Source: Octopus sinensis (Eukaryota). From it: a stretch of 64,000 bases of DNA. The notes under the pieces are model-generated. The model saw only the letters and a list, made by a program, of their open reading frames with translations. It made no database searches and was not told the DNA's origin. The position numbers and the translations under genes were made by a program. The stretch spans positions 175,584,001 through 175,648,000 of the forward strand of contig NC_042998.1 of NCBI RefSeq assembly GCF_006345805.1, read 5' to 3'. Shown one piece after another: positions 1 to 64,000 of the stretch (the stretch's first letter is position 1; each line of letters opens with the position of its first letter).

Positions 1-36
1 GGTTGTTCAATCTCTACCTTATTTGATGTGTTTCAG

Positions 37-177
37 TGTCATATACCAGATGGTGGCGTTGTTCCTAAGTCCCTATACATGAAAGATGATGATGCTGATA
101 AATCACCTGATGAACCAACCTTTGCTACAGACAGTATCTATCAGACAACACATGTTGTTAAAGATTATCCACATGAG
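37..177 (+). CDS. SEC14L1: SEC14-like protein 1/5 (retm-type), internal coding exon (CHIPDGGVVPKSLYM...KDYPHE); upstream exons lie outside the window
   Basis: tttcag acceptor, GAG/gtaatc donor, 141 nt open phase 0-0. Joins in frame to the next exon. GGxVPKSLY motif typical of the SEC14L1 region before the GOLD domain. Confidence 0.93.
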
Positions 178-396
178 GTAATCCCCATACCTTTTAAAAG
201 ATTGTTTTAAACTTTTCTTGTTTTTTTTTTCAATCATCATATGATCTATATAACATGGCATTATATTTTGCTTATATAATTATTTTTATAGTTTTATCCT
301 AATTAGGATTTAGAATATGAAAATTTGTGTTTAATAATGATATTAATGTTACTCTCAGTATGATGAATACATTCTCTAACTGTATTTATTTGTCAG

Positions 397-642
397 GTTT
401 TAATCCAAGTACCCCAGAAGAACTCAGTTATCACATGGGACTTTGATATCTTGAAAGGTGACATTACTTTCACTGTGTTCCGGTGTATGAAGCAGTTACA
501 TGAACCCATTCACACTCACCATGTAACAGGAGCAACGGCAGGTATTGGTTCCGTGCAGTACATTGAGAAATCGATGGCTGTTGGTGCTGAGTTGAGCATT
601 GTTGAGCCCCCTCATATATGTCGTGATGGTGATAGTATACAG
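397..642 (+). CDS. SEC14L1: SEC14L1/5 exon, GOLD domain N-half (VLIQVPQKNSVITWDFDILKGDITF...ICRDGDSIQ)
   Basis: tgtcag acceptor, CAG/gtaagt donor, 246 nt. SVITWDFD.KGD and IC.DG.S.Q match vertebrate SEC14L1 (SVITWDFDVCKGD, ICKEGESVQ) from memory. Confidence 0.96.
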
Positions 643-682
643 GTAAGTGTGATTTTATTTGCACTGTTAGAATATTCTTTTG

Positions 683-1020
683 TCTGTTTCAGTCATTTGA
701 CTGCAAGCATGCTGGAACACCAGTTTGAAGGATTTTAGTCGAACAAACCGACCCCAGGACTTACTTTTTAAGCCTAGCACTTATTCTATCAATCATTTTG
801 TTGAACTGCTAAGTTACAGGGATGTAAACACACCAACACTGGTTGTCAAGCGGTGATGGGGGACAAATACAGATAGACAGACAGACACACACACACATAT
901 ATATGATAGGCTTGTTTCAGTCTACCAAATCCACTCACAAGGCTTTGGTCAGCTGAGGCTATAGTAGAAGATACTTGCCCAAGGTTCCACACAGTGGGAC
1001 TGAACCTGGAATCATGTGGT
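683..1020 (-). mobile_element. tRNA-derived SINE, octopus-type family
   Basis: Reverse complement shows an A-box/B-box head (GGTAAGAAG...GGTTCAGTCCC), a central CA/TA microsatellite and the tail shared with copies at 12960, 35055 and 35773. Confidence 0.85.
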
Positions 1021-1664
1021 TGGGAAGCAAACTTCTTACCCTGTGTTATAAAACACATGTACAAATTTAATATTTATTAATTTTTTTCTTAGGTACAAAA
1101 TCAATTTTTATGGGTATCTTGTTTTTATATATTAACCACATTATATTACTGGTACATATTTTATCTCATACACATGGTTGAGAACTCATTTTGGAACTGG
1201 GTACATCCAAAGGCCTTACACATAGAACATGATGATAACTAGGAATAGGATGGGGGAGAGGATACAGTCACGTTACACATCAGATTCTACTGTGAGCCAT
1301 TCAGAGAATATCTTCATTAATGATCACAGTGCATTTAAAATGGTTACAAAACCAGACTTCTTGACTGACAGTATTCTCAAGAATTCCATATGGCTACAAG
1401 ATTTTCCGGTCAAGTTTGGCTGAAGTTTTTGAAATTATATTACACATTGTAGTAGGGTCATAATAACCATTTAAACATGCAGATACTATTGTTTTTAACC
1501 CTTCTTTTACTTTGTAATTGTATCAAAACCTTTTGTCATGCATTTGTAATCTGCTTCATTGGTAGTCTATTCCATTCTGTTGTATCTCACATATTTACAA
1601 TGATGGTTCTACATACTGGCTGTATAGAAAATAGTTTGCTGTCATAGTTATACTTTTCTTTCAG

Positions 1665-1810
1665 GGATCCATAGTAACAGGTCAACCTGGAAGTTATATC
1701 TTACAGTGGAAACATTTTGATTCAGCTAAACCTTCATTTGACTTCCCGCTCTCTTCACACAAGTCCAAAGTCATGTATTATACTGAACTGCTGAAGTCAG
1801 AAGCTTTCAA
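1665..1810 (+). CDS. SEC14L1: SEC14L1/5 exon, GOLD domain C-half (GSIVTGQPGSYILQWKHF...SHKSKVMYYTELLKSEAF)
   Basis: ctttcag acceptor, AA/gtaagt donor, 146 nt phase 0-2. G.YILQWK and SHK.KVMYYTE motifs. Confidence 0.96.
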
Positions 1811-3056
1811 GTAAGTGCTTACTGTCTAGATCTTCTTCTGTATTTTATTACATCCCATTACAGTCTGAGTTTTAATTATACCTGGATTGAATTGCCTTTC
1901 ATTCTTCTGAATTCTATAAACTATAAGTACCATTTAAATACTGGGGTCAATGTATTTGGCTATTGCTCACTGGAGGAATAATTTGTTGCTCAATTTGATA
2001 CTCCATATGGCCTTAGGTGCCTTTAAGGAGTCCACTCTGTTGCAAGTAAGATAACTTATGAACAATGGTTTCTTTTTTCCTTTCCCACCAGTCTGTTTCA
2101 GAGGCTCTGAAAAAAGCTATGAGCATGTTCTTCTTTCATAGCCATACCAACACACACACACATCATTATCATCATTTAACATCCCTTTTTTTTATGCTGG
2201 CCTAAGTTTGATGGTTTGACAAGAACAGACGAGCCTGAGAGTTCTACCAGGTTCTATGTCTGCTTTGGCATGGTTTCTACAGTTGGATGCCCTTCCTAAT
2301 ATCAACTGCTTAACAGAGTATACTGGTGCTTTTTTATATGGGGCTAGCACCAGTGAGGTCCCCAAGTACCCTCAAGATAAGACCCTTCAACTGAGCTGGG
2401 TATAGACTGGAGGAATAAGAAACTATAATAGAGGGAGAGGGGCAGGTATCTTGCTGGAGAGGTGAATACATGGCTTGCCCACCTGGAAACTGAAAGAGAG
2501 AAAGGAAGAGGTGAGGTTTTGGTATGTGAATATGAAACAGAATAAGATAACCCACTTGTGTTTTCTCTGGGATCTCCTTTCTTCTCTTCCTAGTCACTCC
2601 TGGACTTTGCTCTTGTATCAAATGAAGGGCTATGTCTGAAAAATTATAACTTTTATTTCTTCCCTGAGTATCAACCTAATAATATTAATTGTGAATGTCT
2701 TTTGTACTTTTGTTTTTTGTATTTACTTTGTTACATATATCTGTGTGTGTATGTGTGTGTGTGTGTGTGTGGAGAGAGTAAGGGATAGAGAGACGGGGAG
2801 AAAGAGCATATTAGCAGAATGAGTAGTGTGATGGATGTTCCAGGCCTCTGTGTCCTGATAGCAATGCTTGTAATGACACTGGTGTCAAGTTGTAGTGGCC
2901 CTAAAGCACACAGCCATTGTCTTGGAAAATATTGATGGTGTTGAGAGGGGAGATTTGCATGGATGAGTATCTCTCAGTCTTCCACAAAATTTTGTCAATG
3001 GTCTGTGCATATAGATGCAGATACAGCTTTAATCCTGATTGACAGAGGTCAGCTCC

Positions 3057-3289
3057 TGAAAGAGAAAAGGAAATTGGGAGAAGTGAAGAAGAAAGAAAGA
3101 GAGAGAGAAGAAATAGAAAGACAGAGAGAGAGAGAGAGCAAAGAACAAATGAAAAGAGGGAGGGGAGAGAGAGAGAGCAAAGAACAAATGGAAAGAGAGA
3201 AAGAGAGAGCAAAAACAAGACAACAGAAAGAGTAAGAGTGCAAAAGTAAGGCAGAAAGAGACAAAGAAAGAGAGAGCAATGAAGAGTAA

Positions 3290-3320
<31 letters not shown>

Positions 3321-3388
3321 TAAAACATAGATGAGACAGAAAGTGATTGGGAGAGAAAGCAGAGAAGAGACAAAGAGAGGAGAGAGCA
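3057..3388. repeat. GA/GAA-rich polypurine tract in the last SEC14L1 intron
   Basis: About 330 bp of almost only A/G on +. It explains the spurious ORFs 2901-3438. Confidence 0.9.
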
Positions 3389-3478
3389 AAAATGGAGTCA
3401 GAAATAAATTTGTTGGTTTTTTTTTTCATTATAAACATATTTGTTTATAAATTTGTTTGTTTATTTATTTATTTTCAG

Positions 3479-3584
3479 GGGCTCCATGAGCAGCCTTCAA
3501 TCCTTTCAAAGTAGCATTTCTTCTCTGAGCATTGGAACTAATCAGAGCAGCCAATCGGGCCTGAGTAGCTGTCCGTCCAGGTGA
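3479..3584 (+). CDS. SEC14L1: SEC14L1/5 terminal coding exon (K-GSMSSLQSFQSSISSLSIGTNQSSQSGLSSCPSR*)
   Basis: ttttcag acceptor, phase-2 join gives K-GSMSSL (vertebrate RGSMTSL), Ser-rich tail ending SR, TGA at 3582-3584. Confidence 0.94.
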
Positions 3585-6030
3585 TTTCAGTGGTCATCTC
3601 ATCTGTGCATGATGTTGTCTCCGATTTACTGCCCGTCTCCACCTATACAATATTGGTTGATGTGTTCCCTCAGTCTGCTGCCTTCAGTTGTTGTTGTTGC
3701 TGTTGTTGTTGTTGTGTTGTAGTATTACTAATGGTTGTCATTGTTCTTAGTGTAAATAACAGACTGAGAAACATATATACGCACACACCACATACAATGG
3801 TACTTCACACATATATAAGTATATGTCCATGAATATGTTTATGTGTAATCGTCTATAATATATCTATAATCTTGTGTAACATATATATATATACACACTC
3901 ACATACAAATATATATAACATGCATATGTATACACTATACAGATATATATACTATACAGATATATATTTATACACATAGACACACACACACTTAAACATA
4001 TACAGTCCCTTTATTTTCTTAATGTTTCACATAAATTATCAATTCCAGATGAGAACTTTGTATATTTATTATAAAATGGAGGGAAAGATCTGTTGCATAT
4101 TCTATATTGGGAGAGAATATAGTTAGGTGTAAGTTTGCACTTAAGCTTACCATTCTGGAATATACAATGAACTAAGTAACATAATGTATTGAAGTATCAA
4201 GTGAATGCTTGTAACTAAAAAGAAAGCCAAAGGGTTTTATTTCCAATAAAATGTTCAATATTAGTCAGATTATGTTATACTGTATAATACATTGATAAAA
4301 CACATACCAGAAATGTTTATGGGTAGAGATTTAGTTGACAGTGTACTTTTCTTTTCAAAGAATGTTCCGGTGCTAAGAAAAAAAAATATCTTATTTACCA
4401 AATAGTGTGAGGAATTCTTGTGCAACTAATTCATAGAATTGTTTTATGTTTAACTTTGAACTACTTTACACACTTTTTAAAAATCTCTTTGAAAAATCCT
4501 GAATATCCCAATATTCTTGCTGCTGAAAATCTGGTATTTTGTGGTGATCACTGCATGGTACTAACTGTGTGTCAGCAAATCAAATCTATAAAATGTTTGG
4601 AACTGCTTCATTTATGGGTCTGATAGTGTTTTTTAAAGGCATGAATATCATCATTTCTCACATTTCTTTCCATAGAACTTAATATTTATCAAATAGTGGA
4701 CTTTTGATTTTGTGGTATAGAAATATTTTAAGGCTGCTGATTTTTGCTTTCCTTGACAAGAACATTTTGCTGTATGATTTTATCTTGGTTCAATCCTAGT
4801 TTCAGATATTTCTGTTAATTTTTCTTCATTTGTTTTTAAACATTTTTAAGGAGTTCAGTTATTTTTAATTTTGGGGTAAATTTCTTTTGATTTATTGTTT
4901 GTTTGTTTGTTGATTTTAAAGAATTTAATTTAAAAATAATATGCTCTTGATTTTATTTGGTACCTTATCATCAGTGTTTAATTTTAAAAATTTATATTCA
5001 ATTAAAATGTATTTTTTATAGAAGGTTGAGGATTTTTTTTATAAACTAAAAGATTTTTGTTATAAAAGTGGTTACTTATTTATGGAAGGAATTGGGAATT
5101 ATTCTCAAAGACATTCAAAAATACATAAACTGAAAGAGTGGAACCCAAAGTGTCCTTGTTACCTATCTCTGTTTATTCCATTGTCTTAAACTTAACATCT
5201 ATTCCCCCTTATTGCATTCTCTTCTTCCCTTATTATTCACTAATTAATTTTTTTCTTCATTTTTCACTACCTTCAATCCATTTATTCAGCATTATCAGTA
5301 AACACTTTAGGTCTCTGATGAAGAATTATGCCCAAATTCCTTTTCCATGTGGCAAAATAATGTATTCCAATTTCAAACTTGTCATCTATTCTTTTATCTC
5401 TTATTTACATCCCTTCCAAAACTCTTCTACCTTCCACTAGCTAACTATCTCTTGTCCTTCGTTGAGAACATCTATTTCCATCTAATTTCTCTTTGAATTC
5501 TTTCTCTTCTGTAATTCCAATGGACACAAGTCCACTTAGCTCTCATGCTCCTCCTACACTATCGACACAGAACCAGAATTATTTCCCATTCATAACTATT
5601 TGTACCAGTTAGTTTCCCTACCACAAAACCCTACCTTTGATTGATGCACTAACTCTTTAAACAATCTTGTAGTCTTCCTCACATCCAATTATCACATCTT
5701 CTGCTCTCATTGGATTGTTTCATCATTACCTAATCAAAGTAACCCACCTCACATAATCCTACCAGTCAGGAAACACTATCCCACCAGCCCCCTGATATTG
5801 AAAAATAGATAAAGAACATTTACTGTCAAGGATAATCTGGGAAGAACTGGAAGAACTTCAGTCAGTTAGCTGATTGGATTTTTTTTCAGTTCTTCACTTA
5901 TTACTCTTGGCAGTAAATATTCTTCACCTGTGACTCTTCAAGACAGCTAAACAGAAACTAACACTTTTCCATGAAGTTTGTTTCTCCATCTCTCTCACAC
6001 AACCAAAGCTCACAACTCCTCAGCCCTTAA

Positions 6031-6251
6031 CCCTTTTGTTACCATATTTCTGTTGAGATGCTCTGTGTTTCTTCCAATTATTTTAAATATAACAAAGAAT
6101 TTAGTAAAATAACATCGTTATCATTAAGCAAGTGTTAGGAACATAAATTGTGACTAAGGTTTGGTGGAAGATTTTAATTCAAAACTTATGAAAACAAGAC
6201 ATTTGTGCTAAAGAGCCAGAGCCGGTTTCAGCCAGGTTGGTAACGAAAGGG
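6031..6251. mobile_element. piggyBac-type MITE
   Basis: TTAA on both sides (6027-6030, 6252-6255) with terminal inverted repeats CCCTTTTGTTACCA / TGGTAACGAAAGGG. Confidence 0.88.
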
Positions 6252-6329
6252 TTAAGTGGTCCATACTCTGCTGCTTCATAAATGTTTGGCAAAGAATACT
6301 GCCTACAATGAAGGAGGCAGTCACCATTA

Positions 6330-6412
6330 TCATTTGGGATAGCCATCAGGAAAGCAAAGGCATCGGCTAGTGGCCCTAAGCACAACTATATTATTTGTGT
6401 TGATCACTGAAA
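6330..6412 (-). CDS. Uncharacterised gene, candidate terminal coding exon (V-SVINTNNIVVLRATSRCLCFPDGYPK*)
   Basis: Strong acceptor gcttgtttttcag. Phase-1 start compatible with exon 7626-7723. TGA at 6332-6330. Confidence 0.45.
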
Positions 6413-7395
6413 CTGAAAAACAAGCAATACTCATAGGTGCTTCCTTATTTTTGACTGTTTCTTTCTGTAAATTTCAAATCATGTTTTATAAAAAAAAAAA
6501 GAAAAGAAAAGAACATATACCAATTCTTCAAGAAAATGCCCACTCCTTTTTATCACAGCTAATTGCATCAGTAGGTTACAAATGATCAGACTGAGAAGAA
6601 CACCTACTGAATGAAAAAGTGAAGGTTTCGATTCTGCTAGTAGCATTAGTAGTACTATTCCAAATCCTTGGTGAATTACTTAACTTACTATGGTTGGAGC
6701 TATGTCACTGTAAATACATATCAGGAGGAATGGCTCACCACTTTTATCGGCAGGGACCTAGTATAACTAATAAATGTTTTGGTAATTAGTAGTTCAAAGG
6801 AACAGAATGTAATAGACATTGTACGTAACAAACTTGTGATAAAACATTGTGATCAAATTAGGTTCAACTAACAGCCCCTCTCTTACACATCAAACCTTCA
6901 ACTGTTTCCCTTTAATACTCTGTACTTTTTCCACTCTATGTTGATACAATCACAAGAATTGAATGAGTAAGTGTGATACAATATTCCCTCTTAAATTTCT
7001 TGTGTCTATTAAATCTGAACTCTCTTCAGTTTTAGACATGTTGCAGAATTCTGTGTTATGTTACAGTGTCCTTTGATTGTTGTATTTATCTGGTGTAATA
7101 AAGGTGGTTTATATGGAGAGGAACCGTTTTAAATGCTTTATATCTGTAATAGAGTTATTTCATACTTTTAAGTACAAATCCTGCTTGGCAGTCACTTCAT
7201 TTAACTTTCTGCTCCTCCCCTCAGGACAATAAAATAGTACCAGTAATATACTGATGTTGATTTTGTCAAGTATATCCTCTCCCCTCCTTTTACAAATACT
7301 GCTCTACACCTAGTCAAATACAAAATATTACACTATTTGGGTCTTTTAAAAAGATCATCATGTATATGAAGAATGCATTAAATGTATCTCATTTT

Positions 7396-7399
<4 letters not shown>

Positions 7400-7453
<54 letters not shown>

Positions 7454-7533
7454 ATTATTATTATTATTATTATTATCATTATTATTATCATCATCATCAT
7501 TATGATTATTATTATCATCATCATAATAATAAT
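7400..7533. repeat. Compound microsatellite (TA)n-(TAT)n-(CAT)n
   Basis: Directly visible perfect and imperfect arrays. Confidence 0.97.
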
Positions 7534-7625
7534 ATACATCATGTATCTCAGAATGGTAACAATGTGCTCTTAGAACAAGGACACATTAAACTCATATCTC
7601 TGTCAGCTGAGCTGAAAACAGGTAC

Positions 7626-7723
7626 CATTCCTATGTCTTGTCTGAACAATATGTACCAAAATTTTGTAGGGAACATCTCCCATTTGATCATGCGAGATGG
7701 ATTTAAACAAATAATAAAGAAAT
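7626..7723 (-). CDS. Uncharacterised gene, candidate exon (R-FLYYLFKSISHDQMGDVPYKILVHIVQTRHRN)
   Basis: cattttctag-type acceptor (ttcatttctag), weak G/gtacct donor, 98 nt phase 2-1, open. Confidence 0.45.
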
Positions 7724-9409
7724 CTAGAAATGAATAGTTATATTTTAAAATCTTGGATCCAGAAATTATATTTTATTTTTAATCCCAACAAATTTTATTT
7801 TTTGTTTGCTTAATATTGAAATTGAGACTTGTAGTTTTTTTTTTAATAACCCCTGTCCTTCATTCAATGAAATAATAATGTTACCATAAAAGTTCAATGA
7901 ATAAAATTAAAAATTAAAACTCAATCTTCCTTTGTTTATCTAAACCTTTTTTTAACAACTGATTTTTTTTCTTAAGAAAAACACTTCCCTCAAATTAAAT
8001 AATATATTTATTAAAAGAACTCTGTTAAATAGGCAAATTAATTAATTTTCAAAAGTCAGATAAGGACTTTAATAAAATATTAATAATAATTCCAAAATTA
8101 ATTTTATTTTATTTTGCTGAGGGAAAAAATGTTAAAACAAATTGATATGAATTTATTATTCAGTTTGCTTATTGTGGCTATTGTTTAATAGAATAATAAA
8201 CAAAAGTAAGCAAACTGAATGCTGCTATAGTATGTTGTCATTAACAGATATGTTTGCCAAAATGGTCTCCTTTTCCAGGCCAGAGATCATGTTTTAACTC
8301 CTTAGTCTATGTCAATGTGACAATCCTTTTTGCTTCAGATGCTGCTAATGCTAGCTTGTTTGCTTGCTTGATGTTACATGTAGTTGTGTGTTTTATAGTG
8401 AAAAATGTAGTGAAAATATCTATGTTATTTCACTGACTTATTAATTTTCAATTTTTAGCATTTAAAAAAAATTATGTCTATAGTCCAATCCTACTGTATG
8501 GCATCTTGGGCAAATGTTTTTTACCTTAGCCCTGAGAGTGGATTTGGTAGTAGGAAACAGAAAGAAGCATGTTGTACATATTTGTGTGTGCGTGTATATG
8601 TTTGTTTGTGTCTCCTTGTGTTGACATCACCTAATAGTTATGAATGAATGACACTGTCAGACAAGCAGTGTCCCTAGTTTCCAGTCTTCTGTGAAAATAT
8701 GCCTTACTTTGCTTGGAAACAATTGAGGATTGGTGACAGGACGGTCATGCAGCCATAGAAAATTTGCCTCAGTGAATTCCATCTGACCCATACAAGCATG
8801 AAGAAGTGTACATTAAACCAATGATGATGATAATACATGGAAAAAAATTTAAAAAAAGAAACATGCAGGAAGTATATAATTTAGGAAGGATATGGTACCA
8901 CTACCATGATGATGATGATGATAATAGTGGCAGTGATAATATTTATGATGTATTTTATCTTTGTATTGAACATAACCGAATCCATTCGATATCTCTAGTG
9001 TAGACTATCTTTTTGACATATGACATTACCTGTAAAGTGTTATCACCATTGCTCCCGATGTCGTCAAAACCACTACTACTGCATTATCGTCATCACCACC
9101 ATCTATTGTCCAACTAAATTATAAGTCATGAAGTATAACCCTTTAGCATTGAAACAAGCCAGATCCAGCCCAAGTATTCTCCCTGTCTTATGTTCAAACT
9201 GGCCAGACCCAGCCTCTCTCACTTATGCTGCAATGTAATTCTAAAAATAAACATTCACAACATCAAAATCTCAAAGCTATGAGATAACGCACAATTAATT
9301 CAAAAGGGTAATCCGAATGCTATAGGGTTAATGGAACTTATCTGTAAACTAGAATCCATATAGCCGAGCAAGATGAGAGCAGTGGTATTCAATCATACGT
9401 AATTCATTA

Positions 9410-9790
9410 AAATGATAATAATGAAATTATTGTATACAGTGCTCAGGTGCACCACAACTTGTTAGACAGTGCATATAAAGCACATGCAGTAATGTGCAAA
9501 TGTCTGGAAAGCGAACAATGCATGAGTCAGATACATGCTTGTGTGTGTATGGAGGGGAGAAAATCAGGTGTAGTGTTGGCGAATCTCAGAAAGCATGGAA
9601 GTTTTGAAGGATGCAGTGCTCCGACAACTAACAACTGATGCCGGCAGTTTGTTCAATGCTTCAGCAACTCTCAGCATGAAAAAATGTTTCCTAAAGTCAT
9701 GGGAGCTCTGCTGTTTTCTGACTTTGTAAATATGTCCACGGATGTTAGATGGGTGAAGTTTGAAAAGGTGCTCAGAGTTATTGCTTAAAG
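9410..9790 (-). mobile_element. CR1/L2-type LINE 3-prime fragment
   Basis: Minus translation NIRGHIYKVRKQQSSHDFRKHFFMLRVAEALNKLPASVVSCRSTASFK is the typical CR1/L2 ORF2 C-terminus. Near-identical copy at 20170-20545. Confidence 0.85.
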
Positions 9791-11799
9791 CACAGAAAAT
9801 CTGAATTGAAGATGTTCAATTCAAATACTTGTCTGTTGTTCAGGTTTTAGTACATAACAATAATGGAAATTTTCACAAAATAGACTATTTCCTCTCAAAG
9901 TTGATAGGTTAGCATTTGAAAGCGCACTCATTTTTGTCCAGCTGACTAACAGACTGATTTGTCCTTTGCTTTGGTATGAATTAGTCAAATAATTAAGAGT
10001 TGTTCAATGGGATACAAGACCATACTGAACACTCTAGTGGATTATGGGTGTAGTAGTCTTAGTTTGTTGTCTCATTGGATATGTTGACCTTGGTTACCTA
10101 AGAAGAGGCGTTTGCTACAAAACGTTTTAGACAGGAAGTATGACTATTTGTGCTCTGTGAATGTCAGTATTTTGATTTTGTAGAGTGGTTATAGGTGTAG
10201 GTTGTAGTGTGGTGTGTGTAAGATGAGCAGAGTTTTGAATAATTTAAAATTAAGTTTATAGCAGAAAGATTGCAAGCCATAATCCATGATGCACATAGTT
10301 TAGTGTTTGTAAACTAGTTTGGAATTTTACTAGGTTTTGGTATTTTGTATAAGAAGGTGTTTATGTGTATGATTTAGTTATTTCAGTTTCATTTGTTTTG
10401 TATATGACAGTCATCATCATCATCATCATTTAATGTTCTCCTACCATGCTGGCATGTGTTGATGGTTTGACAGGAGCTGGCCAGGTAGGAGCCTGTGCCA
10501 TGCATCTGTGTCTGGTTTTTAACAGCTGGATGCCCTTCCTAACACCAACCACTCTGTAGGGTGTGCTGAGTGCTTTTTACATGGCACTTCCTCAGGCAAA
10601 GTCAGTTTAGTGTGGTTTCAACAGCTGGATACCCTTCCAAATGCCAACCACTTTATAGTGTGGACTGGGAGCTTTTTAAGTGGCACCTGCACTGGTGGGG
10701 TCACCAAGTGACTTTGCAAAACAAGGAGTCATGCATTGAACATTTATATTTTGTGTGTGCACTCAAATACTTAAATGTCATGTGTGATTATGAATAATAC
10801 ATTGGAAAATGTGTTTGCAATAGTTATTCTGCAATATCCATATAAAGACTTGGATTTTGTCTTTATATGGATATAGAGTATGTGTAACCACATGCATGTT
10901 TTGAGTGTAAAAGGATATGATATGATGGTATCACCAGTGAAAGATACTATGTGTACATCGTTCTACATAAAGGTTGTTATGACAAAAGAAATGAAGAGAG
11001 AGAAGAGATTCTTGGAGTTCTATGATGTGAATTCTTAACTGTCAATCTCACTAACTTTTAGAAAACCATATACAACTCACAAGTCAAATACAACTCAGTG
11101 TCATTTATTTTTCAAGTGGTACTTAGGTTAGAATGAAATTGTTCTACCAAGGAAGATATACTATCATGAACAAAATCTATCCTGGGTGAGAACTGTCCAC
11201 CTTCAATGTAAATTAGTTACAAATGACAGCAAAGGCAGAGAGAGGAACTTAGAAAATAAAGGGTGTGCGAAGTGAAAGATGCTTTTGCTAGTATCACTTT
11301 CCACATAGCACTGGTAAAAAGTTTAATAAATAGATAGAAAAACATTTTTGGATAGAGAGTAGTCAGTTTTTAAGGGGTAGCCTTCAGCAAGTTATTGACC
11401 AGTTTTCTTGTTGGACAGCAGGTCCACTGAGACTGCAGGGAAGATAAATGATAAGCCCAAAAGATATGAAAAATGACAACTTGCAATATGAAGTATGGGC
11501 TGTTCTTTAGTTCCAGATAAGCCTTGAAAAGGCAATGATCAAAAGCATTCTAGTTGGACCATTCCAACTTATTTTCAAACAGGGTATCCCTAGTATTATA
11601 TTATTTAATGCTTTATTGTTTTGTTTTTTAAGACTATAGAGTTGAATTTAAGCTAGTTGCTATTTCTAGCAGGTCAAGCTTTCTCATAGGGGTTCACTCA
11701 TTGGCTTATGTCATGTGTAGGCAGCTAGGAAAGGAGTGTGTTGGAATCCTGGTAATATTTTAGACAAAAATTTTTTAAAAAACATAAGTTCTGTTCCGT

Positions 11800-12258
11800 T
11801 CTGTGTCAGTGGCACATAAAAGGCACCATTCGAGTGTGATCATTACCAGCATCGCCTTACTGGCACTTGTGCCCTGTGCTAGTAGGGTGTTAAGAGCACC
11901 ATCCGAGTGTGATCGTTGCCAGAGCGGCTAACTGGCTTCCATGCCGGTGGCATGTAAAAGGCACCATTCGAGCGTGATCGTTACCAGCATCGCCTTAGTG
12001 GCCCCTGTGCCGGTGGCACGTGTAAAAACATTCGAGTGAGGTCATTGTCAGTACCGCCTGACTGGCTCCCATGCTGGTGGTACATAAAAGCACCCACTAC
12101 ACTCTCGGAGTGGTTGGCATTAGGAAGGGCATCCAGCTGTAGAAACTTTGCCAGATCAGATTGGAGCCTGTTGCAACCATCTGGTTCACCAGTCCTCAGT
12201 CAAATCGTCTAATCCATGCTAGCATGGAAAGCAGACATTAAATGATGATGATGATGAT
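11800..12258 (+). mobile_element. RTE-associated 3-prime-end repeat (truncated LINE UTR or partner SINE) with internal roughly 60-bp tandem subunits and a (GAT)n tail
   Basis: Repeated AAAAGGCACCATTCGAGTGTGATC..ACCAGCATCGCC units. The tail is shared with RTE fragments at 17915 and 47935. Confidence 0.75.
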
Positions 12259-12959
12259 AAGGTACCAACTAAATGTCATTAAGATGAAAGGACAATGGTT
12301 TGGTCACATTTACTCATAGTGTCTTATAAAAGGGATCTGGGATAGAAACAAAGAGTATGAATGAGATAGAATGATTGACTTAGTTTATCACCCAGTTTAA
12401 CACCCATTGAGTAGTTTTAGCAAACATTCAGACCTTTCAGTGTTTGGTCTGAGGATAACTAAATACCTTTATATGTTGCTTCCTACTGCAGCAACATGGT
12501 TCTTTCTATTTTATCATCAGTCTCAAGGCCTGTCGATAGGTATGGATGCTGCCCTTCCACTTCTGTTCAGCCTCTCCACTCCTGCCATATATCTTTTGTG
12601 TAATCAATAGAATGACTATTAAAGACTAAACAAAAGTTAGTACAGAAAGTATTAATGGGCTTAATAAAACCATGAGGTAATTAAGTAATACTTAGTGGAA
12701 TACATGAGTTGTTATCCTAATTAGTTAATTTGCAGGTGTTATCTGAGGACCAGCATAACAACATTGTCAACTGCTTCAAAGGTTTGTGTACATAGGAGTG
12801 TTTCATTGCATGTACACTAGCCTGTGGTTGTGAAAAATCTAAGAAAACATTCAACTATTAATAAAACTACTTATTTGATCCCTAGGTGTACCACCTGTAT
12901 ATATCTGGCATTTACAAGCAATGTTTAATTTGTATTAACCTCTCTTTCTCTTTTACTCT

Positions 12960-13357
12960 CTTTTACTTGTTTCATTCATTTGACTGTGGCCATACTGGAG
13001 CACCGCCTTTAGTCGAGCAAATCGACCCCAGGACTTATTCTTTGTAAGCCTAGTACTTATTCTATCGGTCTCCTTTGCCGAACCGCTAAGTTACGGGGAT
13101 GTAAACACACCAGCATCAGTTGTCGAGTGATGTTGGGGGAACAAACACAGACACACAAACATATATACACACACACATATATATATACATATATACGACG
13201 GGCTTCTTTCAGTTTCCGTCTACCAAATCCACTCATAAGGCTTTGGTCAGCCCGAGGCTATAGTAGAAGACATTTGCCCAAGGTGCCACGCAGTGGGACT
13301 GAACCCAGAACCATGTGGTTGGTAAGCAAGCTACTTACCACACAGCCACTCCAGCAC
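12960..13357 (-). mobile_element. Full-length tRNA-derived SINE
   Basis: Same head, body and tail as 35055-35447 and 35773-36175. Confidence 0.9.
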
Positions 13358-13689
13358 CTATTAGCAAATTGTTCAGATCCTTTCATGTGATATCAGATCC
13401 ACAGACAATATTTTATTTATAACGACCATATCTAGCTCTTATCTAAACCCTCTACAAGTAAATCCTACACATAATATCTGGACATGTATTTGACTTCAAT
13501 AATATTTGTATCCTATTTAATTCTCTAGAAATGAAGCATAGCAATTATTTTACTCCAGCAAGTCATATGTAAGCCTGTGCTGTTTCTTGTGATATCTTTA
13601 GTGACTCAAATGCTATTTTTACCTTTGTAGTATATTGCAATAAAAAGAAGCATGAATAATTCAGGCTAGTTTTCTGTATCCTTCTTAAA

Positions 13690-13920
13690 GATCATCATCA
13701 TCATCATCATTGTTTAACGTCCGCTTTCCATGCTAGCATGAGTTGGACGATTTGACTGAGGGCTGGCGAACCAGATGGCTGCACCAGGTTTCAATCTTGA
13801 TCTGGCAGAGTTTCTACGGCTGGATGCCCTTCCTAACGCCAACCACTCCGAGAGTGTAGTGGGTGCTTTTACGTGCCACTGGCACGGGGGCCAGTCAGGT
13901 GGTACTGGCAACGACCTCGC
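13690..13920 (-). mobile_element. RTE-associated 3-prime-end repeat
   Basis: (CAT)n-GTTTAACGTCCGCTTTCCATGCTAGCATG tail, homologous to 14715-15058. Confidence 0.8.
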
Positions 13921-14461
13921 TAAAATATTATTCATCTAGGTAGGAATTTTAATTTCAAAGTTTGGGCAATCAGTTTAGATACCTTTATAATATTGTATTA
14001 GTTGCCTCATAATCTTAGATTCATTACCATCATGTTATATACATTTACTAACTTGATCCATGTCCCTGTAAACCATCACTAATCTCTTTCAATTTTGGTG
14101 ATTATCATTAAATTTATTAACTTTTAACATTGGTACGAGGCCATAAATTTTGCAGAAGGTGTCGTTGATTAAACTAACTCCAGTGCTTGATTGCCACTTT
14201 ATTGTCTCTTGAAGGCAAAGTTCATTTCAGCAGGATATCATTAAATATCAATTACCAGAGGGTATGATCCATACCTCCTAGGAGTAAAACTGGAGTCTTT
14301 CCCATGATAGAGATTATTTTGAGCCAGTCAGTTAGTTTGATGAAGATTATCACTCTCTATGCTACACTCACAGGATAATTTAAATTACATTCTGGAAACC
14401 TATGAAACATTCAGCAATTTAACAGTGCTACTGCTACTTACAAATATTGAACTGTTCTTAC

Positions 14462-14523
14462 CTTGTAGAACCTATTTTCAATAAGTTATACTGAGTCATT
14501 TGAGAGTGAAATTTGTTGACCAC
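14462..14523 (-). CDS. Uncharacterised gene, candidate exon (VVNKFHSQMTQYNLLKIGST-R); a longer form 14462-14551 contains an in-frame TGA
   Basis: Strong AAG/gtaaga donor. Proximal acceptor gatgccag gives 62 nt phase 0-2, open. Distal acceptor ccttttag is stronger. Confidence 0.45.
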
Positions 14524-14714
14524 CTGGCATCAGATGATATGTCTCCTATAACTAAAAGGTAGAAAAACACACCACATCCTTCAGTTAGTTGCCTAATGCC
14601 TGATTGACACAGCCATGTATGACTTTGAACCCTTGTGCACAGGAACCAAGTTAACCCTTTTTTTGATAGTGGGGTACTTTCTGGAATTTTCCACATTTCT
14701 TACGACATATTATC

Positions 14715-15058
14715 ATCATCATCATCGTTTAACGTCCGCTTTCCATGCTAGCATGGGTTGGACGATTTTGATTGAGGGCTGGCGAACCAGATGGCTGCAC
14801 CAGGCTGCAATCTTGATATGGCAGAGTTTCTACAGCTGGATGCCCTACCTAACACCAACCACTGAGAGAGTGTAGTGGGTGCTTTTACGTGCCACCGGCA
14901 CAGGGCCAGTCAGGCGGTACTGGCAACAACCTCGCTCGAATCTTTTACATATGCTACCGGCACAGGTGCCAGTAAGGCGATGCTGGTAACGATCATGCTT
15001 GAATGGTGTCTTTTACGTGCCACCAGCACGGAGGCCAGATAGCCGCTCTGGCAATGAC
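14715..15058 (-). mobile_element. RTE-associated 3-prime-end repeat
   Basis: Homologous to 11800-12258 in the opposite orientation. Confidence 0.8.
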
Positions 15059-16211
15059 ATAGTATACACATTATTTTTACTGACCATTAGAAAGAGTTGC
15101 AAGAACCGATTTGCATATGATTAGCATATTACATCACCAGCTTGTGGGACAAAAATTTAATCAGTGCAGTGAAGGTTAGTTACCTGTTTGTTTGATACTG
15201 GATTAACTTAGACTAACACCTAAACACTGTCTGACCTAGTTGGTATGTAGAAATGAGTTTTCACAAGAAATCCAGCAGTTTCCATAAGAAACAATTGAGA
15301 AACACGTACCAATCATTCAACTCTATAACCGTCAAACTATAACTAGTGTTTATTAGTTGGATAGAGATGAAAAACTAAGTTGGTCAAAGTGATGGTTCAG
15401 TTGAACAACTGTATGTTCTGAGTAATGTGAATTTGTCTCTCCCCAATCACTACACTAGCTCAGTTCTTGTTGATGATGATAACTACTTTTCCATGCTTGG
15501 GTTTGATGGAATTTGTTGAAGCAGAGATTTCTACAGCTGGATGCCCTTCCTGTCACCAATCCTCACCAGTTTTCAAGTAAGGTAATATTTCTCCTTTGTT
15601 AGACACATTTTCATGGAAGACTGGAAATGAATTACACTGCTTGTATGACAGTGACATTCACCATTATTATACAATGTCAAGACAAGGAGAGACAATCACA
15701 CACATTTATATACAAGCTTCCTTCAGTTTCTATCTACCAAATCCACACATATGGCTTTGGTCAACCTGGAACTATAGTAGAAGACATTTGCTCTAAGTGC
15801 CATGCAGTGGGATTGAACTTGAATTCATGTAATTGGGAAGCAAATTTCTTAACCTCACAACCACACCTGTACATATATATGTATGTATGTATGCATGCAG
15901 AGGGCACATTACCTAGTAGTTAGGGTGTTGCACTCACGGTCATGGGGTCATGGATTCAATTCCTGGACCTGGTGGTGTGTTATGTTCTTGAGCAAAACAC
16001 TTCATCTCATGTTGCTCTCTTATCACTTTGACATCTGATATATGGTGTACTGAGCACCTGTTTAGTCAACATCAATTTGATGGAAGGTGTGAGCTAACAT
16101 ACAGCACATACATTTGATCACTTTAAACAAATCAATTGTGCAGGTTGTTCAGCAAGAAATTTCAGAACTGTATTTGTCAGACAATGAGAGACTACCATCA
16201 TCGTCATTGTC

Positions 16212-16254
<43 letters not shown>

Positions 16255-16905
16255 GTATATCAAGTACAAAATATAGAGTTTAGCCAGTACATAGTATATG
16301 TAGTATCATGTTGTTTGATGTAGCAACAATGTTTTTATAAATAGATTAAACGATCAGATGTTTTAAACGTGTATGTGTGCATGCACATGCATGCATAGTT
16401 AATCTAAGTGCTGTATGTAAATGCTCCATGGATGAATGGTTAAGTTTGCCTTACATCTCAGGTTTGATTTCACTACATGGCATATCGAGCCATGTAGCCT
16501 TAGTTCAACCAGAACTTTCTAAATGAAATTGTGTAGGCAGAAACAGTGTGGAAGCCAGTTGGATGGTTTGTGTTATTAATTAAAAAAAATACATATTTGT
16601 CACACACAATTTCACACTGTCTACTTAAGGCTTTGTTGAAAGTCGAACGCTAAACACAGTAGTTTCACCACTGTGGCATAACTGAATCACTTGAGTATAT
16701 CTTTTATCTTTTGATTGTTTCAGTAATTAGATTGTAGACATGCTGGGGTACTGCCCTAATTTTAGTTCAACAAATCGATCCAAGTACATATTTTGTGTTT
16801 TTTTTTTAAGCCTGGTATTTACTTTATAGGTCTCTTTAGTCAAACTGCTAACACCAACACCAGATGTTAGGTGGTAGTTGGGGACAAACACAGACACAGA
16901 CACAC

Positions 16906-16936
<31 letters not shown>

Positions 16937-17392
16937 GTATACACTGACGACTTTCTAACAGTTTCCATCAACCAAATCCTCTCACAAGATTTTGGTTGAC
17001 CCGAGGTTATAGTAGAAGACACTTAACCAAGAAACCATGCATTGGGACTGAACCAGGAATCATGTGGTTGGGAAGCAAGCTCTTTACCACACAATCATGC
17101 CTGTGTCTATAGTTAGGTTGACTGAACAACTGAAAACTCATGGTGAAAAATTCTAAGATTAATGGTAAATTACTGGTGATCCAGTAATATATTTTGATCA
17201 CTGCTCAACCATTTCACTTATTCCACATGGTTGCATTATGAAATGGCCCAGATATTTAACTGTTTAACTGATCAGTTCAGTTCATCTAATCCTTAATAGG
17301 TCCACAGTTAGCAATGATAGGAATTTATTTCATCAGCTTGTAATACTGATCTTCAGTTCCACAGGCATGAAAACTTACTCATGATACTTTAC

Positions 17393-17477
17393 CTTCGTAT
17401 ACAGGTAGAAATTCTCTCTAATGTCTTTCTTACTATAGATGCCAGAATTGAATGCCGGCTCTGAGGATTTTAGACAT
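17393..17477 (-). CDS. Uncharacterised gene, candidate exon (R-CLKSSEPAFNSGIYSKKDIRENFYLYTK); alternative donor extends it to 17379
   Basis: cttttctag acceptor, AAG/gtaaag donor. Only one frame is open and it is phase-compatible with exon 21165-21357. Confidence 0.55.
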
Positions 17478-17914
17478 CTAGAAAAGTTTAACCCCAGATA
17501 CAAAACTGACCTATGAAAAATAATTGTTTAGCCCAGGCCAGCTCTGAGCAAGTAGACCTATGATCAATATCTTTTCTCATATATCAAGGAATACAATATC
17601 CAATGTGTCCTAACTTTTTCAAAAGGTGTGATTTGAGGAAGATTTGACTAATATTTTTAGCAAGTCAAATGATCATATAGTTTCATTTGTTGGTTTGTCT
17701 TTTTCTGCAGGTAGAATTGAACCACAGCCCTATTTTCAAGTAGTTTGCTGCATCTGCTAACAGTGATGAACCATATCAACTATACTTCCTACTAATGGTT
17801 ACAGGATAAGAGGTTGTGAGTGAAGTACTTTGGCTTTTGACATAATGCAATACTGATGACAATATACAAAACACTCACCTCTTGGCTTTGATTGTCTGAT
17901 ACAAGAATATAAAT

Positions 17915-19060
17915 ATCATCATCAACAGCCATTGTCCATGAGTTGGACGGTTTGACTAGAGCTGACAAGCAGGAGAGTTGCACCAGGCTCCTGTCTGATT
18001 TGGCATGGTTTCTATAGCTGGATGCCCTTCTAAACGCAACCACTTTAGAGAGTGTACTGGGTGCTTTTACATAGGAGGCTGGCAACGGCCACAGTCAGTT
18101 GGTGCTTTTTACGTGCGACTGGCACAGAAGCCAGTCAAGGCGGCGCTGGCATCAGCCACGTTCAGATGGTGCTTTTTACGTCAAACTGGCATGGGTACCA
18201 CAACTACAATTTCCATTTGATTTTCATTTTGATGTTGATGTACTTGACTCAATAGGTCTGAAGCACAGCAGGTCGCCCTACGATCCAAGGTACTTTTGAA
18301 TGGGCTGGGGCTGGTTATGCAAAACTGATGTAGGATACAGCTGTGAACTCATTTTATTTGTCGAGTCTTCGCAGTCACAGCATATCTCCAGAGATCTCGG
18401 TCTTTCGTCTTTGCCACTGTGAGGCCCAATGTTCAAAGGTCATGCTTGACCACCTCATCCCATGTCTACCTGGGTCTATCTCTACCCCAGATTCCTTCAA
18501 CTGTTTGGGAGTGGCACTTTTTCATGCATCTCTCCTCATCTATCCGTAGTACATGACCATACCAGTGCAAACGCCTCTCTTGCACGACACACCCTATGCT
18601 TCTTATGTCCAACATTTGTCTCAGGGTGCTTACACTCTTTTGTGTGTGCACACTGACATTACACATCTAGCGGATCATGCTAGCTTCATTTCTTTCGAGC
18701 CTACGCATGTCCTCTGCAGTCATGGCTCATGTTTCACTACTGTGAAGCATGGCAGTTCGCACACATGCATCGTACAATCTACCTTTCACTCTGAGCGAGA
18801 GGCCCTTTGTCACCAGTAGGGGGTAGAAGCTTTCTAAACTTTGCCCAAGCTATTCTTATTCTAGTTGTAACACTCTCTGAGCATCCAACACCACTACTAA
18901 CTTGGTCACCTAGTTAACGGAAGCTATCAACTACTTCTAGTTTCTGCCCCTGGAGTGTGATGGAATCTGTTTTCTGAGCATCTGTGGAGTTTATTGCCCC
19001 TGTGCATCTGCTGCACACAAAAGCTATCTTCCTGGTTAATCTTCCTTTGATGTTGCTGCA
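17915..19060 (-). mobile_element. RTE-clade LINE 3-prime fragment (end of ORF plus 3-prime UTR)
   Basis: Minus translation LRQMLDIRSIGCVVQERRLHWYGHVLRIDEERCMKK...GRDRPR (RL.W.GHV.R and GR.RPR motifs). Homologous to 47935-49480. Confidence 0.88.
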
Positions 19061-19064
19061 CCTC

Positions 19065-19885
19065 TTATGCGTCCATTGCTTACACTGGGTACATCAGGTG
19101 ACATACTATCCACTCCAATTATGAAGAAGAGAGAAGATGAGAACAATAAACTATCCACAGTCTGTCTACCCTATGTGAAAGGCCTCTCCAAAAAGATACA
19201 AAAGATATATGGCCCATATGACATCAGGACAGTATTCAAGAGTAATACAACACTTCGCAAATATCTCCTTTGAGTAAAACTACCAACAGAAGAGAATATG
19301 ACCAAAGACTGCGTGTACTCCATCCCATGCAGCTGTGGTAGGTTATACAAAGGTGAAACATGCTGCCCCCTCAAAATAAGGGTAGAAGAACATTGCAAAG
19401 CTGTGACACAAGGAGATATTGATAAATCGAGTATAGCTGATCATGTATGGAAAAATGGAGACCACCTACCCCTGTGGAATGAAGTTAAAATAATAGACAG
19501 AGAACACCACTGGAAAATACGAAAACTAAAAGAAGCAGCTCATATGCTAGGACACAACCAACCCCTAAGCAGACCGAGTGCAGATATGAGCAGCATATGG
19601 GAAATGGTATTAAGGAAGGATAGAAAAATATTAGATTTATAAGTCCTAAAATTCACTCTATAATTGCCCACAGGCACATGGTGTAGTGGTTAAGAGCGCG
19701 GGCTACTAACCCCAAGATTCCGAGTTCGATTCCAATAATAATAACATTGAAAAATACCTTAGGAATGAAACCCTGGTTCAAGATTTCCCCAAGATACCTG
19801 AAGGAGGCTGGAGGGTATATCTGGAAACGTCATGTTAACAACAAATAAGATGAGGACAAATATCCGTCGAATGTAAATAATGTCA
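19065..19885 (+). mobile_element. Penelope-like element 3-prime fragment: GIY-YIG endonuclease, then a tRNA-like segment and a degenerate hammerhead-like terminal region
   Basis: LPYVKGLSKKIQKI..YDIRTVFK and CVYSIPCSCGRLYKGET...SSIADHVW...WNEVKIIDRE..WKIRKLKEA are PLE RT-thumb and GIY-YIG motifs. Confidence 0.9.
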
Positions 19886-20169
19886 TACATATTAGTAGCA
19901 TTGTAACCATAAAAACTTACAGGGATTTATGTCAATCTATCTGTAATTTTTTATGTTTCCACTTCAAACTTTGCTCCATTTTCTTTTCTCTACTCACTTT
20001 TCTGCATTAAACTGACTCAATTATTTCTTTCTTTCCTCCTCTTTATGTATTTCCTTCATCATTGCAAAATCTACCTCCACATTATTTCCCAATGTCTACT
20101 CCATACTCACTGATATCATCCATAAATATTTTTCTCTTTCTCTATCATATGCTCACTCTCTATGATAAA

Positions 20170-20545
20170 AAAAATATAATGAAATTATTGTATACAGTGC
20201 TCAGGTGCACCACAACTTGTCAAAAGTGCATATAAAGCATATGCAGAAATGTACAAATGTCTGGGATGTGAACAGTGTTTGAGTCAGATACATGCTTGCG
20301 TGTGTATGGAGGGGAGAAAATCAGGTGTAGTGTTGGCGAATCTTAGGAAGCATGGAAGTTTTGAAGGATGCAGTGCTCCGACAACTAACAACTGATGCCA
20401 GCAGTTTGTTCCATGCTTCAGCAACTCTTAGCGTGAGAAAATGTTTCTGAAAGTCATGGAAGCTGTGCTGTTTTCTGACTTTGTAAATATGTCCACGGGT
20501 GTTAGACAGATGGAGTTTGAAAAGGTGCTCAGAGTTATTGTTAGT
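20170..20545 (-). mobile_element. CR1/L2-type LINE 3-prime fragment
   Basis: Second copy of 9410-9790. Confidence 0.85.
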
Positions 20546-21164
20546 AATATGGTTAATAATTTTATACCTCCTAACTTATCACATTATCTCTTATTCCTCC
20601 TCTCTGTCATAAAGCTGTCTTTATTCATTACACTCTCCTCTTTTACTCATATTATTTCTTTCTCTCTTGCTCTTTTCTCCACTTCTCCACATTTTTACTG
20701 TCTCGTTTGATTGCTTGTTCCATGACCCTCATTGTTGTTGCTAGTCACTGCTCTTTCTTTGTAGTAGCTGTCTCACTTACATACAATAGTGCATATAGGC
20801 CAGTACTATCCTACATGTGCTTGGAAGAGTTAAATCACCCCTAGAATAATATTAATACAAATAAACATAATAGAATTACTAAAAAAAATATTGTCCCAAA
20901 TTTGTATAGTAAATTAAGAACAAAATATAGAATTTTTTATAGCCATAACCCAACTATTACTTTCTCTCTATAATTTCAGATATTTAAAAATCAATCCTTG
21001 TCATTATTGCAATATGTAATCTTATTAGCAGAGTTTTATAAATAGAAAGACTATTATAATTAATATGATCCTTATATATATATGTTATAATCCCAACAAC
21101 ATGAATAGTTTTTCTGACACACTACAAGCCTAATCAGTAATAACACTTTATTTTCTTTTGTAAC

Positions 21165-21357
21165 CTACAAAGTGCAAAATAACTGTAGATTTTCTCTGCT
21201 TTCTTCCAGATCTTTGAAATGACATCAGGAAATGGAATTGCCCAGCTGATTTTAGATTTCCAATTTACTCCAAAAGAGACAAGGAAACTTTGTAAATTGT
21301 AACAGATGGCTTGGAAATGTCTTTTGTTATAAATTTCCAGACAAAAACTATTACCTT
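21165..21357 (-). CDS. Uncharacterised gene, candidate exon (E-GNSFCLEIYNKRHFQAICYNLQSFLVSFGVNWKSKISWAIPFPDVISKIWKKAEKIYSYFALC-R)
   Basis: catatttcag acceptor, weak AG/gttaca donor, 193 nt. Only one of three frames is open, phase 1-2. Confidence 0.6.
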
Positions 21358-21598
21358 CTGAAATATGCAAATCAAAATGATGAACTGAAAGCATCTTCAA
21401 AAGCTTCTATTTGGTGATAGGCAGCCACATTTAAACCAATTCTGTTGTTTGTGCTCATGTACTATTTAGCCTAGCATCAAAAAAGAAAACAAAATCAATG
21501 CAGAAAGGACTACATCTGATTTTAAGTTGTTGAAGGTTAATTCTGCTTAATATGTTTATTGTTAATACAGTTGGTGCCATTGAAATACCATCAGTTAC

Positions 21599-21702
21599 CT
21601 ATATTGGATCGGTGATGCAGGCAGGCTTTAGGTCTTCTGATTAAAGTTTGCTGCTGCTTTGATAGACAATGGCAATACATTATTACAAAACGTATGTATA
21701 TT
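21599..21702 (-). CDS. Uncharacterised gene, candidate exon; in-frame ATG at 21680 (MYCHCLSKQQQTLIRRPKACLHHRSNI)
   Basis: tttgttgtatag acceptor, G/gtaact donor, 104 nt. Only fully open frame ends in phase 1 and joins the next exon. Confidence 0.5.
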
Positions 21703-22215
21703 CTATACAACAAACAAAAATACACTGTATTTATGTTGTGTGTGTATACATTATGTATATAAAACCATGTATGGATGTTTATAGGTGAATATGAAGGTTA
21801 ATTCTACGTTTGACATAATTTAATAATAGAGACATATGTAAAGTTACACAACCATTGTAAGATGCTGCGTGTGTGTTTGCATATGTTTATATTTATTTAA
21901 AGAATCTCAAGAACATATCACTCAAGAATCTCAACACACTTCAAACCATCTCTAATCCAGATCATTTTATCATACCTCACACCTTAGAAATGGCAACGGC
22001 ATAATCTCATACTCAGGTAACACACACACATGCATCAACATAATATTAGGAGGCTTCTAATTCAACAGGTTTGGTAAAGCCAATCATTCTCCAAGCTATA
22101 TCCATAGCAGGATTTGAACAAAATACTTTTAATCAATAGTTGAGATTGTTGATTTCTCACACTTGCCTTCTTCATATTCTGTCATTAAACAAACAAATAA
22201 GTAATTCATACTTAC

Positions 22216-22317
22216 CTTTTGAAGCCCAGATACAGTTAAAGGAAAGCTCACGGGAAACTGATAGACATTATTTCCAGAAATGCTGGACAAATAATTCCAA
22301 ATGCCCAGTCTTCAATG
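22216..22317 (-). other. Candidate upstream exon of the uncharacterised gene (5-prime UTR or disrupted coding exon)
   Basis: Consensus AAG/gtaagt donor at 22215. AG acceptors give starts at 22317 or 22334. No frame is both open and compatible with the downstream long ORF. Confidence 0.45.
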
Positions 22318-24054
22318 CTAATAGTAAGATGTTACTGCAAGTCAATAAACTACATGTCAGTTATGTCCCCTTTATTTATACAGCTAACCTTACCTTCTCT
22401 CTATTGCTTATTTACTGCTAGGACTGGGCCATTTGTGATACTACACGAATCATCAACAATTCAATTGGCAGCCTGAAGTCTTAGCAATTCATGCTGCTAC
22501 ATCTCTTATTTAAACATTTGCATTTAAGAAGATATATATTTATTTACATCTCAAAATAGTATGGTAAATCAAGTCAATTGCTTAATTTTCATAATCAGAA
22601 ATAACCACTAATAAATATTTTATGTGATTGAAATCATGAGAAGGAAAGAAATGAGAAGAGCTATTTATGCAGTCATCTATATATATATATATATATCTCA
22701 AAGGCAAATAAGAACAGATATTACTTCTGTATTCAAATGTGTGTGTGTGCATGTTGGTGTATTTGAAAACCATGTAATATTTGATTGCAGATGATATCAA
22801 TATTTCTGATAACAGTATTATGCTAGCTAGATTATGATCTGCAATTGTAATATTCATATTTTTCCATACTTCAGCTCATCATATCCTCTATGTACCATCA
22901 TTACATATCCATTGAATGTTAATGAAAATCATCTTTTATAGAAGTGGAAATATAGTTTTCATATATTTTCTTCCGGAATTGAAATTATCTTGCATATATA
23001 CAAGAAACTCTGAGGTTGTGAGTACTGGACTACTGACTACATGGTCCCAAGTTCAAACCACATGATAGCCAACATGTGACCCCTGAGAAGGTCACCTAAC
23101 TGCTGGTTTCAGTCTGCTGACAGACACAATCTAATCACATCAACTCCACAGTTGTAGTGATTAACAGTTGAAAGACATTCTACTGTAAATATAAAGTATA
23201 CATTTGTATGTAGCAGAGAGAGAGAGAGAGAAAGAGAAAGAGGGAGAGTGTGTGTGGGTGTGTAGTGCAAGAGCTAGTAGCATGTAGAGTGACTGGTAGT
23301 GTGGAGTGAAGTGACCAGTAGTGTGCAGTGGACAGTGCTTCTGTGTACAGGTGGGACATCTTTGAATGTGTGGTGATGGATATGTTAGCATACCATATCT
23401 AGGCCGTTGGACAATTGTTTAATATATTGTGACAAAGCTGTGGTGACATAGTAGGCAGGCTATTTTAGTATTTTAGTATGTGTTTTTTTTATCCGGTGAC
23501 AACCAAGCCTTGTATATTCCCTCGCCAAATATATCACTATTTTTGTTGTCATTATCATTAATAATATTAGAGCAATGGCGAAGACTGAGGAAGTAGAACC
23601 AGATTTCATGTTTTACTGCATTTAGTTTCATTTCTCTCAGTTCTGAGGCTGACTTGGCCTTTTATTCTCACAGGATTGATAAAATAAGTACCAGTAATAT
23701 GCTATATCAATTCAACTGACTTTACCCAACCCTTTTTAAAAATTGGCCTTGTACCTAGTCAAAAAAAAAAAAAAAGAAAATCATTATTATTAATTAATTA
23801 ATATTTGTATGTTTTTTTTTTTCAATTTTTGTTATTTCATTTTAGACATTGTTCCTTGAGTAAAACGGTGATTACTCAAAAGACATATTTCTCAAAATGA
23901 AAATATTGTTCACCCTAATTGTATTATTTTCGATAAATTGAGCATTTCATACAAAAGTCTAAAATCTCTTTGCTTTATTTATTTATTTATTTATTTTTTT
24001 TACAGTGGTATCACTATTCAGACTCTAAAATTTGTATGGTAGATTGACCATACT

Positions 24055-24948
24055 TACAAGGTGGTATCAATGAGTATTCAGATTAGTTATGTTTGATAAA
24101 AAAAAAAATAGCTTATTTACCAAAGTTTTAACATCATCTCTTTTGAAATATTCACCTAGCACAGCAATACACTGGTCCCTACGTTCCTGCCACTTTTGGA
24201 ATCTGACCTGGAAGTCGTTTTACACAAGCAAATTGAAGACCTTCAGCAATTCACTCTGGATCTTGGCAATAGTATTAAAATGGCAACCTTTGAGCTGCAT
24301 TTTCATATTGGGGAAGCGATGGAAGTCCACAGGTGCTAAATCTGGTGAATAGGGTGGGTGTGGAAGCGATACCATGTTGTTTTTGGTGAGAAACTCACGA
24401 TTGAGGAGAGCTTGATGACAGGGTGTCATGAATCATCCAATTCTTCATGGTCCACAGATCCAATTCTTCATGATCCACTTTTGATGAATGTCTTTCCTCT
24501 CACATCAGCAATGTCATTGATTGCTCTTCAATGAGCCTCATGCACAAGCTGATGAATTTTCCTCACATTTCCAGAGTTGATGTTCATGGTAGGTCTTCCA
24601 GGGATGGTCTTCTGCTTTTGAAGCACCTATGTCACTCAAAACATTGCCTCATTGCTGTAAGCTTACCAAAGCATGCTCAATGTCTCTGTAGCAGACTTCC
24701 CAAGTCTAACACAAAATTTCATGTTGGTTCTTTGTTCCAACTTCCTGACCATGACAAAATCGCTGACTACAGCATACATGTGATCACAAAAACACAAATT
24801 TCATAATTTGCAAAGTAAACACATTGATGTCACTTGGCACACTGCCTCATGAGGGTTACTGTCAACTCACACTGTATATCCAACTGTGTGCTATTATCTG
24901 TTGGCATGCTACAGAACTAGTCCCGGAACTTTTTGATACCATCTCGTA
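24055..24948 (-). mobile_element. Degenerate mariner transposon with both TIRs
   Basis: TACAAGGTGGTATCAA / TTGATACCATCTCGTA inverted ends. Minus translation LPHPPYSPDLAPVDF...MKMQLKG..F. Confidence 0.9.
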
Positions 24949-25322
24949 TATTTGCATGTGCATACATCTGAATATTAATTTTATCAGCTGATGAGTATTA
25001 GAGGACAAAACTACCGTATACTCACAATGAATGATACTGGAGTCAGAAAAACACTATGAAAAACTTAGGAAAAAGTGGTGAGATGAGATCTAAGAACAAG
25101 AACCAGTACCAATATATCCTCCTGCAGATCTGTTCAAACCATGCCAGTACAGAAAACCGATCATTAAAATGAGAATGATGATGATGGATAATCATTTAAA
25201 GAGTTGACAATTTGTATTCTATCACTAGAACTGTGCTGTGTCTCTGTTAGCTAAAGAAGATTAATCCTGGATGGAGAGTCCAGTAAGCACCAAAAATTCT
25301 CTTTCATGTAATGTTTCTAGAG

Positions 25323-25523
25323 CAATGGTTTTCGACCAGGGTTCTGCCAGTACAGTCCAGGGGTTCCACAAGAAGTTACAAAACTGCTAAAATCGGCAGT
25401 AATTTTTAATTCTCCTGTGCAGATATGTGTGCATAAGACTATTAAATTATTGCACAGGGGTTCCCCGAGCCAGTGGAATGTTTCCTTGGGGTTCCGCTCC
25501 AGCAAAAAGTTTGAAAAGCACTG
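25323..25523. mobile_element. hAT (Charlie-type) MITE
   Basis: 8-bp TSD TTCTAGAG at 25315-25322 and 25524-25531. Imperfect TIRs CAATGGTTTTCGACC / GTTTGAAAAGCACTG. Confidence 0.9.
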
Positions 25524-26768
25524 TTCTAGAGTGAGTCAGTTTGATGGTATTTATCCTTCTCAAAGTTCTATGCACAAGTTAACTTGAGGTCTTACAAGCT
25601 AGCAAAACACTTGTAAGCAACTTCAATGTAAAACTGACAGCAGTCAGTTATCCCTTCCAATTACCAATTTACTTCATTTGCTTACTATCGTTTATGCTTA
25701 AGGTATGAGTTTATATGCATTCATATTCTAATGAATTGATGTTTTTTTAATCTGATATTTAAAACCAGTTTCTGTAGTATTCACTAAATGAGAATAGAGG
25801 GGGTCTCAGGTCTCTGGATGTTGAACACCAGTTGAAACAGAATCGTTCAAAGAAAAGATAAATACTTCATGAATCTATATATTCTATCATCACTAAAAAG
25901 TTCTCTGCTCTCTACTTATACCAATTTAACACTCGTCTCCTAAAATCCATTAAAAAAAACATTTTTCTTAAACCTATTTTCATTAAAACTTTATCTATCT
26001 CGCTCTCTGTTCCTGACCAATGAAATTATTAATGCAAGAATTCAAATTGAACCTTAACTGCACTGCTTTCATTCAGCTATACTTATCCACTAGCATGGAA
26101 GAACTTTGAAAGGCAAGGGGCACTATGCCTTCTATATGATTTCATTTTTGAAAACAGTGCTCAGCTTATAAATTTGCTTGGAAAGAGATAGCTACAAGGC
26201 TAGGCAGTATTAAATAAAACTGGTTTATTTTGGAGGAGGGAAGTAAAAAGTTGAGAATTGTTCACAAGAAACTAAATAAAAACACAGAAAAGATGAAAAA
26301 AACAATGTGTGGAAAAGAAATTCGCACATGAAAGAAAAAGAGAGTCTGTAGAAGGGAGGAGAGAAAAACAGATAGGTGGGAGGTATATGTCTTAGCAGAT
26401 GCTTTATGGATGTAAGAAAATCTCAGTTCAGCTTTATGTAAGGAAAAAAAACAACTTTTATAACAAATCTTCATATTGCAGGTAATATTTGACAAAAACA
26501 GAATTCAATATAATTCTGCAGTCATTCCTTGCCTCTTTCAACAGATGTTTGATCAATGAGAAACATCGCAGTTAACAGGTTTAAATTTTTGATACAAACA
26601 AATTATAAAATAAATAAAAGACTTTACATTCCATGACTCAAACAGTGTACAATACATTGTATTTTGAGACAAACCATTCTATAACATGCAGAGCTGGATC
26701 AAGCTAATGTATGACCAGTACCATATGTTATAATGAGGACCTAAGTTTAAAACCTAGCAATTTTATTG

Positions 26769-26799
<31 letters not shown>

Positions 26800-26802
<3 letters not shown>

Positions 26803-28521
26803 AAATAAGCAACAAAAATATCCAGAGGTAATGCAGTACCTTAAAAGGTATGCACCCACTAGATTTGTGATTTCAGCCGAGTCACTTGAGCCCATAGCTG
26901 TATCAAAGTTTTCTGGGTTATCAGCTCTTGTCCAAAGTTTGCCCTCAAATTCTATGATAGTTCTAGCTAACAGAATAATATCAATTTTATCCCTAGTTAT
27001 AAGAGAGGTTTTTAGCAAAAATAAAAGACTTATTGAGAAGAATGGGGGATATACTTGAATAATTACTATTAATGTCAAATTGGATAAAAGAATAATCTTA
27101 TCAATGGATTTAAACCAATGAATTACCTCATCTTTATCAATCCATAATTTTAGAGTTAGATTGGGAATTATAAGGGGTAGAATATTGTCAAGAATAGACT
27201 TGCTAAGCTGACCAATGTCAGACTCATTCGGGCAAATTAGTCTTACAGTAGGGTTATCCTGGAAGTTCTTAAGGTCCTTCAGATTAATCCTATGTTCACT
27301 TGGTGTTAGTGGGTCAGTTCAGTCTGCCAAGTTGTATTCCATCATAACTTCCTTGATTTTCAAATTGATATCTAATAGATTCTTTTTTTCATGTTATTTC
27401 ATATTTAGCATTGAGTTCCTTCATTACAAGTTTCCTATAGGTGGTATAGTCAAGCCTATATAAGTTTCCAGTTTTATCTGCTGGGACCAGAATGCCTGGT
27501 TTGTTATGCAATGCCTTTATAAATTCCTTTAGTTTCCTCAGATGTAAGTTTTTTCTAAGTGGGTGTTCCTTGAATTTTACATTCGCTACTAGATCAAACA
27601 AGTCTTTTTCAAAATTTTCCAGTGGAGGATTTTTTCTGCTTTTGAATATCTTATAATAATTCTTCCCATGTGTTTCTAGAGTTCCATTTTTCTTTTTAGT
27701 ATCATGATGGTAAGTAATCAATATTCACAGATACCATTTGATGAGTTATATATTTATACATATTGTACACTTAAATACTAACTATTTCTGGATAATTTCT
27801 TTTTCTCCTATTGTGGTAAAAGTTTGGTATATACCCCCAAAGTATTCATAAATTTCTATCCTTTTGTTATAATCTTAATAATCCTTTGAATAACCCTTAA
27901 CTCTAACTGTATACAATATAGCAACATTCTTTAAAACATTTAACTATAGTACTACATGATAAAACTTCCCTTGTTTCATTGTCAATGGTCTGCTTGTAGG
28001 TGACCCCCTTAATTGTCAGCTAACATCTTGTTTTAAGTTTTCCTTTACCAAACCTCATGATATTGCTTCTAATAAATCTTGATTTTTATGACTATACCAA
28101 CTATGATGTCTGTCTGCTCCCTCAGCCCCACCCCTAACAGATACTGCCCTCTGTTCTCTCAGCCTTAGATAAACAAGGGATTTGATAAACTAGTCTATAA
28201 ATTAAAACTGATGCCATAAAAACAAAAAAAATCAGTGACAGGCAGAGTCTGCAACAATGTATATCTTCTTGAAAACTTAGTAACTTCTATGCTGGAGTGA
28301 GACAGCATGTTCTTCGTCTGTCTCCTTAACTACTTGGAGATTTTAGGCATAATTATACTAATGTGTCCATCTGTTCTAATTTAATTAAATTCTATGTTTT
28401 TGTGCAGCTGAAGATTGCTCTGCATTTTAAATTGATATAATGATTGCATTGTTCAATTAAATGGAGTTGCATGAAACGATTGTTCCGCATTACCTCTGGA
28501 TATCCTTGTTGCTTATTTTGA
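26800..28521 (-). mobile_element. Penelope-like retroelement remnant: RT on -, inverted pLTR segment on +, 40-nt inverted termini
   Basis: Minus translations VPADKTGNLY, NFQDNPTVRLICPNESDIG and FDTAMGSSDSAEITNLVGAYLL match PLE RT motifs (ADKT.N.Y, P..RLI.P..S.IG, FDV.MGS.DGAE.C.LVG.YLL). Termini 26800-26839 and 28482-28521 are 36/40 identical in inverted orientation. Confidence 0.9.
28402..28490 (+). ncRNA. Type I hammerhead ribozyme-like motif in the PLE pLTR
   Basis: GTGCAG-CTGAAGA-(T)TGC..long stem II..GCA(T)-GAAAC-gatt-GTT-CCGCAT. Core boxes intact, short stem III, stem I has one A-C mismatch. Confidence 0.7.
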
Positions 28522-28598
28522 TTTTAATCACCTTACTTTGAACTTGTATAGATAACACCTTACTAAATTCTGGTGCCTCAACTCAAGTACCATATTCA

Positions 28599-28637
<39 letters not shown>

Positions 28638-29274
28638 ATGAATACTTATTCTGTAAATTTTGATTTTGTTTTTGATCAAACCTTAACTGCTACAACATTA
28701 CCTTAAGTACACATATACAGCATTGTTACTTATGCAACTAAGATGCACAACTCTAATATAAATGCGTTTTATAGTCTAATGTTTAAAATGTGACTATTAA
28801 ACTTATTATTTGTGTTACAATTTTGTTGAATGGCATAAAATTAAAGTCAAATCTGTACACAATGAAATGTTTCTTACCTGTTTAAAAATACAGATTTGAT
28901 TAATGGGGATGGTTAGCATGATGGTGAATATAGACATCATAATAATCTGATTCATTCAACTGATTTTATGAGGAAAATAACAATTAAGCTCAATTATTGT
29001 ATCACAATATAAAAATAAAAAATAACTCAAATCTGTACATTTACAATTGCCTTTTAATTTGACTTCTGTAATGTGTTTAATTTAAAGTTGTTTGGGATCT
29101 TGGAAGTATTGTGAGTATTGGATCAACCTAAAACACCCAGTGGTTAATAAAGGCTGAAGGCAGTATAGTACTATAGTAATAAAAGATTTAGTTCTGAATC
29201 CTTAAAAAAGTAGGACCTGCAACATGTGCTGCAATTACTACAAGATAAATCCATCACTGATAACATGTCAGTAT

Positions 29275-29280
29275 TTTATT
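29275..29280 (-). promoter_or_regulatory. Candidate BIN3 polyadenylation signal AATAAA
   Basis: First canonical AATAAA found downstream of the stop, conserved in copy B (about 56768). Usage is not demonstrable from DNA. Confidence 0.35.
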
Positions 29281-29305
29281 TTTCTCATCAATGAATACAT
29301 ATTTT

Positions 29306-29636
29306 ACAATCTTGGAACCTGCATTTCGCAATCTGGGACATGCATCTCATAATCTGGGATACATATTTCAGAATCTGGGGTATGTGCTCTACAATCTGGG
29401 ACTCTCATCACACACTCTAGGGCATTCATTTACAACCTAGGATATGCATCTTACAATCAAGGGCATGCATCACACAATAAGGAGCATGAATTGCAATCTG
29501 GCATATATGTAACAATCTGGGACATGCATTACACAATTTAGCACATGAGTAACAATCTGAGACATGCATCTCACAATCTAGGGCATGCATTACACAATCT
29601 GGCACATGTGGGGCACAATCGGAGGTATATATTTCA
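29306..29636. repeat. Degenerate 19-22-bp minisatellite (ACAATCTGGGACATGCATCTC-like), about 16 units
   Basis: Recurrent ACAATCT.G..CATGCAT core. Shorter array of about 7 units in copy B at 56799-56943. Confidence 0.88.
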
Positions 29637-29940
29637 CATAAATTAGTCATACGCTACAATACAGTATCATATTTCACAGGATGAAATTTCATGATAAAAG
29701 TAATGTGATGACATTTATGAAACAACAAAATATTCCAATGACTGTGTAGAACAATCTTTGTTATTGAGTCACTCCAATAGTTAGTAGTTTGCCAAATTTA
29801 AAGTAGTCCAATGTTTAAAATGGATTTCTTCAGTGGATTTCATATGAATAAACTTCATTCATTATATAAAAAGGTATTTGATTTTTTTCCCTCATATAAA
29901 ATCTCTTTTGATTTAATATTAATTAATATAAAGTAATTAA

Positions 29941-30081
29941 TCAGTCAACTATGGACAATGTCTTTATATCTGAAAGTTTCTGTTGTATTCTGTTGCCATA
30001 TTCTTCACTAGTGTATGTCTCTGGGGCAAGATGGCCAGCTAACTCACTATAGATTTTGTAACATTCAGAGTTGTAGGCAAC
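29941..30081 (-). CDS. BIN3: BIN3 copy A exon 10 (VAYNSECYKIYSELAGHLAPETYTSEEYGNRIQQKLSDIKTLSIVD*)
   Basis: cttttcag acceptor, 141 nt to TGA. Matches the BIN3 C-terminus (KLSELRALSIVADD in human, from memory). Confidence 0.96.
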   Translation of the reverse strand, partial: VAYNSECYKIYSELAGHLAPETYTSEEYGNRIQQKLSDIKTLSIVD

Positions 30082-30979
30082 CTGAAAAGAAAAAAGAAAA
30101 AAAAGTCAATGATTAAAACCTCCATTATTGATTTCTTTAAGCAATGACAGATTTATCCTAATTAAATATCGCCCACTTCTTATGACATCAGTACTCACTT
30201 CTTTACCCAATCACGACTAAGGAGACTAGTACCCAAGCCATTGGCACATAAAAAGCACCCACTATACTGTTGGAATGGTTGGCATTAGGAAGGACATCCA
30301 GCTGTAGATCAAACTGGAACCTGGCATAGCCCTAGAGCTTACCAGTTTCAATCAAACAATTCAACCCATGCCAGCATGGAAAATGGACATTAAATGATGA
30401 TGATGGCAGTGTGGTTAAAACGTTTGCTTCCCAATCATATGTTTCTGGGTTCATCCCACTGCATGGCACTACAGGCAAGTGATTCATGCAATAATCTTGG
30501 ATGATTAAAGTTTTGTGAGAGGTTGTAATATGAGGGAGCTGAAAGAAGACCATTGTGTATATACACTTGTGTGTGTGTGTGTGTATGTTTGCTTCTCCTA
30601 GTCTTGGGATTAGATGATAGCTGTAAAGAATTATCACTGTCACACAAGCAATGCTATTCAATTACTTTACTGTGAAAACATGTCTGAACATGGGGAAATA
30701 TTACCTTGCTTGGAAACATGTGAGGATTGTTGAGAGGAAGGTTATCTAGCTCTAAAAAACTGCCCCAACATCTCTCATCTGACCGATGCAAATACAGAAA
30801 ATTCAATGTTATAATGACAACAATGAGGTACAAATAACTTGACTTCGAATTGCATTACTTGACTCCAGCCTCACCAAATAAGAAAAAAATCTTGGTTGCT
30901 AGGATACAATAGTGTGTGTGTGTGTGTGTGTGTGTGCGTGCGCGCGCGCATGTGTAAAATCTTATAATATGAAACCAAC

Positions 30980-31114
30980 CTGAGATTTGATTAATGCTTC
31001 AATACATGGTTGATAGTAACTAATTCGGAGATCATATAGTTTAGGCATATCTTCCATTAAGATTGTGTGTAGTTCATAGAACTCTTCTTTGGCTGGCGTC
31101 AAGGATTTCTGGCT
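30980..31114 (-). CDS. BIN3: BIN3 copy A exon 9 (SQKSLTPAKEEFYELHTILMEDMPKLYDLRISYYQPCIEALIKSQ)
   Basis: tatcag / gttggt, 135 nt phase 0-0. E.MP..Y..R..Y.QP..E.LI..Q motif. Confidence 0.97.
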
Positions 31115-32339
31115 CTGATAGAATTTTACAAAAAAACAAACAAACAAAAGAACACAAAATAATCACTCATTTAAAAGACAAAGTACATACAGAGTGTATA
31201 AAGATAAAAAGAAATTGGCATCTTTGATTAAGGTACAATTGATGTTTGTTAACATAATTGATGAACACTAGCTTAAGACTAGTTGCTAGGTCATCTGGCT
31301 AGATATAGCACTTAAAAGGTCCTTGAAATCAGCTTCTGTCTTGCAAGAAGAAAAGACACGCTGGATAATGTAGTGGTGGATAAACCATACATGAAAATAA
31401 GACAGAAAGCCTTTGAATCATATGTTTGCTTGATCACAGCTGTCAGGGACTAAACAAACAGCCCAAATGTAGAATTGAAATCTTTTACCTCTCCTGAGGT
31501 TCAGAGTCCAATGGCTTTCTAAACAATAGTTTTTTTCTATCTTTTATCCATTTTCTTATGCTGACATGAGAATAATAGTTTTGAAAATGTAGACTTTGTA
31601 CACTATTGCTTATATAGATAAATTCTTACAGCTATTCTTCCACCAATGAAGTAGAGTGGAATCTGTTAGTTCAATAGGGAGACTAAAGTAAACAGATATC
31701 CTTTCAACCATAGATCAGAGTGGAATCTGTTAGTTCAACAGAGAAACAAAGGTAACAGTGAGAGAGAAATATTTAACAGAAACAGAAGGAAGCTATGTAA
31801 GATTCATATGCAGTTTATTAACTCTATGACAAATGGGCTCTTCAACCGAAAGTGTTATTTTTTGCAGGTATGACAGTGTGATTAAGAAGCTTGCTCCTTA
31901 AATGTGTGGTCCCTGATTCAGTACCATTGTGTGGAACAAGAGTTTTCTGCTATACCCTCAGGCCAACCAGAACCTTGTGAGTGAATTTAGTTGACAGAAA
32001 CTGAAAGATGCCCAGTGTGTGTGTAAATGGATGTATGATTGCTACTGTTGAGTTTAGAGCTCCACGTACATTATCATCATCCAGTCTTCTTCCAGTATAG
32101 TGGTTTAGTTGCTACTATATTTAATAGTATTACTACTTATGATATACAGGGAGTATATGTAGGATAAACTGTGATAAACACAAGTTTATACCATTCGTTC
32201 GTATGTTTTTAACAGTATTGAACATATAGGAGAAAATGAGGTTAGGGCTGTGAATATTTGAAACCACTGCTGAGTCGAGATACTTGTATTTCAGATACAT
32301 TAACTAGATCTTTCCTTCTTCTTCTAGAAGGTCACACCA

Positions 32340-32480
32340 AGCTAAGCCTAATCGTTAAGCGGGTCTTGGTTTGGATTAATATTCCCTCAGTTCTGGAGCC
32401 AGCGGGATTATCCAGAAGTGATGGAAAGAAACCTGATGGTCTTACCCTCAGTCCCTGGGTTAGAGGTAGGTGCCTCTAGC
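32340..32480 (+). mobile_element. CRE/R2-like non-LTR element fragment, restriction-like endonuclease region
   Basis: IPSVLEPAGLSRSDGKKPDGLTLSPWVRGRCL matches the LEP.GL.R.DGKRPDG.T..PW..G RLE motif. Absent from copy B. Confidence 0.8.
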
Positions 32481-32891
32481 AGAATGACCCATGGTGTTTT
32501 CCTTGATAAAACACCATGTGTCATTCATGAGAGAAAAGGAAGACAGTTTGTTGTTACCTTTCTTCAGATATTTTTTTATAAAATGCAAGCTACAAAGAAG
32601 TTGACCACACCTGCCTGGGCACTTGGAACATAATGGTCCAGAACAAATACCACAAGGTATTTTGCTCAACACTAACAATTCAGTTAACCTACCAATCTAG
32701 ACAAGTACTTTATTTTATCAACTCTGGAAAGATGGAAAGCAAAATTAACATTGGTGTGACATGAACTCACAACATAAAGCATTGAAACAAGCTGCAAAGT
32801 ATTTTCTTCAAGATTAACATTTTTGTCAATTACGTAAAGATATGGTGGTGATTATAATAAAAACATTGCAAAGATAACAAGTGAACAATAC

Positions 32892-32972
32892 CTGATTTAG
32901 CTTAACAATATTGTTTCCAGTACGTTCACGTTCTTGGTACTTTTTGACCTTAGCTTCACACCTTTTGTATTC
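32892..32972 (-). CDS. BIN3: BIN3 copy A exon 8 (EYKRCEAKVKKYQERERTGNNIVKLNQ)
   Basis: gcttcag / gtattg, 81 nt. Aligns to human DYRRLQAKVEKYEEKEKTGPVLAKLHQ. Confidence 0.97.
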
Positions 32973-33316
32973 CTGAAGCAAACAGAATCATTAATCAGTG
33001 AAAATCATTGATAATGGGGTTTAGATATAAAGAACAAAGTTCACAGATAAGAGATTACTTCAACCAATGGCCTAGTGTAGCCACAGCCCTCTGGACAAAA
33101 TTAGTGAAAATATAATCCTAATCTTGAATAGGCACAAGTATGGTTGTGGTTGAGAAGTTTGCTTCCCAATCACATGGTTTTGGGTTCAGTCCAACTGTGT
33201 GACACCATTGGTCAGCTGGGCTGACCAAAGTCTTGCAAGTGAATTTGGTTGATGGAATCTGAAAGAATCCTAACAATCATATGAAGTCAAAGCAAGGAGA
33301 CAGTAACACATACACA

Positions 33317-33364
<48 letters not shown>

Positions 33365-33857
33365 ATATATATATATGAAAAACTTCTTTCAGTTTCTTTC
33401 TACCAATCTATTCACATTTGCCCAAGGTGTCATGCAAAGGGATTGAACCTGAAGACATGTGGTTGGGAAGCAAAAATTTTGCCACATCCACAAGTTGGTA
33501 AAAAATATACAGTGAAATTTATAAGTTTTGCTAAGTTTATAAGGAAGGGTGGGGAAAAGAAGAATTTGAAGTCTAGAAACTATCATTTTCTTTCGCAGAC
33601 AATGAGATAGTGTTGAAACATCAGATTCCTCTTCTTCCTAATTTAACCAAATTCCAGAAGCTATTGATGTTTTAATCAGTAAGACATTGATACGACATAA
33701 CCAACTGAGTTTTAGGCTTCTGAATGTAAGAAATTTTAGTGTTTTAAAAATATGCTAATCAGTTACTTTATGATACATCTCCTTCTCCAGGTAAGTATTT
33801 AGAATCAAAGAGATTCTAAACAGAATAAAACATATAAAAATAAATAACAGTACAAAC

Positions 33858-33918
33858 CTCCAAAGCTTGTTCCCGCTTTTTTTCAGCTGCATGAAGACTG
33901 GGGAATATACTACTAAAC
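33858..33918 (-). CDS. BIN3: BIN3 copy A exon 7 (K-FSSIFPSLHAAEKKREQALE)
   Basis: ttacag / gtttgt, 61 nt phase 2-0. Aligns to KFGSVFPSLNMAVKRREQALQ. Confidence 0.96.
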
Positions 33919-34434
33919 CTGTAATGACAACAAGCAGTTGTATTGATATTACTGACGCAACAAAATTTTAATGTAATATTTTTCAATAAAATAAATTCAT
34001 TTTAACCAGGGATGAGCTACCTAGGTAGGCAATTATGAAAATTACTATACATCACTATACATAAAATGCAAAATATTTTATTTTCTTGTAGATAATTTGC
34101 CCCTGCTTTTCAATCTCAGTATTTAAGCTACACATAGTACTGCTGTAGTATACATGCTGCGTACACTCCTACAACACTGTTTTCTTTATATGCTACAAAA
34201 GTAAAAGTAAATCTGCCTTCAACTCAGGTGTGCATATGTGTTTTGCTTATTCTTTGTGCGTTTAGCTACATAAAGGTCACCAACTGCATACTCGAGTAAT
34301 TACTGATGGCACATGCCTGATTTTAATGTTGAATATAACTAAAAACCCGACGTCTCGCTTCTGAAATTTTATTGAGAAAATATATGTAAAAAATGTTCAA
34401 GAAAAACAAAAACAAAATAAAGCACACTGTTTAA

Positions 34435-34712
34435 ATCTCTTTTACTTGTTTCAGTCATTTGACTGCGGCCATGCTGGAGCACCGCCTTTAATCGAGCAAC
34501 TCGACCCCGGGACTTATTCTTTTGTAAGTCCACTACTTATTCTATCGGTCTATTTTGCCGAACCGCTAAGTAACGGGGACATAAACACACCAGCATCGGT
34601 TGTCAAGCAATGCTAGGAGATAAACACAGACACACAAACACACACACGCATATATATATATATATATATATATACACGACGGGCTTCTTTCAGTTTCCGT
34701 CTACCAAATCCA
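34435..34712 (-). mobile_element. 5-prime-truncated tRNA-SINE
   Basis: Tail and body match 35773-36175 closely. Confidence 0.88.
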
Positions 34713-35054
34713 CAAATCAGATGATTTTTCTATCATTTAACCACTGTGCATTTAGTCCATGTGGAATTTGTTTTTGCTTAGTTGGAAAAGTGCAACAAGC
34801 TCAGTGGTTGAACTTATGTCGTCCAGAATCTTAACTTTTATGTAGTGATCTATGTAGTATACAACAGGTGTTGTCAATCTTTCATCATTGTGACCCAATT
34901 CTGTATGGTTGTTTTTAAATATTCAAATAAAAAAAATATAATTTTCCAAGAATCAAATAAAATTAACATTTAATATTTTTGCAGAGGAAATATTCTTGTT
35001 TTCATTTGCAGTGAATGTTGTACTGTAGCTCTTATGCCTATCGTTTATCAATAG

Positions 35055-35447
35055 TATTACTCTTTTACTCGTTTCAGTCATTTGACTGCGGCCATGCTGG
35101 AGCACTGCCTTTAGTCGAGCAAATCGACCCCGGACTTATTCTTTGTAAGCCCAGTACTTATTTTATTGGTCTCTTTTGCTGAACTGCTAAGTGACGGGGA
35201 TGTAAACACACCAGCATCGGTTGTCAAGCAATGCTAGGGGGACAAACACAGACACACAAACACATACATATATATATACATATATATATACGACAGGCTT
35301 CTTTCAGTTTCCGTCTACCAAATCCACTCACAAGGCATTGGTCGGCCTGGGGCTATAGCAGAAGACTTGCCAAAGATGCCACGCAGTGGGACTGAACCCG
35401 GAACCATGTGGTTGGTTAGCAAGCTACTTACCACACAGCCACTCCTA
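35055..35447 (-). mobile_element. Full-length tRNA-SINE
   Basis: Head, body and tail as at 12960. Inverted relative to 35773-36175. Confidence 0.9.
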
Positions 35448-35671
35448 AACATTTAATGTTTTATAAAATATTTCAAAAAACTTTGCAACATATTCAGGGT
35501 TATATTGTAACCCACAAGTTGAGACTTATTACTGTATAAGAAACAGCAATGCATCTTACAAGAGGAAATAGTTTTCATTCAACCACCTTCAGTAAAATCA
35601 GGTGAATTTGGCATTACTATCAAGTATTAAGTTTGATATCTCCAGAGTTAACACAAATACCACTAAGATTT

Positions 35672-36853
35672 TATTGGGTTGTCTGGAAAGTTCGTGCCGA
35701 TTTATAGTAGTTTACCTTTCGAATTATTTTATGCATACAGAACCATAAAATTATTTTATGCAAAACAACCATAGGTGCAGGAGTGGCTGTGTGGTAGGTA
35801 GCTTGTCTACCAACCACATGGTTCTGGGTTCAGTCCCACTGTGTGGCACCTTGGGCAAGTGTCTTCTACTATAGCCTCGGGCCGACCAAAGCCGTGTGAG
35901 TGGATTTGGTAGACGGAAACTGAAAGAAGCCCGTCGTATATATGTATATATATATGCATGTGTGTGTGTTTGTGTCTGTGTTTGTCCTCCTAGCATTGCT
36001 TGACAACCGATGCTGGTGTGTTTATGTCCCTGTTACTTAGCGGTTCGGCAAAAGAGACCGATAGAATAAGTACTGGGCTTACAAAAGAATAAGTCCCGGG
36101 GTCGAGTTGCTCGATTAAAGGCGGTGCTCCAGCATGGCCGCAGTCAAATGACTGAAACAAGTAAAAGAATAAAAGAATAATACAGAATTGGGTCACAATG
36201 ATGAAAGATTGACAACACCTGTTTTATACTATGAAGATCACTACTTAAAAGTTAAGATTCTGAACAACATAAGTTCAACCACTGAGCTTATTGTACTTTT
36301 CCAACTAAGCAAAAACAAATTCCACTTGTACTAAATGATTCAGTGGTTAAATGAGTCTATAAAATAGGATTTGACTACACCTCCATTTAGAGCACAATTT
36401 AAGTTATCTTTTCATGGAAGAAGGTTTATGTTCCTATAACCTGTGTTAGTTCTGAAATCCTTTAAAATGGAAGATAAGAAAGTTCATTTTTGGCACTTGA
36501 TGCTTCGGGAACCAGACAAAAATTGCTGCAGCTCGGCTGGGATGTGTTACCCTACCATCCATATTCACCAGATATTGCTCCTTCAGATTTCCACTTATTC
36601 AGGTCTCTGCAGAATAGTCTTAATGGTAAAAATTTCAATTCCTTGGATGATGTAAAAAGATACCTTGATGAATTCTTTGTCATGAAACCACCTCAATTCT
36701 GGGAAGAGGGTATTTTGAAGTTAAAGGAAATATGGATATGCATTGTGCAACAAAATGGTTCATATTTGGTTAATTAAAAAATGTAATGGCAAGTATTTAT
36801 TGACTTTTTTCTTTCCTTTAAAAATCGACATGAACTTTCTGGACAACCCAATA
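35672..36853 (+). mobile_element. Internally deleted mariner with both TIRs, interrupted by a SINE
   Basis: TATTGGGTTGTCTGGAAAGTTCGTGCCGATTT / AAATCGACATGAACTTTCTGGACAACCCAATA. ORF 36490-36777 has WDVLPYHPYSPDIAPSDFHLFRSLQN. Confidence 0.9.
35773..36175 (+). mobile_element. Full-length tRNA-SINE nested in a mariner
   Basis: GGTGCAGGAGTGGCTGTGTGGTAGG A-box, GGGTTCAGTCCC B-box, (AAAAGAAT)n tail. Confidence 0.9.
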
Positions 36854-37203
36854 TTATAGTTGATACTCTCAACTACAAAATGCTCTATCTAGGCAAAAGA
36901 TAGCACGAAAAGTATCCCCAAAATACATCAACTTAACAAGATATCAATAAGCTAGTGATAGACAAAACTACTGTATATACTTGCAGAGAAGCCACTTTTT
37001 TTTTCCACTAAAAAAACCAGCATCAAAGACTGTCCTCAAATAGCAAAGCTGGCCTTGAGACTGAAATGCACAGTACACATTAATACACACACACACACAC
37101 CTGTTTTTGTATGTGGCCTTGTGCCAATATTAAAATTCAACATTAGCAAATGCCAGAAACATCAGATTTACAATAATAGACAAGTTGAAGAAAATGTACT
37201 TAC

Positions 37204-37244
37204 TTTTTGACGGGTTCCACTAGCGTCTTTTGGATGTTGGAATT
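37204..37244 (-). CDS. BIN3: BIN3 copy A exon 6 (NSNIQKTLVEPVK-K)
   Basis: cattgatag / gtaagt, 41 nt phase 0-2. Aligns to VNQIQKTVIEPLKK. Confidence 0.95.
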
Positions 37245-38239
37245 CTATCAATGTAAAAAAAAAGAAATTAAAGAATTTTACAAAAGAAAAAATTTTGAAA
37301 TATTGAAGTCCATATTTTTTCAAATGCATCATTTATTTATTGAATGGCATGATTTAACAAATGTGGTTGCATAGAGATACAAATTCACTCTCTGAACAGA
37401 AGCAATCAATGCTTTCTCTCTTTTGCTCTTTCTGTCATATATAATTTACTAACGTTTCACTCTCTAATGAAGGGTTCTGTCCCAAAGTGCCAACCTCACT
37501 TCTTGACAGTAAACTAACTACTGACCACAAGCAAGCATATGTGGTTAAGAAGAACAATTTGTAACTATATTGTTCTTGAGTTCGATTATACTGCATAGCA
37601 AATTACTGGTCAACCTAAGGCTATGGATTAATCCATAGTCTTAGGTTAACCAATAATTTGTGAGTGGAATTTCTTCACTGAAATTGTGCAGAGCCTATTG
37701 CAGCATGGCTGTGTGGTAAGAAGTTGCTTCCTAATTGGGTAAGTGTCTTCAACAGCCATGGGTCACCAAAGATTTGTGAGTGGATCTATTAGACAGGAAC
37801 TGAAAGGAGCTTGCCGCGCGCGCATGGAATAGACAGGACAAGAGATGACATGAGGAAAAGAAAGTCACTGAAATGGTCACAGAATGCATGATGAAAGAAC
37901 TCCAACAAATAAACTACTACTAATAATAATAAGGCTAAAGTGAAGATCAAATAAATAATGTGTGTGTTTAACTGGCAAATGATAACCATCCCCAGATATA
38001 AGAATATATACATACACACATACATATATGTATGCATATCTATGTGTTTGTCCCTTATCACTGCTTGACGCCCAGTGTTGGTTTGTTTACATCCCCTGTT
38101 GTTTAGTGATCCAGCCAAAGAGACTTCTAGAATAAGTACCAGGCTTAAAAATAAAAATAAGTACTGGGGTCAATTTGTTCAACTAAATCCTTCAAGGAGT
38201 TCAACATAACCCAGCAGGTCTGCAGTTCAATGACTAAAA

Positions 38240-38730
38240 GAAGTAGATAGATAGATACATAGACAGACTGATAGACAGATAGATAGATAGATAGATACAT
38301 AGACAAATATGTTTCTTTATTAGCCACACAGGGCTGCACACAGACGAGACAGATTACAAAGTAGAGCTTTTCTTTTTTTGGGGAGAGAAAAAAAAAAGGT
38401 GGGATAGGTTTTCGACCAAAAGGGATCGTAAAAGGGAAAGAAGAAAAAGGAAAAAGAAAAAAAAAACGATCAATAGGGATCGTGTATCACAGTGTCATGA
38501 TGTAAAGTGTAAAGGGGGAAGCGGATACGGTTTATCCGTGGGAAGAAAAGCCTATGGAAAAGGCCACGGTAACCTCGGTCAATAATGTTACATGTTACCA
38601 CATTTGTTTGCAAGTAGGTAACCCTCTGTTTTAAATTTTCGGGGTTCATAGGATTATGCTCAAGGTGGGCATTGTAACTTTCATCACAACACCCTTCCTG
38701 GCTTTCAACTAGTTTCACTTTATGGAATAC
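38240..38730 (-). mobile_element. Probable LINE 3-prime fragment ending in a (TCTA)n/(ATAG)n array
   Basis: CpG-richer segment with a poly-T/CT-rich tail and tetranucleotide array. The family cannot be assigned from motifs. Confidence 0.4.
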
Positions 38731-39970
38731 TGATATCTACTATTTACCTATACATATTCATAGGCTTGCTTAAATTCCATTGTTTTACTATCTGAAAGGC
38801 TGGCATCATCATCATTTAACATCTGTTTTCCATACTGGTATGTGTTAGGCAACAATTTCTCATATTACAGATACTGTGCTGTATCACTAAACAAAGCACT
38901 ATTAACAACTGATTCACATCCTCATCTAAGGTCACAATAGAGTTACAGTTTACCACTATAAGTAACAGGAGTACAGAGAGTATTGTGTAACTGTGCTGTG
39001 CATAGCTGTTAAAATTCAACCATAGAAATAAGTCAGACAAACTATTCCCATGTAAAACTCTTAACAACACTTTAAATTGTACTAAGTAATACTAAACTTA
39101 TGATTAAAAAAGAAAAGTAAAAAATCCCAACAATTTCTTTACAGAGATCATAAAAACAATTGTTTTTAGGACTTTACAGTTCTGAATTACATTTCCTGTG
39201 GCTGTATGAGTAACAAGGTTTTGAAAATACACATATTTTATGAAATACTAAGGTTAATCATTTTATATCTGGATATATCTATTTTGAATATCAACCATAC
39301 AATCATGAAGCGTGACTTATTTTTATGTTTTCTTCAAGGAGTTATTTGTTAAGTTAAACAGGAGTGACATTTCTTATAGTCAGCTTTGGTACACCCAAAT
39401 TGAGGAGGTGAGATGACTGCAATAAAAGTAGAATAATCATTTCTACTAAAAGTACAAGGCCTGAAAATTTTTAGGGAAGGGATTAGTTGATTACCTTGAC
39501 CCCAGTGTTCTACGGATACTTATTTCATCAACCCTAAAGCAAATCTAAATAAAGACAATGGTTTTAGTTTTTGTGACTGAAGAATCTTAGATATTTTTTA
39601 ATGTCATCTAGAGTAAAAGATATTTACGATTTGAAAAGTTGTTCAAGGTTGAAGTAATTTTTAATGCTGAAGGAAAAATCTAATCTTGGATGTAGTTTAG
39701 AAGAATGGGGCATTGTCTATAGAGATGAATAATAATTTGAATTGGTCATTGATGAGGGACTCCGCTTAATGGCTTCATTTCCTTGACATATCAAATATGT
39801 ACCTCTAAATACAGGAGTCTGTTTGAGTAAATTCTCAACAACCTTAATATGCTAAAAAAAGTATCATCCTCACTGATTGTTCGAGTTAAAATCGTTTTGT
39901 CATGTTCTTTAATCCCATACAAACTTTTAGTTTTAGATCATAATAATTCAAATATTAATTAATTACTTAC

Positions 39971-40107
39971 CATTTCTTGCATATGAAGGTTCAATTTAAC
40001 AATTGAATTATCCCACTCTTCACAGTGATGCATTAATTTTGATTCTGATTTACATAATGTACTGGCCATTAAATCTTGTGTGATTCTCCGTTCACATTTA
40101 CTCAGAC
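39971..40107 (-). CDS. BIN3: BIN3 copy A exon 5 (S-LSKCERRITQDLMASTLCKSESKLMHHCEEWDNSIVKLNLHMQEM)
   Basis: gtttcacag / gtaagt, 137 nt phase 1-0. Confidence 0.95.
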
Positions 40108-41403
40108 CTGTGAAACAGAAACATATTGTAAGGCTTAAAAAAACTAGTTTAATAAGTAAGTTGCATGGAAAAGAAGCTACATTATTCTTGATGATAGTGA
40201 TAATGATTTCTCTGGTCTCAAATTACAGAGCAGGATATAACAAGGATACTGACCCAGATATTTGATTAGTACTTATTCAGGAAGGAGAAAACGCAAAGTT
40301 GACCCTTGTAGAGATTTGAATTTAGAACATAAAGAACTGTAACTCCATACTGTAAACAATCTTGTTTGCTAGCCGAACCATTTCACCTGTTAGCCATTCT
40401 TCATCCATTAATATTCTCTCTATTCACACATTACACTGATTCATTCCCATCGCCACTGGGCCCAATTATCTCTCCTCATTCACTATTCCTGCCTCTTCTT
40501 CTCTCCCTGTCAACTGTATCATCATTACTGCTCTGCAATTCTTTCCCCACCCTCCATTCTCTTCTGCATTCCTCTATCTTCCCCAACTCATACATCATTT
40601 GTCATGCACCACCACTTGTCTATAATGCCCTACATCTATCCTTCAACTATATACAATCTTTACAGTTGTTGTCCATCTCCCCTCCTCTCCCATTCCTCCA
40701 GCCCTTGATCTGTCATGCACTCTGGCAAATTCACACTCACACTCCTAGTTCATCTGCCCTCACTCACTTTAACTTATTTCATACCCTCATGTTCTTCACG
40801 GATACCTCATCACCACTATTTATCTCTTTTCAGAATGCTTACTGATCATTCTCACCCTCTCTTCTAAATATGAGTAGCCATGTAGCTACTCCACAACAAG
40901 GAACTGCTCTGTTCACCACCTCCTCCTCTCATACTTTCATCCTTCAACCCTTAGCATAAAGTTGAACCCTACCATTTGGGGTTCATAGTCTTGCATGCTA
41001 CATGGTGACCTCACTAGTGCTGGTAGCATGAGAAAAGATCTCAATACAAACTGTCAAGTGGTTGGTATTAAGAAGGGCATCCAGCCATAGAAACCACACC
41101 AGATCAGACAGTAGAGCTCAGAGCAGTCCTTGGAACAATCAGATCCTGTCAAACTGTCCAGCCTATGCCAGCATGTAACATGGACATTAAATGATGATGA
41201 TTATGTTCATTCAGCCAATTCACTGCCATAATGCTGATGATAATAGACATTGTTCCCCTACCTGCCTAACAAACTATAAACACATCATCATCATCGTTTA
41301 ACATCCGTTTTCCATGCTAGCATGAGTAATAGAAAAATTCATCAATTTAACTATTCCTAATATTGGATGCAGGGCATAAATGTAAAATATTATAAATACT
41401 CAC

Positions 41404-41465
41404 TTGAAGCTGTCTCTGAGCACTTTTTAGAATCCTTGTAAAGTTTCCTACATGTCTCCTCAAGT
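41404..41465 (-). CDS. BIN3: BIN3 copy A exon 4 (E-LEETCRKLYKDSKKCSETAS-S)
   Basis: atatttcag / gtgagt, 62 nt phase 2-1. Aligns to LEEQTRRLQKDMKKSTDADL. Confidence 0.96.
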
Positions 41466-41910
41466 CTGAAATATAAAAGAAACAGGAGATATTTTATGTT
41501 TAAGGAGAGTGATTAAAAAAACTGAACAAAATGTAAAAATGTTAACAATGACATGAATTTTTCTTTTAATCTTACGTCATGGACAAGTTATAGGATGAAA
41601 ATTTTCATGAGAGATCTTAAGAATCTGTAGTGAATCTTGCATCACCATACCCAAATTTAAATTAACACTGCAACAGAACTTTTCCCATGATGGAACAATG
41701 GTTTTTCTGACAGCAGTTTTACATCTTCCAGATGCCTTTAGCTAGGCCGAAATAATGTCTTCGCCACTTGACCCTTTCTAACCTCTTCTATTTCACCAAA
41801 AGCTAGAATAGAGATAACAAGACCACCAACTAAATCTATTGTTTTCAATGGTATGTCTATCATTCTGGATTGTTATAAAAGCAAGAATACCCCAAACAAA
41901 AATCAGTTAA

Positions 41911-42025
41911 TCACCAGTCGGTGATGACTCAACCAAGTTGGTCACAGACGGTGACGACTCAACAAAGTTGGTCACAGTCGGTGACGACTCAACAAGTTCA
42001 GTCAATTCGGTGACGACGAAGTCTG
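41911..42025. repeat. 30-bp CpG-rich tandem repeat, about 4 units (TCACAGTCGGTGACGACTCAACAAAGTTGG)
   Basis: Units start at about 41911, 41942, 41972 and 42002. Confidence 0.9.
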
Positions 42026-42869
42026 GCAGACCAGCTAGAACTTTGGTCAAAGGGAGAAATGAAGTTTGTTGTCAGACAACACCCAACAATTCTCTCTAGC
42101 TCTAATTCTGTTCTCTTACAACATCATTCTATCTCTCTCTGTAATTACTACTACTACTACTACTAAACAATGAAGAGGACACAAACACAAACTTTACTTT
42201 GCATGCTTTTGGATTTATCACAACCTGCCCGTCGAAGTATGGTGTTTTTCAATGTAACAGTAAATAAATACTTTCTTAAAACTTCATGCATTGTTCATCT
42301 TTCACATCTTACAATTTGCCGTAATAACAACAAAACTTTATCGTTACACCAGCTGACTCAGACAAATCATAATGTTTACTAATAAATTTTAGCCGTTACA
42401 AATCTCACTTATGTAAAGATTACAGCTTAGCAATTGGTTAAGTATGCTACTGGCCTGCTAGTTGAACCCCATGGCAAAGGTTGTTTATTAGGACTTTAGT
42501 CAGCACTAGTGGTAATCATTTTGGCTGAGATCAGCTCTCAGTGTGTGACAGCGGTTTGGCATATATTTACGTCAACCACTTTAAAGTAAGTACTGTTTAT
42601 GTATGTAAATTATTATTACTGTGCTGAACGCTGCTATAGTATTACTACAGGAATAAGATCACCCAAAAGTGTAAGTCAAACAATTACGGTATATTGGCTT
42701 AAGAAAGCATCAAAAGCTAACCTTGGTATGGTAAATTTGAAAACAGGGTGTAATACATAAAAGAAGTCAGTCTATGCATATATATCTTGTCTTGTAATTA
42801 CTGTGCGCTACACACACAGCACATCACTTTGGCACATACTCCTTTTTTTTTATTGGCAGAAATGAAGTG

Positions 42870-43900
42870 GGGAAATGTCCACGTCTCTTGATGATCCAAC
42901 AAAGGGGAGGAGCCAGACTGTGGATGCCCCTGTGATCAATATGGTGGAATATCTGAAACTTCTATTATTCGTTTCACAAGCAACTTACAGAATTTTAGTC
43001 CATCTTCCATACTGTAAGCATTTGCTGTATCAAAAACGAATTTATATATCCACCACATATACTATTTCAGAAATTTGGATACTGACTTCCGTGTTGATGC
43101 CAGTTGATCAGAATGTTCGACACCACCCATTGTGTGATTGTATAGCAACACAACAGTTGGTTTCATTACTGGATTTCCAACCCTGTCTCGTTTGCCAGTG
43201 TTGGACATGCCAGTAGAATGTGTCATGGACAGCAAACAAATATTTTAATTGTCTCTCAACACCAATGCAACAATGCTATTATCAGTGAAGTGGCACACAG
43301 TTTTGTCTTTGCAAAGTTTCACATTGTGAAGTTCAGGTGGCATGTTTTACCTGAAGGTGCACACAGTCCCACAGGCATTTGTTTTCCTTGCCTGCAGCCA
43401 AAGAAAGAAGTCAGGACTGGAAAACTAGTTGTCCATATGAATGTTGAATCCTTTATCTAACAACTTGTTATTCAGCAACAAGACAACATTTGTGGATACT
43501 GCACTGTCCAATTTATCTTCTCCAGATCCAAGTATAGCCACAGTCTGCATCAGGTGACTGACACACTTTATGAAATTTTATCCTGAAGCAGGCACACTTG
43601 ATAGGATTGTACTGCTTGAATTTCAGCTGCCACTTGAATTTCCATAGACTTTCATCAGTGGAAATGTCCTGCATGGGTATATAAACAGTGATGAAATTTT
43701 CTGCAGTTTTGTCAGAGGTAGAACAAATTTTTTGAAGCCTGTCCTTGATGTTACCAGTGTTGAAATGCAGTTTTTTCAGTAGTGCTAAGAGTCAATCAGG
43801 CAGCATTATCTTCTCGTATCAAAGTTGGACATGAAGATGAATGCGAAGCTAGTGTAGCTGGAGTGAAGACAAGCACAAAGCTGGAGTGGATAGACATGAA
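42870..43900 (-). pseudogene. piggyBac (PGBD4-like) transposase fossil
   Basis: Minus translations ISTDESLWKFKWQLKFKQYNP, LLDKGFNIHMDN*FSSPDFF..L..RKTNACGTV and TMGGVEHSDQL correspond to the DES, MDN and MGGVD catalytic regions. Contains stops and frameshifts. Confidence 0.85.
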
Positions 43901-44039
43901 GGTGAATATGAGGATCATAAATTCAATGAAATTGCTGTAGCTGGACAAAAGGATGACCATAAATCCCATGAAGGACAAGAAGAAACAAGGAATGCACAGG
44001 TAGTCAGCACTTGGTAAAAGGGTAGAGTGTAAAGATTCC

Positions 44040-44350
44040 CTCTGGTCATTAATGACCATGAGATTGCCCCTAGAAAGTTCCCCTCCAAGGAACAAATCAG
44101 GGCAAGGTTGTTTTATGGAAGACCAGCAGTTGCCCATGAATACCAGCTGCCCCTCTCTATACCACCAATGTTATCCAAGGGAAAGGCAAAGTCCAATAGA
44201 GCTTGGCCCCAGTGACATTACAGCTCAATTCTATAGCTAGAGCAATGTGAAATAAAGTGTCTTGCTCAAGAATACAGCAGACAGCCCGGTCCAGGAATCA
44301 AACGCACTACCTCATGATTGTGAGCCTGACACTAACCATTCAGCCATGTA
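44040..44350 (-). mobile_element. Second tRNA-SINE family (head with TTGAGCAAGACACTT core-like segment)
   Basis: Reverse complement CATGGCTGAATGGTTAG...TTTGATTCC head. Related copy on + at about 15910-16200. Confidence 0.7.
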
Positions 44351-45254
44351 CTTTCACAGTCAGCACTTGGTAACAACTTTGAAAAGCCTGTTGGGAAGTG
44401 GGTGGGGGTGTTAAATGGAATGTAAACAAATCCTATGGATAGCAAGCATGTCCGGTTATGCTGAACTGGATTTAGTAAATGCACAACTGCTTTGTTCTGA
44501 ATTAGATAATTTTTCAAAAGAGCTCTGATATTTTTATAAATTATCATAAATGTCCTAACTATAAGGTGTGTCTTATCAATTGTAGCTTCTTAGAAACTGG
44601 GAAATATGGTAATTAAAAGAAACTGGTGTGGTAGTGGTTACTATAAATGTATGTGGATCACACTTTCTCTAAATAGAATTGCTGTATAGCAAACTTTTTC
44701 TCATGTCGTTTGAGAAACAATTCTGTGAGATGAATTATAATAGGCAAGCATCGAATGGGTCAACCAATCACATCTGATGAAGGTTATCTAAAAGTTCAAC
44801 AATTTATTATATCAAATACCTGTTGATGTCATACAATTTACACAGCTGACTGTGACTAACCAATATTTTAAACAAACTATGCTGCTACCAATTTAAGTTT
44901 CATTTAAAACTTTCATTACCTTTTTGGTAATTAATTGGCAAACATACATCCAACTCACTCTTGAACCTATGAGAAAGCTTCTACATGGTCATTTGACCAG
45001 CTAGAAATAATAGCCAAACTTCTTTTGAATTGCAATATATGCTTTCCTTTAAGATTATGCAGCCCTAGATTCACTGTACCTGAAACAAAAAATTTAGGTG
45101 AATGGCTTCGATCATTTCTAACAAGACAGTATAACACAGAAAATGCAAGTTGGGAAGCTCAGCCTTTCATTGACACAGCAGAGATTTTCACTATAGACTT
45201 GAAAATAAGACAAAGGCCAATCCTAAACAACAACATCAATAACAATTAACTCAC

Positions 45255-45295
45255 TCTTCAAGCTTCTTGCCTTCCTTTTCAAATTCTTTTTCTTC
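45255..45295 (-). CDS. BIN3: BIN3 copy A exon 3 (EEKEFEKEGKKLE-E)
   Basis: gtttttcag / gtgagt, 41 nt phase 0-2. Aligns to VERDFEREYGKLQQ. Confidence 0.95.
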
Positions 45296-46531
45296 CTGAA
45301 AAACAAAAAGGTAAAATATTTGACTTATTTGTAACTGTGAGATAATCAGAAATCTGAACAAAAAAGAAAATGCTGCATGCACACTCACTATCTTGAAACA
45401 ATATCCAGCTTCATTAGATAATGATTTCTCACATATTAGCAGAGGGCCAGAAATTTATGAGGAGGAGAAAATTGACTTAATTGGCTCACGTGGGACAGAC
45501 AATGGTGCTAAACTGGGCAACAGATTAACCCTGCCTTTACAGTAACCTCATGCTTTAAAGCAGGTATGCAGGCATGGTCCTAAGGGAGGGTACAAGGTCA
45601 GAAAGGAATACAATTCCAAAAGAAAAGGTCACAATAATACCATTTAGGACTCATTTCTTTTCTTGAGGAGCGGGGGTGCATGTACCCCTTAGACCCCACC
45701 TCTCCTGGGCATGTCTTGGGTATAGCGACCTTCTTCAAGACATGGCTTATCATGAAGCAGACTGCACAAGTAAAAAATATTCAAGGTAATTTTTTGTTAA
45801 GCATGCCTTATGGCTGCAGTTTGCCCATAAACCCTTAAAGGATAGCACATTTGACTTTATCAAATACTTAATTTTTTACAGATACTCATGAATTATTGAA
45901 GGAGGACAAATTTCCAATTATTAATCAGCCATTTATGATTTTGAGGCAGACAAAGTAATGTAGCTTACCAAGGAAGACTACAAATATCTGGCACAATGCT
46001 TGAAGTTTTAACATTGCAGTCTGAGCTTTATAACGTAACCTTACATATATTGTAACTTTGGCTATAATATCTTGTTTGTTTAATTAACTTGATAAAACTG
46101 ACCCTCTAAGTCAAGGTTTCCCAGACATTTTGACCTTCATGGAATTCTTGATCTTTCATTAACCCAGACATGCACAAAAAAAATATTCATAATTATAAAA
46201 ACAGTAATACCGAGAGAAAAAACAACTTTATAACTATAAAGGGTAACATTAGACACATTCAAATAAATAAACAGTTTTTTAAATTAATTAGCTGGCATAA
46301 TTAATGGAATAGATTTGCTTGATGTGTATAAGCAAGGCCACTTGTATTTGGTTGGAAATTAATGAATTTTAGTCATAAATCATCAGTTTAATCAGTTTCA
46401 TTGCTTTGTTAAAACAACTCTGTTTGTGTGGCTAAAACCAGTTTCAACATGTAGTGTGAGTAAAAATGGCTCAACTGCTGCACAGAGTAGGGGTATTTGG
46501 TAACATAATCAAGATTATCAAGGCGACTTAC

Positions 46532-46580
46532 ATTCCACAAAGTAACATTTCTTTTTGGTGTAGAAAGTTGCTTGAATATT
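46532..46580 (-). CDS. BIN3: BIN3 copy A exon 2 (K-IFKQLSTPKRNVTLWN)
   Basis: gtatttacag / gtaagt, 49 nt phase 2-0. Same size and phase as recalled for vertebrate BIN3 exon 2. Confidence 0.88.
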
Positions 46581-47934
46581 CTGTAAATACAAAAATTCAG
46601 AAGAAATTAGCTTAATTCCAAAGAGTAGAGAACAGAATAACTTACAATGTTACTAAGATCAGAAATGATAAGAATCTTACAGTGTCCTAAAACACACACA
46701 CACAAACACATTACAAAGATAGGCTCCAAACTATGTGGTCTCAAGTTCAGTCCCACAGAGCAGCACCTTGGGCAAATGTCTTCTATAGGAGCCCCAGGCT
46801 TACCAAAGCCTTCTGGGTGGATTTTGTAGATGAAAGCAAAGAAGCCTGTTGCATACACACATACACACACGTGTGTATGTGTGTATCATTGCCTTGTAAA
46901 TGAGCATCATCATCATACAAGCAGTGTTGTTTGTAGCTAGTCTTCCATTTAAAACATGTCTGGCTAAGAGAAAATATTGGAAAGAGGTGAGGCCTGGTGG
47001 CAGGAAGGCTAGCTGCTTTAGAGAATTTGCCTGAGCAAATTCTGTTTGACCCACACATGCATGAAAAAGTGGGCACTGAATGACAATATATGGTGGTGGA
47101 TCTCTGTTGGTTGACAATGAAGATTCAGTAGTTTAATCATTAGAATTACCTGCTCCTAATTATTAACTTGTAAGTGACAGAACATTCTGCGCGCGCACAC
47201 ACACACGTTTACCCTTAATGTAATACATGGGTAGAATCAGTATTACACAGTTGCAATAATGTAATACATAAGTAGAACCAGCATGAGATTGTTTGCGATA
47301 AGGCTGTACCTTTTGAATTAAAGGTACAGTCTACTTGACAGGGCTCTATGCAGTTTTTGTCTACCCAATTCCACTTACATGGTATAGAGCAGCTTGAAGT
47401 TATAGAAAGTGACTTTGTCCAATTTGCCATGTAATGGGATTGAATCTGGGCCCTCTTGGTTGTGAAGCAGATGTCTTAACCATTCAGTCATTCTGCACCA
47501 AAAATGTGTGTGTATGTGTTTGCATGCTAACTTTTTATGCTCAAGTAATACCATTGTTCAGAATGTCAATGGTAAACAAAATTTTGGAATTCTAGTTTTA
47601 CCTTTCCTTACCAGTTTTTTTTGCCTTTTCACTTTTTTTTTTTGTATTTACAAAGTATTATTTTCTTAAACAGTCACAAGACCTTGGGTTTACAGAGCCA
47701 ATGAGCCTCTATGTCTGTTATGGGCAAATTGTGACTTGCTAGGTGCTCTGAATGGTATGCCTGATGAAAAATTACCTTGAATTTTTTTTAGTAGTGTGGC
47801 CTGCCTAGTAATGAACCATGTCTCATGCAGCTCACTTCTCGAAAAATGTTGCTGAGTGGAAATAACAGTTAAGTTTCTCTTGTATAACACATTGTCTTAA
47901 ATAAGATAAAGGATACATCAAGTAAACTTTTAGC

Positions 47935-49480
47935 ATCCATTGTCCATGTTGGCATGTGTTGAATGGTTTGACCAAGGCTGGAAAGCTGGAAGGCTGCACC
48001 AGACTCCAGTCTGATTTGGCATGGTTTCTACCAATGGATCCCCTCCCTAAAGCCAACAACTGAGTGTAATGTGTGCTTTTATATGCTACTGGCATGGGTG
48101 CCATTTGTGTGACACCAGTATCTGCCATGACTGTGGTTTTACTTAGTTTGATGGGTCTTTGTCTCAGGCCTGACAACGCCAAAGGTCAGGGTCATTACCA
48201 CCATGAAGCCCAAGACTCGAAAGGAGCTTTTCATGTGCCACTGGCATCAGCCACTTTGCCTCAGTGAGGCCCAATGCTTGAAAGGTGCTTCTTACATGGC
48301 ACCAGTATGAGTGCCGGTTACATGACACCAGCATAAGCCACAACTAGTTCACTTGGCGAGATGGGTCTTCCCAAGGACAGCATATTGTCAAAGGTCTTGG
48401 TCACTAGTCATTGCCTCTGCGAGGGCCAAAGTTTGAAGATCATGCTTCACCACCTTGTCCCATGTCTTCCTGGGTTTACCGCAATCACAAGATCCAACGA
48501 CAGTTACAGATCAGCACTTTTTTACACAATGCTGTTGTCTATCTTGTACAACACATCTGATGTCACTTATGCCCAACTTTTCTCTCAAGATGCTTACACT
48601 CTGTCAAACATGCACACTGACATTGCACATCCAGCAAAGCATACTGACTTCATTTCTTTCAGGCCTATGCATGTCCTCAGCTGTCACAGCCCATGTTTCA
48701 CTGCTGTGTAGCTTAGTTTGCACACAGGCATCATACAATCTGCCTTCCACTCTGAGGGAGAGACCCTTTGTTGCCAGCAGAGGTAGGAGCTCCTTGAACT
48801 TTGCCCAGCCTAGACTTATTCTTAGAGCTACACTCTCAGAGCATCCACCTCCACAACTAACTTGGTCTCCCAGATAATGGAAGCTATCTACTATCTCTAG
48901 CACACCCCACTGGCAGTTGATGGAGTCTATTTTCTGTACATTTTTGGTGTTTATTGTACCTGTGCATCTTCCACACACAAAAGCTGATTTTCCCTGTTAA
49001 CCTTCCTCAGATATTGCTGCACCTCTAGCTTATACTGGGTACATCTTATGGAGTTTCTACCTATGCTTTTTCTACAGATCAAGCAGAGCTATCTATCTGA
49101 AAGGATTTGTGAGTTGTCTGCTCTCCTACTTACTAGGACTTTGGTTTTTGCAAGGTTAACTCTAAGGCCCTTCGATTCTAGACCTTGCCTCCATACTTGA
49201 AACTTCTATAGTTCTGGTAGTGACTCAGCTAAAAGAACACGGTTATCAGTGTAGAGGAGCTCCCAGGGGCAGCCTGTCTTAAACTCCTGCTATTGTCTAG
49301 ACGACTATGATGAACATGAGGGGGCTGAGGACTGATCCTTGGTGAACAGCTACTTGTACCCTAAATCCTTTGCTGTACTCATGGCCAACCCTCACCTTAC
49401 TGGTAGCATCCCTGTACATGGCTTGTACAGCTCTCACCAACCACTTATCTATTACCTAGGATGGACATGGCTAATCACAG
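47935..49480 (-). mobile_element. RTE-clade LINE fragment with RT core
   Basis: Minus translation FRVQVAVHQGSVLSP, PWELLYTDN, GLESKGLRVNLAKTK, VDSFHYLG and ALRISLGWAKFKELLPLL. Confidence 0.9.
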
Positions 49481-49924
49481 GCCTGCTCAATCACAACTGA
49501 CAACAGAAACTGTCAAATTTATTAAGCAGTCAAAGAAAAATTTTCTATCATGAATTACATTTTATTTTATTTGTTTATTTCTAAAAATAAATGACACAGC
49601 TGAAGCATGATAATTGCAACTATTAAAGCTGGGTTTGCAACCCAATTTTTTTTTCAGCTAGTTCGGTGAAGGTGGGAATTGAGTACAATGATATGATAGA
49701 TCCTGTATTCAATAAGACTGCCTCAGTCCACCACATTGCAACAGCTGGCTTCAAATAATTTGAAAAATCCAAGCACCATAACCTCAATCAAATACTAGCT
49801 TCTAAACATTAAAAACATAGCATACTTATATCTGATTTGGGGAATCCCATGCAATTCTATGAATCATATATAATCATCATGGTAAATGTTCAGTTTGGTT
49901 AGATTAAAAAAGTAAATAAAAATT

Positions 49925-50390
49925 AAGAGACTTCCGCCCATTCGCCACCCAAACCACTCTTTTTAAAAAATTTCTCTTTTTTTTTTCGACACAGCTATGG
50001 GGAAGACGAATCTGCAAAAAAAAAACAATTAGCAAAAATCGGCATTTTTAAATTACCTCACCCTACCCCATTTCCTTCATTTTTAATTCTTTTCAGAAAC
50101 ATTTTTTTTTTTCAAAATATGCGGGAAAATACAGACATTATGATTTGCACAAAAATTGCAAAACATTTCTGTAGTTACGGTTAGGGTTTTAAGGTCAGAG
50201 TTAGGGTTTTAGGGTTAGTGTTGGAGGAAAAAGTCAAAATTGAAGAATTTGATGGGGAAGGGGGGAATTTAACAATGCCATTTTTGGCAATTTTCTGGCA
50301 ATTTTCAAAAACGGGGGTTTTGGGGCAAAAATAATTAAAAAGGTAAACAAATTTGAGAGAAAATGGGTGGGGGGGAGGAATTTCCCGAAT
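49925..50390. mobile_element. Unclassified non-autonomous element with a degenerate TTAGGG-like array (50175-50220) and poly-A/poly-G runs
   Basis: GC-richer ends, GGTTAGGGTTTT repeats. Family assignment (Helentron/DINE-like) is only a guess. Confidence 0.35.
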
Positions 50391-50967
50391 CAACTAAGAG
50401 AGAGGAATCGTGGACTAATCATTCAATTAGGAAAAGCAGGAGACAACATTCTTCAGTGGTTGGCATGGCGTTGACTAATTATGAATTTGTACACCTGTGA
50501 AAATTGTAATTTACCATGTGGCCTTACTAAATGAGGTGACGTTACTGATGGATTATGGCACTGCAAGCGTTGTAAAAGAAGCAAATCTGTTCGTTACACT
50601 TCACTTTTTGAGAGAAGTCATATTTCACCAGTGTTTATGTTGTGTAAAAAGTAGTGTAAAAAGTTGACTCATTTCCCCCTTAATTTTTATTTGCCTTTTT
50701 AATCTAACCAAATTGAATAATTACTTATATATGATTCATAGAATAAATAACCATGCTTTGGTTATTTGCTAGTTATCACTGGCTTTGGCAACGACGACAG
50801 TCACTCTCACACTGCCTCTGTCGTTGTTGTCCCCCGTCAACCATAACTGAGAAGAAATTCTAATACAGTAAGGTATAATTTGATGGAGATTTGGCTACTA
50901 TTTCTCGCAAGTGAAGACACTACGTAGAGGCTCCCTCTTTGGTTTGTCAATATGCTTATTACACGAA

Positions 50968-51564
50968 GGCGGCGAGCTGGCGGCAGAAACGTAAGCACGC
51001 CGGGCAAAATGCTTAGCAGTATTTCGTATGCCGTTACGTTCTGAGTTTAAATTCCGCTGAGGTCAACTTTGCCGTTCATCCTTTTGGGGTCGATCAAATA
51101 AGTACCAGTTACGCACTGGGGTCGATGTAATCGACTTAATCCCTTTGTCTGTCCTTGTTTGTCCCCTCTGTGTTTAGCCCTTTGTGGGTAGTAAAGAAAC
51201 AGGTATTTCGTCTGCCGCTACGTTCTGAGTTCAAATTCCGCCGTGGTCGACTTTGCCTTTCAGCCTTTCGGGGTCGATAAACTAAGTACCAGTTACGCAC
51301 TGGGGTCGATGTAATCGACTTAATCCCTTTGTCTGTCGTTGTTTGTCTCCTCTATATTTAGCAATAAAGAAATAAGAAACTTTAGCACGCCGGGCGAAAT
51401 GCTTAGCCGTATTTCGTCTGTCTTTATGTTCTGAGTTCAAATTCCGTCTTTCCTTTCATCCTTTCGAGATCGATAAATTACGTACTAGTAGCGTAGTGGG
51501 ATCGATCTAATCGACTGGTTCCCTCCCTCAAAATTTCGGGCCTTGTGCCTAGAGTAGAAAAGAA
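50968..51564 (+). mobile_element. Head-to-tail trimer of a third tRNA-SINE family (MetaSINE-like central segment)
   Basis: Three repeats of GGTATTTCGTCTG..GAGTTCAAATTCCG..GCCTTTCATCCTTTCGGGGTCGATAAA..AAGTACCAG. Flanked by 17-bp direct repeats TAYGCTTATTACACGAA (50951-50967, 51565-51581). Confidence 0.85.
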
Positions 51565-53225
51565 TACGCTTATTACACGAACTAGCAAATAACCATGCTT
51601 TGGATCCTCCTCACTGGCAACAACGACAGTCACACCCACACTGTCTCTGTCGTTGTCGTCCCGTCAACCATAACTGACCATATGATGTAAAGCATTCCAG
51701 CTGTAAGTATTCTATCTCTTCTAAGACGGTAAAGGTATAATTTGATGAAAATTTGGCTACCATTTCTCGCAATTGGAAACACCACATAGAAGCTCACTCT
51801 TTGGTTTGTCAATATGCTTATTACACGACCTAGTAATCCCGAAATACATTTAATCTAATTTAATTTTCCCTTTGAAATTTTATCTCCGAAACTGCCGAAT
51901 GGATTACATGAATGTTTATAAACCGTGAGACCAACTGAAGCGCTTGGTTGCACTGATGCTTTTTTTGTTTTCTTTTTCTTTCTTTTATATATATATATAT
52001 CGTGTACATACATGTTATATATGTAACAAAATCTGTAGTTAGGAACTATTTTTCACTTTGTTCCTTCTCAACAAACTTTCAGGTACGGTGATGCGCGTGT
52101 AGTCGTAAGGGTATAAGTAATTAAAAGGAAGTCATGCTGACATTTCTAGCAGGTCAGACGACCACATCAAAGCATGTAAATTCTACAAACGACATTATTT
52201 CCCTTACGTGTACATTACCTTATTGGTTGGTACCAAGCGAAACAACGAATCTTAGCTTACTTAAAAAAACAATTAAAAAGAGGAAATCAATTATATACAT
52301 TATATAAAAAATGTAGGCCATATTTTAATAATTCAATATATATATATATATTATATTATATTTGTCTATATAACTGGCATATGTATGAAGATATGTAAAA
52401 TTTACTAATTCATAGTGTCTGCATTTCTGTCCGTCGTCCTGACAAACACAACAGTACAATAATAGTACTTTCACTTACATCTGAATTTCGTGGCGACGCT
52501 AACATATTCTTTACTAAAGAGAAATTCGCATAACTTTAGCTGCACATGTGTGTGCGTATTATGAAATGATAAAAAACAGTCGATGTTTAAATCCGTTTAT
52601 CTCTGTCGATATAGTTTACGGTATATCATTAACTATGTGTATTCACAACTGGTACCCACTAGTAAAATAACCTAACATAAATGCATCTCAGCTGGAATGA
52701 AAACAAAAGAGCTTAAGTGCTCTCATCACTTTTGACAAGTGCTAGAATATTTCTGACACACACAGTAACGTTTCGTTTGGGTTAGGGTTAAAATAAGTCA
52801 AGATGTGTGAAATTATCTATACACATAATTATAAATCTTTGTATACATCATATACAAATAAAATATACGTTTATAAGTTTTTATTTTGTCAATGAAGCTA
52901 ATCTTTAATTTTTTTCCTTTTTTTTTCTAAATGCTCAATATACAACATCGATATAATCTTAATGAACGAAAGCCAGTGCATCTCCTACAGGAAACGAGCA
53001 AGGAAGAGGAAATTTCGAAATACCTTTTTCCCTTCCGCAAGACAAACCAATTTAGGTTCTAGTATTTAGGTAGGCGTTACAGTATTACGCGTATTTTGCT
53101 TTGTTTTCTTTTCTTTTCTTACTTAATGTTCGTACTTAAAGCAGATCGGGGTTTAATGTGAAATGAATATTTATAAAACATATATTGCTATAACATAATT
53201 AGTACAGAATAAATAAAATATTTAC

Positions 53226-53233
53226 TTGCTCAT
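53226..53233 (-). CDS. BIN3: BIN3 copy A exon 1 coding part (ATG AGC AA, MS-K); assembled CDS is 251 aa
   Basis: ATGAGCAA/gtaaat: 8 coding nt, phase 2, the same architecture as recalled for vertebrate BIN3 (ATGAGCTG). Lies in a CpG-richer promoter-like region. Confidence 0.8.
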
Positions 53234-53903
53234 TTTCTGGTATTATATTTCCAACCACATCAGTTGACGATGTTAATGGATAGATAACTCTGCTGTCAAT
53301 GGTTCTGCGAGGTACGTGTACTTATCATCTTTAATTGATATTCCGTGTTACTGTTTCAAGCATCTGGCGAAACCCTAAACGTCACAAAATTCTCCGCTTT
53401 TCTTTTTCTTTTCTTCTTTCTATTTTGTCTTTGTCAGAACCAATCAAATGCCTGAAGAAACAAAGAAACAATTCACCGTTACGAACGAAATATAACACAC
53501 CCAGCCGCACCAAATAGTTTACTTTGTATTTATACTATTGGAGTTAACGAAAAAGAAAACAAAACAAAAACAACTATACATTCTGGATAGGATGGAGCTG
53601 GTAGCAACCTATTTCGGTTAAGTTTATTATGTTAAGTTTATTATATTAAGTTTATAACAAAGTGAAGCATTAAAAAGCTAACTTGAAATATTTATGCAGG
53701 AAAAGGGGTGGGGGGAATTTTGGAAATACCCGAGGCAATTATGTTTCAGTATTATTATGATCTCATCAGCGAACTTTGTCATTCATATTTCCAGTCGTTA
53801 AGTGTAGGGTATCTTCTAGATACTGGAATCGATTTAGTTGATTATATTTCTTGATTCAAACCTATCTGATTAAATCAACAATACGATTTTCACATACACA
53901 CGG

Positions 53904-53947
<44 letters not shown>

Positions 53948-55869
53948 ACGTATGTATACCTATTTCTTTATTACCCACTAGGGGCTAAACACAGAGGGGA
54001 CAAACAAGGACAGACATAGGTATTAAGTCGATTACATCGACCCCAGCGCGTAACTGGTACTTAATTTATCGACCCCGAAAGGATGAAAGGCAAAGGGTTC
54101 GAACGGAACCTACAAAGTCTTGTTACTCTGTTCGTCACCTGGTTCGTATATCAGTAAAGAAACTCGATCAAGTTAGTGGTTTGGGCATGTTTCTTTTTTG
54201 GTGGTTGTATGGTCTTCCTATGACTAATTACTTCATAGAGTGGCTGGGTTCATTTTATGATATCACCAGCGCTAAAGAAAATATTTGTAGAGTCCTCTCT
54301 AACTTGTCTGAAGGTTCTTTCTCTCTTTCATTTTTTCTTTCATTCATTCTTTCTTTCGTTCTTTCTTCCTGCCTTCTTTTCTGTCTTTTTGCCCAGTTAT
54401 TATAATAAACAAGTTGCATTTGCTTAGACTTTGGTATACTCTGCTCAGTATAGTTTTTGACATGTTAGCGAGTATGTGTGTGTGTGTGTGTGCGATAGAC
54501 GTCACCAGGATATCTGTCAAGAGACAAGCAGACAGCCAGCAGTTAACTTGCGCCAGTCAAGCAGCCAACATAGAACTACATATTCAGCATGAACGACCCA
54601 ACACTTTAGCAGTTGCGGAACGTAAACAGACACGACCGAATGACCAATGCATACACAGACACAAAACATACTGGTTCTACCTCATCACATCAACACAGTA
54701 TTTCCCCTGTTTATTTTTCTACTTCGCCAACTCGAAGCAATTTGGTAATGTCATGTAGTGAATTTTCTGGTGTATACAACACGTAAATGCAAGTGTTGAT
54801 TAAATAAGTTATTTAAACCATAATCCGATGCTTTCCCATTGTTTTACTTTGATGTCATCCACATGCCTATTTCATCTGCTGCCTCGACAGCTTTTGCTAT
54901 ACCATCCACTACAGCTGTTATGAAACTAAATTTATATTGTATAAATGATATGTATGTATGTATGTATGCATGCATGGTCGGCGACTAAACTGGTGACCCC
55001 ATCAAGCTTGCTTGGTGAGGAGGGTGATTGTTGGACACCCTCCAGGACGAAAAATAAGACCTGTCAAATGGGGAAGAGCTCATGAGCAGTCAAAGGCCAT
55101 CTGACAATATGTATACATGTGTATGTATGCGTGGGGACATGGGAATAGCTGGGTTGGTGTCCAGGAATGTGGTTGGGCCACTGGGAGCAGAAGGCTCCTC
55201 TCTTGTTGTCACATGCCTCTAGGAGAGGGACTCTCCAAGAGAAAACCTGTAACATGGACAATATTCAATGATGTTGGCAAGTTCTTCTTTTCGAGTTTAT
55301 GTTGTCCATGTTCAGAGAGTATGACTGGATTTGTGCAAATCCCTTCTCCACTATAAAAAAAAAAAAAATATCCTCATGCGCAGGCATTGCTTGAAAAAAA
55401 CGTAAGACCTATCATAAAAATGGCTAGTCGTAGCTTTCGCCAATGTGGGACTTTCGATCAGGTGTTGGCAATACTCAAACACAAGTTTGCAGCCTTCATG
55501 TAGGTAGGTAGGTGCAGTATGGCTGAATGTTTAAGGAGTTAGTTTCAAAGCAATGAGGTCTCCATACAATTGCATGGGGTTTTGGGCGAGTGGTATTGTT
55601 TATTTGCAACTTTGTCACACAAGGTTCTGCCTAAGTATCACATTAGACGCACACATATGTATGTGTGTATGTCTTTTCCTTCTTTTTGCTTATTAGCATT
55701 CTCTCTCGAATAAGAGAATCAGTTTTGAATACAATAACAAAAGCTTCATTACTGCAGTTTGGATATTAATAGCTATAACTGTTACATCTCTATATTTATG
55801 AAAGTCTCGTATATTTTTACTATTCCATGTACAGATAGTATTTACAAAGTTCATGCTAGTCATTTTCTT

Positions 55870-56433
55870 TTTTTACTTGAAAATCCTAGCTAACTCCAAA
55901 TTGAGGTAGACAGCTCTTTGAAAGGACTTGGAGCAACTATCATACAAGATGGCAAACCTTGCATCGAAAGCCCTTGACAAAACTCAGTCAAACTACCCAA
56001 ATATCGATCATGAAATGCTAGCTGTGGTATTTGGAATCACCCGTTTCCACACATACCTTTACAGACATCCATTTGAAATCATCACAGGCCACTATCCCTG
56101 GAAGTGATTGCAAAAAAAAACCCCGTCTTCAAGTACTACCCCAACTACAAAGGATGCTCCAGAAAATTCAGGGATATGATTCCAAAATCAAATACCGCCC
56201 AGGGCATGCCATGACATTGACTGACAATCTCTTTCACCTCTCAATCTGTGAAGACAATGAAAACATTGAGAGTGGATGGGATCGAATTGACTATGGGAGA
56301 AACCCACCAATCTGAATTTGACCTTGTCAATTTTTCCATCAACAAACATTACCAATTGCATGAGTTCACCAGCAGAGATTCTACTTTGGTTATACTGATG
56401 GAAACAATCACCTATGGGTGGGGAGACAACATC
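55870..56433 (+). mobile_element. Ty3/Gypsy pol fragment (RNase H and linker), truncated at the duplication junction
   Basis: TQSNYPNIDHEMLAVVFGITRFHTYLY..PFEIIT.H.PLE, LQRMLQKIQGYD.KIKYRPG and TITYGW motifs, with frameshifts. Confidence 0.9.
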
Positions 56434-57293
56434 AATAACAATTAAGCTCAATTATTGTATGATGAGTTTAATGTATCAAAGAAGAAAAATAAAACAAAAA
56501 ATAACTCAAATCTGTCCATTTACAATTGCCTTTTAATTTGACTTCTGTAATTTGTTTAATTTAAAATTGTTTGGGATCTTAGGAGTATGAGTATTGGATC
56601 AACCTAAAACACCCAGTGGTTCAAAAAGGCTGAAGGCAGTATAGTACTATAGTAATAAAAGATTTAGTTCTGAATCCTTAAAAAAGTAAGACCTGCAACA
56701 TGTGTTGCAATTACTACAAGATAAATCCATCGCTGATATAATGATGGTCTTCAGATCATGTCAGCATTTTATTTTTCTCATCAATGAATACATATTTTAC
56801 AATCTTGGAACCTGCATTTCGCAATCTGGGACATTCATCTCATAATCTAGCAAATGCACAACAATCTGAGATATACATCTCACAATCTAGGGCATGCGTT
56901 ACAAGATCTGGCACATGTGATAAACAATCTGAGGCATTTATTTCTTATTTCTTTATTGCCCACAAGGGGACAAGCAAGGACAGACAAAGGGATTAAGTCG
57001 ATTACATGATGCATTCATTTCTACAGTATCATATTTTACAGGATGAAAATTTCATGATAAAAGTAATGTGATGACATTTATGAAACAACAAATGTGTAGA
57101 ACAATCTTTGTTATTGAGTCACTCCAATAGTTAGTAGTTTGCCAAATTTAAAGTAGTCCAATGTTTAAAATGGATTTCTTCAGTGGATTTCATATGAATA
57201 AACTTCATTCATTATATAAAAAGGTATTTGATTTTTTTTTCCCTCATATAAAATCTCTTTTTGATTTAATATTAATTAATATTAAGTAATTAA

Positions 57294-57434
57294 TCAGCCA
57301 ACTATGGCTAATGCCTTTATATCTGAAAGTTTCTGTTGTATTCTGTTGCCATATTCTTCACTAGTGTATGTCTCTGGGGCAAGATGGCCAGCTAACTCAC
57401 TATAGATTTTGTAACATTCAGAGTTGTAGGCAGC
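57294..57434 (-). CDS. BIN3: BIN3 paralog B exon 10 (AAYNSECYKIYSELAGHLAPETYTSEEYGNRIQQKLSDIKALAIVG*)
   Basis: ttctacag acceptor, 141 nt, intact. 5 substitutions versus copy A. Confidence 0.9.
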   Translation of the reverse strand, partial: AAYNSECYKIYSELAGHLAPETYTSEEYGNRIQQKLSDIKALAIVG

Positions 57435-58702
57435 CTGTAGAAAAAAAAGAAAAAAAAAAAGAGTCAATGATTAAAACCTTCTTTATTGATTTCTTTAAGC
57501 AATGACAGATTTATCCTAATTAAATATCCCCAACCTCCTTTAACCTCAGTACTCACTTCTCCAACCAAATCACAACTAAGGAGACTATCTAAACATGACA
57601 GAGTAACCTCCACTTGACCATCGCTCTGTAGTCTTCTGTCTCAATAATCTCCATGAGAACACACCACTTACATTGATGCACATACATACACTGGCATATA
57701 CACACATTAAGACACTTCCTACACACTTAAGGATCAACACTGAAACCAATGAGGGAGCTTCTATGCAGTCAATCAGCTTGCTAGAAACAGTGCTTAATAT
57801 ATTAAAAAAAAGGGAATGGTCATGGTTAGATTGCTTCTTTGATTGGAGGTCAGGTGGATGAGGACTGACATGATGCTGTAAAAAGAATCTACCTCAATGA
57901 ATTCTGTCTGAGCCATGCAAGCATGGAAAAGTGGACATTAAAACAATGATGATGATGATTTTTCAATTGTTGGCATCATGGGTCAAATGAAACTTCCCTG
58001 AGACAGATTTTCTATGGCCAGATACTCTTTCTGTTACCAACCCATACCTATTTTCCAAGTAATACAAATTACAAATATATGCATAATATATATGCTTAAC
58101 TGGTACCCATGCCATTGGCATATAAAAAGCACCCACTACACTGTTGGAATGGTTGGCGTTAAGAAGGACATCCAGCCATAGAAACCATGCCAAATCAGAT
58201 TGGAACCTGGCATAGCCCTAGAGCTTACCAGTTTCAGTCAAACCATCCAACCCATGGAAAATGGACGTTAAATAATGATGATGATGATGGCTGTGTGGTT
58301 AAGACATTTGCTTCCCAATCATATAGTTCGGCACCTTAGGCAAGTGATTCATATAATAGCCTTGGATGATTAAAGCTTTGTGAGAGGGTGTAATAGGAGG
58401 AAATTGAAAGAAGCCCATTATGTATGTTTGTGTGTGTGTGCACGCGTGCATGTGCATGTATGTATGTTTGTTAGTCGTAAAGCATTATCACTGTCATACA
58501 ATTACTTTTCTGTGAAAACATGTCTGACCATGGGGAAATATTACTTTGTTCAGAAACATGTGAGTGTTGTTGAGAGGAAGGGCATCCAGCACTAAAAAAT
58601 AGTCTCAACATCTCTCATCTGACCCATTCAAGTATAGAAAAGCACAAACATGGGTACAAGTGTGTGTGTGTGTGTGTTAAAATCTCATAATATGAAACCA
58701 AC

Positions 58703-58837
58703 CTGAGATTTGATTAATGCTTCAATACATGGTTGATAGTAACTAATTCGGTGATCATTTAGTTTAGGTATACCTTCCTTTAAGGCTGTGTGTAGTTTAT
58801 TGAACTCTTCTTTGACTGGCATCAAGGATTTCTGGTG
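58703..58837 (-). CDS. BIN3: BIN3 paralog B exon 9 (HQKSLMPVKEEFNKLHTALKEGIPKLNDHRISYYQPCIEALIKSQ)
   Basis: Splice sites intact, 135 nt open. 13 substitutions versus copy A. Confidence 0.9.
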
Positions 58838-58918
58838 CTGATAGAATTTAACATAAAAAAAAGAACCCAAAAAAAAAACCAAAAAAAAACAGAATAATCA
58901 CTTGTTTAAAAGACAAAG

Positions 58919-60610
58919 TATTGGGTCATCGCATAAATAATACAGTTTTTTGCAATTGCATGAACTAAAAGTCAGAGGTAGATGGGATCAACTACCTGCA
59001 TCGACTTGCTATAAAAGCAGGTAGTAATTTTACTTTGTACTTATTCTTAGTGCAGGTTTTGAAGAGTGCAGTTCAATTTTAACAGTTATTTTTTTCAAAG
59101 CTATAATGAAAGTGAGAAAGGAGCATATTTGAAATGTTTTGCTCTATGAGTTCAATAAAGGCAACGATGCAATGGAAAGTGTGAGGAATATTAATGCAGT
59201 ATATGGGGATCGGACAATAAGTGTAAACCAGTGTCAACGGTGGTTCCAGAAATTCCCAGCTGGAAACTACAGTCTAGAAGACAAGCCTTCTCCTGGAAGA
59301 TCTGTAGAGCTTGACAATGGCGTCCTGTAAACCCTGGTGGAACAAAATCCCATTATAACTGTTGAAGAACTAGTGCAGAAGCTTGGATTTGGTCATCAAC
59401 ACCTGCGTGCCATTGGAAAAGTCAGAAAATTGGGTCAATGGGTTCATCACAAACTTTCCAAGTCTAATTGCACACAAAGAGTGAATGTGTGCTCTTTTCA
59501 CGAATGTACCTTTTTTGGACCCTAATAGTAACTGCTGATGAGAAATAGGTTCTCTATAAAAATGTCAAGCACCAAAGACAGTGGGTAGGTAAAGGAGAAA
59601 CAACGGCACCCCAAGTTAAAGAAGGCCTTCACCTATGTAAGGTAATGTTATCTGTTTGGTGGGATATGAAAGGTGTAGTGACGCCAGGTTTTAGATGCCA
59701 TGTGCAATGTTTGGTGTCTTCCGGTAGGCCTGCCAGAAGTCCCCTTATGCGCATGCACAGTAATCAGCAGCAGTTAGCTTTTCTCGCTATTCGATCTCTT
59801 GGCTCTTGGCGGTCGACAAATTAAGATATGACTCGGCAAGGCTCCGAGCGGAGGTGAACCAGACGTGGTGGGTGGTGAAGACTGTTTCAACCATGGAGAT
59901 TTAATCCAACTCTGCTGTTTCCTATCCCTGGTTTTCACGCTTCTGATGTCCAGCGATGAAATATCTCCTTCGGTGAAAAAATAAACTATCATTGTTATTT
60001 GTTCAGAGATTCATGTTCCTGCCATTTCATTCCTTTCTACAACATTGTAGGGAAATGTGTGAAGCACCCAACAAGTGCAGATATCACACATAGATAGATA
60101 ACAATCCTACAAAGGTTTAGTCCACTTTGAACTTTTAAACCCAAACCAAACGATAACAAAGGAGATCTATCATAAGCAGCTTGAGCGGCTTAAGTCAGCG
60201 TTAGAAGAAAAATGACAATTTTTGGTTTCAAGACAAAAGGTGTTCTTCCATCAGAATAATGCTTGGCCACATACAGAAGGATGACTTTTCAAAGGCTGGA
60301 GCAGTTTGAAATGATGCTTCACCTACCATATTTGCCAGACATTGCCCTGTCTGATTATCATTTATTCTGTAGTCTTCAAAATTATTTGGATAGGAAAAAT
60401 ATGAATTCTGTAGATGAGGTCTACTGGAAGAGTATTTTTCATCACGGACAAGTAAATTTTGGAAGAGGGTCTTGCAAGTCAACCAGATAGATGGAAGAGC
60501 ATTGTAGAAAATGAAGGAGTTTATTTTAGATTAAAAAAGAACTTTGTTTATCTTAATTTTGAAAAATAAAAGAAGCATAAAAATCGCATTATTTACAGGA
60601 TGACCCAGTA
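58919..60610 (+). mobile_element. Degenerate near-full-length mariner inserted at TA, specific to copy B
   Basis: TATTGGGTCATCGCATAAATAA / TTATTTACAGGATGACCCAGTA TIRs. Translations LLYEFNKG, CQRWFQKF, LEDKPSPGR, KLGQWV.HKL, VMLSVWWDMKG and HLPYLPDIALSDYHLF. Copy A has the empty site CAAAGTA.ATACAG. Confidence 0.93.
59674..60111. mobile_element. Solo-LTR-like insertion nested in the mariner transposase
   Basis: Starts TGTAG, ends CTACA, 4-bp direct repeat AAGG on both sides (59670-59673, 60112-60115). Splits the WDMKG/LVHFELL coding sequence. AATAAA near 59990. Confidence 0.75.
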
Positions 60611-62753
60611 TATACAGAGTGTATAAAGATAAAAAAGAAATTGGTATAGTAGCGTACACTTGAGTGAAATTCCTCTCCTTTCTATTATATATACATACAT
60701 ACGAACATAGTAGATAACAGCAAGCCTTTGGCTGCATTTTGGACCCTGTTGTGTCCACTACTCTGATTGGTTGGTATTGGTGCAATTCATCTCTTGCTCT
60801 TTCACGTGTCAATATGCAAACCAACCAATCACAGCCTTCAAATAAGATCACATGTGACAGCCTGTTTTCTACCTCAGCTGAGCCTACAACTCCTTGTAAA
60901 AAACCTCACTTTTTTTGTCTCGATGTCATCTGGTTCCAGACCTTTTAAGGTTTAGCCACTGACCACACAAGACACCACCAGTTCCAGTGACAACACAACA
61001 GCAGCCACGTGGAGACTCATCAACTTCATCCAACAGCATTCAGTGACCTCCATCCCCATCACCACCATTTGTCCTAACGTCAACATCTCTCTAAGTACAC
61101 ACCCAAGTTACAACACTGCACTGTTCATGAACTGCTTCACCATGGATCAACAGTGAATGTACATCTTGTGAGAACTCTTGTACCAAGTGAGCTTGGCAGC
61201 AGCACCACAGCCACAACTTCATGTACGACATGTACCACAACCAGCTCTGCATCATTGCCGCAACTTATTGATACAGTATTTCAACTATCATGTACAATTG
61301 ACTACAAACTGGTGTTTATCATCCTTGTGTCTATGAACTTAGTCCTCACTTCAATGGCTATAGACTCTTTCACTGTCTCTTCTTCATTGCCATCCTTGTA
61401 TGTTCTTAACGTGCATACATCTAAGCCTACATACACATGCATACATCTTATTCTTATGATGGCCTGTCTATTATTCTGTATATATGACGCATATATGATT
61501 ACACATGTTAACATACCAATAAATCTTCCCTTAAACATACTACCCGGTTGTGTCTCTTATTTACCTCTGGCACATATATGCATTGTTCTATTTATATTTA
61601 TTGTACCAACTGTGTGATGTACTGAGGAGCCATTCTCATCACCTCACTTCATATGGACGTCACAAATCGGCGACCCATTCCAGCTCCTTGAACTACGAAA
61701 CAATTATAATGGGAGAATGAGATATTCCACAGGTATCTAAACCTTCTATTTCATTATAGTATCTTTGATTAAGGTACAATTGATGTTTGTTAACATCACT
61801 GATGAACACTAGCTTAAGACTAGTTGCCAGGTGATCTGGCTAGATATAGCACTTAAAAGGTCCTTGAAATCAGCTTCTGTCTTGCAAGAAGAAAAGACAT
61901 ACTCGATAATGTAGTGGTGGATAAACCATACATGAAAATAAGACAGAAAGCCTTTGAATCATATGTTTGCTTGATCACAGCTGTCAGGGACTAAACAAAC
62001 AGCCCAAATGTAGATTTGAAATCTTTTACCTCTCCTGAGGTTCAGAGTCCAATGGCTTTCTAAACAATATCTTCTATCTTTTATCCATTTTCTTATGCTG
62101 ACATGAGAATAATAGTTTTGAAAGTGTAGACTTTGTACACTATTGCATATATAGATAAATTCTCACAGCTATTCACCCACCAATGAAGTAGAGTGGAATC
62201 TGTTAGTTCAATAGGGAGACTAAAGTAAAGAGATATTCTTTCAACCATAGATCAGAGTGGAATCTGTTAGTTCAATAGGGAGACTAAAGTAAACAGATAT
62301 CCTTTCAACCATAGATCAGAGTGGAATCTGTTAGTTCAACAGGGAAACAAAGGTAACAGTAAGAGAAACAGAAGGAAGCTATGTTAGATTCATATGCAGT
62401 TTATTAATTCTATGACAAATGGGCTCTTCAACCGAAAGTCTTATTTTTTGTAGGCATGGCAGTGTGATTAAGAAGCTTGTTCCCTAAATGTGTGGTCTCA
62501 GGTTCAGTATCATTGTGTGGTACAGGAGTCTTCTGCTACAACCTCAGGCCAACCAGAACCTTGTGAGTGAATTTAGTTGACAGAAACTGAAAGAAGCTCA
62601 GTGTGTGTGTGTGTGTGTGTGTGCATGTGAGCACACGCAAATGGATGTATGATTGCTACTGTTGAGTTTAGAGCTCCACGTAGATTATCATCATCCAGTC
62701 TTCTTCCAGTATAGTTTTTTAGTCATTGCTATATTTAATAGTATTATTATTAG

Positions 62754-62958
62754 CATGCCGGGCGAAATGCTTAGCGGTATTTCGTCTGCCGCTACGTTCT
62801 GAGTTCAAATTCCGCCGAGGTTGACTTTGCCTTTCATCCTTTTGGGGTCGATTAAATAAGTACCAGGTACGCACTGGGGTCGGTATAATCGACTTAATCC
62901 ATTTGTCTGTCCTTGTTTGTCCCTTCTGTGTTTAGCCCCTTGTGGGTTGTAAAGAAAT
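62754..62958 (+). mobile_element. tRNA-SINE (same family as 50968), specific to copy B
   Basis: Absent at the corresponding copy A site (about 32128). Flanked by GTATTA[T/C]TA direct repeats. Confidence 0.88.
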
Positions 62959-63587
62959 AAGTATTACTACTTATGATATACAGGGAACAAATATAGGATA
63001 AACTGTGATAAACACAAGTTTATACCATTTGTTCGTATGTTTTTAACAGTATTGAACATATGGGAGAAAATGCAGTTAGGGCTGAGAATATTTGAAACCA
63101 CTGCTGAGTTGAGATACTTGCTGTATTTCAGATATATTGACTAGATCCTTCCTTCTGCTATCAGGTTAATGAATGACACATGGTGTTTTCCTTGATAAGT
63201 TATGTGTTTCATATGGAATTATCATGAGAGAATAGGAAGACAGTTTGCTGTTACCTTTCTTCAGATATTTTTTATAAAATACAAGCTACAAAGAAGTTGA
63301 CCACACCTGCCTGGGCACTTGGAACAGGATGGTCCAGACCAAATACCACAAGGTATTTTGCTCAACACTAACAATTCAGTTAGTCTATCACTCTAGACAA
63401 GAACTTTATTTTATCAACTCTGGAAAGATGGAAAGCAAAATGAACATTGGTGTGACATGAACTCACAACATAAAGCATTGAAACAAGCTGCAAAGTATTT
63501 TCTTCAAGATTAACATTTTTGTCAATTACGTAAAGATTTGGTGGAGATTATAATAAAAACATTGCAAAGATAACAAGTGAACAATAC

Positions 63588-63668
63588 CTGATTTAGCTTA
63601 ACAATATTGTCTCCAGTACGTTCACGTTCTTGGTACTTTTTGACCTTAACTTCACATCTTTTGAATTC
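63588..63668 (-). CDS. BIN3: BIN3 paralog B exon 8 (EFKRCEVKVKKYQERERTGDNIVKLNQ); exons 1-7 would lie beyond the window
   Basis: gcttcag / gtattg, 81 nt open. 4 substitutions versus copy A. Confidence 0.9.
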
Positions 63669-64000
63669 CTGAAGCAAACAGAATCATTAATCAGTGAAAA
63701 TCATTGATAATGGGGTTTAGATATAAAGAACAAAGTTCACAGATGATTGGAGATTACTTCAACCAATGGCCTAGTGTAGCCACAGCCCTCTGGACAAAAT
63801 TAGTGAAAATATAATCCTAATCTTGAATAGGCACAAGTATGATTGTGGTTGAAAAGTTTGCTTCCCAATCACATGGTTTTGGGTTCAGTCCAACTGTGTG
63901 GCACCATGGGTGAGTGTTTTCTATTATAGTACTGAGCTGACCAAAGCCTTGTGAGTGAATTTGGTTGATGGAAACTAAAATAAGCCCAATAATCATACAA

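What the first reader, a model, noticed from the sequence alone, without database searches (positions are those of the whole stretch)
57294..63668. Young BIN3 paralog with an almost purely nonsynonymous divergence pattern
Codon-by-codon comparison of copy A and copy B gives: exon 8, 3 nonsynonymous and 1 synonymous change; exon 9, 13 and 0; exon 10, 4 and 1. The total is 20:2 over 118 codons, with no stops or broken splice sites. Exon 9 changes (S>H, T>M, A>V, Y>N, E>K, I>A, M>K, D>G, M>I, Y>N, L>H) all fall in its first 29 codons. They break the conserved E-D-M-P-x-L-Y motif (EDMPKLY to EGIPKLN) and shift exon 9 charge by about +4. A non-repetitive intron sample differs by about 3 percent and the proximal 3-prime UTR by about 1 percent. 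A rough binomial with about a quarter of mutations synonymous gives p of about 0.02-0.03 for exon 9 alone (post hoc) and about 0.06-0.09 overall, which is suggestive only. BIN3 (Rvs161/Hob3 N-BAR family) is usually single copy as far as I know. Inference: a more basic BAR helix 3 could change membrane binding or dimer pairing, but early decay is also possible. Both copies carry some human-like residues, so both lineages changed.
Basis: partly seen in the sequence, partly recalled or inferred. Interest (0 to 1): 0.75.

Follow-up and report, generated by a model that had tools for sequence, protein, structure and literature searches.

The report
Fast-evolving tandem BIN3 paralog in Octopus
Octopus sinensis carries a second, already annotated copy of the membrane-bending gene BIN3 next to the first; the copy is older than it looks because gene conversion keeps resetting parts of it, and its protein changes at or above the neutral rate while its reading frame stays intact.

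Summary
The codon counts are correct: exon 8 has 3 nonsynonymous and 1 synonymous change, exon 9 has 13:0 and exon 10 has 4:1. There are no stops and all splice sites are GT-AG.

The window is Octopus sinensis. Copy A is BIN3 (XP_036356360/XP_029654272). Copy B is the annotated "bridging integrator 3-like" gene (XP_036356654), with orthologs in O. vulgaris and O. bimaculoides.

"Young" is wrong. B-type derived residues and 71 noncoding sites group B with B across species, so the duplication predates the O. bimaculoides split. Other tracts group A with B within each species (intron 4: 48 sites against 1). That is mosaic gene conversion, and it explains the low synonymous and UTR divergence at the 3' end.

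Outgroups place 17-18 of the 18 amino-acid changes on B. Copy A is strongly constrained (omega 0.04-0.07).

Full-length pairwise dN/dS is 0.93. On the B lineage alone N:S is 39:4 (p=0.009), and my maximum-likelihood omega is 2.3 (p=0.027).

B keeps an intact 10-exon, 251-codon ORF in two species. It has lost its Pfam BAR match and several invariant residues. The O. bimaculoides copy shows early lesions.

Best reading: a functional, divergently evolving paralog. Slow decay remains a real rival. Expression is untested.

The parts
63588..63668 (-). Copy B (BIN3-like, XP_036356654) exon 8, codons 134-160. Differs from A by 3 nonsynonymous changes (Y135F, A140V, N153D) and 1 synonymous change.
58703..58837 (-). 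Copy B exon 9, codons 161-205. Thirteen nonsynonymous and no synonymous changes, all in the first 29 codons, which form the N-terminal third of BAR helix 3 just after the tip loop.
57294..57434 (-). Copy B exon 10 with its TGA stop, codons 206-251. Four nonsynonymous changes and 1 synonymous change. Lies in a gene-converted tract.
56822..57293 (-). Copy B 3' UTR and the downstream end of the duplicated unit, homologous to A at 29513-29940. The proximal 270 nt are about 99% identical to A and carry sites shared by A and B within species.
58921..61760 (.). B-specific 2.8 kb insertion in intron 8: a degenerate mariner/Mos1-type element with an HTH_48 domain, stop codons and an internal interruption.
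57588..58098 (.). B-specific 511 nt segment in intron 9 with no counterpart in A.
62750..62959 (.). B-specific 210 nt repeat insertion in intron 8. Other copies lie at 50994-51362 and 53956-54095.
53226..53233 (-). Copy A (BIN3) exon 1, the coding part ATGAGCAA.
53234..53945 (-). Copy A promoter-proximal segment, homologous to the region upstream of B exon 1 at 75-83% identity. This is the 5' end of the duplicated unit. 53946-56821 is an unduplicated spacer.
46532..46580 (-). Copy A exon 2
45255..45295 (-). Copy A exon 3
41404..41465 (-). Copy A exon 4
39971..40107 (-). Copy A exon 5
37204..37244 (-). Copy A exon 6
33858..33918 (-). Copy A exon 7
32892..32972 (-). Copy A exon 8
30980..31114 (-). 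Copy A exon 9
29941..30081 (-). Copy A exon 10 with stop

Best explanation
The window holds a tandem pair of BIN3 genes on the minus strand of an Octopus sinensis chromosome. Copy A is the conserved BIN3. Copy B lies upstream, and only its exons 8-10 are inside the window. It is the annotated "bridging integrator 3-like" gene.

The duplication covered about 24 kb, from roughly 0.7 kb upstream of the ATG to roughly 0.4 kb past the stop. It happened before O. sinensis/vulgaris split from O. bimaculoides.

Since then, gene conversion between the two copies has repeatedly homogenised tracts in both species lineages. These tracts include intron 4, the exon 8 region and exon 10 with its 3' UTR. Other tracts, such as introns 6, 7 and 9, keep the old divergence. 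This resetting is why the 3' end looks young and has almost no synonymous or UTR differences.

Against that background A stays under strong purifying selection. B has left the BIN3 constraint regime. It accumulates amino-acid replacements at or above the neutral rate. The replacements are concentrated in the stretches of the three helices that I infer form the distal arms of the BAR crescent. They include invariant basic residues. The inferred central dimerisation region stays nearly identical to A.

Shown: the paralogy, its age, the conversion mosaic, the asymmetry between the copies, omega of at least 1 on B, and the intact ORF.

Inferred: B is a functional, adaptively diverging BAR protein. 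It may still pair with A or with itself through the conserved core, but with altered arm and membrane properties. Selection on B-specific residues, including selection against conversions that would erase them, produces the nearly pure nonsynonymous pattern.
For: Identity of the genes:
- The A model is 100% identical to XP_036356360 from O. sinensis.
- B equals XP_036356654. The O. vulgaris protein CAI9717246 differs from window B by one residue over the 118 codons.

Intact gene:
- B has a 10-exon, 251-codon ORF with GT-AG splice sites in O. sinensis and O. vulgaris.
- Given 63 neutral substitutions, the chance of no premature stop is 0.017.
- There are no frameshifts, although noncoding DNA shows about 0.25 indel events per substitution.

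Age and conversion:
- 71 noncoding sites group B_sin with B_bim. The full-length orthology tree beats the concerted tree by 9.4 lnL.
- Intron 4 has 48 A=B-within-species sites against 1 orthology site. Intron 9 has 4 against 24. Fisher p=9e-15.
- For exons 8-10 the concerted tree is better by 10.4 lnL.
- dS between A_sin and B_sin is 0.187 in exons 1-7 and 0.029 in exons 8-10. The species-level dS between the A orthologs is about 0.11.
- A_bim and B_bim share the E>D change in YQDRERTG.

Asymmetry:
- A_sin against A_bim gives omega 0.04.
- Lineage-specific counts are B_sin 39N:4S, A_sin 3N:6S and A_bim 0N:6S.

Omega above 1 on B:
- Binomial test on 39:4 gives p=0.0086.
- Maximum-likelihood omega_B is 2.28, with a likelihood-ratio test against 1 at p=0.027. 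For exons 8-10 omega is 3.7, p=0.043.
- dN of B_sin against pooled synonymous changes gives p=0.015.
- B_sin-specific changes are 39/651 in exons against 54/2176 in the flanking 250 nt, p=4e-5. The intron proxy is biased low.

Replication in a second species: exon 9 of O. bimaculoides B has 8N:0S at different codons. The two lineages together give 21:0, p=0.002.

Spatial pattern: 39 of 126 residues are changed in 13-54 and 106-189, against 9 of 113 in 55-105 and 190-251, p=8e-6.
Against: - No expression evidence could be obtained.
- B's substitutions hit metazoan-invariant BIN3 positions as often as variable ones: 8 of 35 against 17 of 58. Examples are K12E, K43E, D44A, K112E, R128W and L132F/S.
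- Pfam BAR no longer detects B_sin or B_bim, whereas A scores 65 bits. Both points fit loss of the ancestral function.
- O. bimaculoides B has lost the exon 6 acceptor (AG>AC, with an in-frame cryptic site that removes 6 codons) and its stop codon (TGA>TCA, adding 4 residues). RefSeq models it as only 183 aa.
- Omega above 1 is only nominally significant. Against A-lineage synonymous sites alone it is not significant (p=0.21).
- Filtered intron columns evolve more slowly than synonymous sites (2.3-2.9% against 4.9%) and more slowly than bulk noncoding DNA between B_sin and B_vul (0.15% against 0.45%). The exon-versus-intron excess is therefore overstated.
- The conversion mosaic violates the single-tree assumption of the maximum-likelihood test, and the codon-model code is my own.
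- Part of the "conserved core" coincides with converted tracts, so it may reflect conversion rather than constraint.
Confidence: 0.6

Rival explanations
1. Relaxed or dying duplicate. After duplication B lost the BIN3 constraint and drifts neutrally at omega near 1. The intact ORF in O. sinensis/vulgaris is luck helped by repeated repair through gene conversion from A. The nonsynonymous excess is sampling noise, plus conversion erasing part of the record.
For: - Full-length pairwise omega is 0.93.
- Substitutions do not avoid invariant sites, and the Pfam BAR match is lost.
- O. bimaculoides B has lost a splice acceptor and its stop codon, and its omega does not differ from 1 (p=0.12).
- B_sin against B_vul shows 3N:2S at about the noncoding rate.
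- Conversion from A is demonstrably active and could remove lesions.
Against: - The B_sin lineage N:S of 39:4 departs from the neutral 0.75 fraction (p=0.009). The likelihood-ratio test rejects omega=1 at p=0.027.
- The chance of no premature stop after 63 neutral substitutions is 0.017. In addition there are no frameshifts and all 18 splice junctions are intact.
- Exon 9 is 21N:0S across two independent B lineages.
- Replacements are strongly non-uniform along the protein (p=8e-6).
Confidence: 0.3
2. One reading: a very recent duplicate, with about 1-3% neutral divergence, that underwent a short burst of replacements in exon 9.
For: The 3' UTR is about 99% identical and some intron stretches about 97-98% identical to A. 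Only 2 synonymous differences occur in exons 8-10.
Against: - B orthologs exist at the same position in O. vulgaris and O. bimaculoides.
- B_bim shares B-type derived residues in exons 4-7: T106M, V111I, A123E and R128W.
- 71 noncoding orthology sites are present, and intron 9 is 13% diverged between A and B.
- dS in exons 1-7 is 0.187, above the species-level 0.12.
Confidence: 0.03
3. Exon-limited conversion from a third, diverged BIN3 sequence, for example a processed retrocopy elsewhere in the genome. This would have pasted a cluster of differences into B exon 9 without touching the introns.
For: The exon 9 changes form a sharply bounded cluster of 13 in 87 nt, followed by 0 in the next 48 nt. 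No 87-column noncoding window reaches 13 B-specific changes; the maximum is 10.
Against: - A diverged donor would carry synonymous differences too, but the tract is 13N:0S.
- Protein searches found only the A and B clusters in Octopus.
- B_bim shows a different, equally nonsynonymous set of changes in the same exon.
- The whole genome could not be scanned.
Confidence: 0.04
4. Assembly artefact: an uncollapsed haplotype or a mis-joined duplicate.
For: None beyond the generic risk that repeat-rich cephalopod assemblies carry.
Against: The same A-B tandem arrangement, with the same B-specific substitutions, is present in independent chromosome-level assemblies of O. sinensis, O. vulgaris and O. 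bimaculoides. The copies differ by several TE insertions and by 21% of their residues.
Confidence: 0.01

Closest known systems
BIN3 / Rvs161 / Hob3, the BAR-domain-only branch of the amphiphysin/BIN family
   Same: Copy A is the O. sinensis BIN3 ortholog. It scores 65 bits on Pfam BAR, has 10 coding exons and is 49-56% identical to other molluscan BIN3 proteins. Copy B descends from it. B is 79% identical to A, has the same exon structure, lies in tandem, and its AlphaFold model has the three long BAR helices with Foldseek best hits to arfaptin, amphiphysin and BIN1.
   Different: B no longer reaches any Pfam BAR threshold. It has replaced residues that are invariant or nearly so across metazoan BIN3: K12E, K43E, D44A, K112E and R128W. 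It evolves with omega of at least 1, against 0.04-0.07 for A. In the search results other molluscs showed one BIN3 each; this was not a rigorous copy count.
Concerted evolution with selected differences, as in the primate red/green opsin genes (from my own knowledge, not tested here)
   Same: Tandem paralogs in which gene conversion homogenises introns and neutral sites, while amino-acid differences persist. Exons can then be as divergent as, or more divergent than, the adjacent introns, and the differences are mostly nonsynonymous. Here exon 8 and exon 10 with its UTR sit in tracts where A and B agree within species, yet they keep B-specific replacements.
   Different: No phenotype is known for the retained differences. 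The B-specific residues are not shared between O. sinensis and O. bimaculoides in exons 8-10, so they are not one ancient protected haplotype.
Rvs161-Rvs167 obligate BAR heterodimer of yeast (from my own knowledge)
   Same: A BIN3-family protein working with a second, diverged BAR protein. B keeps residues 55-105 and 190-245 almost identical to A. I infer that this is the dimerisation core, so A-B pairing is conceivable.
   Different: Rvs167 is an ancient amphiphysin-type partner with an SH3 domain, not a recent BIN3 duplicate. Heterodimerisation of A and B is pure inference.
Unprocessed (duplicated) pseudogene
   Same: Asymmetric acceleration, loss of family-conserved residues, omega not below 1, and early lesions in the O. 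bimaculoides ortholog.
   Different: There is no stop, frameshift or broken splice site in O. sinensis or O. vulgaris after about 63 lineage substitutions. The N:S ratio exceeds the neutral expectation.

Membership tests
BIN3 / BAR-domain family (copy B) | Sequence match to the Pfam BAR domain (PF03114) above the gathering score | tested here: not met
   A scores 65.4 bits and the decapodiform outgroup 65.7 bits. B_sin has no BAR hit, only Arfaptin at 21.9 bits against a cutoff of 32. B_bim has none.
BIN3 / BAR-domain family (copy B) | Descent from BIN3: high identity, same exon-intron structure, syntenic tandem position | tested here: met
   B is 79% identical to A. It has 10 exons with identical phases and lengths. 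The promoter, introns and 3' flank are collinear with A.
BIN3 / BAR-domain family (copy B) | Three-helix BAR fold | tested here: met
   The AF2 model has pLDDT 84.7 with helices at 13-68, 70-146 and 152-223. Foldseek top hits are the arfaptin-2, amphiphysin and BIN1 BAR domains. Caveat: the alignment behind the model is dominated by canonical BIN3 sequences.
BIN3 / BAR-domain family (copy B) | Retention of residues invariant across metazoan BIN3 | tested here: not met
   Eight of 35 positions that are at least 90% conserved are replaced, including K12E, K43E, K112E, R128W and L132.
BIN3 / BAR-domain family (copy B) | Dimerisation and membrane binding or bending | not testable with these tools
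   Needs biochemistry or multimer modelling with coordinates.
Paralogs under concerted evolution (gene conversion) | Tracts where paralogs within a species are more alike than orthologs between species, alternating with tracts of orthologous signal | tested here: met
   Intron 4 has 48 concerted sites against 1 orthology site. Intron 9 has 4 against 24. p=9e-15. For exons 8-10 the concerted tree is better by 10.4 lnL, whereas the full CDS prefers orthology by 9.4 lnL.
Positively selected duplicate (neofunctionalisation) | Branch omega significantly above 1 | tested here: inconclusive
   N:S is 39:4, p=0.009. Maximum-likelihood omega is 2.28, p=0.027. Against pooled synonymous sites p=0.015, but against A-lineage synonymous sites alone p=0.21. 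The mosaic genealogy violates the single-tree assumption.
Positively selected duplicate (neofunctionalisation) | The gene is expressed and makes a protein | not testable with these tools
   No transcript data were reachable. The protein database held no octopus transcript-derived BIN3 for either copy.
Unprocessed pseudogene | Disabling lesions: stop, frameshift or lost splice site | tested here: not met
   None in O. sinensis or O. vulgaris. O. bimaculoides B has a lost acceptor and a lost stop, both bypassed in frame.

The most novel reading that the evidence does not exclude
Octopus has evolved a second BIN3-derived BAR protein. Its distal arms, and especially the first third of helix 3, are a recurrent target of positive selection in separate species: 21 nonsynonymous and 0 synonymous changes in exon 9 across two lineages. 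Gene conversion with BIN3 preserves a common dimerisation core. This would give a BIN3 / BIN3-like pair that could act as a heterodimer or as a modulator of membrane or actin remodelling, specific to this cephalopod lineage.
Probability: 0.35. Interest if true: 0.6.

Novelty: new member of a known kind. Interest (0 to 1): 0.42.

Why it matters
BIN3 is a conserved BAR protein. A lineage-specific duplicate that keeps its reading frame while evolving at omega of at least 1 would offer two things:
- a natural experiment on which parts of a BAR domain can be remodelled;
- a clean case of selection working against gene conversion.

The case also shows that local intron or UTR identity can badly underestimate the age of a tandem duplicate. 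Pairwise dN/dS, in turn, hides strong asymmetry between the two copies.

The practical value is modest. The gene is already annotated, the statistics are nominal, and nothing is known about its expression.

Tried and rejected
- A global MAFFT alignment of the two copies misaligned across the 2.8 kb insertion. I replaced it with BLAST-anchored maps.
- The first greedy HSP chain dropped exons 7, 9 and 10. I redid it segment by segment between exon anchors.
- The first maximum-likelihood run timed out and I rewrote it.
- A B_sin / B_vul noncoding divergence of 1.1% came from overlapping HSPs. The non-overlapping chain gives 0.45%. The inferences I drew from 1.1% are withdrawn.
- I considered an "episodic burst, then slowdown". 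It is rejected: the exon-to-noncoding ratios on the stem and on the terminal branches do not differ (37:3 against 117:7, p=0.71).
- I treated the exon-versus-intron rate excess as the main proof of selection, then downgraded it. Filtered intron columns evolve two to three times more slowly than synonymous sites and bulk noncoding DNA.
- Heptad periodicity of the exon 9 changes: 8 of 11 fall on two heptad positions (p=0.002, post hoc), but there is no single-face helical moment (p=0.8). B_bim shows no such pattern. This is left unexplained.
- Look-ups of P0001 and P0086 returned nothing on record.
- O. bimaculoides B exons 1-3 were not within the fetched flank.
- Literature searches for BIN3 with octopus or cephalopod found nothing relevant.

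Full report
**What is in the window.**
- The BIN3-like sequence is on the minus strand.
- A self-comparison shows that 57022-63997 is collinear with 29660-33281.
- Translation gives two versions of the last three coding exons.
- A profile search shows that the copy A gene model is 100% identical to "bridging integrator 3" of Octopus sinensis, XP_036356360 and XP_029654272. The window is therefore O. sinensis chromosome CM016860.1.
- Copy A has ten coding exons between 53233 and 29941.
- Copy B lies upstream of A in the direction of transcription. Only its exons 8-10 are in the window.
- Copy B is already annotated as "bridging integrator 3-like": XP_036356654 in O. sinensis, CAI9717246 in O. 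vulgaris, and XP_014770144 / A0A0L8HSJ3 in O. bimaculoides.

**Check of the observation.**
- The eleven exon 9 replacements, the change of EDMPKLY to EGIPKLN and the +4 charge shift are all present.
- Splice sites and the stop codon are intact.
- With a neutral nonsynonymous fraction of 0.74-0.75 derived from the intron mutation spectrum, the binomial p is 0.048-0.059 for 20:2 and 0.023 for 13:0.
- The proximal 3' UTR differs by about 0.8%.
- Intron divergence is not uniformly 3%. It ranges from 0 to 14% per 100 nt. By my tally of the and 13 alignments it averages 6-8% in substitutions, the same level as the exons (6.2%).

**The rest of copy B.** I fetched the B loci of O. sinensis (L003), O. 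vulgaris (L002) and O. bimaculoides (L004), and the A locus of O. bimaculoides (L005).
- In O. sinensis and O. vulgaris, B has an intact 251-codon ORF in ten exons. The exons have the same lengths and phases as in A, and all junctions are GT-AG. Exons 1-7 therefore carry no disabling lesion.
- The duplicated unit runs from about 0.7 kb upstream of the ATG exon to about 0.4 kb past the stop. A spacer of about 2.9 kb is not duplicated.

**Polarity.** Two decapodiform-like BIN3 transcripts from Logan (L001, L006), plus O. bimaculoides A, place 17-18 of the 18 replacements in exons 8-10 on B. Only T246 is derived in A. The statement that both lineages changed is therefore essentially not supported.

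**Age and gene conversion.** The duplication predates the split from O. bimaculoides:
- O. bimaculoides B shares B-type derived residues in exons 4-7 (T106M, V111I, A123E, R128W). Both A copies share A-type derived states.
- 71 noncoding sites group B with B and A with A.
- The full-length CDS prefers the orthology tree by 9.4 lnL.

Yet 92 noncoding sites group A with B within each species, and the two signals are spatially separated:
- Intron 4 has 48 concerted sites against 1 orthology site. Intron 9 has 4 against 24. Fisher p=9e-15.
- Exon 8, and exon 10 with the 3' UTR, sit in concerted tracts.
- For exons 8-10 the concerted tree is better by 10.4 lnL.
- A_bim and B_bim share an E>D change in exon 8.
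- dS between A_sin and B_sin is 0.187 in exons 1-7 but 0.029 in exons 8-10. The A orthologs of the two species differ by about 0.11.

The "young" appearance of the 3' end comes from mosaic gene conversion, not from a recent duplication.

**Selection regime.**
- A is strongly constrained, with omega 0.04 pairwise and 0.067 by maximum likelihood.
- Pairwise full-length A/B omega is 0.93. This figure mixes two very different lineages.
- Changes specific to the B_sin lineage, over codons 34-251 where all four genes align, are 39N:4S. The other lineages show 3N:6S (A_sin), 0N:6S (A_bim) and 23N:3S (B_bim).
- 39:4 departs from neutrality at p=0.0086.
- My own GY94-F3x4 branch model gives omega 2.28 for the O. 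sinensis/vulgaris B branches, with a likelihood-ratio test against 1 at p=0.027. B_bim has omega 2.45, p=0.12. For exons 8-10 under the concerted tree omega is 3.7, p=0.043.
- B_sin-specific changes are 6.0% in exons and 2.5% in the flanking 250 nt of intron (p=4e-5).

I discount the last test. The filtered intron columns evolve more slowly than A-lineage synonymous sites (2.3-2.9% against 4.9%). They also evolve more slowly than bulk noncoding DNA between B_sin and B_vul (0.15% against 0.45%). Against pooled synonymous sites p=0.015. Against A-lineage synonymous sites alone p=0.21.

Omega on B is therefore robustly at least 1 and probably 1.5-3, with nominal significance.

Exon 9 behaves the same way in a second lineage. 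O. bimaculoides B has 8N:0S there at different codons, and the two lineages together give 21:0, p=0.002. This is a post hoc observation.

**Is B decaying?**

Against decay:
- After about 63 B-lineage substitutions, the chance of no premature stop is 0.017.
- There are no frameshifts, although noncoding DNA shows about 0.25 indel events per substitution.
- All 18 junctions are intact.

For decay or loss of the ancestral role:
- Substitutions hit invariant BIN3 positions as often as variable ones: 8 of 35 against 17 of 58, including K12E, K43E, K112E and R128W.
- Pfam BAR no longer detects B.
- O. bimaculoides B has lost the exon 6 acceptor and its stop codon. Both are bypassed in frame.
- B_sin against B_vul shows 3N:2S at about the noncoding rate. 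That excludes A-like constraint and is compatible with omega near 1.

**Where the changes fall.** An AlphaFold model of the O. vulgaris B protein has pLDDT 84.7. It shows helices at 13-68, 70-146 and 152-223, a tip loop at 147-151 and a C-terminal helix at 230-250. The nearest solved folds are the arfaptin, amphiphysin and BIN1 BAR domains.
- Replacements are concentrated in 13-54 and 106-189 (39 of 126 residues). They are rare in 55-105 and 190-251 (9 of 113). p=8e-6.
- From general BAR architecture I infer that the first set forms the distal arms and the second the central dimer bundle. I could not check coordinates.
- Part of the conserved set coincides with converted tracts.
- Net charge barely changes: +2 in A and +1 in B. 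The +4 in exon 9 is offset by -5 in exons 1-7.

**Conclusion.** It is an old tandem duplicate that undergoes gene conversion and is already annotated. The nearly pure nonsynonymous pattern results from two things. Conversion erases neutral differences at the 3' end. Replacements then accumulate on B alone, at or above the neutral rate.

I favour a functional, divergently selected BAR paralog in the O. sinensis/vulgaris lineage, at about 0.6. Relaxed constraint with slow decay is the main rival, at about 0.3. Expression data and denser species sampling would decide between them. No paper on this gene pair was found in the held library.

Noticed in passing
window 58921-61760: A degenerate mariner/Mos1-type transposon sits in copy B intron 8 and is absent from copy A. 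Its N-terminal HTH_48 domain scores 64.8 bits but carries in-frame stops, and unrelated sequence appears to interrupt the element around 59680-60060.
   Followed up: partly
window 62750-62959; also 50994-51362 and 53956-54095: A repeat of about 160-210 nt is inserted in B intron 8 only. Several 89-91% identical copies lie elsewhere in the window. ARAGORN finds no tRNA-like gene in the window.
   Followed up: partly
window 58099-58641 / 30225-30801, and many other places (e.g. 13696-13895, 12061-12258, 17915-18068, 47942-48106): An interspersed repeat family is present at the same place in intron 9 of both copies. It therefore predates the duplication. It is 14% diverged between A and B and rich in orthology-type sites, so this stretch seems to have escaped gene conversion.
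   Followed up: partly
window about 49829-49858 (minus strand): An alternative small coding exon of copy A encodes the extra IAWDSPNQI of BIN3 isoform X1 (260 aa). It lies between exons 1 and 2.
   Followed up: no
L003 10001-10048 and 13136-13198 (outside the window, upstream of copy B): The O. sinensis RefSeq model of B (283 aa) starts from two upstream exons, 12-15 kb 5' of the A-like exon 1, that A's coding model does not contain. If the model rests on transcripts, this hints at a separate promoter and at expression. The evidence behind the model could not be checked.
   Followed up: no
L004 12655-12695 and 29408-29422 (O. bimaculoides copy B): The exon 6 acceptor is mutated from AG to AC, and an in-frame cryptic acceptor 18 nt downstream is used. 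The stop codon TGA is mutated to TCA, which extends the protein by SLVT.
   Followed up: yes
copy B exon 9, codons 161-189 (window 58751-58837): Eight of the 11 replaced residues fall on two heptad registers: 161, 168, 182, 189 and 166, 173, 180, 187. The post hoc simulation p is 0.002. Stripe 166-187 changes T, Y, M, Y to M, N, K, N. There is no single-face helical moment, and no such pattern in O. bimaculoides B. Unexplained.
   Followed up: partly
window 19298-19642 (+), 27389-27721 (-), 48604-48978 (-): ORFs of 110-124 aa that looked like transposon fragments give no Pfam match.
   Followed up: partly
L003 6304-7062 and L005 40671-42747: Neighbouring genes: a PCO_ADO (cysteamine dioxygenase-like) gene lies upstream of B in O. 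sinensis, and a PRELI/CRAL-TRIO gene lies downstream of A in O. bimaculoides. The pair is embedded in ordinary single-copy context.
   Followed up: no
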